From contig NC_003272.1 of the NCBI RefSeq assembly GCF_000009705.1, positions 1,620,001 to 1,652,000 on the forward strand: a DNA stretch of 32,000 nucleotides. Reading direction: 5' to 3'. The notes under the pieces are model-generated. The model was not told where the DNA came from. It did not search any database and was given only the letters and a program-made list of their open reading frames with translations. Both the position numbers and the translations under genes were made by a program. This document shows, in pieces, positions 1-32,000 of this stretch. Position 1 is the stretch's first letter. Each line of letters starts with the position of its first letter. This DNA is from Nostoc sp. PCC 7120 = FACHB-418 (GTDB taxonomy: Bacteria; Cyanobacteriota; Cyanobacteriia; Cyanobacteriales; Nostocaceae).

Positions 1-2
1 GA

Positions 3-659
3 TTGGGTTTTAGTACTGGTGCATACTGGCACAGGGCTAGAGCTTATGAAAAGTTGGGTGAAAAACAGAAAGCAATTTCTGATTTAACTCAATTAATTGG
101 TAATAACAGTAGCTTGAATGCTGAAGAATACTTATTTAGAGCCAATCTTTACAAAGAATTAGGGAATAAAGAAAGTGCGATCGCTGACTATAAGATAGCA
201 GAAAAACTGTTGCAGCAATATGCAGATGGAGTTTTTCATACTGGGATGATGGATACCAGATATGAACAGATGTTGGATCAAGTCAGAAATGAGCTATCAA
301 GTATGGGTGTAGCTGTAACAGTACCTAAGACTACTACTGGTAATATTTTACGCACAATTGCTAAAACAGAAGTTGAACGGGCATTAAATTTAGCTAGACT
401 TCAGTCTCAACATCCTACAGTGAAAAACTTTGATGCTCAACTTCAGGATTTATATAAGCAACTAGCAAACACACAACCGCAAGTAGAGTCAGGGGTGGTA
501 AAAAACCTGATAGCGAATGCAGCCTATGAGAAAATAGATGATCTAAAGATAGAGCGATCGCAACTTTTGACAAAATATACCCTTGACAGTCCCATCATTG
601 GCGTAATTGATAGCCAGACAAGCGAATTAGAATCATTAATTCACCGTAATAAATTTTAA
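3..659 (+). CDS. TPR-repeat protein, C-terminal part (5' end lies upstream of the window)
   Basis: The frame is open from the window edge. TPR-like repeats are present (AYWHRARAYEKLGEKQKAISDLTQ, EEYLFRANLYKELGNKESAIADYK), followed by a coiled-coil-like tail. The listed M at nt 3 is a TTG codon and is probably internal. Confidence 0.6.
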   Translation: MGFSTGAYWHRARAYEKLGEKQKAISDLTQLIGNNSSLNAEEYLFRANLYKELGNKESAIADYKIAEKLLQQYADGVFHTGMMDTRYEQMLDQVRNELSSMGVAVTVPKTTTGNILRTIAKTEVERALNLARLQSQHPTVKNFDAQLQDLYKQLANTQPQVESGVVKNLIANAAYEKIDDLKIERSQLLTKYTLDSPIIGVIDSQTSELESLIHRNKF

Positions 660-688
660 TCATCATTAAAATATGAATTCCTGATGTA

Positions 689-721
689 AAAACCCCGGTT
701 CCTTCAAGAAATCGGGGTTTT
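689..721. terminator. Bidirectional intrinsic-terminator-like hairpin between convergent genes
   Basis: aaaaccccg (689-697) is the exact reverse complement of cggggtttt (713-721), with a 15-nt loop. The A-tract/T-tract arms give a U-run on either strand. Confidence 0.55.
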
Positions 722-750
722 GGGTCTGCGCGTATCTAAACTTGATTGAG

Positions 751-1125
751 CTATAAAGTCTCCAAAAAGCTTAAAAGATCTGCCATTTCTTGGGTGTTGG
801 GCTGAAATTTTGGCATTGGTGGTGTATCACCGCTAATAACTTGGTGAATTAGCCCATACTTGGACTTACGCTTAGAAACTGCTTGTAAGCTGGGGCCTAC
901 TCGGCCATCTGCTTCTAAACCATGACAACCAGCACAATTTATTTGAAAAATAGCGTGTCCCTGTATTGGGTCTCCTTTCATGGCAAGAACACTCTTAACA
1001 TAAGGGTCAGAGGCTTTCACCAACTGAACACCAAAAAAGCCCAAAGGGATTGCTAGCAGTATCACTAGCGCCACTAAAGCGATACGCTGAATCAGAATTT
1101 CAGGTTTGGTAATCTGGTTATCCAA
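751..1125 (-). CDS. cytM: Membrane-anchored monohaem c-type cytochrome, probably cytochrome cM
   Basis: CAGCH haem-binding motif (INCAGCHGLEADG), a distal PPMP methionine region and an N-terminal hydrophobic anchor (IALVALVILLAIPLGFFGV). The 124-aa size and the position next to petG fit CytM. The symbol is tentative. Confidence 0.6.
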   Translation of the reverse strand: MDNQITKPEILIQRIALVALVILLAIPLGFFGVQLVKASDPYVKSVLAMKGDPIQGHAIFQINCAGCHGLEADGRVGPSLQAVSKRKSKYGLIHQVISGDTPPMPKFQPNTQEMADLLSFLETL

Positions 1126-1333
1126 AAGGTGTGCTGTAAAAGTTTAGGTTTACTCAAATTTTTCATTTCCTACACATAGCTTAAAAGTTCTTGATGATGT
1201 CTGCAAGCATAAACTACAGTTTTTCATCTCTAGGGGTCGCCTAAAAATAGTGTAGGAAGCGGGATTCATCCGCGATTTGGTAAAATCAAAGATGGGAAAT
1301 AAATAATGAATAATCGTAACAGGAGATTTTAAA

Positions 1334-1447
1334 GTGGTTGAACCCCTACTTTCAGGCATCGTTCTTGGTTTGATTGTTGTCACCCTCGCTGGGCTGTTTT
1401 ACGCTGCCTATAAGCAATACAAGCGCCCCAATGAGTTGGGTGGTTGA
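1334..1447 (+). CDS. petG: Cytochrome b6f complex subunit 5 (PetG), 37 aa, GTG start
   Basis: My translation is [37 protein letters not shown] followed by TGA at 1445-1447. AGGAG at 1321-1325 lies 8 nt upstream of GTG 1334. The product matches my memory of Nostoc PetG. It is missing from the ORF track because it is short and starts with GTG. Confidence 0.9.
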
Positions 1448-1531
1448 GTCTTGAAGTGCTGATTGCTAAAGCGCGTTAGCTACTGGGTGGGGGGTATGAG
1501 GGATAAAGTAGATAAAAATTCTTCCTCATCT

Positions 1532-1608
1532 TCCCCAATCCCCAATCCAAGGCAAAAGTCAAAAGAAAAAATCTTTTACCTTTTACCTTTTTACTTTCTT
1601 GTCCCCAA
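1532..1608. repeat. Short heptamer repeats in the petG-rsmD spacer
   Basis: tccccaa x2 at 1532-1545, cttttac/cttttta/ctttctt x4 at 1573-1600, and tccccaa at 1602-1608. Confidence 0.6.
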
Positions 1609-1611
1609 TCC

Positions 1612-2166
1612 CTACGCCCCTAATTCCTCGCTTCGATAAAAAGTAAGCGCCGTGTTACCGTAGACTTTTTGGCGGCAAATTTCCCAGTCAGGAATTAATA
1701 TATCTACCCACCCTTGGGGATTATGTTCGATCGCTATTTCCCCACTTGGATCTAATAATTGATGGTGAGCGATCGCCTCTAACACTGGCTGATATAATCC
1801 ACTAGCATAGGGCGGATCAAAATAAATTCTGTCGAATTGCTGCCCTGATAAGTTTTTTAACTGCTGAACGACATCTCCACGCAATATTCGCCATTGTTGT
1901 TCGTTATTGGCTATGCGCTGCCAATTCTCTTGGATAATTGCACAGGCTCGGCTTGATTTTTCAATTCCGACCACCAAGCTAGCACCTCGACACAAAGCCT
2001 CTGCACCCATTGAACCATTCCCGGCGCACAAATCTAGCCAGCGATACCCTTCTATTTCTCCCTGCCAAATATTAAAAACAGCTTCCCTAACCCTCCCAGT
2101 GGTGGGTCTGGTTTCTTGCCCTGGTAAAGTTTTAATCTGGCGATTCCCGTAAATTTTTAGACTCAT
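1612..2166 (-). CDS. rsmD: 16S rRNA (guanine966-N2)-methyltransferase RsmD
   Basis: 184 aa. SAM-binding loop LDLCAGNGSMGAEA and the N-methyltransferase motif IYFDPPY. Length and layout are typical of RsmD. Confidence 0.85.
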   Translation of the reverse strand: MSLKIYGNRQIKTLPGQETRPTTGRVREAVFNIWQGEIEGYRWLDLCAGNGSMGAEALCRGASLVVGIEKSSRACAIIQENWQRIANNEQQWRILRGDVVQQLKNLSGQQFDRIYFDPPYASGLYQPVLEAIAHHQLLDPSGEIAIEHNPQGWVDILIPDWEICRQKVYGNTALTFYRSEELGA

Positions 2167-2247
2167 TGGTCAATGGTCATTAGTCATTAGTCATTAGTTA
2201 TTAATCATTAGTCTACTGACAAGTGACAACTGACGACTGACAAACTA
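2164..2247. repeat. STRR-type heptamer array, 12 in-phase units, filling the whole rsmD-hisH spacer
   Basis: cattggt caatggt cattagt x3 tattaat cattagt ctactga caagtga caactga cgactga caaacta. The first unit contains the rsmD start codon (cat at 2164-2166). The array ends 3 nt before the hisH stop. Confidence 0.9.
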
Positions 2248-2250
2248 ATA

Positions 2251-2886
2251 TTATGCTGCTATTTTTTCCCGTACTTGAGAGACAAAATTAGACAGGATTT
2301 GCAGCCCAATATTTGACGATTTTTCTGGGTGAAATTGTACTGCCATCAGGTTTTCATGGGCAATGGCTGCCGTGACGGTTTGCGTACCGTGAGTAACAGT
2401 TGCAGCACGAACTTGAGGTTCAAATGGGTCAACATAGTAGGAATGCACAAAATATACCCAAGGTTGGGGTGGCAAATGCTCCCACAAAATGCTTTTTGGT
2501 TGGGTTAATTCCAACTGATTCCAACCCATGTGAGGAATTGTAATTCCTGGTTCCCAAACAAACCGCCGCACTTTTCCCTTGATAATTCCTAGTCCTGGTT
2601 GATTACCTTCCGCACTCGATTCAAAAAGAATTTGCAGCCCTAAACAGATACCTAAGAAGGGTTTACCAGAAGCGATTGTATCTTTAATTGGTTGTTCTAA
2701 ATCACGCGATCGCAAGCTCTGTACTGCTGGGTCAAATGCTCCCACTCCCGGCAATATGACTGCATCAGCCTTGGTTAATTCCTGATGACAATGAGTAATT
2801 ATAGGAGTCGCCCCCGCTTTTTCTAATCCTTTGCAAACAGAATGCAAATTTCCCATCTCATAATCTATAACAGCAACAACTGGCAT
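2251..2886 (-). CDS. hisH: Imidazole glycerol phosphate synthase, glutamine amidotransferase subunit HisH
   Basis: 211 aa. N-terminus VAVIDYEMGNLHS, catalytic Cys in GICLGLQ and His/Glu in VQFHPEKS. Confidence 0.95.
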   Translation of the reverse strand: MPVVAVIDYEMGNLHSVCKGLEKAGATPIITHCHQELTKADAVILPGVGAFDPAVQSLRSRDLEQPIKDTIASGKPFLGICLGLQILFESSAEGNQPGLGIIKGKVRRFVWEPGITIPHMGWNQLELTQPKSILWEHLPPQPWVYFVHSYYVDPFEPQVRAATVTHGTQTVTAAIAHENLMAVQFHPEKSSNIGLQILSNFVSQVREKIAA

Positions 2887-2944
2887 TGACCTTCTCCTTG
2901 TAAATTGTTTATGGAGGGTTTTTCTATTCTAAATAATATTTTCC

Positions 2945-3457
2945 ATGAAGAAAAGAATTCTATTAACTTCTTTTGACACTTGGCTAGAAGATCAAAAGTC
3001 AAATTCCTCTGATGATTTATTATTTGAAGTCACTAAACTTAACTCACTTCCATTAGATTTACAATTTTTGCGCTTGTTACCCGTTGATATTGGGCTGGCC
3101 AGTTCCCTAGTAATCGCAAAAATAGAGGAATCCCAACCAGATTACATTATCTGTTGTGGCATGGCCGCAAGCCGGAAAAAATTAAGTGTAGAAGTGGGTG
3201 CTAGCTGTGGAGAAACCTTTTTACAGACCACAATTGATCTAGGAAAATTACTAATAGGAGCAACAGCAACTGATATTAGTGACGACTGCGGTAAATTTGT
3301 CTGCGAGGGTCTTTATTATTCCATACTGGACTACTTAGGACAAAAGAAACTATCAACTTATTGTTTTTTTGTTCATGTTCCCGTACTGAATCAAGATAAC
3401 TTGATAGAAATTCTCACAGATTTTGTATTAATTATTAACAATCTGGCACTTTTATAA
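2945..3457 (+). CDS. Peptidase C15 (pyroglutamyl peptidase)-like protein
   Basis: 170 aa. The Glu/Cys/His triad context resembles the C15 family: GMAASRKKLSVEVGA, CGKFVCEGLYYS and FFVHVP. Confidence 0.6.
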   Translation: MKKRILLTSFDTWLEDQKSNSSDDLLFEVTKLNSLPLDLQFLRLLPVDIGLASSLVIAKIEESQPDYIICCGMAASRKKLSVEVGASCGETFLQTTIDLGKLLIGATATDISDDCGKFVCEGLYYSILDYLGQKKLSTYCFFVHVPVLNQDNLIEILTDFVLIINNLALL

Positions 3458-3552
3458 ATTTATAAGCGTCCAGTCTGACGGGAATATGGGGAAGAAAATA
3501 GCAACCTGTTTTACCTAGTTGCCAATCTTTAATTCTCAATCCCCAGTTATTA

Positions 3553-3575
3553 TTGAATTTTGAATTTTTGAATTG
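3553..3575 (+). repeat. TTGAATT heptamer leader repeat ending 5 nt before the start codon
   Basis: ttgaatt ttgaatt tttgaattg, then tactt, then ATG 3581. The same element occurs at the same distance upstream of the sigma-like gene at 9070. Confidence 0.7.
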
Positions 3576-3580
3576 TACTT

Positions 3581-4945
3581 ATGTTCTCTTTATTACTAAG
3601 TCTTTTAGTGGCTCAATCTGCTCCTACTGCACCACCGCCTGAAGAAGTTGTACAACCTCAAGAAGTCCGTGCATTACCAGGACGCTTGGATGCAATCCCT
3701 ACATTTAATAGCAATAGTCCAGAATTAGTTTTAAGAGAAGGAATTTTACTTTCCACTTTTCCCCCGGCAGGCAAAAAAGTACCGTCAGCCCATTTGAATT
3801 ATCCTTTTCGTGGGCGATTTGATGTGTTTGCTCACCACATTGCTAGGGCGGAACCACCGGAAGATTTACGCTCCTTGTATTTAGGAATACTCCTGCATAA
3901 CCCGACATCCCAACAGGTGAAGGTGGATGTTTTACAAGGGGCGAGTTATTTAAGTCAACCGGATGCACCGTTTATTGAGTTGCCATCTTTGGTTGAGAAT
4001 AATTTAGGTAACGTATTTGCTGGCCCTGGTAGTCGCGCTATGGCTGATGTTTTAAGAGGACTGCGACAAGATATTTTCCCGGCTCAAATTGTCATACCAC
4101 CAGGGCAAAGTCGAATGCTCTTGAACCAACCTATACCTGTGCGAGAATTAACACCACCTTTAAATGGTCGCTCGACTTTGGCAAGACTACGGACTAATGG
4201 TACAGTCTATGCAGCTAGTTTGGCTATGTTTGCTCGTACCAATGCTGATGGTAGTGAACGATCGCCTACCTTGGAAGAATGGCAAACTTTACTAGAAAAT
4301 AGTGATGTGTCCGGGCCACGGGATAAAACTCCCACACCATTAGAAGCAACTGGTAAACCCAGAATTTATGGTCGTGTCGCTGGGGTGGCGCGCGGTTCTT
4401 ATTGGCGATCGTTTATAGTAGATAGTCCCAAAGCCAGGAATTTAACTATTCCCCAACCAGGACAGGCTTTTTCTTATGCTTTGAGTACTCTACATGGTGG
4501 TACTTTAGGGACTGGTCAAATTCAGAGTGCGCCGATGTTAGTACGTTATCCAGATACGGCTTATCGCGCTCATGGTAATTACGCTATTCAATATAGTTTA
4601 AAGTTGCCCTTGTATAACAATACTGCCAAGGCGCAAACTGTGAAGGTATCTGTGCAAACTCCCATTAAGGAAGACCGTTTAACTAAACAAGGTCTGCGCT
4701 TTTTTACTACACCCGCGCGTCAAACATTCTTCCGGGGGAGTGTGCGGATACGTTACCGAAATGATCAAGGACAGCAGCAAACTCGGCTGGTACATTTAGT
4801 TCAGAAGCGGGGTCAACCGGGGGAAGCATTAGCTACATTGAACATGAAAAAAGGCGATCGCCGTTTGGTAGAGGTAGACTTTCTCTATCCCCCCGATGCT
4901 TCACCACCACAAGTATTAACAGTTGGGACTGTGGCTAATCCTTAA
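3581..4945 (+). CDS. Conserved cyanobacterial secreted protein of unknown function (DUF3370-like, from memory)
   Basis: A 454-aa ORF with an N-terminal hydrophobic signal-like segment (MFSLLLSLLVAQSAPTAPP) and no recognisable catalytic motif. The family name is recalled only from its size and taxon range. Confidence 0.6.
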   Translation: MFSLLLSLLVAQSAPTAPPPEEVVQPQEVRALPGRLDAIPTFNSNSPELVLREGILLSTFPPAGKKVPSAHLNYPFRGRFDVFAHHIARAEPPEDLRSLYLGILLHNPTSQQVKVDVLQGASYLSQPDAPFIELPSLVENNLGNVFAGPGSRAMADVLRGLRQDIFPAQIVIPPGQSRMLLNQPIPVRELTPPLNGRSTLARLRTNGTVYAASLAMFARTNADGSERSPTLEEWQTLLENSDVSGPRDKTPTPLEATGKPRIYGRVAGVARGSYWRSFIVDSPKARNLTIPQPGQAFSYALSTLHGGTLGTGQIQSAPMLVRYPDTAYRAHGNYAIQYSLKLPLYNNTAKAQTVKVSVQTPIKEDRLTKQGLRFFTTPARQTFFRGSVRIRYRNDQGQQQTRLVHLVQKRGQPGEALATLNMKKGDRRLVEVDFLYPPDASPPQVLTVGTVANP

Positions 4946-4952
4946 TTAAGTG

Positions 4953-4984
4953 TAGGGGTTTAGGGGTTTAGGGGTGTAGGGGAA
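4953..4984. repeat. Octamer tandem repeat taggggtt x4
   Basis: taggggtt taggggtt taggggtg taggggaa, directly after the stop codon of the 454-aa gene. Confidence 0.8.
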
Positions 4985-5094
4985 ACAACTAATAATTAAA
5001 TCAAGACAGCTCATAAATAGTGTTCTTCTCCTAACTCCCATACCCCCATACCCAGTCACAGCAAGAGTTTCGGGCTTACAAGCGCGATATTCTT

Positions 5095-5814
5095 CTATAG
5101 TGTTTTTTCATCTCGCCACAAAGCGATACCACCTAACAAACCACTAATATTCGGAATGAGTTTGACATTTAAAGGTAGCTGAAAATTTACTCTTACGGCT
5201 TCACCACCACCGATATAAAGGTAATCATAGTTGAATAGTCGTTGTAGGGAGGCGATCGCTTTTTCTAAACGGCGATTCCATTTCTTCTGACCAATCTTAT
5301 CTAAAGTTGCTCTTCCTAGTTGTTCTTCGTAAGTTTCCCCTTTGCGAAAGGGATGATGTCCCATTTCCATATTCGGCACTAATTTACCATCGACAAACAA
5401 CGCGGAACCAAACCCCGTTCCCAAGGTAATTACCAACTCTACACCCTTACCTTTGATTGCACCAAAACCCTGCATATCTGCATCATTAATCACCCGTACA
5501 GGTTTATGTAACCGTTGCGACAGCGCCGTTTCTAAATCAAATCCAATCCAATCCGAGTCTAAGTTAACTGCCGTTTCGGTGACACCAGCACGCACCACAC
5601 CAGGAAAACCCACAGAAACCCGGTGAAATTCACCTTGAGCAGCAGCTAACACCATAATTGCATTAATGACAACCTCTGGTGTTGCAGGTTGGGGTGTATC
5701 AACACGCGCCCTTTCTGTTACAGGATTTCCCGTAATATCCAACACTAAAGCTTTAACACCACTACCACCAATATCAACCGATAAAGTGCGAATTGAGCCG
5801 TTATCTTCCACCAT
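5095..5814 (-). CDS. ppgK: ROK-family polyphosphate glucokinase
   Basis: 239 aa. ATP/phosphate-binding DIGGSGVK and ROK-type motifs (NDADMQGFG, TLGTGFGSALF). The size matches the short cyanobacterial PPGK that I recall being described in Anabaena PCC 7120. Confidence 0.75.
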   Translation of the reverse strand: MVEDNGSIRTLSVDIGGSGVKALVLDITGNPVTERARVDTPQPATPEVVINAIMVLAAAQGEFHRVSVGFPGVVRAGVTETAVNLDSDWIGFDLETALSQRLHKPVRVINDADMQGFGAIKGKGVELVITLGTGFGSALFVDGKLVPNMEMGHHPFRKGETYEEQLGRATLDKIGQKKWNRRLEKAIASLQRLFNYDYLYIGGGEAVRVNFQLPLNVKLIPNISGLLGGIALWRDEKTL

Positions 5815-6025
5815 TGAGTATTTACCTTTTTGTTAGGGACTGGGGATTGGGAGTAGAAATAAATAATTACAGATTAGTAAATAATATATGAAGCTGTATA
5901 GATAAGGGCTTCTAAAATAAGTTTCTCAGAGGAAATACATATACACTTTATATTTTTGTAATATCTATGTAATATGCTTGAATTACTAAAAAGCCATATC
6001 AGCCAGAAGTGCAAAGATAACACCA

Positions 6026-6862
6026 ATGAGACGAATTGCGATCGCCGAAAATACCTTAAAAATTCTTAACATAGGTAACTACATTTGTGCTGATGGCAAT
6101 CAAGTTTATATCAGCCAAGAATTGGAATATTGTTTGTATTTAACAAAGTGCTACAGCCCCGAAAATTTGGCAAAGATTGAAACTAAGGTGCTGAATAGCC
6201 TTCCTCGTTTTTCAGCAACTGAATTTGCAGTCAGGAATGAGACAACATTAATAGGAGCCGAACGCATAGTCAAAAGTGAAAAATTTCAACAAGTTGGTGT
6301 TTTGAATTTTGCTTCTGCGAAAAACCCAGGAGGTGGATTTATCAGAGGGGCGCAGGCTCAGGAAGAAAGTTTAGCCAGAAGTTCAGCGCTTTACAAAAGC
6401 CTGTTGAAATGTCCTGAATATTATAATTTTCATCGCCATGAGCGATCGCTTTTGTACTCAGATTGGATGATTTATTCTCCCAGTTGTCCAGTCTTCAAAA
6501 ACGATGATGGTGAACTATTAGCACAGCCCTATGTTGTAGATTTCATCACCAGTCCAGCACCAAATGCAGGCATGATTCAAAAAAATCAACCGCACCTCAG
6601 CGTTAAAATACCCCAAGTGCTTATGAATCGAACATCAAAGCTGTTGAGTTTGGCAAGCAACCAAGGCTGCGATGCTTTGGTTTTAGGTGCTTGGGGATGT
6701 GGAGTCTTTAGAAATGACCCAGCGATAGTTTCCCAAATATTTGCAGATTTATTATTACCAGGTGGTCAATTTTGGGGCAGATTTAAAAGTGTAATTTTTT
6801 CCGTCCTTGACAATAGTAAACAACAAGCTATTTTTACAGAGTTTGACAGGAGATTTTCTTGA
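6026..6862 (+). CDS. Bacterial-type poly(ADP-ribose) glycohydrolase-like macrodomain protein (DUF2263/TIGR02452-like)
   Basis: 278 aa. PARG signature GGG-X7-QEE (NPGGGFIRGAQAQEES, nt 6329-6367) and a diphosphate-binding loop GAWGCGVFRNDP. Confidence 0.75.
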   Translation: MRRIAIAENTLKILNIGNYICADGNQVYISQELEYCLYLTKCYSPENLAKIETKVLNSLPRFSATEFAVRNETTLIGAERIVKSEKFQQVGVLNFASAKNPGGGFIRGAQAQEESLARSSALYKSLLKCPEYYNFHRHERSLLYSDWMIYSPSCPVFKNDDGELLAQPYVVDFITSPAPNAGMIQKNQPHLSVKIPQVLMNRTSKLLSLASNQGCDALVLGAWGCGVFRNDPAIVSQIFADLLLPGGQFWGRFKSVIFSVLDNSKQQAIFTEFDRRFS

Positions 6863-6967
6863 TCAACTGCTAGAAATTTACAGAAGACTATTCCATTTTC
6901 TCCATAGGTAATAAACTTGTTTAGGAATCAAACAGGAATCCTATATAGGAATCCGATTTGATTTCTG

Positions 6968-7150
6968 TTGGCGTAGCCTGCGCTAGCGCATAAAATTCTC
7001 AGTATCTGTAGGGTGGGCAATGCCCACCAAAACCATGAGCCGGTGGGCATTGCCCAACGCCACTTGCTCCAAGCCGGGAAACCCTTTCAGCAGTTACTCC
7101 ACTTGGGGAAACCCCAAGACCGTACTGCTTCACCAACGCAGTGGCTCCCC
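6968..7150. repeat. Cluster of dispersed Nostoc-type intergenic repeats
   Basis: ttggcgtagcctgcg resembles the repeats at 8743 and 14989. Near-palindromes are ggtgggcaatgcccacc (7012-7028) and ggtgggcattgcccaac (7042-7058). They are followed by gggaaaccc.../ggggaaaccccaagaccg... modules. Confidence 0.6.
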
Positions 7151-7200
7151 TACGTGTATTTCAAAAATCAAGTATGAGTCCTATAGTATAGATTGTAATA

Positions 7201-7228
7201 ATCCCAATCCCCAATCCCCAATCCCCAA
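7201..7228. repeat. Heptamer repeat (a/t)cccCAA x4 abutting a start codon
   Basis: atcccaa tccccaa tccccaa tccccaa, immediately followed by ATG 7229. Confidence 0.8.
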
Positions 7229-8017
7229 ATGCACAGTTTCATTCCCCCAGAACGGTTTTTCGCCTACCTCACCTGGAAAGAAATTGAGGAAATGCCAAAT
7301 AAGGAGAATGTCGTTATCATCCAGCCAGTAGGGGCAATTGAACAGCATGGACTCCATCTACCATTGATTGTTGATGCTGCCATTGGTGTGGGGGTTTTGG
7401 GGAAAGCTTTATCTAAACTTGATGCTAGCATTCCAGCTTATGCTTTACCCACTCTTTATTATGGTAAATCCAATGAACACTGGCATTTTCCGGGAACGAT
7501 TACCCTGAGTACAGAAACGCTGACAGCGACAATTATGGAAGTGGCAGAAAGCATTTACCGCGCTGGGTTTAGAAAGTTGGTGTTAATGAACTCCCACGGA
7601 GGACAACCCCAAGTTATGCAAATGGTGGCGCGAGATCTGCACGTAAAGTATGGTGATTTTGCAGTTTTTCCTTTGTTTACTTGGCGTGTACCCCACATTA
7701 CTAAAGAATTATTATCACCTAAGGAAGCAATACAAGGAATGCACGCGGGAGATGCGGAAACTAGTATTATGCTGGCGATTTTGCCAGATCAGGTGCAACT
7801 AGATAAAGCCGTGGCAGAATATCCCCCAGAAAAACCTGAAGGTAGCCTATTAAGTTGGGAAGGTAGATTACCTGTGGCTTGGGTAACAAAAGATATTAGT
7901 AAAAGTGGTGTGATTGGCGATGCGACAACTGCAACCAAAGAAAAAGGCGATCGCATTTTAGAATCCGTTTCTGATGGTTGGGTAGAAGTCATCAAAGAAA
8001 TTTACGCCTTTCGCTAA
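7229..8017 (+). CDS. Creatininase (creatinine amidohydrolase) family protein
   Basis: 262 aa. Family motifs PVGAIEQHGLHLPL, LMNSHGGQ and HAGDAETS. Confidence 0.8.
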   Translation: MHSFIPPERFFAYLTWKEIEEMPNKENVVIIQPVGAIEQHGLHLPLIVDAAIGVGVLGKALSKLDASIPAYALPTLYYGKSNEHWHFPGTITLSTETLTATIMEVAESIYRAGFRKLVLMNSHGGQPQVMQMVARDLHVKYGDFAVFPLFTWRVPHITKELLSPKEAIQGMHAGDAETSIMLAILPDQVQLDKAVAEYPPEKPEGSLLSWEGRLPVAWVTKDISKSGVIGDATTATKEKGDRILESVSDGWVEVIKEIYAFR

Positions 8018-8040
8018 AGGAGACAAGGGGATTAAGGCAA

Positions 8041-8101
8041 CAACTAACAACTGTACAGACGCGATTAATCGCGTCTCTGAAAACTGACAACTGACAACTA
8101 A
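8041..8101. repeat. caactga/caactaa heptamers interrupted by a perfect 20-bp palindrome
   Basis: caactaa caactgt (8041-8054), the palindrome agacgcgatt|aatcgcgtct (8057-8076), then aaactga caactga caactaa (8081-8101). Confidence 0.85.
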
Positions 8102-8204
8102 CTAAATTTGCTAGTGTAGGGTTAAGTGCAGTAGTTATCGAAACTGTTTCACAGTTGACGGGCGATAAGTTGCTAAACCACATTAATAATTAGAGATAGC
8201 AGTT

Positions 8205-8708
8205 ATGACGGCATTTGAACCAAATAGTCTCCGTTCTTATAGCCAAGAAGATGTACAGCGAATTTTACAGCTGGCGATCGCCCGGCAAGCTGATGACCAA
8301 GATAAAGATTTTAGTTATGAGCAATTGTTAGAGATTGCTACTGAGTTAGAAATCTCACCAGAAGCTCTCAAGTTAGCGGAAATAGATTGGCGATCGCAAC
8401 ACCACGAATTAAGTCAAAAACAAGCTTTTAATACTTACCGCATGACAAAGTTTAAAAAGCGCCTTGGTAATTATGCGATCGTCAATGGCTTTTTACTGTT
8501 GGTGGATTTTGTCGGTGGTGGAACGGTTACTTGGTCGTTATACTTGCTACTGTTTTGTGGTTTGGCAGTAGGGTTGGATGTGTGGAATACGTTTCAAACT
8601 AAAGGCGAAGAGTATGAAATGGCTTTCCAGCGCTGGAATCGCAAACATCAAATTAAACAAACCATCAACAGCTTTGTGAATAAGTGCTTTAAAGCGTTAC
8701 AAGCTTAA
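8205..8708 (+). CDS. 2TM-domain membrane protein of unknown function
   Basis: 167 aa. Soluble acidic N-terminal half, then two adjacent hydrophobic helices (YAIVNGFLLLVDFVGGG / WSLYLLLFCGLAVGLDVW). Confidence 0.7.
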   Translation: MTAFEPNSLRSYSQEDVQRILQLAIARQADDQDKDFSYEQLLEIATELEISPEALKLAEIDWRSQHHELSQKQAFNTYRMTKFKKRLGNYAIVNGFLLLVDFVGGGTVTWSLYLLLFCGLAVGLDVWNTFQTKGEEYEMAFQRWNRKHQIKQTINSFVNKCFKALQA

Positions 8709-8710
8709 AC

Positions 8711-8814
8711 CAATTCGCAATTCGCAATTCGCAATTCGCAATAGCCTGCGGCATCTCTTACGAGAGGCTAACCGCCAACGCGTAGCATCTCGTAGAGAAG
8801 GCTAACGCCAACGC
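8711..8814. repeat. caattcg heptamers x4 plus dispersed repeat modules (left flank of the sigma/CHAT cluster)
   Basis: caattcg x4 (8711-8738), caattcgcaatagcctg (8732-8748), agcctgcggcat (8743-8754), ggctaaccgccaacgc (8766-8781) and ggctaacgccaacgc (8800-8814). Confidence 0.85.
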
Positions 8815-9047
8815 AACTTGCCTTTTCCGTGTTTTAACGGGGATTCAGCGCAAATAATTAAGGGTAAGATTAGCTAGAAAACTCTCTGAAGTTAAGTTTT
8901 GATAGAGTTTTCGATTTGCTTATCTATACTTGCCCATCTATACTTAGTACCAGTGTGAAAAAAGAATGTGACAGATACATACGGACATACATTTATTCTG
9001 TTTGGCTTTCCTAATTTTGAATTTTGTAGCTTGCTTCCCGTAGGGTA

Positions 9048-9064
9048 TTTTGAATTTTGAATTG
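9048..9064 (+). repeat. TTGAATT heptamer leader repeat ending 5 nt before the start codon
   Basis: tttgaatt ttgaattg, then ctatc, then ATG 9070. A further copy, ttttgaattttg, lies at 9015-9026. Confidence 0.7.
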
Positions 9065-9069
9065 CTATC

Positions 9070-10275
9070 ATGCGTCCTCGCCAAAGTATCGCTGAAATGT
9101 TTTCTACCTTCCTGCAATTTGATGCCGATCGCTTCGGTGGTTGGGTGTATGATGGCAAATTGCGGCGGAGCATTCAGAATTGCTTGGGACAAATATCACA
9201 AACGCAACACTCAGAGAATTTTTGGGCGATTTACTGGCATAAAAACTGGCAGACTCAGCCTAGTTCCTTAGCGGAAGGACACCTATCCGCTTATTTGCAA
9301 GAAACCTGTTATTGGGCTGCACAGAGGACAATTCCCCAGTTTGCCAGTATTCAGTGTACATTATCTGACTGTTTTCAAATGGCGATCGCTGAAGTACCAA
9401 AAATCTTAAAAGGTTGCGACCCTGACCAAAGAGCTAGCCTCAAAAGCTATGGTACTGTGGCTTTTGGGAATATTATTCGGGATGCTTTACGTCAAAAGCA
9501 AGAAATAGATTTTTGTAATGATTGGGCATTGTTGCTGAAGTTGAGCCGCAAGCAACTACAGGAATCATTAAAAAGTTCTGGGCTAACAGATGAAACAATG
9601 GCGAGTTATTTGTTAGCTTGGAAATCCTTTACAGACGGCTACATCCTCACTAAATCACCAAAAGCGCGGAAATTACAAAAACCAGAGGATGATACTTGGG
9701 ATATTATCGCCCAACTTTATAACCGCGATCGCCTAACACAACTCAACCCCTCAGTCCGCGAGTGTAACCGGGAAACCTTAGAACAATGGTTGCTTTTTTG
9801 TGCGAAACAAGCACGTTCTTATTTATATCCTGTGGTGTCTTCCCTAAATATTCCCAAGGTGGGTCAAGCAGATGGGGAATGGCAAGATGATTTACCAGAC
9901 ACCAGTAATCGTGAATCTTTACTGGCAGATTTAATCGCCGCAGAAGAAGCCGAAACTCAAAAAAATCAGCAACAAGAAATCTATAATCTCTTAGTGACTA
10001 CATTGGCAAAACTGCCCCCGCAATCACAACAGTTGTTGCAACTGTACTATCAGCAAGGACTAACCCAACAACAAATCGCCAAACAGCAGGAAATTCAGCA
10101 ATATCAAGTATCTCGGCAATTATCTAAAACCAGAGAATCTTTACTTTTAGCAATTACTAAATGGAGTCAGGAAAAATCGCATATTTCCCCGACTTCCAAC
10201 GTGGTTAAGCATATTAGCGCAATATTAGAGGAATGGTTACAGAATTATTTCCGTAATCTCTCTGCAAAGGAGTAG
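9070..10275 (+). CDS. Sigma-70 family-like RNA polymerase sigma factor (atypical, Q-rich)
   Basis: 401 aa. Region-2-like segment (SDCFQMAIAE...LKSYGTVAFGNIIRDALRQ) and a region-4 HTH (LPPQSQQLLQLYYQQGLTQQQIAKQQEIQQYQVSRQLSKTRESLL). Confidence 0.7.
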   Translation: MRPRQSIAEMFSTFLQFDADRFGGWVYDGKLRRSIQNCLGQISQTQHSENFWAIYWHKNWQTQPSSLAEGHLSAYLQETCYWAAQRTIPQFASIQCTLSDCFQMAIAEVPKILKGCDPDQRASLKSYGTVAFGNIIRDALRQKQEIDFCNDWALLLKLSRKQLQESLKSSGLTDETMASYLLAWKSFTDGYILTKSPKARKLQKPEDDTWDIIAQLYNRDRLTQLNPSVRECNRETLEQWLLFCAKQARSYLYPVVSSLNIPKVGQADGEWQDDLPDTSNRESLLADLIAAEEAETQKNQQQEIYNLLVTTLAKLPPQSQQLLQLYYQQGLTQQQIAKQQEIQQYQVSRQLSKTRESLLLAITKWSQEKSHISPTSNVVKHISAILEEWLQNYFRNLSAKE

Positions 10276-10280
10276 TAATT

Positions 10281-11411
10281 ATGTCGTCATTCTGTGTTCC
10301 ACCCACTCAACTTTGGTTAGAGGTATCTGCTGGCATTCAAGACCAATCTTGGCAGCAAAGCCAAACTTGCCTTAATCCCAGTGGTCGTTGGCATATTTTT
10401 CTCAACCAAGTATGCCTGAGTACCTTTTTACCTTGGCTGCAAGCTGAGTACTCACCAGAAGCTACTCTTGCCACAGTTCCCAATAGTTGGGAATTCGTCA
10501 ACGGGACTGCTATAAATTTAGATACAAAACGCCTCATCCTCATTCCCGATAAAAGCCTAGACACAAGAGAATTTCATGTCCCCCAAGAATGGATAGATAT
10601 TCCTCAATGGGCAGGAGATTATTATCTAGCAGTACAAGTCAGTCCAGACGGGGAATGGCTAAGAATTTGGGGCTATACCACCCATGAGCAATTGAAAAAT
10701 CAAGGTAGTTACGATCCTCAAGAAAGGACTTACTCCTTAAAAGCCTATCAAATGATTGAGGATTTGAATGTACTTTGGGTAGTACGTCAACTATATCCTG
10801 AAGAACAAACACAAGTAGCGATCGCTCCTTTAGCTGAGTTATCACCCACCCAAGTAGATAACCTCTGGCAAAGGTTAAGTAATCCAGCAATTACGAACCC
10901 ACGCTTAGAACTGCCCTTTGAAATCTGGGGGGCTTTATTAGCTAAGTCACAACAACCACAACCAAAATCAGCACTTGTCAACTTGCGTCAGTGGTTACAA
11001 AATACCTTGACAAATAGCTGGCAAACCGTCGAAACTCTTCTGGGAACACAGCCAGATTTTGCCTTCAGCTTTCGTCAAGCCGATGATACAGCTGAACGAT
11101 CAATCCAGCGCGTTAAGGTAATCGACCTACCAAGCGGTCAAACCATAGTGCTAATGTTGACTTTGACACTAGAAACAGATGGTAGAGTAGGAATCCGCGT
11201 CCAATTGTCTCCCAGAGAACGAGGAATTTATTTACCTGAGAATATGAGATTAGAGTTAATTTCTGCCTCAGGGCAAGTTGTCCAATCAGTAGAAGCACGA
11301 GAAACAGACAACTCCATCCAACTTAAACGCTTCCGATGTCCACAAAACACCCGCTTTAGCCTTCAGCTAATTCTCGATGATTTCAGTTTTGTTGAAGAGT
11401 TTGAAAGTTAG
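10281..11411 (+). CDS. DUF1822-like cytoplasmic protein
   Basis: 376 aa with no TM segment. It starts 5 nt after the sigma-like gene stop. The N-terminal FLNQVCLSTFLPWLQAEY pattern and the size match my recollection of the cyanobacterial DUF1822 family. Confidence 0.65.
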   Translation: MSSFCVPPTQLWLEVSAGIQDQSWQQSQTCLNPSGRWHIFLNQVCLSTFLPWLQAEYSPEATLATVPNSWEFVNGTAINLDTKRLILIPDKSLDTREFHVPQEWIDIPQWAGDYYLAVQVSPDGEWLRIWGYTTHEQLKNQGSYDPQERTYSLKAYQMIEDLNVLWVVRQLYPEEQTQVAIAPLAELSPTQVDNLWQRLSNPAITNPRLELPFEIWGALLAKSQQPQPKSALVNLRQWLQNTLTNSWQTVETLLGTQPDFAFSFRQADDTAERSIQRVKVIDLPSGQTIVLMLTLTLETDGRVGIRVQLSPRERGIYLPENMRLELISASGQVVQSVEARETDNSIQLKRFRCPQNTRFSLQLILDDFSFVEEFES

Positions 11412-11447
11412 TTATGGCGTTTCTTAATCTACTGGCATACTGAGTAC

Positions 11448-13787
11448 ATGAGTAAACTGATCGTCCTAAATTTAGGAAAAGGAAACTTACACCAAGGATT
11501 TCCGGCGGTCGTAGCTCAACTTTGGCAAACAGATGCTCCTGCTCCTATGCAATTCACGGGGGGATTACCTGCTGCACCACAATTAGAGCATCTTTATCAA
11601 CGTTGGCAACAAATGTACACAGCTTTGTATGCCAATTTGGGATGGCGTAGTCATGACATCGCCGATTTTGAAATTGAAGAAGAAGATATTACTCATATTT
11701 CCCAAGCAGAGTTTGATCATCTCTGCCAAGAATTGCAACAAAGTTTAAACGCATGGTTGAATAGTTCGCCGTTTCTCAATATTGACCGTAAGTTAAGAAC
11801 TCAACTCTCACCCACAGAGGAAATTCGCTGCATTATTGCGGCTGAATCCCATCAGGTTTTACAGCTTCCTTGGTGTTTGTGGCATTTTTTTGACGATTAT
11901 CCCCAAGCGGAAATTGCTCTCAGTCCACCAGAATATACTCGGTCAATTAAAAATTATCCCCAAAAAACTAAAGGTAAGGTGAGGATTTTAGCTATTTTAG
12001 GCGATCGCCACCATATTGATCTAGAAAAAGACCAAACTTTACTCCAGCAATTACCCAATGCGGAACTCACATTTTTAGTGGAACCCAATCGTTCCCAACT
12101 AACAGAACAATTATGGCAATCGGGTTGGGATATTCTCTTTTTTGCTGGTCATAGTTCCAGCCAAGGGAAAGGGCGGATGCTGCTCAATTCTGGCGAGACT
12201 TTGACCATTGATCAATTAAAGTATGGCTTGCAAAAGGCGATCGCTCAAGGGTTGCAATTGGCAATTTTTAACTCTTGTGATGGTTTGGGTCTAGCCCAGG
12301 ATTTAGCCGATTTACATTTACCCCAGGTGATTGTCATGCGCGAACCTGTACCAGACAGGGTGGCGCAGGAATTTTTAAAGCATTTCTTGGCGTTGTTTGC
12401 ACGGGGTAAAACTTTATATGCAGCCGTCAGAGAGGCGCGGCAAAGATTACAATCTCTAGAACAGGATTTTCCCTGTGCTACTTGGTTGCCAATTATTTGC
12501 CAAAATCCAGCCGAAATTTCCCCGACTTGGCAGGATTTGTCTGGTCAAAGACCAGGGTTAAAGTTACCACGCCCCAATTTCCAACAGCTACCAGTAGTTG
12601 GCTTAAGTAGCTTAATTATTACTTTTATTATCGTATTAATACGGTGGTCAGGTGGACTACAACTATTAGAACTAGGGGCATTTGACCAACTAATGAGGCT
12701 GCGACCTAAAGAAGAACCAGACTCCCGGCTATTGGTAGTAACTATCACCGACCAAGATATTCAAGCCCAAGGAAAAGAACCGCGCCAAGGTTCCCTTTCT
12801 GATAAACATCTCAACTTACTACTCACAAAACTCGAACAATACCAACCAGCAGCTATTGGTTTAGATATATACCGTGATTTTCCCGTGAGTGCTAACCAAC
12901 CAGAATTAGCCAAACGGATGCAGAAAAGCGATCGCCTCATTGCTATTTGTAAACGTGCTGATCCGGAATCCGACCCTACAGGTATTGCACCACCGCCAGA
13001 AATACCAGAAACACGGTTGGGTTTTAGCGACTTTGTGGAAGATGAGGATAGTGTGATGCGTCGCCATCTCTTGGCGATGACTCCCAACCCAATTTCGCCA
13101 ACTTGTACCCCTGCTTATGCTTTTAGTGTGCAGTTAGCGTTTTTGTATCTCCAAGCCCAGGGAATTACAACCAAATTTACCCCAAATTGGGACTTGCTAT
13201 TGGGGAAAAAAACCTTCCCACGCTTACAGAATCGGGCTAGTGGTTATCAATCAATAGATGCCCAAGGTACTCAGATTTTACTAAATTATCGTTTTGCGCC
13301 TTCAGTAGGGGCGATCGCTCGCCAAGTTACCCTGAGCCAAATCTTGAACGGACAAATTAACCCCAACGCCATCAAAAACCGCATTATTTTGATTGGTGTC
13401 ACCAGTAATAGCACTAGCGATTACTGGCCTACACCTGATAGTAAATCTCCTACAGCGATCGTTCCCGGCATTGTGATTCAAGCGCAAATGGTCAGCCAGC
13501 TAATCAGCGCCGCTTTAGATAACCGACCCCTATTATGGGTTTGGACTCAATGGGGTGAAATCTGCTGGATTTGGAGTTGGTCTTTGACTGGTGGTCTACT
13601 GGCGTGGTACATTCCCAGAAAGACTTACTTAAGTATTGCTGTAACTATAGGAACAATCACCTTATCTGGACTATGTTTTATCCTGTTAATTCAAGGTGGC
13701 TGGATACCTTTAGTCCCACCGATGATTGCATTAGTAGTCACTAGCGCTCAATTTGCTTACATCAGCCAAAAATTACAGAAATTGTAG
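11448..13787 (+). CDS. CHAT (caspase-like protease) - TM - CHASE2 sensor - 3TM membrane protein
   Basis: 779 aa. CHAT core with His235 (FFAGHSS, nt 12150-12152) and Cys277 (IFNSCDG, nt 12276-12278). TM helix at about residues 381-400. CHASE2 motifs: LLVVTITDQD, IGLDIYRDFP, DSVMRRH, ILIGVTSNSTSDYWPTP and PGIVIQAQMVSQLI. Three C-terminal TM helices and no C-terminal output domain. Confidence 0.85.
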   Translation: MSKLIVLNLGKGNLHQGFPAVVAQLWQTDAPAPMQFTGGLPAAPQLEHLYQRWQQMYTALYANLGWRSHDIADFEIEEEDITHISQAEFDHLCQELQQSLNAWLNSSPFLNIDRKLRTQLSPTEEIRCIIAAESHQVLQLPWCLWHFFDDYPQAEIALSPPEYTRSIKNYPQKTKGKVRILAILGDRHHIDLEKDQTLLQQLPNAELTFLVEPNRSQLTEQLWQSGWDILFFAGHSSSQGKGRMLLNSGETLTIDQLKYGLQKAIAQGLQLAIFNSCDGLGLAQDLADLHLPQVIVMREPVPDRVAQEFLKHFLALFARGKTLYAAVREARQRLQSLEQDFPCATWLPIICQNPAEISPTWQDLSGQRPGLKLPRPNFQQLPVVGLSSLIITFIIVLIRWSGGLQLLELGAFDQLMRLRPKEEPDSRLLVVTITDQDIQAQGKEPRQGSLSDKHLNLLLTKLEQYQPAAIGLDIYRDFPVSANQPELAKRMQKSDRLIAICKRADPESDPTGIAPPPEIPETRLGFSDFVEDEDSVMRRHLLAMTPNPISPTCTPAYAFSVQLAFLYLQAQGITTKFTPNWDLLLGKKTFPRLQNRASGYQSIDAQGTQILLNYRFAPSVGAIARQVTLSQILNGQINPNAIKNRIILIGVTSNSTSDYWPTPDSKSPTAIVPGIVIQAQMVSQLISAALDNRPLLWVWTQWGEICWIWSWSLTGGLLAWYIPRKTYLSIAVTIGTITLSGLCFILLIQGGWIPLVPPMIALVVTSAQFAYISQKLQKL

Positions 13788-13860
13788 ACAGAGGAAGTGT
13801 ATTAAAAGATGAGGCAAATAAAAAACCAGTAATTTGGTTGATGACACAACGGTTTCTGCT

Positions 13861-14631
13861 ATGAAAAAGGTATTTCGGTTTTCAACTACCACTCTTATCT
13901 GTGCGATCGCTTTAGGTATATGTAATTTACCTGGAATGGAGCAAATTGGGCAGGCACAAACCCTCACATCAACCACCAAAATTAATTATGTTCCTCCCAC
14001 AGCCCAAGACAAACCAGGAGAACCTAGAGGACGGCGCAGAGGTGGCGGAAGTCGCGGCCCCTGTAAGCAGTATGAAACCCTCACAGCTTTAGTACCCATC
14101 AATAGTACAGGAACAAAAGAATCAGTTTGGGGACAATCCACAGATCAAAACCCAACATTTTGGTTTTTTGTACCTGACAAACTCACTCCCAAGGTTCCTA
14201 TTGAGTTTGTTATCCAAGACGAAGCAGATAATTACGTTTATCAGACCAAATTTAATCCCTCAGAAACACAACCAGGAATTATCAGCTTAACGGCCAAGCC
14301 GCAAACACCCCTCGTTGCTGGTAAATCTTATCATTGGACTTTTTCTATTTATTGCGACCCAGAAAAACCCTCAGCTTCCGTCTACGTTCGCGGCTCCATC
14401 ACACAAGTTGCTTTAAACCCAACACTACAAAAGCAACTGGAATTAGCCAAAACTCCTCTAGAACGAGCAACCTTTTTTGCTAAAAATGGGATCTGGTACA
14501 ATGCTTTGACAACCTTAGGAGAACAAATCCAAAACACCAAAACGATAGATTCACAAATCACATCCGCTTGGACTCACTTACTGAAACAAGTTAACCTGCA
14601 TAACTCTGCTTCTGCTGAGATTGTTCGCTGA
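13861..14631 (+). CDS. Secreted DUF928-like protein
   Basis: ATG 13861 gives MKKVFRFSTTTLICAIALGICNLPG, a typical signal peptide. The track start at 13834 adds 9 non-hydrophobic residues. PP-X-GEPRGRRRGGGSRGPC motif at nt 13993-14064, then FWFFVP. The family name is from memory. Confidence 0.7.
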   Translation: MKKVFRFSTTTLICAIALGICNLPGMEQIGQAQTLTSTTKINYVPPTAQDKPGEPRGRRRGGGSRGPCKQYETLTALVPINSTGTKESVWGQSTDQNPTFWFFVPDKLTPKVPIEFVIQDEADNYVYQTKFNPSETQPGIISLTAKPQTPLVAGKSYHWTFSIYCDPEKPSASVYVRGSITQVALNPTLQKQLELAKTPLERATFFAKNGIWYNALTTLGEQIQNTKTIDSQITSAWTHLLKQVNLHNSASAEIVR

Positions 14632-14715
14632 TACTGTTAGCGCAGAAGCGGCTAAAAATATAGAACTCAGCTTTAGGGAACACCAAAAAATAAATTATCC
14701 AAAATTGATAGTTTA

Positions 14716-14780
14716 GTAGGGTGCGTCAGTGTCAAAAAACCTAACTACACCAAGAACTTATTCATACTGACGCACCCTAC
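14716..14780. repeat. Perfect 15-bp inverted repeat with a 35-nt spacer
   Basis: gtagggtgcgtcagt (14716-14730) is the exact reverse complement of actgacgcaccctac (14766-14780). Confidence 0.9.
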
Positions 14781-14988
14781 ATTTGGAATACTTTTTCTCT
14801 GGAAGTCCCTTAAAAGCAATTGAGTGATTAAGAATTCCCAATATTTGCTATTGGGAATTGCGCCATTAATTTGGAAACACACATTGAGATATCTTAATAA
14901 AGATAAATTTAGATTAAGACCATCCCTAGTTATAAATTAATGTCATGCCTGAGATAGATGTTAAGAAAAGTTATTGCAAATTGCGTAA

Positions 14989-15094
14989 AGCCTGCGGCAT
15001 AGCTGCACTCAGAGCAGAGCAGAGCGGGAGCATCGTTGCGAATTGCGTTGGCGTTAGCCTACTCTGCGAGTTCTCCACAGGCTATTGCGAATTG
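14989..15094. repeat. Dispersed repeat modules, inverted relative to 8732-8814 (right flank of the sigma/CHAT cluster)
   Basis: agcctgcggcat (14989-15000, same strand as the copy at 8743). gcgttggcgttagcc (15045-15059) is the reverse complement of 8800-8814. caggctattgcgaattg (15078-15094) is the reverse complement of 8732-8748. Confidence 0.85.
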
Positions 15095-15097
15095 TTT

Positions 15098-15676
15098 TTA
15101 TTTCTCCCGTAGTTGCCTTTCTATCAGCATTTGCGGTTCGACATTCTCCACATTCTTTATAGCTGATAGTTGAGCTATTCCTTTGAGAGCATCAGCAATT
15201 TTATTTGTTTTGGCACGTAACCAACCAGCATTAGGCGCATAGGCTAGGGTTTTCGCTACTTCATAACCTGCTTGATTGATGGCAGCTTGTTGTGATTCAA
15301 TATCAACACCTTCTGTAAAACGGATGAAAACTAGCCCAGTAGGCACAGTCAGAGTTCCGTTATTTTCTAAGGTATATACTGGGCTGAGTGTGTCTGTATT
15401 GCCAATATTCTGGATTGTTGCATCAGGTTCACCGGAAAAAATAGCGATCGCTCCCTCACCCTCATTCAAGATTAAAATAGCCTGGGATGGTATCGTGCTA
15501 GCTTGTTTGTAATGTGCAGCATAGTATCCAGACTGGCGATTGTAGAAGACACTCGCCTTTGTGCCAACAGGAATTTGTTGGGGATACTCAATAAAATAGT
15601 CTCTTTGGGGTCTCACTTCAGCAATTAAAGGTAGAGAGTACGCCTGTAAAAATAATTCACCAGGAAAATAAAACAT
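15098..15676 (-). CDS. Hypothetical protein whose C-terminal half resembles the PrcA N-terminal prodomain
   Basis: 192 aa with no signal peptide. Residues about 96-190 (PVYTLEN...GLVFIRFTEGVDIESQQAAINQAGYEVAKTLAYAPNAGWLRA...VENVEPQML) align by eye with PrcA residues about 108-190 (PIVYTENLFVKFGHEEDVSFCQEILGRYGLTIKRQLEYARNAYFVSA...VELCHPELV). Confidence 0.6.
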   Translation of the reverse strand: MFYFPGELFLQAYSLPLIAEVRPQRDYFIEYPQQIPVGTKASVFYNRQSGYYAAHYKQASTIPSQAILILNEGEGAIAIFSGEPDATIQNIGNTDTLSPVYTLENNGTLTVPTGLVFIRFTEGVDIESQQAAINQAGYEVAKTLAYAPNAGWLRAKTNKIADALKGIAQLSAIKNVENVEPQMLIERQLREK

Positions 15677-16027
15677 TCTTTTTAAATTCTAATGATTTTA
15701 GGTAATAAACTACTTCTGCTCATAAATTGAAAATAGCTATGAGAAAGTCGGGAGCGGGTTCATGAATTAGGGGTGTAGGGGAACCCATCAGGCTTGGTCA
15801 ACTACAAATTATGAATTACAGATTATGAATTAGGTAGACAACAAAAAATGTGAATAAGTTGCCGTTCACATAAATTTTGAATTTCCATAAACTCTATTCT
15901 GGAAAGCCAGACTGATAGTTTGTATCCACAGGAAATTATTCTCAGCTGCGTCTTATGTGTGCATCATTTTGGAAACCACACACAAAATACAAAGGCTTAG
16001 TATCAACTTAATAGTAGGAGATTAAGT

Positions 16028-18016
16028 ATGGTTCATGTCCGCTATGGTGGTCAGAACGGTGAACAGTACGAACTAGCAATTAGTGAAAATCATATTGTAG
16101 TGCGGACTGAAAGCCGCAGCTCGCTAATTAGCGATCGCCCCTTTGAAGCCGCCCCTGTTTCCTCCCAAGCCCGTAATATCCTCAATCAGTTCGAGTTATC
16201 CACTCGTTTCAGCCAAGCGGGTGTAGAAGTTCTCCATGTGAAAGAACCGAGCCAGGATGGTGCTTTGCGCGATACAGCCAGGGAAATTCTCAATCAAGAA
16301 CCGGAAGTGCAATTTGCTGGACGTGTGTTAATTGATCCAGTCAGTCAACAACCCATAGTTTACACAGAAAACCTTTTCGTGAAGTTTGGCCACGAAGAAG
16401 ACGTTAGTTTCTGCCAAGAAATTTTGGGACGCTACGGCTTAACAATTAAACGTCAACTAGAATACGCCCGTAATGCCTACTTTGTCAGCGCACCCCCCAA
16501 TACTGGTTTAGCCATCTTTGATATTGCCGAAAGGTTGCTCAACGAGGAATCGGTGGAATTGTGTCATCCTGAATTGGTGCGGGAATTTAGGCAACGTCAG
16601 GCATTTTCCCAACAATGGCACCTTAAGGAAACCACAATTGGGGGTAAGACTATCAAGGCTCATGCCAATGTTGAGGCGGCATGGAAGTTGAGCGATGGTA
16701 CGGGAACGATTATTGCCATTATTGACGATGGTGTGGATGTTGACCATGAAGAATTCCGTTCTTCTGGTAAGATTGTTGCCCCTAGAGATGTCACACGCAA
16801 AACTAACTTTCCCACCCCAGGAAACCGAGATAATCACGGTACTGCTTGTGCAGGTGTCGCTTGTGGTAATGGCAACTTTGGGGCTTCTGGTGTAGCGCCT
16901 GGGGCTAAGTTAATGCCCATTCGTTTCGTTTCCGCCCTGGGTTCCCAAGATGAAGCCGACTCTTTTGTCTGGGCTGCTCAAAATGGTGCGGATGTAATTT
17001 CCTGTAGTTGGGGGCCACCAGATGGTACATGGTGGGATGATAAAGACCCCCTACACAAGCAGAAAGTACCTCTACCCGATTCCACAAGACTAGCAATGGA
17101 CTATGCCATCAATAAGGGGCGTAATGGCAAAGGATGTGTGATTTTATTCGCTGCGGGTAATGGTAACGAAAGCGTAGATAATGACGGCTACGCCAGCTAT
17201 GAAAAGGTAATAGCTGTCGCGGCTTGTAACGACTTTGGTACTAGAAGCGCTTATAGTGATTTTGGTCAAGCCGTCTGGTGTGCCTTCCCTAGTAACAACG
17301 GTAACCCTTCCCAAACCCCTGGTATTTGGACTGCCGATCGCTCTGGTGTAGTTGGCTATAATTCTGGTAGTACCAATCTCGGTGATCAAGCAGGTAATTA
17401 TACAAATAGTTTCGGTGGTACTTCTAGCGCCTGTCCGGGTGCGGCTGGTGTCGCTGCCTTGATTCTCTCCCGCAATCCAAATCTGCGTTGGGATGAGGTC
17501 AGAGATATTATTAAACGTTCATGCGATCGCATTGATCCAGTCGGTGGTAACTATAACGCTGAAGGCCGTAGCCCATTCTACGGTTATGGTCGGATCAATG
17601 CCCTCAAAGCGGTAGAATTGGCACTACCAGCACAACCTGAGCCAGTCAGCATTTTTACAGCCGTCCAGGATGTCCCCATTAATGATTTGCAGACATCTCA
17701 ACTCAGTTTAGCGATCGCCAACACCAACCCCATCAAATCTATCAAAGTTACAGTAGACATCGAGCATACTTACATTGGTGACTTAATAGTTAGCCTCAAC
17801 CCCCCTGGAGAATGTGGTGTATTACCGATCATCCTCCACGACCGCAAAGGTGGAGGCGCAGATGATATCAAACAAACTTACGATGAGGTGAGTACACCAG
17901 GACTGACTGCTTTGAAGGGTAAAATTCCTCAAGGAACCTGGACTCTAGAAGTAGCAGATAAAGCACAGGCGGATACAGGGAAGATTCGCAGCTTGACTAT
18001 TGAACTTGGGTTTTAG
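16028..18016 (+). CDS. prcA: Calcium-dependent subtilisin-like serine protease PrcA (S8 peptidase with C-terminal proprotein-convertase P-domain)
   Basis: 662 aa. Catalytic Asp in IAIIDDGVD, His in HGTACAGVA, Asn in FAAGNGN and Ser in GGTSSACPGAAG. P-domain motifs are HTYIGDLIVSLNPPG and GTWTLEVADKAQADTGKIRSLTIELGF. This matches my memory of Anabaena PrcA. Confidence 0.9.
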   Translation: MVHVRYGGQNGEQYELAISENHIVVRTESRSSLISDRPFEAAPVSSQARNILNQFELSTRFSQAGVEVLHVKEPSQDGALRDTAREILNQEPEVQFAGRVLIDPVSQQPIVYTENLFVKFGHEEDVSFCQEILGRYGLTIKRQLEYARNAYFVSAPPNTGLAIFDIAERLLNEESVELCHPELVREFRQRQAFSQQWHLKETTIGGKTIKAHANVEAAWKLSDGTGTIIAIIDDGVDVDHEEFRSSGKIVAPRDVTRKTNFPTPGNRDNHGTACAGVACGNGNFGASGVAPGAKLMPIRFVSALGSQDEADSFVWAAQNGADVISCSWGPPDGTWWDDKDPLHKQKVPLPDSTRLAMDYAINKGRNGKGCVILFAAGNGNESVDNDGYASYEKVIAVAACNDFGTRSAYSDFGQAVWCAFPSNNGNPSQTPGIWTADRSGVVGYNSGSTNLGDQAGNYTNSFGGTSSACPGAAGVAALILSRNPNLRWDEVRDIIKRSCDRIDPVGGNYNAEGRSPFYGYGRINALKAVELALPAQPEPVSIFTAVQDVPINDLQTSQLSLAIANTNPIKSIKVTVDIEHTYIGDLIVSLNPPGECGVLPIILHDRKGGGADDIKQTYDEVSTPGLTALKGKIPQGTWTLEVADKAQADTGKIRSLTIELGF

Positions 18017-18064
18017 GGGGATTGGGGACTGGGGATTGGGGACTGGGGATTGGGGACTGGGTAA
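18016..18064. repeat. STRR1-type heptamer array (tggggat/tggggac alternating), 7 units
   Basis: gggggat tggggac tggggat tggggac tggggat tggggac tgggtaa. The array starts inside the prcA stop codon (TAG 18014-18016). Confidence 0.9.
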
Positions 18065-18285
18065 AACTTTTACTGTTCTCTGCTCCTCTACCTCTTAAGA
18101 TTCCCCAGTTTCTCTGGGATCAGGACTCTTAACCTGGGAGTGTTCTAAATTTAACTTATATATTATGTTAATGTAACCTGTTCTTAGCAAAATCAAACGT
18201 TAATCCTCTACAGATTGTTAATACTGACAGAACTTGGTCATATGAATTGACCTGTAATTCTGAATCTGGAATCCGAGGTTAATTA

Positions 18286-19296
18286 ATGGTTTCACATCAA
18301 GTGCGGCAAATCTCTAGTGCTATTACTGCTATAGTTTTAGGCTTAGGGTTGGGAATTGCGGTAGCAGCTACTCCAAAAACACTGACAGTTTATTCAGGAA
18401 GGGACGAAGAAATTATGCGTCCCTTGATAGAGAGAGCAAAAAAAGATTTGGGGCTAAACATTGAAGTACGCTACGGTGATTCTACAGAATTAGCGATCGC
18501 ACTCATTGAAGAAGGTAAAAATAGCCGCGCTGACGTTTTTTACGCTCAGGATGCTGGTTCTTTAGGCGCTATAGGCAGAGAAGGAAAGGCTGTAAAACTT
18601 CCTAGCCAACTACTCAACAAAGTTGACTCGCGCTTTCGTTCCCCTGCTGGAGAATGGGTAGGCATTTCCGGTAGAGCGCGGGTGATAGACTACAATACCA
18701 AACTTGTCAAAGCCAACGAACTCCCCAAAAGTGTAATGCAATTGAGCGATCGCAAATGGCGCGGTAAAGTTGGCTGGGCCCCTACCAACGGCTCTTTTCT
18801 CTCCTTTGTCACAGCGATGCGATTGATGGAGGGTGATCAAAAAACCCTAGCCTGGTTAAAAGCCATGAAAGCCAACGGTGCTAAAGCCTATCCCAAAAAT
18901 AGCGCGATCGTGGAAGCTCTAGGAAGGGGAGAAATTGCTTTGGGATTAGTAAATAATTATTATCTGTATCGGTTTACTAAAAAAGATCCTAAATTTCCAG
19001 TTGCTATCCACCATACCAAAGGCGATGCAGGCTCTTTAATTAACGTTGCAGGTTTAGCAGTCCTGAAAACAACCGACCAACAAAGTGATGCAGAAAAGTT
19101 TGTGGCTTATATGCTCAAACCAGAAACCCAAAAGTTCATCACCGAAAATTTTTACGAATATCCCCTAGTAACGGGTATTCCAGTAGCACAAAAGCAACTT
19201 CCCCTCAAACAATTGCAACCCCCCAAACTTGATTTAGGTAAACTATCGGATCTCAAAGGAACCATGTCTTTAATTCAAGAAGCAGGGTTGATTTAA
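18286..19296 (+). CDS. Fe(3+)-type ABC transporter periplasmic substrate-binding protein (Fut/Fbp/Afu-like)
   Basis: 336 aa with a signal/anchor segment (AITAIVLGLGLGIAVAA). TVYSGRDEE...YAQDAGSLG...GISGRARV is typical of family-1 iron-binding proteins. It is the first gene of a binding protein-permease-ATPase operon. Confidence 0.8.
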   Translation: MVSHQVRQISSAITAIVLGLGLGIAVAATPKTLTVYSGRDEEIMRPLIERAKKDLGLNIEVRYGDSTELAIALIEEGKNSRADVFYAQDAGSLGAIGREGKAVKLPSQLLNKVDSRFRSPAGEWVGISGRARVIDYNTKLVKANELPKSVMQLSDRKWRGKVGWAPTNGSFLSFVTAMRLMEGDQKTLAWLKAMKANGAKAYPKNSAIVEALGRGEIALGLVNNYYLYRFTKKDPKFPVAIHHTKGDAGSLINVAGLAVLKTTDQQSDAEKFVAYMLKPETQKFITENFYEYPLVTGIPVAQKQLPLKQLQPPKLDLGKLSDLKGTMSLIQEAGLI

Positions 19297-19322
19297 AAAG
19301 GTTGACTGTTGACTAATGACCA

Positions 19323-20957
19323 ATGACTAAATCCCAGCCACCATTATTTTTAATAGTTACAGCCGGATCGATAGCTGTGGCGATTACACTACCGTTGACT
19401 TATTTAGTTATGCGGATGTCTGCTGTGGGTGGGGAGCAGTTATTGGCTTTGATTTTCCGACCACGCATAGTGGAAATTTTGTTTAATAGTGTTGGTGTGG
19501 CTATAGCTAGTACCATATTGGCAACGGCGATCGCAGTTCCGTTAGCATTTCTCACATTGCGGACAGATTTACCTGGGCGCAGATTCTGGCTAATTGCGAC
19601 TACACTACCCTTAGCCATACCTGATTATGTCGGTAGTTTTGCTCTGATTGCGGCTTTTGGCCCCAAAGGTAGCTGGTTGCAACTGTGGCTAGAACCTCTG
19701 GGAGTGGAAGCTTTACCAGAAATCTATGGTTGGACTGGGGCAATTTTAGGATTGACCTTGTTTACCTATCCCTATTTACTGTTGAGTGTCCATGCTGGCT
19801 TGCAAGGTATCGATCCGGCGCTGGAAGAAGCAGCTAGGAGCTTGGGGTGGAATCAAAGGCAAACTTTTTGGCGGATGACTTTACCTGCATTACGTCCAGC
19901 CATTGTGGCTGGTGGATTGTTAGTTTCCCTCAATGCCTTACAGGATTTTGGTACAACTTCCATTATGCGGTTTGATACCTTTACACGGGCAATTTTTTTG
20001 CAATACAGATATACATTTGACCGCTATCAGGCGGCGACATTGGCGTTAATGCTGGTGGGTTTAGTGTTGCTGTTGTTGTGGCTGGAATATCAAACGCGAT
20101 CGCGGGCTACATATTATAGTCGTGGTCATAAATCCTACTCTCCACCAGCTTTGATCGCTTTGGGGATGTGGAAAATTCCCGCAATTTTGTTTTGTTTAGG
20201 GATCACTAGCTTGGGTTTATTGCTACCTGTTGCTGTCACCCTGTTCTGGTTTGTGGAAGGTTTAACCAGTCCAGAAGCAGAGCAAGTTTTTGTTTGGTCA
20301 CAACTTATACAACTAGCTAGCAACTCAATTATAGCTGCTGGACTGGCGGCGATCGCCTCTACTTGCTGCGCTATTCCCGTTGCCATCCTAGCTGTACGCT
20401 TTCCTAACCGCATCACTACAGCTATTGAACGCTGTAGTTACATCGGTTTTGGCTTACCTGGAATTGTAGTTGCCTTTTCACTGGTATTTTGGGGAGCAAA
20501 TTACCTTCCCTGGTTATATCAAACTTTGCCTATGCTGGTGTTTGCTTACTTGGTATTATTCCTGTCTCAATCTGTGGGAACTGTACGGAGTTCACTATTA
20601 CAAGTAAATCCCCAATTAGAAGAATCAGCACGCTCTTTAGGAAGAAAACCAGGGCAAACTTTCCGAGAAATTACTTTACCACTAGTTACACCAGGAATTT
20701 TAGTAGGAACAGCATTAGTATTTCTTAAAGCCATCAAAGAATTACCTGTGACTTTGATATTAGCGCCCATTGGCTTTAATACTCTAGCCACTGAAATCTG
20801 GAAAGCAACGGAAAACGTCTCCTACAGCCAAGCATCAGTGGCTGCATTAATCATGTTAGCCATCTCTATTAGTTCTACTGTTTTAGTTTTATCTCAAAAC
20901 CGCTATCAACAACTTATTCCAGAAGTGAGGCGTAGTTTACAAAGGGAGGTGGATTAG
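19323..20957 (+). CDS. Fe(3+)-type ABC transporter permease (duplicated, fused two-domain type)
   Basis: 544 aa with about 12 TM segments. Two EAA loops: EEAARSLGWNQRQTFWRMTLPALRP and EESARSLGRKPGQTFREITLPLVTP. Confidence 0.85.
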   Translation: MTKSQPPLFLIVTAGSIAVAITLPLTYLVMRMSAVGGEQLLALIFRPRIVEILFNSVGVAIASTILATAIAVPLAFLTLRTDLPGRRFWLIATTLPLAIPDYVGSFALIAAFGPKGSWLQLWLEPLGVEALPEIYGWTGAILGLTLFTYPYLLLSVHAGLQGIDPALEEAARSLGWNQRQTFWRMTLPALRPAIVAGGLLVSLNALQDFGTTSIMRFDTFTRAIFLQYRYTFDRYQAATLALMLVGLVLLLLWLEYQTRSRATYYSRGHKSYSPPALIALGMWKIPAILFCLGITSLGLLLPVAVTLFWFVEGLTSPEAEQVFVWSQLIQLASNSIIAAGLAAIASTCCAIPVAILAVRFPNRITTAIERCSYIGFGLPGIVVAFSLVFWGANYLPWLYQTLPMLVFAYLVLFLSQSVGTVRSSLLQVNPQLEESARSLGRKPGQTFREITLPLVTPGILVGTALVFLKAIKELPVTLILAPIGFNTLATEIWKATENVSYSQASVAALIMLAISISSTVLVLSQNRYQQLIPEVRRSLQREVD

Positions 20958-21004
20958 GAATTGGGTATTGAAAATTGGGATTTTTTAGCGTTAGAAATGC
21001 AACG

Positions 21005-21130
21005 TTCTCACTTACAACCTAAAGTTTCTCGTTTTGAACAGGAACATTCTCACTCAGAACCTAAAGTTTCTCGTTTTGAATAGGAAAATTCTCACTTACA
21101 ACCTGAAGTTTCTCGTTTTGAATAGGAATT
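21005..21130. repeat. 42-bp tandem repeat x3 in the permease-ATPase spacer
   Basis: Units are 21005-21046, 21047-21088 and 21089-21130 (ttctcacttacaacctaaagtttctcgttttgaacaggaaca and two variants). They differ at only a few positions. Confidence 0.9.
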
Positions 21131-21227
21131 TTTGCATTCCCATCATCATTTGCCCATTTCATTATGCTTCCAATCCCTTCTCCCTATTGCTTAGACAACA
21201 TTTCACAAGAAAAACCCACAACCAAAT

Positions 21228-22313
21228 ATGAAAATCCCGGTTCCTAGTCCCCAAACCTCAGTTCCCCATACTCAATTCCCAATAATATTAAAGTTGCAGA
21301 ATGTTACCCTTGCCTACAAGAATGCTTTGGCTGTGGATGGAGTGAGTTTGGGATTAGTCGCAGGGGATGTATTAGGGTTATTGGGGCCTTCGGGATGTGG
21401 AAAAACTACACTTTTACGGATTATTGCTGGGTTTGAATTGCCACAGACAGGGACTGTAGAAATTGCGGGAGAGTTAGTAACCGGGAATGGTTGCTTGATA
21501 CCGCCAGAACAACGCCATGTAGGGATGCTGTTTCAAGATTATGCTTTGTTTCCTCACTTAACCGTGGCTGAAAATATCGGTTTTGGTTTGCGGCGGATGC
21601 AAAAAAGCGATCGCCGTCAAAGAGTTGCCGAGTTATTATCATTAGTCAGACTCCCAACACTAGAAAACCGCTATCCTCATGAATTATCTGGTGGACAACA
21701 ACAACGGGTAGCCTTGGCTAGAGCTTTAGCTCCCCAACCGCAGATTCTATTATTAGATGAACCCCTCAGCAATCTAGATTTACAAGTACGATTGAAATTG
21801 CGCGAGGAAGTATTAGCCATTCTCAAACAGCAAGGAATATCGGCTATTTTTGTCACCCACGACCAACAAGAAGCCCTAGCGATCGCTGACCAAGTAGCAG
21901 TGATGCACAATGGTAAATTAGAACAAATAGGCACGCCAGAAACGATTTATACTCAGCCAGCCTCCCGCTTCGTCGCTGAATTTGTCACCCAAGCCAACTT
22001 TTTACCAGCACAGTTGCAAAGAAATTACTGGGTAACAGAGATTGGCTGTTTTGCCCTGAAAACAGAAATTTCTCAACACAAAGGAGATTTAATGATCCGC
22101 GAAGAAGACATCATTTTGCAACCAGCAAGTGATGGTGCAATGAAAATTGCCACACGTTTCTTTTTAGGACATGAATACCGATATAGCTTATATACCCCCT
22201 CCGGCAAAAAGCTATATGCTATAACACCCGCGAGCATTGCTTTACCCATCGGTACACAAGTCAATGTATCTCTAAAAGAAACAGCAAACTTAAAGGTGTT
22301 TGAAAGTCAATAG
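21228..22313 (+). CDS. Fe(3+)-type ABC transporter ATP-binding protein (FbpC/FutC-like)
   Basis: 361 aa. Walker A GPSGCGKTT, signature LSGGQQQRVALARAL, Walker B ILLLDEPLS and a C-terminal TOBE-like extension. Confidence 0.9.
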   Translation: MKIPVPSPQTSVPHTQFPIILKLQNVTLAYKNALAVDGVSLGLVAGDVLGLLGPSGCGKTTLLRIIAGFELPQTGTVEIAGELVTGNGCLIPPEQRHVGMLFQDYALFPHLTVAENIGFGLRRMQKSDRRQRVAELLSLVRLPTLENRYPHELSGGQQQRVALARALAPQPQILLLDEPLSNLDLQVRLKLREEVLAILKQQGISAIFVTHDQQEALAIADQVAVMHNGKLEQIGTPETIYTQPASRFVAEFVTQANFLPAQLQRNYWVTEIGCFALKTEISQHKGDLMIREEDIILQPASDGAMKIATRFFLGHEYRYSLYTPSGKKLYAITPASIALPIGTQVNVSLKETANLKVFESQ

Positions 22314-22424
22314 TCAACAGTCAACAGTCAACAGTCAATAGTCAATAGTCAACAGTCAATAGTCAACAGTCAACAGTCAACAGTCAATAGTCAATAGTCA
22401 ATAGTCAACGGTCAATAGTCAACA
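22306..22424. repeat. STRR3-type heptamer array, 17 in-phase units of gtcaa(c/t)a
   Basis: I verified each unit from 22306 to 22424. It overlaps the ATPase stop codon (TAG 22311-22313) and ends 8 nt before ATG 22433. Confidence 0.95.
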
Positions 22425-22432
22425 AAAATATT

Positions 22433-23173
22433 ATGAATTGGGAAATTGTTCTCGCAAGTTTTGCAAGCTCTTTAATAGAATTAGTTGAAATTCTCGGTAT
22501 AGTCATCGTTGTTGGTAGGTTAGCAGGTTGGCGTAATGCTTTAGTTGGTTCAGGCGCTGGTATTGCTTTGACTTTACTGCTATCCCTGGTTTTGGGCAAA
22601 AGTTTAACTCTAATTCCTGTAAATATTCTCCGAATTGTGGCGGGAGTTTTACTGTTGCTTTTTGGTCAAAAGTGGACGCGCTCTATAGTGAGATATTATG
22701 CTGGTCTTCCTAAGAAGCGTAAAGGCGGTGGGGAAGATAGCTTAGAAGAACAACTAGCTAGAGATGAGAATGAATCTGGCTGGAATTGGTTTGCTGTGGT
22801 CACTACCTTTAAAGGTGCATTGTTGGATAGTGTAGAAGTGGCGATCGCCGTTGTGACTTTGGGTGCTGCACAAAGTCAATGGCTAGAAGCAATTAGTGGT
22901 GCAGGTTTTGCCACATTTAGTTTATTGGTATTGGCTTTTTTATTTAGAACACCACTCCAACAAGTACCTGTCAAACCCATGAAGTTTACGGCTGCAATGT
23001 TGTTAATGGGATTTGGTCTTTACTGGCTGGGAGCAGGATTAAATGTGGAGTGGCCTGGTGATGAGTTGGCGATTATCTGGCTACCTTTAGCTTGGGGTGT
23101 CGGAATGGCGATCGCTTCGACAATTTGGCGCTGGCGAGTTAGTTTAGATAAACCAGAGGAAGCGATCGGTTAA
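22433..23173 (+). CDS. Integral membrane protein with an internal two-fold repeat (function unknown)
   Basis: 246 aa with about 6 TM segments. Residues 13-55 (SLIELVEILGIVIVVGRLAGW...GSGAGIAL) align with residues 129-171 (ALLDSVEVAIAVVTLGAAQSQW...ISGAGFAT). A charged loop (KKRKGGGEDSLEEQLARDENE) lies between them. Confidence 0.75.
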   Translation: MNWEIVLASFASSLIELVEILGIVIVVGRLAGWRNALVGSGAGIALTLLLSLVLGKSLTLIPVNILRIVAGVLLLLFGQKWTRSIVRYYAGLPKKRKGGGEDSLEEQLARDENESGWNWFAVVTTFKGALLDSVEVAIAVVTLGAAQSQWLEAISGAGFATFSLLVLAFLFRTPLQQVPVKPMKFTAAMLLMGFGLYWLGAGLNVEWPGDELAIIWLPLAWGVGMAIASTIWRWRVSLDKPEEAIG

Positions 23174-23303
23174 CCAGTTACACAATTGTTAATAATTTGT
23201 CAAGAGCCAGAACTCTTTAAGTAACCTGTTCTTACCTTGCTCTTAACTAAAAAATAGGAATATTGGCTGCGTCAGCAACAAATTTAATATCTGAGAACAG
23301 CAA

Positions 23304-26300
23304 ATGTTCAATTTCCAGCGTAAGCGATATTTCCTACTCAGCCTGCTGGTTGCAGTGGCGGTAGTAGTCAGCAGTGTGCAGATAGTCACAGCCCAGCTTG
23401 CTACTAGCCGTGTGGGCGACCTCCCTGAAGGTGGCGCATTACTCCCCACCGGACAAGTAATTACACCCGCAGCCGCCCCTGGCTCTACATTTGACCGTCT
23501 AGCTACTGGTTTACGTAGCGATAATAACGCAGATGCGGCGGAAGCCGTCACCACAGCCCTTAGTCCTGATGGTAAAACTCTGTTGGTGCTAACTAGTGGT
23601 TACAATCTCAACTTTCGCAATCAAAATACTGGTGCAAATCTCACCTATCCAGTATTAGACCCAGTAACCGGACAACCCACAGCTACAACCACCCGCAAAG
23701 CTGAATGGGTATTCGTTTTCGATGTCAGCAGTGGCAAATTAGTTAAGCGCCAACAAATTAATATTCCTAATACCTACAATGGTTTGGCGTGGGCAAAGGA
23801 TGGCTCACGTTTTTACGTATCCGGTGGTATTGATGACCGCGTTTATGTTTACGCCGCTAACGGTAATCAATACATTGCGAATGCGCCATTTATTCTTTTA
23901 GGTCACAACTCTAACCAAACCGATCCCTTTCCCAGCTACGATGGTGGTCTGTTAAAGAATACACCAGCCAATCGGGTAACCACAGGTGCAGTTGTTGCGG
24001 GTCTTGCTGTTAGCCCAGATGGTAGTACTCTGGTCGCTGCTAATTTTGAGAATGACTCCATTTCCCTAGTAAATACTGCTAATCGTCAGGTAACTGAAGA
24101 AATTAAATTCTTTAAACCAGGTGATCAAGTACCAACTGGTGAATTTCCCTTTGATGTTGCGCTTAAGAGTACAACTAACGGTGCAGCAGCTAAAGTATTT
24201 GTCAGCAGTCAGCGCGATGATGAAGTAGTAGCTGTTGACGTTGCTTCTAGAGTTATTACCCGCATACCTGTAGGTAGCCAACCCAACAAAATCTTACTTT
24301 CTGCTGACCAAAATAAACTATATGTAGCTAATGGTAATAGTGACACAATTTCCGTCATTGATACCAATAGCAACAGAGTGATTGGGACTATATCTCTGTC
24401 TCGACCCAATGATAAATATGTCGGCTCAAGTCCCAATTCCCTAGCTCTTAGCCCAGACGAACGTACACTTTACGTTACCTTAGCCGGTGAGAATGCTGTC
24501 GCTGTCGTAGATTTACGTTCCGGTCGTGTAAGTGGTCGCATTCCTACTGGCTGGTATCCTAATTCTGTTAGTGTCAGCCAAGATGGTCGCAAATTATTTG
24601 TTGTTAACGCTAAGAGCAACTCCGGCCCCAACCCATCCCAAAGCCGCACCACACCCGCAGGTCTAGCCCGTAACACTACCTTTAGAAATGAGTACAACTG
24701 GGCTTTAGAAAAAGCTGGTATTGCAGTGATTCCGGTTCCTAGCGCTGGTAGTTTAGCTGCACTTTCTCGTCAGGTAGACAAAAACAACGGTTTTGATAAT
24801 CGCCGTCCCGACCGGACAATGAGGTTTTTGCAAGGGAAGATTAAGAACGTTATTTATGTACTGAAAGAAAACCGTACCTATGACCAAGTTCTTGGTGATT
24901 TACCCATTGGTAACGGCGACCCTGCATTAACTTTATTACCAGAACCCATCTCTCCTAATCATCACAAACTGGCTCTAGATTTTGTCACCTTCGATAACTT
25001 CTACGATTCTGGTGAGTCTAGCGGTGTGGGTTGGAACTGGTCTACTTACGGACGGACTACTGATTACACAGAAAAAACTCAGTCTGTACTCTACGGCAAT
25101 GCTGGGTTTAACGGTCTGACTTACGACTATGAAGGTCTCAACCGTAATATCAATATTGCCCTACCACAAACTAACTCCACTTCCCAATTCAATACACGGG
25201 TGACAGGAGTTTTAGATCCTTCTGGTCGTTCATCGATTTTGCCAGGAACCAAGGATGTCAACGCTCCCATCGGCGATGGTGAAATATCACCAAATTCTGT
25301 AGGCGGCTATCTTTGGGATGCAGCATTACGTGCTGGAAAGACTGTCCGTAACTATGGTTTCTACGTTGACGGCTTCTATGGTACGAACCAAGCCGACCCG
25401 ACAAAACCCGACCCCAGTGACCCCCTTTACGTCCCCATCTCTCCCACTCCTGCGGTTGATAACATCCAGCAAGCTGTAGCAGCAAAAACTGTACTGTTAG
25501 ATAAAACAGACAATTATTTCCGGGGTTACGACATGAAAAATGCCGATATTTATCTCTATAATGAGTTCGCTCGTGATATTGATAAATATCTAGCTAATAA
25601 CACTCTGCCTAACTTGACAATGGTACGTCTACCTCACGACCACTTTGGTGATTTTAATAATGCTGTCGCCGGGTTAAATACTGTACCCTTGCAAATGGCT
25701 GATAACGATTATGCTGTTGGCTTATTGGTAGAGAAGATATCCAAGTCACCTGCATGGAAAGAGACTGCGATCGTTATTTTAGAAGATGATTGCCAAAATG
25801 GCCCCGACCACGTAGATAGTCATCGCTCAATAGCTTACATCATTTCTCCATACACAAAGCGTAAGGTTTTAATCAGCACTAACTACAACACTGTGAGCAT
25901 AATACGGACAATGGAGGATTTATTGGGAATCGGCTACTTAGGTATGAACGATGCCAATGCCAAGCCTATGTCCGATGCTTTTACCAGAGAGCCTGACTTT
26001 ACACCCTATACCGCAGTTGTCCCTGGTAACTTATGTACTGCACCTGTAGATCCCAACCTTGTACCAGCTTGCCAAGATCCCAATGTTCCAAAGACAGCTG
26101 CTATACCATCTTTGCATGACAAACAATGGTGGGCGCAAGCAACCAAAGACTTCTATTTTGAAGTAGAAGATAAAGTTGATGCAGACGCATTTAACCGTGT
26201 ACTGTGGTCGGGAATTAAAGGCGACAATGTGCCTTATCCTACAGAGCGTAGTCACGCTGACCTGCGCCAAAATCGCGCACAATTAGTGGCAAATCAAGCA

Positions 26301-26309
26301 AAATCATAG
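23304..26309 (+). CDS. Secreted beta-propeller (YVTN/YncE-like repeats) fused to a phosphoesterase-family (PLC/AcpA-type) domain
   Basis: 1001 aa with an N-terminal anchor/signal (YFLLSLLVAVAVVVSSVQIVTAQ). Repeated motifs are SPDG.TL.V.N..., ...LYVANGNSDTISVID and ...LYVTLAGENAVAVVD. The phosphoesterase motif VIYVLKENRTYDQVLGDL lies near nt 24850, with HDHFGD and EDDCQNGPDHVDSHRS later. Confidence 0.8.
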   Translation: MFNFQRKRYFLLSLLVAVAVVVSSVQIVTAQLATSRVGDLPEGGALLPTGQVITPAAAPGSTFDRLATGLRSDNNADAAEAVTTALSPDGKTLLVLTSGYNLNFRNQNTGANLTYPVLDPVTGQPTATTTRKAEWVFVFDVSSGKLVKRQQINIPNTYNGLAWAKDGSRFYVSGGIDDRVYVYAANGNQYIANAPFILLGHNSNQTDPFPSYDGGLLKNTPANRVTTGAVVAGLAVSPDGSTLVAANFENDSISLVNTANRQVTEEIKFFKPGDQVPTGEFPFDVALKSTTNGAAAKVFVSSQRDDEVVAVDVASRVITRIPVGSQPNKILLSADQNKLYVANGNSDTISVIDTNSNRVIGTISLSRPNDKYVGSSPNSLALSPDERTLYVTLAGENAVAVVDLRSGRVSGRIPTGWYPNSVSVSQDGRKLFVVNAKSNSGPNPSQSRTTPAGLARNTTFRNEYNWALEKAGIAVIPVPSAGSLAALSRQVDKNNGFDNRRPDRTMRFLQGKIKNVIYVLKENRTYDQVLGDLPIGNGDPALTLLPEPISPNHHKLALDFVTFDNFYDSGESSGVGWNWSTYGRTTDYTEKTQSVLYGNAGFNGLTYDYEGLNRNINIALPQTNSTSQFNTRVTGVLDPSGRSSILPGTKDVNAPIGDGEISPNSVGGYLWDAALRAGKTVRNYGFYVDGFYGTNQADPTKPDPSDPLYVPISPTPAVDNIQQAVAAKTVLLDKTDNYFRGYDMKNADIYLYNEFARDIDKYLANNTLPNLTMVRLPHDHFGDFNNAVAGLNTVPLQMADNDYAVGLLVEKISKSPAWKETAIVILEDDCQNGPDHVDSHRSIAYIISPYTKRKVLISTNYNTVSIIRTMEDLLGIGYLGMNDANAKPMSDAFTREPDFTPYTAVVPGNLCTAPVDPNLVPACQDPNVPKTAAIPSLHDKQWWAQATKDFYFEVEDKVDADAFNRVLWSGIKGDNVPYPTERSHADLRQNRAQLVANQAKS

Positions 26310-26356
26310 TCAATATCAACAAGAACTTACTAGTTTAAGTTAACTGTAGTAGCTAC

Positions 26357-26389
26357 ATAAGCCCGGCTTTTTCCAAAAACCGGGCTTAT
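26357..26389 (+). terminator. Stem-loop downstream of the 1001-aa gene
   Basis: ataagcccgg (26357-26366) is the exact reverse complement of ccgggcttat (26380-26389), with a 13-nt loop. No clear U-run follows. Confidence 0.45.
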
Positions 26390-26439
26390 CAATTTAAATG
26401 GAAATGTCAATTTTTATTTTTATTTTGATTAATACTGCT

Positions 26440-26467
26440 AAAAAAAAAGACCCACATGATGGGGATC
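26440..26467 (-). terminator. Intrinsic terminator of the PEP-CTERM gene
   Basis: On the minus strand the imperfect hairpin gaucccc-aucau-gugggucu is followed by nine U (plus-strand A-run 26440-26448). It lies 36 nt past the stop codon. Confidence 0.6.
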
Positions 26468-26502
26468 TAATTCACGAAAATATTATGATTTTTAATTAGA
26501 TT

Positions 26503-27027
26503 TCAAGCAGCTTTTTTAGCTGGCTTAACTTTTCGTGAACTTAGCCAACCAATACTGCAAACAGTTAAAGTACTAACTAAAGTTGCAGGTTCAGGAATGG
26601 GACTATAAGAAACTGCATTACTGAAAGTTTGATTACCCACTATAAAATCATATCCAGCAATTTCATAACTGATTGCTGGATTAATTTTGTTGTTAAATAA
26701 GTATGACAACCCAAAAGGTGAATTACCCGCTACTGTTGTGAATAAAATTGGGCCTAGTGCTGGATAATCCAAATCATCCTGTGCAGTATAAACAGTCTGA
26801 ATATCATTATTAAATGTGAAATTCAAGAACTGCACCGGTGCTGTGGGAATAGCTTCATTACTAAACGTTGAGTTATCAAAACCAAAAATACCTCTGCCAC
26901 TAAATATATTACTGTTGACATTGAAAGCATATTTTATGCTTGCAGCTTCTGCTGCTTGTGTATCTACAGCAGCAAAATTTAGGGCTAAACTAGTGGCAAC
27001 TAGCGTTAATGTCGGAACTAATTTCAT
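26503..27027 (-). CDS. PEP-CTERM sorting-domain secreted protein
   Basis: 174 aa with a signal peptide (MKLVPTLTLVATSLALNFAAVDTQAAEA). The C-terminal PIPEPATLVSTLTVCSIGWLSSRKVKPAKK gives PEP, a TM helix and a basic tail. Confidence 0.85.
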   Translation of the reverse strand: MKLVPTLTLVATSLALNFAAVDTQAAEAASIKYAFNVNSNIFSGRGIFGFDNSTFSNEAIPTAPVQFLNFTFNNDIQTVYTAQDDLDYPALGPILFTTVAGNSPFGLSYLFNNKINPAISYEIAGYDFIVGNQTFSNAVSYSPIPEPATLVSTLTVCSIGWLSSRKVKPAKKAA

Positions 27028-27362
27028 ATTTACCTCCAGCTAAATTATTGTGTAGACGCTTGGCCGATTGTGGTTAGACATCACTCTTCAATATGTGTTG
27101 CAAGTACGAGTTATTTCTCAATACTTACAGCTAGCTGAATTTAAATTAATAAGTTTAACTTGAATTTAATAACAGGTAAAAATTTATGGAAATTATTTAC
27201 CCAGCCTTTTATCTCACCGTTCGCGCAATCGAGGATGAGTTTGGTGAAATAGATGAAACAAGGGCGAGTATCTAAGCAGGCGATAAGCGTTCGCGTAGCA
27301 TCTCTACGAGATGCTTATTCCTTTTTCAAGAAACAGTATTTCCTGGGGGCTGAAGAGTAATG

Positions 27363-27391
27363 ACTTTAGTCCTAATTGTCAGAACTAAAGT
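27363..27391 (-). terminator. AU-rich hairpin downstream of the kinase operon
   Basis: actttagt (27363-27370) and actaaagt (27384-27391) are 8-bp complementary arms about 33 nt past the stop codon. There is no strong U-run. Confidence 0.3.
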
Positions 27392-27423
27392 TCTCACCAA
27401 CACTTTTATTTATGGCAAATATA

Positions 27424-28719
27424 TTAATCTATGGGTAATTCAATCATAAACTCTAGACCTGCCCCTGGTTGGGAATGACATGATATTTTGCCGTGATGAT
27501 TAACAGTAACAATTTGGTAAGCTATCGATAGACCTAAACCAGTGCCTTTACCGATGGGTTTCGTTGTGTAGAAGGCATTAAATATTTGACTTTGCATTTC
27601 TTCACTAATACCTCCACCATTATCGGCAATTTTGCAAATAATTTGTTCTCCTATTAGCTCAGTTGTGATCCTGATAACACCAGTATTTTCAGAAATTTCG
27701 TAATAATTTTGATTTTTTTGTGTTTCTTCAATAGCATCAATGGCATTGGCGATTAAATTCATAAATACCTGGCTAATTTCACCGGAATAGCATTCAATCA
27801 AGGGTAAATTACCATATTTTTTGACAATTTCAATGGCAGGACGTTCAGAATTGGCTTTTAGTCGATGTCCGAGAATTAGGAGTGTATTGTCTATTGCTTC
27901 GTGGAGGTTAGCTAGTTTCTTACCTGTTTCTTTGTGTCGAGAAAATTTGTTTAATGAGGAGACAATTTCTTGAACGCGATCTGTACCCACGCGCATTGAG
28001 TTAATCACATTAGATAAATCATCTAATAAATAAGTTAAATCAGTTTGATTAATTGCATTTTGAATTTCAGCAGGTGGATTGGGAAAATGCTTTTGATACA
28101 GATAAAGTAAATCTACTACTTCTTGTACATACTTTTGCACAAAATTTAAGTTGCCCGCAATAAAGTTAATGGGGTTATTCACTTCATGGGCAATCCCGGC
28201 TGCCATTTGACCCAAACTAGCAATTTTTTCGGTTTGAATCAGTTGGCTTTGAGTTTTTTGCAGTTCAACATTTTTGGCAATTAAACTTGTTGTTAAATGG
28301 CGCAATTTTAGCTGGTGTTCTATTCTCACCAATACTTCTTCATGCTGAAAAGGTTTAGTGATATAATCTACTGCTCCTAGTTGAAATCCTTTGACCTTAT
28401 CGGCAGTTTCTGATAGCGCAGTCATGAATACCACGGGAATATCACAAAAACGCTGGTCACTTTTAAGACGTTGACAAGTTTCAAAACCATCCATACCCGG
28501 CATCATTATATCTAATAAAATCAAATCGGGCAATAAATCATTTTCTAATCTTTGTAAGGCTTTTTCACCACTGCGCGCCGCCCAAACTTCAAAACTAGAG
28601 TCATCTAAAAAACTCGATAAAACTTGCAAATTGTTGGGATTATCATCAACAGCTAAAATTATGCCCTTGATAGGTAAGTTATCGCTAAAATAATTCTGAT
28701 TGCTTACAGTCGCTCTCAT
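27424..28719 (-). CDS. Response-regulator receiver / histidine kinase fusion
   Basis: 431 aa. REC domain (ILAVDDNPNN...LILLDIMMPGMDGFE...K), H-box AAGIAHEVNNPINFI and an HATPase domain (NLIANAIDAI, DNGGGI, GTGLGLSIA). Confidence 0.9.
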   Translation of the reverse strand: MRATVSNQNYFSDNLPIKGIILAVDDNPNNLQVLSSFLDDSSFEVWAARSGEKALQRLENDLLPDLILLDIMMPGMDGFETCQRLKSDQRFCDIPVVFMTALSETADKVKGFQLGAVDYITKPFQHEEVLVRIEHQLKLRHLTTSLIAKNVELQKTQSQLIQTEKIASLGQMAAGIAHEVNNPINFIAGNLNFVQKYVQEVVDLLYLYQKHFPNPPAEIQNAINQTDLTYLLDDLSNVINSMRVGTDRVQEIVSSLNKFSRHKETGKKLANLHEAIDNTLLILGHRLKANSERPAIEIVKKYGNLPLIECYSGEISQVFMNLIANAIDAIEETQKNQNYYEISENTGVIRITTELIGEQIICKIADNGGGISEEMQSQIFNAFYTTKPIGKGTGLGLSIAYQIVTVNHHGKISCHSQPGAGLEFMIELPID

Positions 28720-31151
28720 GCCATTTCTACCTCATATTGTGTCAAAAACTCAAGGATTACATCCTCGTCAAATTGTCTGGCTAATTGTCTAAGTTGATGA
28801 GCGAAAGTAGCCAAGTTTGTATCTTCTGCCTCTAGTTGATCTGCACATTTGATAATGGCGTTAAAGTTACCCTTTTTCGCTAATGTCAACAGTTCTCGTA
28901 ATACTTCTGGTGGAGGAGTAATTAATTGTGTTGATGGATCATTGTTTTGAGTTACTACATCTGAAATTGCTTGAGTTTCAGACTCAGAAGGTTGATAAAT
29001 CCAGACTAAATTTAAATGACGTTCTAATTGACGCAATAATTCATTTGCCTGTATGGGTTTACTGAGAAAGTCATCACCACCAACTGCCAAGCTGCGATGT
29101 TGATCAGATTCAAAAACACTAGCGGAAGAAACAATAATTTTGAGATTCTTAAACTGGGGTATTTGTCGCAGATTTTGAATTAATGTAAACCCATCCATTT
29201 CTGGCATGAGTAAATCTGTGATAATTAGGTCTGTTGAAATAGCGATCGCTTGTTCTAAACCATCTTGACCATTGACAGCTTCCATTATTTCAAAACCCAA
29301 TGGTTGCAATAAATCATTCAAGACTGTACGATTTTCCCAGCGATCGTCTACTATCAAAATTCTGCGGGGATTTCCCTCAAAACCAATGATTTTTCTGGCT
29401 GAGGTAGTCATCATTGACTGTACCCATTCATTGGTAGCTACCATCTCCAATTCAAACCAAAAGGTGCTACCATGTCCTACTTGACTTGTGACATGGATAT
29501 CACTCCCCATCATCTGCACTAACTGACGAGTAATAGCTAAACCCAGTCCCGTCCCTTCCGTCTGACGCTTTTTTTCACCTACCTGTTCAAAAGGTAAGAA
29601 AATTTTGCTTAATTCTGCGTCAGTGATGCCAATGCCTGTATCTTCTATACAGTAACGAATACGGTGTTTGACTGGTTTTTGCGTAGAGGATTCCTCAATT
29701 GTCTCAACTTTCAACTTAACTTGACCGTGATCAGTAAATTTAATCGCATTACCTAGCAGATTTAACAGCACTTGACGTAACCTTTTGGCATCAATATGCA
29801 GCCATATAGGTAAATTACTGGCAGGTTCATAGACAAACAAAATATCTTTTTGTGCAGCACGAATTTGGCAAATTTCGGCAATACCTTGTATAAAAGACGG
29901 AAAATGCACATCTTCGCCATGTAGTTCTAGTTTCTTGGCTTCAATTTTGGCAAGATCCAAGATGTCATTAATTAAGGTCAGCAGATGGGAACCACATTGT
30001 TCAATAATATTGATGTGATGTTGTTCTTGCTCAGGTAACGTGGAAGAACGTTGCAAAATTTGCGCGCAACCCAAAATCCCATTTAAAGGCGTTCTCAGTT
30101 CATGACTCATGTTAGCTAAAAATTCGCTTTTGGCATGGTTAGCTAAATCAGCCGCCTCTTTAGACTTTTTCAGTTGTGCCTGTTCAAAAGCTTGCACTCG
30201 CCACAAAACAGTAATCATGGTGATAGTTAATCCGCCCACAATCAACGCAATTAAATCTAGAAATTGCAGCCGAGATTCAATATTTTCACGGGGAATCACC
30301 AAAGCCACAGACCAATTAGCAGCCTTTAATGGTATATAAGCAATATATTTTTGTTTACCGTCAATTGCCATTAACTCAATTCCCTGCTGTTTGTTAACCA
30401 TGCGTTGGGCGATCGCTTGTAAACTATGGTCATTAATTTTCAGCAGACTGGGGGCAGGTTTTTCGATAGTGGACATTAAAGTCGAGTCAGGATGAACAAT
30501 CACCTCCCCTTGGGAATTGAGGGCGAAAGCGTAGCTATTTTTACCGTAGGTGAGAGAATTGATCACCTTTGTAATATGGTCAACTTTGACGCTACCGTGA
30601 AACACTCCTATGGGTGAATTGGAAGTTGATAGAATCGGAGTAGCGATCGCAATCAAGGGTATTCCTGTAGAACGGCTAATAAAAGGATCAGAAACACTGC
30701 TTTTTCCTGCTATTCCCTGTTGAAAGTATTCTCTGTCCTTAACATTGTTGTTTGCGCGTCCTGACTTTGTCGTGTAGTAAGAACCATCCGCAATTGACAT
30801 TTGGAATAAGAAAAATTCTTTGATTCTCTCAACTTCAGTCTTTAAATAAGGTTCTGCGACAGCCCAATTTAAGGAGCGTACAGTTGAAGTATTTGCTAAA
30901 GTTTTTACCTCGACTTTGCGAACACTTAACCACGCCTCTATTTGATCAACTCCTGTTTGTACTTCCAGAAAAGCATTCTGTCGTATATCTGCTAGTGCCA
31001 TATTGCGGGCAGCTAAATAGCTAAAGTAGGCAGAAATACTGACAATCAGAGTTGTACCGCCAAGAATAAATCGAATGAGAAAATTCCGTGATGATTGCTT
31101 TCTAGGGTGAGATTTTAGTGAAATTGAGTCATGGCTTGCCAAAGGTTTCAT
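28716..31151 (-). CDS. Hybrid sensor histidine kinase (TM - Cache-like periplasmic domain - TM - HisKA - HATPase - REC - C-terminal helical module)
   Basis: 811 aa. Two TM helices flank an extracytoplasmic domain of about 250 aa. H-box FLANMSHELRTPLNGILG. HATPase motifs NLLGNAIKFT, DTGIGI and GTGLGLAI. REC motifs ILIVDDRWENR and IITDLLMPEMDG. Its stop overlaps the downstream start by 4 nt (ATGA). Confidence 0.9.
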   Translation of the reverse strand: MKPLASHDSISLKSHPRKQSSRNFLIRFILGGTTLIVSISAYFSYLAARNMALADIRQNAFLEVQTGVDQIEAWLSVRKVEVKTLANTSTVRSLNWAVAEPYLKTEVERIKEFFLFQMSIADGSYYTTKSGRANNNVKDREYFQQGIAGKSSVSDPFISRSTGIPLIAIATPILSTSNSPIGVFHGSVKVDHITKVINSLTYGKNSYAFALNSQGEVIVHPDSTLMSTIEKPAPSLLKINDHSLQAIAQRMVNKQQGIELMAIDGKQKYIAYIPLKAANWSVALVIPRENIESRLQFLDLIALIVGGLTITMITVLWRVQAFEQAQLKKSKEAADLANHAKSEFLANMSHELRTPLNGILGCAQILQRSSTLPEQEQHHINIIEQCGSHLLTLINDILDLAKIEAKKLELHGEDVHFPSFIQGIAEICQIRAAQKDILFVYEPASNLPIWLHIDAKRLRQVLLNLLGNAIKFTDHGQVKLKVETIEESSTQKPVKHRIRYCIEDTGIGITDAELSKIFLPFEQVGEKKRQTEGTGLGLAITRQLVQMMGSDIHVTSQVGHGSTFWFELEMVATNEWVQSMMTTSARKIIGFEGNPRRILIVDDRWENRTVLNDLLQPLGFEIMEAVNGQDGLEQAIAISTDLIITDLLMPEMDGFTLIQNLRQIPQFKNLKIIVSSASVFESDQHRSLAVGGDDFLSKPIQANELLRQLERHLNLVWIYQPSESETQAISDVVTQNNDPSTQLITPPPEVLRELLTLAKKGNFNAIIKCADQLEAEDTNLATFAHQLRQLARQFDEDVILEFLTQYEVEMA

Positions 31152-31242
31152 ACCCGTGAAAATCAGGATAAGTAGAAAACTATACTTAGATTGCCCAATT
31201 AGCCTTTGATAATCACAGGTGACAGGAGGAAGGGGACAGGGG

Positions 31243-31389
31243 CAATACGGTTCGGTTAAGGGATTTCTGGGTTAAGGCAGGCAAGGGGAAGTAAGGGGAG
31301 AAGAGAAGCAGGGGAAGAGAAAAATTATGAAAATAACCTCCTTTCCTCCCCTGCCTCCTCTGCTTCAAGAGCTTATCCGAACCGTATTG
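31243..31389. repeat. Long-range inverted repeat enclosing purine-rich/pyrimidine-rich tracts (MITE-like hairpin)
   Basis: The reverse complement of cttatccgaaccgtattg (31372-31389) is caatacggttcggataag. This matches caatacggttcggttaag (31243-31260) at 17 of 18 positions. The interior holds GGGG-rich runs (31281-31320) facing cctcctttcctcccctgcctcctctgcttc (31337-31366). Confidence 0.7.
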
Positions 31390-31552
31390 GGGGCAGGGGG
31401 AGAAAGACTCTTGTCATCGTCTTTACCATCAACATTGAATAATTTATTTTCTGGAAGTTCCTTATTTCACACCACCACAAAAGATAGCCTTGAATTCAGG
31501 GAATTATCAATATAGTGCTGTATCTATAATGGACGGTAGGAGGAGTAAACCT

Positions 31553-32000
31553 GTGAAATCGTTTTGGAATGCAAGTTTTGAGGGAATTTTCTGGCTCTGG
31601 AACCTGACATTTTTATCATTAGTTTACTTAGGGATATTACCATTTGTCGGTGTGCCATTAGTTCTGGCAACCGCTAGGGGTGATATACCAATTGAATTTT
31701 CCTTAGCTTTAGTTACTTTAATTGCCGTTCCCACAATTTCCAGTATTATCGGTGGCTGGTGTTTTCTTCAACAACCTGTAAAACTAATCCGCCTATTTTA
31801 TGGTGTAGAAGCCCCACTATTTGTCTTGTGTTTATTGCGCTTGTTTTTGATTCGAGAACTCACCCCTGCTAGTAGCCAAATTTTACTGACGATGGGTGTT
31901 TGTATTGCTGCTTTTGCGGGAGAACTATTTTGGGGTTATGCTTCTCGGCGCAAAATTGGTTTGCAATGGGTACAAATGTTAGCCCATACATTAATGCTGG
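31553..32000 (+). CDS. Polytopic membrane protein, N-terminal part (3' end beyond the window)
   Basis: The frame is open from 31529 to the window end. My translation, VKSFWNASFEGIFWLWNLTFLSLVYLGILPFVGVPLVLATARG...LFYGVEAPLFVLCLLRLFLIRE..., is strongly hydrophobic. AGGAG at 31541-31545 lies 7 nt before GTG 31553. An in-frame ATG at 31529 is an alternative start. The ORF is not in the track because no stop falls inside the window. Confidence 0.55.
   Translation, partial: MKSFWNASFEGIFWLWNLTFLSLVYLGILPFVGVPLVLATARGDIPIEFSLALVTLIAVPTISSIIGGWCFLQQPVKLIRLFYGVEAPLFVLCLLRLFLIRELTPASSQILLTMGVCIAAFAGELFWGYASRRKIGLQWVQMLAHTLML

Follow-up and report, generated by a model that had tools for sequence, protein, structure and literature searches.

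Gene content of the locus

Within the window, the 32,000-nucleotide stretch of Nostoc sp. PCC 7120 DNA analyzed here, four co-directional genes form a compact cassette that encodes, in order, a sigma-70 family protein, a DUF1822 protein, a putative receptor protease combining EACC2, CHAT and CHASE2 domains, and a DUF928 protein (Table 1). The spacers between them measure 5, 36 and 73 nt in gene order, the last counted from the ATG at 13861, and open reading frame calls and Pfam/NCBIfam assignments agree with the account of the four genes and their gaps given in an earlier note on this DNA. No intrinsic terminator was found in the three short intergenic gaps. A tandem TTTTGAATTTTGAA lies a little 5' of the sigma start codon (9048-9061), and a related block, TATACTTGTTTTTGAAGGTTCATCCTTTTGAATTC-ATG, is kept in Nostoc orthologues despite unrelated flanks. 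A search upstream of the sigma gene returned no promoter motif common to the whole family, nor did the clade of the window's cassette yield an autoregulatory promoter motif. The surroundings consist of ordinary chromosomal genes (transporters, kinases, peptidases), with no mobile-element genes near the cassette. The window contains no CRISPR-like repeat array, no Cas-like ORF was detected among the window ORFs scanned, and none of the four cassette proteins matches a PADLOC defence model.

Table 1. Coordinates of the cassette and its parts, in window numbering.
Feature	Position	Strand	Basis or remark
Intergenic region 5' of sigma gene	8709-9069	+	Presumed promoter and 5' UTR
Sigma-70-family gene	9070-10275	+	ORF, 401 aa
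DUF1822 gene	10281-11411	+	ORF, 376 aa
CHAT+CHASE2 receptor protease gene	11448-13787	+	ORF, 779 aa
EACC2+CHAT module of the 779-aa protein	11448-12557	+	Pfam CHAT, dyad conservation, clusters of homologues
TM1, CHASE2 and C-terminal hydrophobic segments of the 779-aa protein	12594-13787	+	Pfam, hydropathy
DUF928 gene	13861-14631	+	256 aa from ATG; alternative TTG start 13834

The putative receptor protease

The product of the third gene matches the Pfam CHAT (2.2e-19, residues 200-346) and CHASE2 (4.4e-68, residues 392-717) families. The former is part of a module composed of a conserved N-terminal domain (residues 1-190), the EACC2 domain of Kaur et al., and a CHAT caspase fold (residues ~191-370) with a catalytic dyad formed by His235 (codon 12150-12152) and Cys277 (codon 12276-12278). 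The earlier note had reported this dyad as intact and had named its non-conservation as refuting; across 64 distinct homologues, His235 is kept in 98% and Cys277 in 100%. Hydropathy places a first transmembrane segment (TM1), with basic residues ahead of it, at residues ~383-404 and further hydrophobic segments between ~703 and 770, an arrangement that puts the CHAT domain in the cytoplasm and CHASE2 outside. The architecture is therefore N-terminal domain, CHAT and CHASE2, with no TPR in the protein; Pfam detected neither Lon nor SAVED anywhere in the cassette. Identity with the cell-division protease HetF (NF045509) was rejected, the weak similarity amounting to 31 bits against an equivalog cut-off of 1200.

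The 370-aa EACC2+CHAT unit recurs in 1579 50%-identity clusters (E<=1e-30), in host proteins of 390 to 1841 aa and with variable fusion partners that include CHASE2, nSTAND1+WD40, pentapeptide repeats and PsbP-like domains. A constant unit combined with many alternative sensor domains is what would be expected of a transducer. Several of these partners (nSTAND1 NTPases, WD40 and pentapeptide repeats) are also typical of predicted conflict systems, the framing published by Kaur et al. (eLife 2021, PMC8195603). Under that framing, a caspase-like effector would be triggered by invader-derived or damage signals in a conflict or programmed-cell-death system, and the sigma/DUF1822 pair would only mount the accompanying transcriptional response. 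The occurrence of copies on cyanobacterial plasmids, some of them conjugative, and the large, paralogous nature of the family also favor this interpretation. The four proteins, however, yielded no PADLOC match, the window copy sits in an ordinary chromosomal context away from mobile-element genes, and an extracytoplasmic CHASE2 sensor with a secreted partner suits environmental or cell-cell sensing better than the sensing of an intracellular invader. We regard a conflict function as decidedly unlikely.

The sigma factor and its DUF1822 partner

The sigma protein matches Sigma70_r4 in Pfam (4.4e-7) and the sigma-70 family model TIGR02937 in NCBIfam (1.7e-33, residues 74-359). It comprises a conserved N-terminal extension (1-62), a sigma-2 domain (~66-148), a helical sigma-3-like domain (~151-252), a disordered, conserved linker (256-282), a sigma-4 domain (~281-369) and a C-terminal helix, with no transmembrane segment by hydropathy. 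Its homologues (n = 1486) are all ~400 aa long and carry the NCBI name 'group 3/4 sigma-70'. In the AF2 model (pLDDT 82), the N-terminal extension forms part of the fold (pLDDT ~89), and Foldseek aligns the protein best, over 320-350 columns, with full-length SigD, sigma-32, sigma-S, SigB and sigma-28. The protein thus models as a three-domain, group-3-like factor and not as one of ECF or RpoE type. The earlier note had compared the cassette with systems built on RpoE-type and ECF sigma factors; the sigma-3-like helical domain and best matches to full-length group 1-3 sigmas set the present protein apart from these. Assignment to the ECF class (group 4) is ruled out by the length of 401 aa and by the conserved helical domain between sigma-2 and sigma-4 (151-252). 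The general TIGR02937 model still matches the protein despite the non-ECF assignment.

The DUF1822 protein matches Pfam DUF1822 (PF08852) over its full length (6.7e-115) and no other Pfam family, and has 1345 homologues. Hydropathy gives no transmembrane segment, indicating a soluble protein, for which AF2 (pLDDT 85) models an N-terminal alpha+beta domain, a linker (~222-272) and a C-terminal Ig-like beta-sandwich (274-375). The linker, modelled at low confidence, is conserved (motifs NL.QWLQN..WQ and AFSFRQ), its motif being common to the long and short forms of the family; partner-binding or cleavage segments typically look like this, conserved yet left unstructured by AF2. Foldseek returned no PDB fold match beyond generic Ig-like domains, and no sequence match was found among PDB entries. 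Pfam, PDB sequence and Foldseek searches revealed no similarity to known anti-sigma domains, nor was a class I anti-sigma domain (helical ASD or zinc-binding) found in this neighbor of the sigma factor, so the earlier proposal that DUF1822 is an anti-sigma factor or substrate gains no support from sequence or fold. The lone anti-sigma entry among its fold hits, the RsgI4 sensor domain (rank 35, E 0.04, 85 columns), fits the pattern of generic Ig-like hits to the C-terminal sandwich, although Foldseek gives no aligned coordinates. Neither TRADD_N nor TPR matched in Pfam even at E<=10, the AF2 model contains no TPR, and TRADD-N is absent among the best Foldseek hits; this non-TPR model is new in the present analysis. 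Short DUF1822 forms, named TRADD-N+TPRs by Kaur et al., align with the N-terminal domain of the window protein.

Translational coupling of the sigma and DUF1822 genes is suggested by their spacing, which is 2-8 nt where they do not overlap. Their products fall into matched size classes, an observation also new here: sigma factors of ~400 aa accompany DUF1822 proteins of 366-430 aa, and sigma-like proteins of ~210 aa accompany DUF1822 proteins of 306-357 aa. Such co-variation would be compatible with pro-sigma processing, modelled on pro-sigma-E/SpoIIGA and pro-sigma-K/SpoIVFB in Bacillus. The CHAT protease would then remove or cut the N-terminal extension (1-62) or the linker of the sigma factor, and DUF1822, instead of inhibiting, would serve as scaffold or adaptor and deliver the sigma factor to the protease. 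The extension, which ordinary sigma factors lack, is structured and highly conserved and might be the very part that is regulated; the conserved, disordered sigma linker also points in this direction, and Kaur et al. call proteins of the NCBI 'DUF1822 family' TRADD-N-containing adaptors. The extension is nevertheless modelled inside the fold and not as a detachable peptide, and the linker occupies the place of the sigma-3.2 finger in other sigma factors and may be conserved because it contacts RNA polymerase. Processing of the sigma factor itself is, in our assessment, unlikely.

DUF928 and the conserved gene neighborhood

The DUF928 protein (Pfam DUF928, 8.7e-54) begins with a signal-peptide-like segment, MKKVFRFSTTTLICAIALGICNLPG, as judged directly from the sequence. 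It carries the conserved G.P.GR..GG.SRG.C motif; the family's C-terminal CC motif is missing from the window copy. Genes for DUF928 also come after neighboring CHASE2 histidine kinases devoid of CHAT (L084, L085), which indicates that DUF928 belongs with the sensor. In relatives, a secreted second CHAT protease, missing from the window, often adjoins DUF928. Both the DUF928-CHASE2 coupling and the frequent presence of this second protease are new observations.

Of 24 genome loci centred on DUF1822, 20 retain the order sigma-DUF1822-CHAT/CHASE2-DUF928, and only one of them (L018) has the window's flanking genes in common. Among the Nostocales, ~20 genomes with unrelated flanks have this order. 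The same order occurs in Leptolyngbya, Scytonema and one JGI metagenome contig, and a Limnoraphis locus presents DUF1822-CHAT/CHASE2-DUF928 with no sigma gene called 5' of them. Most of 62 metagenome loci show the four-gene order too. Among the 45 DUF928-centred metagenome loci with enough upstream DNA, EACC2-CHAT-CHASE2 lies directly upstream of DUF928 in 41, and DUF1822 is present as well in 33 of the 39 that could be evaluated. The recurrence of one order in dozens of loci with unrelated flanks is far beyond chance; where the earlier note had named non-synteny as refuting, the four families are tightly coupled and syntenic in many other genomes. The cassette is abundant in cyanobacteria, with >1000 clusters of sigma and DUF1822 proteins.

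In every evaluable DUF1822-centred locus, the sigma-DUF1822 pair lies beside a caspase-fold protease, across four unrelated architectures: CHAT-CHASE2, TPR-CHAT (L021, L024), a short CHAT protein of ~460 aa, and Peptidase_C14 (on a Rippkaea plasmid). The pair adjoins the receptor gene even when divergently transcribed (L051, L058, L059, L064, L066). Protease architecture and sensor are thus swapped as modules around the pair, and this constant caspase-fold neighbor, together with the association of DUF928 with CHASE2, supports a putative sensor, protease and sigma logic. Six evaluable loci (L037, L056, L057, L061, L069, L081) encode CHAT-CHASE2 and DUF928 with neither sigma nor DUF1822 nearby, implying that the receptor protease can have other outputs or act in trans. 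These loci could also reflect co-location devoid of any protease-sigma link. The pair would then be an ordinary sigma/regulator couple merely transcribing its neighbors, and CHAT-CHASE2, with DUF928, would have its targets elsewhere, for instance among envelope or cell-division proteins, like the CHAT-like HetF. The secreted CHAT proteases beside DUF928, which hint at a separate periplasmic proteolytic function, and the weak NCBIfam similarity to HetF would agree with this. That similarity lies far below its cut-off, however, and mere co-regulation explains poorly why the pair keeps a caspase-fold neighbor across all four architectures, and we therefore give this explanation very little credence.

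Relation to the published description

In a computational study, Kaur, Iyer, Burroughs and Aravind (eLife 2021, PMC8195603) reported EACC2+caspase+CHASE2 proteins beside an 'ECF sigma' and DUF1822, and proposed, within a frame of autoproteolysis and conflict systems, that stimulus-induced caspase activation feeds the sigma factor. Since both the neighborhood and a similar hypothesis are already described, the cassette is not new; what the present analysis contributes is not the discovery of the association but a means of testing a prediction already in print, along with hints about DUF928 and the domain make-up of sigma and DUF1822. Their system and the window share a constant N-terminal domain with a caspase fold (the EACC2+CHAT unit), a variable C-terminus that can be CHASE2+TM, and an adjoining sigma/HTH gene and DUF1822 in the same order. 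They also list natural fusions, 'HTH+TRADD-N+TPRs', of a kind that NCBI annotates as DUF1822 family, so that an HTH/sigma-type domain is physically linked to DUF1822-type proteins. The two accounts differ in that Kaur et al. call the sigma factor ECF, whereas that of the window models as three-domain and group-3-like, and call DUF1822 a TPR protein, whereas AF2 models an alpha+beta domain, linker and Ig-like sandwich. DUF928, present in the window, is not named by them, and the TPR-CHAT gene of their example operon is missing from the window.

A candidate signaling pathway

We tentatively propose that the four genes constitute one signaling cassette in which the receptor protease acts on a sigma/DUF1822 complex, most probably by cleaving DUF1822, a reading that we place a little short of an even chance. 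The extracytoplasmic CHASE2 domain and the secreted DUF928 protein would sense a signal, and TM1 would relay it to the EACC2+CHAT caspase-fold module in the cytoplasm. Once active, the protease would act on a cytoplasmic complex in which DUF1822 is the obligate partner of the dedicated three-domain sigma factor. The likeliest action would be a cut in the conserved flexible linker of DUF1822, as adaptor or inhibitor, which would free or activate the sigma factor and switch transcription.

The statement in the earlier note that the DUF1822, CHAT+CHASE2 and DUF928 proteins lack an experimentally defined role fits the literature searched, where DUF1822 comes up in two papers and DUF928 in one. To our knowledge, no ligand has been identified for CHASE2, a sensor domain widespread in bacteria, and type III-E CRISPR systems are the only setting in which we know of a defined signaling role for bacterial caspase-like (CHAT) proteases. 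The cassette is a compact and genetically tractable case: it has four genes and a clear dyad, and its dedicated sigma factor offers a read-out. It could reveal how a caspase-type protease turns an extracytoplasmic signal into transcription, and could give functions to three families (DUF1822, DUF928 and the EACC2 domain).

A more elaborate version, which we consider improbable, is a two-compartment proteolytic relay. CHASE2 would strictly require DUF928 as its periplasmic co-receptor or pro-ligand, and in most relatives the secreted CHAT protease encoded beside DUF928 would process the latter; CHASE2 would activate EACC2+CHAT, and DUF1822, representing a previously undescribed class of sigma-binding adaptor or anti-sigma factor, would be cut at its linker to release the three-domain sigma factor. 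If true, such a relay would provide the first ligand handle for the CHASE2 domain and, outside CRISPR systems, the first pathway leading from a caspase-type protease to a sigma factor.

Comparison with characterized systems

CHASE2 receptors (Pfam PF05226) include histidine kinases, cyclases and Ser/Thr kinases. They share with the window protein the sensor domain and a membrane topology in which CHASE2 is flanked by TM helices, but their output is a kinase or cyclase, whereas that of the window is a protease N-terminal to the sensor.

Regulated proteolysis controls anti-sigma factors such as RseA (by DegS/RseP), RsiW and RsiV, and pro-sigma factors in the SpoIIGA/pro-sigma-E and SpoIVFB/pro-sigma-K systems. 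As in the proposed cassette, an extracytoplasmic signal leads through proteolysis to sigma activity. The cassette differs in carrying sensor and protease on one polypeptide and in using a cytoplasmic cysteine protease, and its candidate target, DUF1822, is soluble instead of a membrane-spanning anti-sigma factor with an ASD domain.

In the CalpL-CalpT-CalpS system, a cA4-activated SAVED-Lon protease (CalpL) cleaves the anti-sigma factor CalpT and frees the ECF sigma factor CalpS. The window may be likened to it in logic, since a signal-activated cytoplasmic protease, an intermediate partner and a sigma factor are encoded together. CalpL, however, is a Lon protease with SAVED and CalpS an ECF factor, whereas the window combines a caspase-fold CHAT protease, devoid of a SAVED/cyclic-oligoadenylate sensor, with a three-domain sigma factor; identity was rejected on the absence of a SAVED-Lon protease and an ECF sigma factor from the cassette.

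The type III-E Craspase comprises gRAMP/Cas7-11 and TPR-CHAT/Csx29, together with Csx30, Csx31 and RpoE. Identity with it was rejected, as no Cas-like ORF, gRAMP/Cas7-11 included, was detected among the window ORFs scanned, and the window lacks a CRISPR array and the TPR-CHAT (Csx29) architecture and gives no PADLOC match. The Craspase input is target RNA and its sigma factor an RpoE-type ECF, whereas the proposed input of the window is a CHASE2 membrane sensor and its sigma factor is not RpoE-type. In both, nevertheless, a CHAT-family protease is genetically linked with a sigma factor and with a further, sigma-associated protein whose fold is otherwise unknown, and TPR-CHAT itself is used by some relatives of the cassette (L021, L024).

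Organization and conservation of the cassette

Searches of the called ORFs against Pfam and NCBIfam confirmed the four co-oriented genes, positions, families and intact catalytic dyad that had been read from the sequence in an earlier note (see table). The genes are separated by 5, 36 and 73 nt. The first product matches Sigma70_r4 (4.4e-7) and the general sigma-70 model TIGR02937 (1.7e-33, residues 74-359), the second matches DUF1822 over its full length (6.7e-115), the third, hereafter the receptor, carries CHAT (2.2e-19, residues 200-346) and CHASE2 (4.4e-68, residues 392-717) domains, and the fourth matches DUF928 (8.7e-54). No solved structure matching DUF1822, DUF928 or CHAT-CHASE2 was found by sequence. 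By hydropathy analysis the sigma and DUF1822 proteins are free of TM segments; the receptor has one TM segment (~383-404), which follows basic residues, and further hydrophobic segments between ~703 and 770, a pattern that assigns CHAT to the cytoplasm and CHASE2 to the exterior. The N-terminus of DUF928 resembles a signal peptide. The receptor dyad is preserved in 64 distinct homologues (His235 in 98%, Cys277 in 100%), and the variability among orthologues that the earlier note had considered damaging to its reading is therefore not observed.

Coordinates of features in the window and in related loci (L handles) from other genomes and metagenomes
Locus	Feature	Position	Strand	Remarks
Window	Sigma gene	9070-10275	+	ORF, 401 aa
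Window	DUF1822 gene	10281-11411	+	ORF, 376 aa
Window	Receptor gene (CHAT+CHASE2)	11448-13787	+	ORF, 779 aa
Window	His235 codon	12150-12152		Motif FFAGHSS
Window	Cys277 codon	12276-12278		Motif FNSCDG
Window	DUF928 gene	13861-14631	+	256 aa from ATG; TTG at 13834 also open
Window	DUF928 C-terminus	14626-14640		...EIVR*YC
Window	Tandem TTTTGAATTTTGAA	9048-9061 (and ~9005-9025)		Immediately before sigma start codon
Window	192-aa ORF	15098-15676	-	No Pfam match
Window	S8 subtilase	16028-18016	+	Proprotein-convertase P-domain; no obvious signal peptide
Window	Tandem heptamers AGTCAAC x17, GGGGACT, CAATTCG, TCATTAG, CCCAATC	22305-22424, 18017-18061, 8711-8742, 2163-2213, 7203-7228		Intergenic
L016	Insertion, DUF1822 to CHAT-CHASE2 gene	9147-11673		~2.5 kb
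L019	Insertion, DUF1822 to CHAT-CHASE2 gene	9144-10673		~1.5 kb
L092	Peptidase_C14 protein, sigma, DUF1822	2309-7140		Plasmid pP880101
L024	TACGA-N13/14-TTTATGCA	2780-2805
L052	TACGA-N13/14-TTTATGCA	2289-2313, 1534-1558
L060	TACGA-N13/14-TTTATGCA	2483-2507
L058	TACGA-N13/14-TTTATGCA	5264-5288	-
L059	TACGA-N13/14-TTTATGCA	5292-5316	-
L064	TACGA-N13/14-TTTATGCA	3150-3174, 4765-4789	-
L066	TACGA-N13/14-TTTATGCA	5274-5298	-
L035	Second CHAT gene	8785-11451	-
L039	Second CHAT gene	7817-10531	-
L042	Second CHAT gene	7422-10109	-
L083	Second CHAT gene	3039-5420	-
L085	Second CHAT gene	3514-6123	+
L095	Second CHAT gene	4112-5461	+
L037	Triple fusion, then DUF928	152-4861
L027	Two CHASE2 proteins, two DUF928 genes	3115-5046, 11802-13556		Lusitaniella

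Conservation was assessed in a DUF1822-centred sample of 24 loci, drawn from contigs of one genome per species. All four families are present in 20 of these loci, and the gene order of the window in 19; in one locus (L014) DUF928 is inverted and lies upstream. The flanks of the 20 four-family loci are otherwise unrelated. The same order was also found in Leptolyngbya BL-A-14, in Scytonema and on a JGI metagenome contig, while a Limnoraphis locus encodes DUF1822, the receptor and DUF928 with no sigma gene called upstream. Scanning metagenome contigs with a DUF928 profile yielded 62 further loci, which were annotated with local HMMs. A gene encoding the N-terminal domain, CHAT and CHASE2 lies directly upstream of DUF928 in 41 of the 45 loci having at least 2.4 kb of upstream DNA, and DUF1822 is found upstream of the receptor gene as well in 33 of 39 evaluable metagenome loci. 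The lack of synteny that would have spoken against the module is thus not seen, since the order recurs in Nostocales genomes, distant cyanobacteria and metagenomes. The sequence analysis shows the genomic coupling, the topology and the catalytic residues; the cassette is real and strongly conserved, and the earlier reading of it is correct. Mere co-location, with a protease that acts on other targets, would account for the six receptor and DUF928 loci devoid of a sigma/DUF1822 pair, and is considered very unlikely. In two orthologous Nostoc loci, L016 and L019, the DUF1822 and CHAT-CHASE2 genes are split by insertions that may be mobile elements.

The sigma-DUF1822 pair and its protease partners

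The sigma model (49 sequences, pLDDT 82) comprises an N-terminal extension (residues 1-62, a beta-hairpin and helices), sigma-2, a helical domain (151-252), a linker, sigma-4 and a C-terminal helix; the linker (256-282) is disordered in the model yet conserved, and conservation is good family-wide over all 401 residues. The best Foldseek matches, over 320-350 columns, are the full-length group 1-3 factors SigD, sigma-32, sigma-S, SigB and sigma-28, and the predicted fold is therefore that of a three-domain sigma and not of a typical ECF factor. Relatives are named 'group 3/4 sigma-70' by NCBI. In the DUF1822 model (50 sequences, pLDDT 85), an N-terminal alpha+beta domain is followed by a linker at ~222-272 and a C-terminal Ig-like beta-sandwich, the linker being of low confidence but conserved, with motifs NL.QWLQN..WQ and AFSFRQ. 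Foldseek returned no match for the whole protein or its N-terminal domain, and generic Ig-like domains only; no Pfam TRADD_N or TPR was detected at E<=10. As modelled, DUF1822 is not TPR-like and is unlike known anti-sigma domains.

In nearly all cases the sigma gene either overlaps the DUF1822 gene or is separated from it by 2-8 nt, and the products of the two fall into matched size classes, with sigma factors of ~400 aa accompanying DUF1822 proteins of 366-430 aa and proteins of ~210 aa accompanying DUF1822 proteins of 306-357 aa. The short DUF1822 forms lack a ~95-residue insert and retain the N-terminal domain, linker motif and C-terminal domain. The ~210-aa proteins, encoded upstream of the short DUF1822 genes, align with the long sigma only in the region-4 HTH (hhalign), have weak PDB profile matches to the ECF factors SigK (E 0.009) and RpoE (E 0.025) and sub-threshold Pfam matches, and are probably sigma-like. 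In several loci the pair is divergent from the receptor gene and remains adjacent to it.

The commonest protease partner of the pair, in most loci, is the N-domain+CHAT+CHASE2 receptor. Two loci (L021, L024) have a TPR-CHAT partner and neither CHASE2 nor DUF928, and some carry an extra short CHAT gene (~460 aa) directly upstream of sigma. The N-domain+CHAT module (370 residues) is itself constant: protein clusters that contain it number 1579 and span 390-1841 aa. Its fusion partners there are CHASE2, nSTAND1+WD40, pentapeptide repeats and PsbP-like domains. Taken together, the spacing and size classes of the pair, its divergent adjacency, the protease swaps, the constant module and the placement of DUF928 fit a sensor-transducer-output layout, in which a constant sigma/DUF1822 output would be served by a caspase-fold transducer with exchangeable sensors and DUF928 would be an accessory of CHASE2. 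On Rippkaea orientalis PCC 8801 plasmid pP880101 (L092), the gene of a 795-aa Peptidase_C14 caspase-domain protein immediately precedes those of a 397-aa sigma and DUF1822, linking the pair to a second caspase-fold family as well.

DUF928 and a second CHAT protease

The most divergent DUF928 genes adjoin CHASE2 histidine kinases without CHAT (L084, L085), which indicates that DUF928 belongs with the sensor rather than with the protease. Many loci encode a second CHAT protease no more than 5 kb from DUF928 (25 of 37 metagenome loci, 11 of 20 genome loci), either as TPR-CHAT (~870-900 aa) or as a short form (~460 aa), mostly with a signal-peptide-like N-terminus. Its gene frequently faces DUF928 in a directly convergent arrangement, and is also present at loci combining DUF928 with a CHASE2 histidine kinase; the window and its nearest relative, L018, lack it. 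Speculatively, the second CHAT may perform a periplasmic proteolytic step on DUF928.

The window DUF928 ends in ...EIVR*YC, versus ...PIVPCC... in most family members, a stop codon having eliminated the CC motif conserved at the C-terminus; the same short form is found in L018. The number of DUF928 copies may track that of CHASE2 receptors: Lusitaniella (L027) encodes a CHASE2-cyclase, a CHAT-CHASE2 protein and two tandem DUF928 genes, and L059 has two DUF928 copies. In L037, a 972-aa triple fusion of CHAT, adenylate/guanylate cyclase and CHASE2 precedes DUF928 and is itself preceded by an ShlB/FhaC-type outer-membrane transporter. The cassettes of L028, L061 and N. punctiforme pNPUN03 likewise have TPS-domain (haemagglutinin-like) genes at their flanks.

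Relation to known systems and proposed pathway

Kaur, Iyer, Burroughs and Aravind (eLife 2021, PMC8195603) described proteins with a constant N-terminal 'EACC2' and caspase domain and variable C-termini, including CHASE2, and proposed that stimuli trigger caspase activation, with a sigma factor as the last, transcriptional step. The association and an outline of the mechanism are hence already published as a prediction. The window cassette shows the testable defining features of their EACC2-caspase/sigma/DUF1822 class. They label a number of proteins that NCBI places in the 'DUF1822 family' as TRADD-N+TPRs, among them fused 'HTH+TRADD-N+TPRs' forms; for the window DUF1822, the Pfam search, the model and Foldseek did not confirm TRADD-N or TPR content. 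Their 'TM+beta_rich+TPRs' gene is probably DUF928, a name absent from that paper. The main text of the ECF classification (PMC7826278) contains no CHAT, caspase, DUF1822 or CHASE2, the literature searched mentions DUF1822 in two papers and DUF928 in one, and no experimental study of the cassette was found there. With Craspase and CalpL/T/S the cassette shares the logic of a protease, a partner protein and a sigma, but it has neither the Cas genes or CRISPR array of the former nor the Lon/SAVED protease or ECF-type two-domain sigma of the latter. It is likewise similar in logic to regulated proteolysis of anti-sigma factors but lacks an ASD anti-sigma, and it belongs to none of these systems.

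The protease-gated sigma factor put forward in the earlier note is reasonable and independently matches the published prediction; within it, we infer the binding of sigma by DUF1822, the cleavage, its substrate and the sign of regulation. In the pathway that we tentatively favor, at somewhat short of an even chance, CHASE2 together with DUF928 would detect an extracytoplasmic signal and turn on the cytoplasmic CHAT module, which would cut DUF1822 (the conserved flexible linker being the probable site) or remodel the sigma-DUF1822 complex in some other way, and the three-domain sigma would then alter transcription. Processing of a pro-sigma, with DUF1822 as adaptor, is rather unlikely. The conflict or cell-death framing of Kaur et al. 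appears improbable; plasmid copies exist, and the cassette proteins match no PADLOC defence model. The cassette is an attractive system, and the present analysis adds specific, testable details to the published prediction.

Upstream sequences

A search for an autoregulatory promoter in front of 20 diverse sigma genes, by dyad and k-mer enrichment, yielded no signal above that in shuffles. In the fetched loci, TACGA-N13/14-TTTATGCA occurs at 12 sites versus 0.8 expected, 9 of them upstream of, and in the same orientation as, a sister-clade sigma gene, and may be the cognate or autoregulatory promoter of that sigma; it does not occur in the window. Scanning 8600-15200 for intrinsic terminators and sigma-70 promoters was uninformative. 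The tandem TTTTGAATTTTGAA preceding the window sigma gene may act as the -10 region of a promoter, within the 5' UTR or in translation, and a related block, TATACTTGTTTTTGAAGGTTCATCCTTTTGAATTC-ATG, is kept in Nostoc orthologues whose flanks are unrelated.

Surroundings of the cassette in the window

The nearest locus is L018, from Nostoc parmelioides FACHB-3921, with proteins 92-99% identical to those of the window, and it alone among related loci shares the cassette's flanking genes (creatininase, a 2TM-domain protein, the 192-aa ORF and the S8 subtilase). The subtilase and the 192-aa ORF were considered as parts of the cassette and rejected because they lie beside it in L018 only; they are probably unrelated to it. 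The remaining window holds ordinary chromosomal genes, such as an ABC transporter, histidine kinases, DUF3370 and a PARG-like gene. It contains no CRISPR array, only short heptamer repeats typical of Nostoc, which resemble the short tandem repeats that are widespread in Nostoc genomes.

Follow-up and report, generated by a model that had tools for sequence, protein, structure and literature searches.

The sensor domain CHASE2, widespread in bacteria, is recognized according to its Pfam description in cyclases, kinases, and GGDEF proteins, and we know of no ligand that has been identified for it. Classical CHASE2 receptors, as Zhulin et al. reportedly set out in 2003, are adenylate cyclases, histidine kinases, and GGDEF/EAL proteins. 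It is only recent work, on Craspase and SAVED-CHAT, that has revealed CHAT proteases, the genes of which are numerous in cyanobacteria, as signal-activated switches; in the Craspase work, RpoE is said to be released upon cleavage.

The closest described class was defined by Kaur, Iyer, Burroughs, and Aravind (eLife 2021, PMC8195603), and combines an EACC2 domain, a caspase domain, and a variable C-terminus such as CHASE2. Members of this class are encoded beside an ECF sigma factor and DUF1822, and, in a purely computational description, their peptidase was proposed to be activated by a stimulus and to be coupled to the ECF sigma factor. CHASE2 is cited as a receptor domain both there and in Jiang et al. 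2010 (PMC2853523), where a metacaspase (Peptidase_C14)-CHASE2 fusion was reported from Trichodesmium erythraeum. In Craspase, a type III-E CRISPR system, the CHAT protease Csx29 cleaves Csx30 and an RpoE-type ECF sigma factor is present (PMC9825189, PMC9729208; structure 8eey). DdvA of Myxococcus xanthus is described as a transmembrane (TM) anti-sigma factor with a TPR-CHAT domain that controls the ECF sigma factor DdvS (PMC11506125; structure 8rot). The locus analysed here lies in a 32-kb stretch of the genome of Nostoc sp. PCC 7120 = FACHB-418, hereafter the window, and it corresponds point by point to the EACC2-caspase systems (PMC8195603), in the N-terminal module, in CHASE2 with its TM helices, and in the sigma factor and DUF1822 neighbours.

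The receptor gene encodes an N-terminal CHAT module

The CHAT-CHASE2 membrane protein of 779 aa is encoded by the ORF at 11448..13787 (+), in which all of the peptides quoted in the preliminary description (FFAGHSS, IFNSCDG, VIVMREPVPDRVAQEFLKHFLALFARGKTLYAAVREARQRL, and the C-terminus ...TSAQFAYISQKLQKL) are present. Both domains named there scored above the curated Pfam cut-offs, CHAT (PF12770) at residues 200-346 (E 2.2e-19, 70.4 bits vs cut-off 24) and CHASE2 (PF05226) at residues 392-717 (E 4.4e-68, 230.1 bits vs cut-off 26.3). The CHASE2 match is essentially complete (profile positions 3-257 of 257), and the CHAT match spans profile positions 115-281 of 289 only, that is, the C-terminal part of the profile. 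Receptor domains found in Pfam and NCBIfam were limited to these two; a cytoplasmic anti-sigma domain of the RseA/DdvA type was not found in either database, and a sequence search of the whole 779-aa protein against the PDB gave no match.

The N-terminal 375 residues were modelled by AlphaFold2 at pLDDT 84 and pTM 0.86. Residues 1-170 (11448..11957, +), delimited by the AlphaFold2 model, Foldseek, and invariant residues, constitute an alpha+beta domain at the N-terminus, called 'EACC2' by Kaur et al., with pLDDT mostly > 90 except in the loop 68-82; N8, G10, G12, G17, and W53 are among its residues invariant in 33 orthologues. The best structural match of the 375 residues in Foldseek was Csx29 (8eey_B, E 1.2e-10, sequence identity ~10%), and Csx29, separase, SAVED-CHAT, and DdvA (8rot_A, E 2.3e-7) all matched with probability 1.00. 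The alignments to Csx29 and separase covered ~390-475 columns with TMq of 0.52-0.56, exceeding the caspase core alone, and residues 1-170 as modelled may correspond to the half of separase and Csx29 CHAT that is a pseudo-protease.

The caspase-fold CHAT core occupies residues 175-352 (11970..12503, +), as delimited by the Pfam match, the strands of the model, and the invariant His and Cys. The catalytic pair consists of His235 (12150-12152), which follows strand 229-233, and Cys277 (12276-12278), which follows strand 271-275, so that the two residues are placed after consecutive beta-strands in the AlphaFold2 model. Both are invariant in 33 orthologues, in 150 diverse representatives, and in 59 relatives without CHASE2; the flanking motifs FFAGHS and FNSCDG are likewise invariant, the 150 representatives showing 30-54% identity to P0121, the first representative, against which identity was measured. 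The caspase-fold core that the preliminary description had read from the letters was thus borne out by the CHAT profile match, the separase/Csx29-type fold, and the invariant pair. Given this invariance, a predicted active CHAT protease is the only plausible output of the receptor. The core is joined to the membrane by a flexible, basic, proline-rich linker (residues 353-380; 12504..12587, +), recognized from pLDDT (< 50 at residues 369-375), charges, and homologue comparison, in which the linker was 22-53 aa long and unconserved in sequence among 24 homologues.

Predicted topology of the CHASE2 half and absence of a C-terminal output domain

A single TM helix precedes CHASE2, at residues ~381-400 (12588..12647, +; hydropathy peak 2.38; helix 3-25 of the second model). 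It is followed by the CHASE2 ectodomain, predicted to be periplasmic, at residues ~401-700 (12648..13547, +; from Pfam), and by three helices at ~701-721, 727-748, and 756-771+ (TM helices 2-4, residues ~701-771; 13548..13760, +), assigned from hydropathy, the AlphaFold2 model, and charges. The CHASE2/TM half was modelled at pLDDT 86. A fold search of this half against the PDB returned no structural relative (nothing below E 0.34), which leaves CHASE2 without a tie to any known ligand-binding fold.

A signal peptide was not found at the receptor N-terminus. Three K/R residues are located before TM1, two in the TM2-TM3 loop (PRK), which is predicted to be cytoplasmic, and two in the tail; the TM3-TM4 loop contains no K/R. 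The lack of a signal peptide together with this positive-inside pattern predicts a four-pass N-in/C-in protein with CHASE2 outside the cytoplasm, and places the CHAT side in the cytoplasm, in agreement with the earlier assumption. The reversed topology, with CHAT outside, was rejected since no signal peptide is present, a domain of 380 residues would need translocation, and the charge pattern is contrary.

Only eight residues (ISQKLQKL), predicted to form a cytoplasmic tail, extend beyond the last helix (13761..13787 including the stop codon, +). The CHAT effector is N-terminal and no output domain lies C-terminal of the last TM helices, as had been claimed; a C-terminal output enzyme is typical of classical CHASE2 receptors but is not required by the Pfam model. 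A C-terminal domain concealed by a frameshift, the caveat attached to that claim, was dismissed, as none of the three frames remains open beyond the stop codon, the next gene begins 46-73 nt on, and orthologues are equally long (765-830 aa). Among 70 diverse representatives with the full CHASE2 region, the tail beyond the model end was 2-34 aa, with a median of 11. These observations support the reading of the protein as a regulated-proteolysis receptor, with putative proteolysis, predicted topology, and a presumed flow of signal from CHASE2 to CHAT.

The architecture is common in cyanobacteria

The CHAT-CHASE2 architecture was common to all of the best 120 homologues. Orthologues were matched in Nostoc sp. 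PCC 7524, Anabaena cylindrica, and Calothrix sp. PCC 7507, among others. The rarity implied by the preliminary description did not hold, as the architecture is very common in cyanobacteria and was already in the literature (PMC8195603); the sensor-protease design is real but common, and its computational description dates from 2021. The N-terminal 375-aa module was found in at least 2656 representative clusters (50% identity), in proteins of 391-1841 aa. CHASE2 was carried by about half of the best module representatives (79/150), the rest carrying nSTAND1, WD40, and further domains; in the 59 relatives without CHASE2, the fusions comprised an nSTAND1 NTPase in 15, a WD40 propeller in nine, and also AAA_16. 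Since the same N-terminal module is elsewhere fused to STAND NTPases, WD40, and other domains, the protein is better seen as a constant CHAT module with an acquired CHASE2 sensor than as an 'inverted' CHASE2 receptor. Several paralogous cassettes can occur in one genome, e.g. two in L059 and two proteins in Oscillatoria sp. FACHB-1407.

The receptor gene is embedded in a conserved four-gene cassette

In the window, genes for a sigma factor, a DUF1822 protein, the CHAT-CHASE2 receptor, and a DUF928 protein follow one another on the same strand, with gaps of 5, 36, and 46-73 nt, as a predicted operon. The four-gene cassette is kept down to 39-60% identity (L021, L024, and L025). The first gene (9070..10275, +) encodes a sigma-70/ECF-type sigma factor of 401 aa, which matched TIGR02937 (sigma70-ECF) with 115.5 bits (cut-off 42.9) and contains Pfam Sigma70_r4 at residues 312-358; in a PDB profile search, its profile matched region 4 of SigF/FliA. 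It is unusually long, ~150 residues separating the sigma-2-like and sigma-4 regions, and it was encoded upstream of the receptor gene in 22/23 genome loci (a raw count, kinship ignored). As the receptor has no recognizable anti-sigma domain, its only tie to the sigma factor is that their genes are neighbours. Many metagenome relatives had no 400-aa sigma factor detected upstream, and a different protein of ~211-250 aa was found in its place. These 'A6' proteins, upstream of DUF1822 in 22 metagenome loci, were considered as possible divergent sigma factors; they generated no NCBIfam match, hhalign against the sigma alignment reached a probability of 5.7%, and RpoE was matched in the PDB profile search only with E 0.33. 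No clear ECF-type -35/-10 pair was seen upstream of the sigma gene in an alignment of 17 upstream regions, where only the final ~50 nt were conserved, and only between close relatives, and a scan for consensus promoters and terminators gave results at or below chance.

The DUF1822 gene (10281..11411, +), starting 5 nt past the sigma stop codon, encodes a 376-aa protein predicted to be cytoplasmic, which matched Pfam DUF1822 over its full length (E 6.7e-115); its profile had no significant match in the PDB. By raw counts that ignore kinship, DUF1822 preceded the module gene in 23/23 genome loci and, among the best 80 of at least 528 confirmed metagenome matches, in 36/42 CHASE2-type and 9/15 other-type loci; it therefore goes with the constant CHAT module irrespective of the C-terminus. 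Hydrophobic or TM segments were not found in the sigma factor or in DUF1822, which puts both in the same compartment as CHAT. DUF1822 might act as an adaptor or anti-sigma factor, or be cut by the CHAT module.

The DUF928 gene (13861..14631, +) encodes 256 aa from the ATG at 13861, the ORF list giving a TTG start at 13834, and its product matched Pfam DUF928 with E 8.7e-54. The motif GRRxGGxSRGxC and two Cys are conserved, the Arg-rich motif being located near the mature N-terminus. The window protein and its relatives have signal-peptide-like N-termini, which suggests that DUF928 shares the compartment of CHASE2. CHASE2-type genes were directly followed by DUF928 in 22/23 genome loci; among the best 80 of at least 528 metagenome matches, it followed 38/49 CHASE2-type but 0/13 other-type genes, a link limited to the CHASE2 variant (Fisher p = 3e-7, kinship ignored). 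DUF928 is therefore a candidate periplasmic partner or ligand of CHASE2.

TPR-CHAT proteins with a signal peptide were encoded within ~6 kb of CHASE2-type cassettes in 12/20 genome and 13/25 metagenome loci (the latter among the best 80 of at least 528 matches), and near 0/10 other-type loci, kinship being ignored in these counts; a TPR-CHAT gene was not found in the 32-kb window. The nearby exported TPR-CHAT is often encoded together with a ShlB-type transporter. None of the four cassette proteins matched a PADLOC defence model, and the flanking genes are of housekeeping or transport type, not a defence island.

Proposed mechanism and alternatives

We lean towards a reading in which the protein would be a four-pass inner-membrane receptor with a periplasmic CHASE2 sensor and a cytoplasmic CHAT protease as output, acting via the co-encoded sigma factor. 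A signal would reach CHASE2 in the periplasm, probably via or together with exported DUF928. As the CHAT module is tethered to TM1 by the floppy linker of 22-53 residues only, CHAT would more likely be activated by clustering or dimerization of the receptor by ligand than by a rigid piston, by analogy with caspases and SAVED-CHAT. Active CHAT would then cut a cytoplasmic partner, the best candidates being DUF1822, the long inter-domain region of the sigma factor, and the receptor itself, and the cleavage would free or activate the co-encoded sigma factor and turn on its regulon. The analysis shows the domains, the fold, the conserved catalytic pair, the lack of a C-terminal output, the predicted topology, and the conserved gene neighbourhood; we infer that the module is an active protease, what it cuts, which way the signal runs, and what DUF928 does.

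Alternatively, EACC2-CHAT might lie at the heart of a system of immunity or programmed death that processes itself or other proteins, with CHASE2 and the four TM helices serving as an anchor or membrane-damaging effector and not as a ligand sensor. STAND NTPase and WD40 fusions are typical of conflict or cell-death systems, so the fusions of the module to nSTAND1 (15/59), WD40 (9/59), and AAA_16 indicate that the output could be other than transcription, and the paralogous cassettes within L059 and Oscillatoria sp. FACHB-1407 point the same way. However, CHASE2 is a recognized sensor domain (Pfam description; PMC8195603, PMC2853523), the cassette comes with a sigma factor of its own and an exported partner specific to CHASE2, and neither the PADLOC search of the four proteins nor the housekeeping and transport genes on the flanks point to defence; we regard this explanation as unlikely. 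That CHAT is a non-catalytic scaffold or pseudo-protease, tethering DUF1822 and the sigma factor in a sequestering anti-sigma complex from which release occurs by another route, seems highly improbable to us. In its favour, the His-Cys site of DdvA, a structural relative, is incomplete (PMC11506125), and the Pfam match covers only positions 115-281 of the 289-position CHAT profile, but the invariance of His235, Cys277, FFAGHS, and FNSCDG in 150 representatives is hard to explain without catalysis.

A further alternative is a two-sided relay, in which exported TPR-CHAT would process periplasmic DUF928, CHASE2 would sense the product, and cytoplasmic CHAT would cleave DUF1822 or the sigma factor. 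The signal-peptide TPR-CHAT genes near CHASE2-type loci (12/20, and 13/25 among the best 80 of at least 528 matches, vs 0/10 at other-type loci) argue for it, as does the Arg-rich motif of DUF928, a proposed processing site; on the other hand, CHAT genes are numerous in cyanobacteria, the counts ignore kinship, and the window has no TPR-CHAT gene, so the relay is not obligatory in cis. We consider the relay distinctly doubtful. If it were true, no protein partner or ligand of a CHASE2 domain would have been identified before DUF928, and a caspase-type cascade would cross a bacterial membrane, with CHAT proteases working on either side of the inner membrane.

For the receptor reading that we favour, the significance lies in the joining of sensor and CHAT in one polypeptide tied to a dedicated sigma factor, which makes the CHAT-CHASE2 family a compact and genetically tractable system in which to approach how a membrane sensor activates a caspase-like protease, what the protease cuts, and what CHASE2 senses, DUF928 being a concrete first candidate for the last. 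As the family is abundant in filamentous cyanobacteria, it probably has a role in their environmental or developmental signalling.

Comparison with known systems

Craspase Csx29 is the closest experimentally studied functional analogy, sharing the His-Cys CHAT fold and an ECF sigma factor in the system. Csx29 is activated by RNA-guided Cas7-11, whereas the present receptor would be activated as a membrane sensor and is without the TPR region; Cas7-11/gRAMP, Csx30, and CRISPR genes or an array were not found in the window, nor was any PADLOC match. The relation to Craspase is one of functional analogy only. DdvA/DdvS similarly joins a CHAT fold in a membrane protein with an ECF sigma factor, through control of DdvS by DdvA there and through gene neighbourhood here. 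DdvA has a single TM helix, with CHAT on the periplasmic and a zinc anti-sigma domain on the cytoplasmic side, and its active site is incomplete; the present protein, in contrast, has four TM helices and a predicted cytoplasmic CHAT in which the His-Cys pair is complete, and it lacks an anti-sigma domain. The Trichodesmium erythraeum fusion also combines a caspase-superfamily protease with CHASE2 in a cyanobacterium, but its protease belongs to the C14 metacaspase family and not to CHAT, and its operon context was not reported.

The receptor resembles classical CHASE2 receptors in its full-length domain with one TM helix before and three after it, and differs in having no C-terminal cytoplasmic enzyme, its output being N-terminal and a putative protease, not nucleotide- or phosphate-based. 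The architecture itself is already in databases and in the literature, in the EACC2-caspase class. The CHASE2-specific link to DUF928 and the nearby exported TPR-CHAT were found nowhere in the literature searched, and the text of PMC8195603 does not contain DUF928; these two associations are what the present analysis adds to the class.

Architecture and predicted topology of the receptor

The forward-strand ORF at 11448–13787 starts with ATG, encodes 779 aa and contains all peptides quoted in the preliminary description. Both domains claimed there were recovered with Pfam, CHAT in the N-terminal region (residues 200–346, E = 2.2e-19) and a complete CHASE2 (residues 392–717, E = 4.4e-68), and NCBIfam added just one weak, local resemblance, to HetF in its CHAT region. 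Hydropathy and an AlphaFold2 model of residues 376–779 (pLDDT 86) placed one transmembrane (TM) helix before CHASE2 (approximately 381–400) and three after it (approximately 701–721, 727–748, and 756 to at least 771), and the protein ends with ISQKLQKL. No further C-terminal domain is concealed by a frameshift, as all three frames are closed past the stop codon and the next gene starts 46–73 nt downstream. We regard the domains and their arrangement as nearly certain.

Lys and Arg residues occur directly before TM1 (three), in the TM2-TM3 loop (two) and in the tail (two), with none in the TM3-TM4 loop, a layout predicted to be positive-inside, N-in/C-in, with a periplasmic CHASE2. In classical CHASE2 receptors, three helices lie between CHASE2 and cytoplasmic nucleotide-using enzymes, and the predicted topology matches that accepted for them. 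Because of this agreement, the charge pattern, and the absence of a detectable signal peptide at the N-terminus, CHAT is predicted to be cytoplasmic, as originally proposed. Overall, the preliminary observation was accurate and its interpretation is supported.

The N-terminal module is a putative protease

An AlphaFold2 model of residues 1–375 (hereafter the module) was built from 33 sequences (pLDDT 84, pTM 0.86). In line with the caspase-fold core claimed for this region, a Foldseek search of PDB matched the type III-E CRISPR TPR-CHAT protease Csx29 (8eey_B, E = 1.2e-10), as well as separases, a SAVED-CHAT filament and DdvA, a transmembrane anti-sigma factor (8rot_A, E = 2.3e-7), all with probability 1.00. 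As the alignments span approximately 390–475 columns (TMq 0.52–0.56), the model points to a two-lobed arrangement of the separase/Csx29 type that would also take in the alpha+beta domain of the first ~170 residues. No structural relatives of CHASE2 were found in PDB. His235 and Cys277 are modelled behind strands 229–233 and 271–275, respectively, as in caspases, and the pair, with the motifs FFAGHS and FNSCDG, was invariant in 33 orthologues, 150 representatives from clustering at 50% identity, and 59 relatives lacking CHASE2. The model and these motifs make a putative protease credible.

Distribution and fusion partners

A search covering 5.8 billion proteins yielded at least 7744 receptor homologues at E ≤ 1e-5 among 8000 candidates examined, from Nostocales, Leptolyngbyaceae, Oscillatoriales and further cyanobacteria. 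All 120 homologues listed carry CHAT and CHASE2, most being 765–830 aa long, and the top one among the matches listed was from Nostoc parmelioides (97% identity), which assigns the window to a Nostoc. The CHAT-CHASE2 architecture is thus common rather than exceptional. The module alone matched at least 2656 representative clusters (1579 at E ≤ 1e-30), in proteins of 391–1841 aa. Among the 150 best representatives, 79 had a CHASE2 region, and a complete CHASE2 was followed by 2–34 residues (median 11, n = 70). Relatives without CHASE2 carried nSTAND1 NTPases (15/59), WD40 propellers (9/59), AAA_16 or other domains. Since the same module is joined to all of these, sequence comparison identifies it as the constant element and CHASE2 as one of several interchangeable partners.

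Locus L059 contains two complete CHAT-CHASE2 genes back to back (1433–3775, reverse; 7013–9346, forward), both accompanied by a separate DUF1822 and DUF928, and Oscillatoria sp. FACHB-1407 has two paralogues (P0095 and P0111). The family has expanded within genomes. The module gene is apparently split in L025 (6001–7140, a 379-aa ORF) and L046 (2983–6529, ORFs of 119, 114 and 842 aa), which may be pseudogenes or assembly frameshifts.

The four-gene cassette and its neighbours

In the window, four genes lie on the same strand with gaps of 5, 36 and 46–73 nt: a sigma-70/ECF-type sigma factor (9070–10275, 401 aa; TIGR02937, 115.5 bits; Sigma70_r4), DUF1822 (10281–11411, E = 6.7e-115), the receptor, and DUF928 (13861–14631, E = 8.7e-54). 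Hydrophobic segments were absent from the sigma factor and DUF1822, no sequence relatives of DUF1822 were found in PDB, and no conserved promoter was found. The sigma factor has roughly double the length usual for the ECF type. Its N-terminus is extended by ~70 residues, and ~150 residues separate the sigma-2-like from the sigma-4 region. As both stretches are conserved across relatives at 45–52% identity, they are probably functional, perhaps in regulation or as a cleavage target. DUF928 of the window and relatives has signal-peptide-like N-termini, consistent with export, two conserved cysteines, and, shortly past the predicted cleavage site, a conserved motif rich in glycine and basic residues (P.GRR.GG.SRG.C), at which the protein might be processed or bound.

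Of the 25 genome loci, essentially all of those whose flanks are long enough keep the full four-gene order, including L021 and L025 at 58–60% identity; in L024, at 39%, DUF1822 and DUF928 are present. Metagenome loci were the best 80 of at least 528 confirmed matches, retrieved with conserved protease motifs. In these, DUF1822 lay directly upstream of the module gene in 36/42 loci with a CHASE2 C-terminus and 9/15 with another, while DUF928 lay directly downstream in 38/49 CHASE2-type versus 0/13 other-type loci (Fisher p = 3e-7, shared ancestry ignored). On the simplest reading of these sequence associations, the partner of DUF1822 is the constant cytoplasmic module and that of DUF928 is the periplasmic CHASE2.

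The long sigma factor was detected upstream in just 9/38 metagenome CHASE2-type loci. In 22 metagenome loci, the gene directly upstream of DUF1822 encodes not the 400-aa sigma factor but a protein of ~211–250 aa with a C-terminal HTH-like stretch (…CQxLILRRLPPETxWKELxxEFGLxxSTL…); examples of this family are L031 5344–6096, L044 5154–5804, L085 5347–6000, L100 2524–3432, L088 4977–5927 and L024 4383–5075. These proteins had no Pfam or NCBIfam matches and no significant profile match to the sigma factor; they may be very divergent sigma-like regulators.

Genes for TPR-CHAT proteins (~870–960 aa, TPR repeats, full-length CHAT, clear signal peptides ending ...SPVLA|K) occur within ~6 kb of the cassette in 12/20 genome loci and in 13/25 CHASE2-type metagenome loci with a length of 12 kb or more. 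In total they accompany 25/45 CHASE2-type loci versus 0/10 non-CHASE2 loci. They include L040 1306–3930, L050 2659–5535, L054 1210–3978, L085 10704–13415, L087 3062–5773, L100 7817–10531, L004 11458–14094 and L012 10572–13172; the L024 gene (9066–13213, reverse) forms a pair with one for a ShlB/FhaC-type outer-membrane transporter. None was found within the 32-kb window; the genome may carry one at another place or lack it altogether.

Past the cassette are a 192-aa ORF without family match (15098–15676, reverse) and an S8 subtilase carrying a proprotein-convertase P-domain (16028–18016, forward; weak PADLOC 'subtilase' match, no obvious signal peptide). Only L001, the closest relative, shares these two with the window; at this position the other Nostoc loci differ in gene content, several times having a TPR-CHAT gene. 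Upstream of the sigma gene are intergenic tandem repeats, a perfect CAATTCG array (×4.6), a 34-nt unit (×1.9) and ATTTTGA (×2.4), at 8711–8742, 8751–8814 and 9047–9063. Such repeats are common in heterocystous cyanobacteria, and this region lacks conservation among relatives. An upstream gene for a microbial-type poly(ADP-ribose) glycohydrolase (6026–6862, forward) and, at the far window end, a hybrid histidine kinase pair, one with a dCache sensor (27424–31151, reverse), showed no evident link to the cassette.

Proposed mechanism and comparison with known systems

The receptor joins a family that is widespread, already annotated and known from computational work. Kaur et al. (eLife 2021, PMC8195603) described proteins with an EACC2 domain, a caspase domain and a variable C-terminus such as CHASE2, next to an ECF sigma factor and DUF1822, and proposed stimulus-induced peptidase activation coupled to the sigma factor, in a text that leaves DUF928 unmentioned. 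A listing from 2010 (PMC2853523) includes a metacaspase-CHASE2 fusion of Trichodesmium; no experimental work on the CHAT-CHASE2 family was found in the literature searched. The associations specific to CHASE2, one with DUF928 and one with exported TPR-CHAT proteases, did not turn up in that literature and offer a testable lead.

The linker that joins the CHAT fold, which ends at the QNPAE motif, to TM1 is rich in Pro, Arg and Lys. Because it is 22–53 residues long, unconserved and modelled with low confidence, rigid helical transmission is unlikely. Caspase-type proteases are usually switched on by clustering or dimerisation, and receptor clustering or dimerisation would be a more plausible activator of CHAT. 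Once active, the protease would cut DUF1822, the ~150-residue inter-domain stretch of the sigma factor, or the receptor itself, and cleavage would release sigma activity. Taken as a whole, with its substrate and signalling logic, we consider this model somewhat probable. A conflict or cell-death role, with the membrane part as anchor or effector, seems unlikely; PADLOC gave no match on the cassette proteins. A two-sided CHAT relay through DUF928 is rather improbable, and a non-catalytic scaffold, against which the invariant His/Cys pair speaks, is less likely still.

CHAT domains and ECF sigma factors meet in two studied systems. In Craspase, Csx29 cleaves Csx30 and the system includes an RpoE-type sigma factor (PMC9825189); it shares no family match with the window locus, which lacks Cas genes. 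DdvA/DdvS is the second (PMC11506125). It likewise has no family match, and the receptor differs from DdvA in lacking an anti-sigma domain and in its predicted topology, which is the opposite of that of DdvA.
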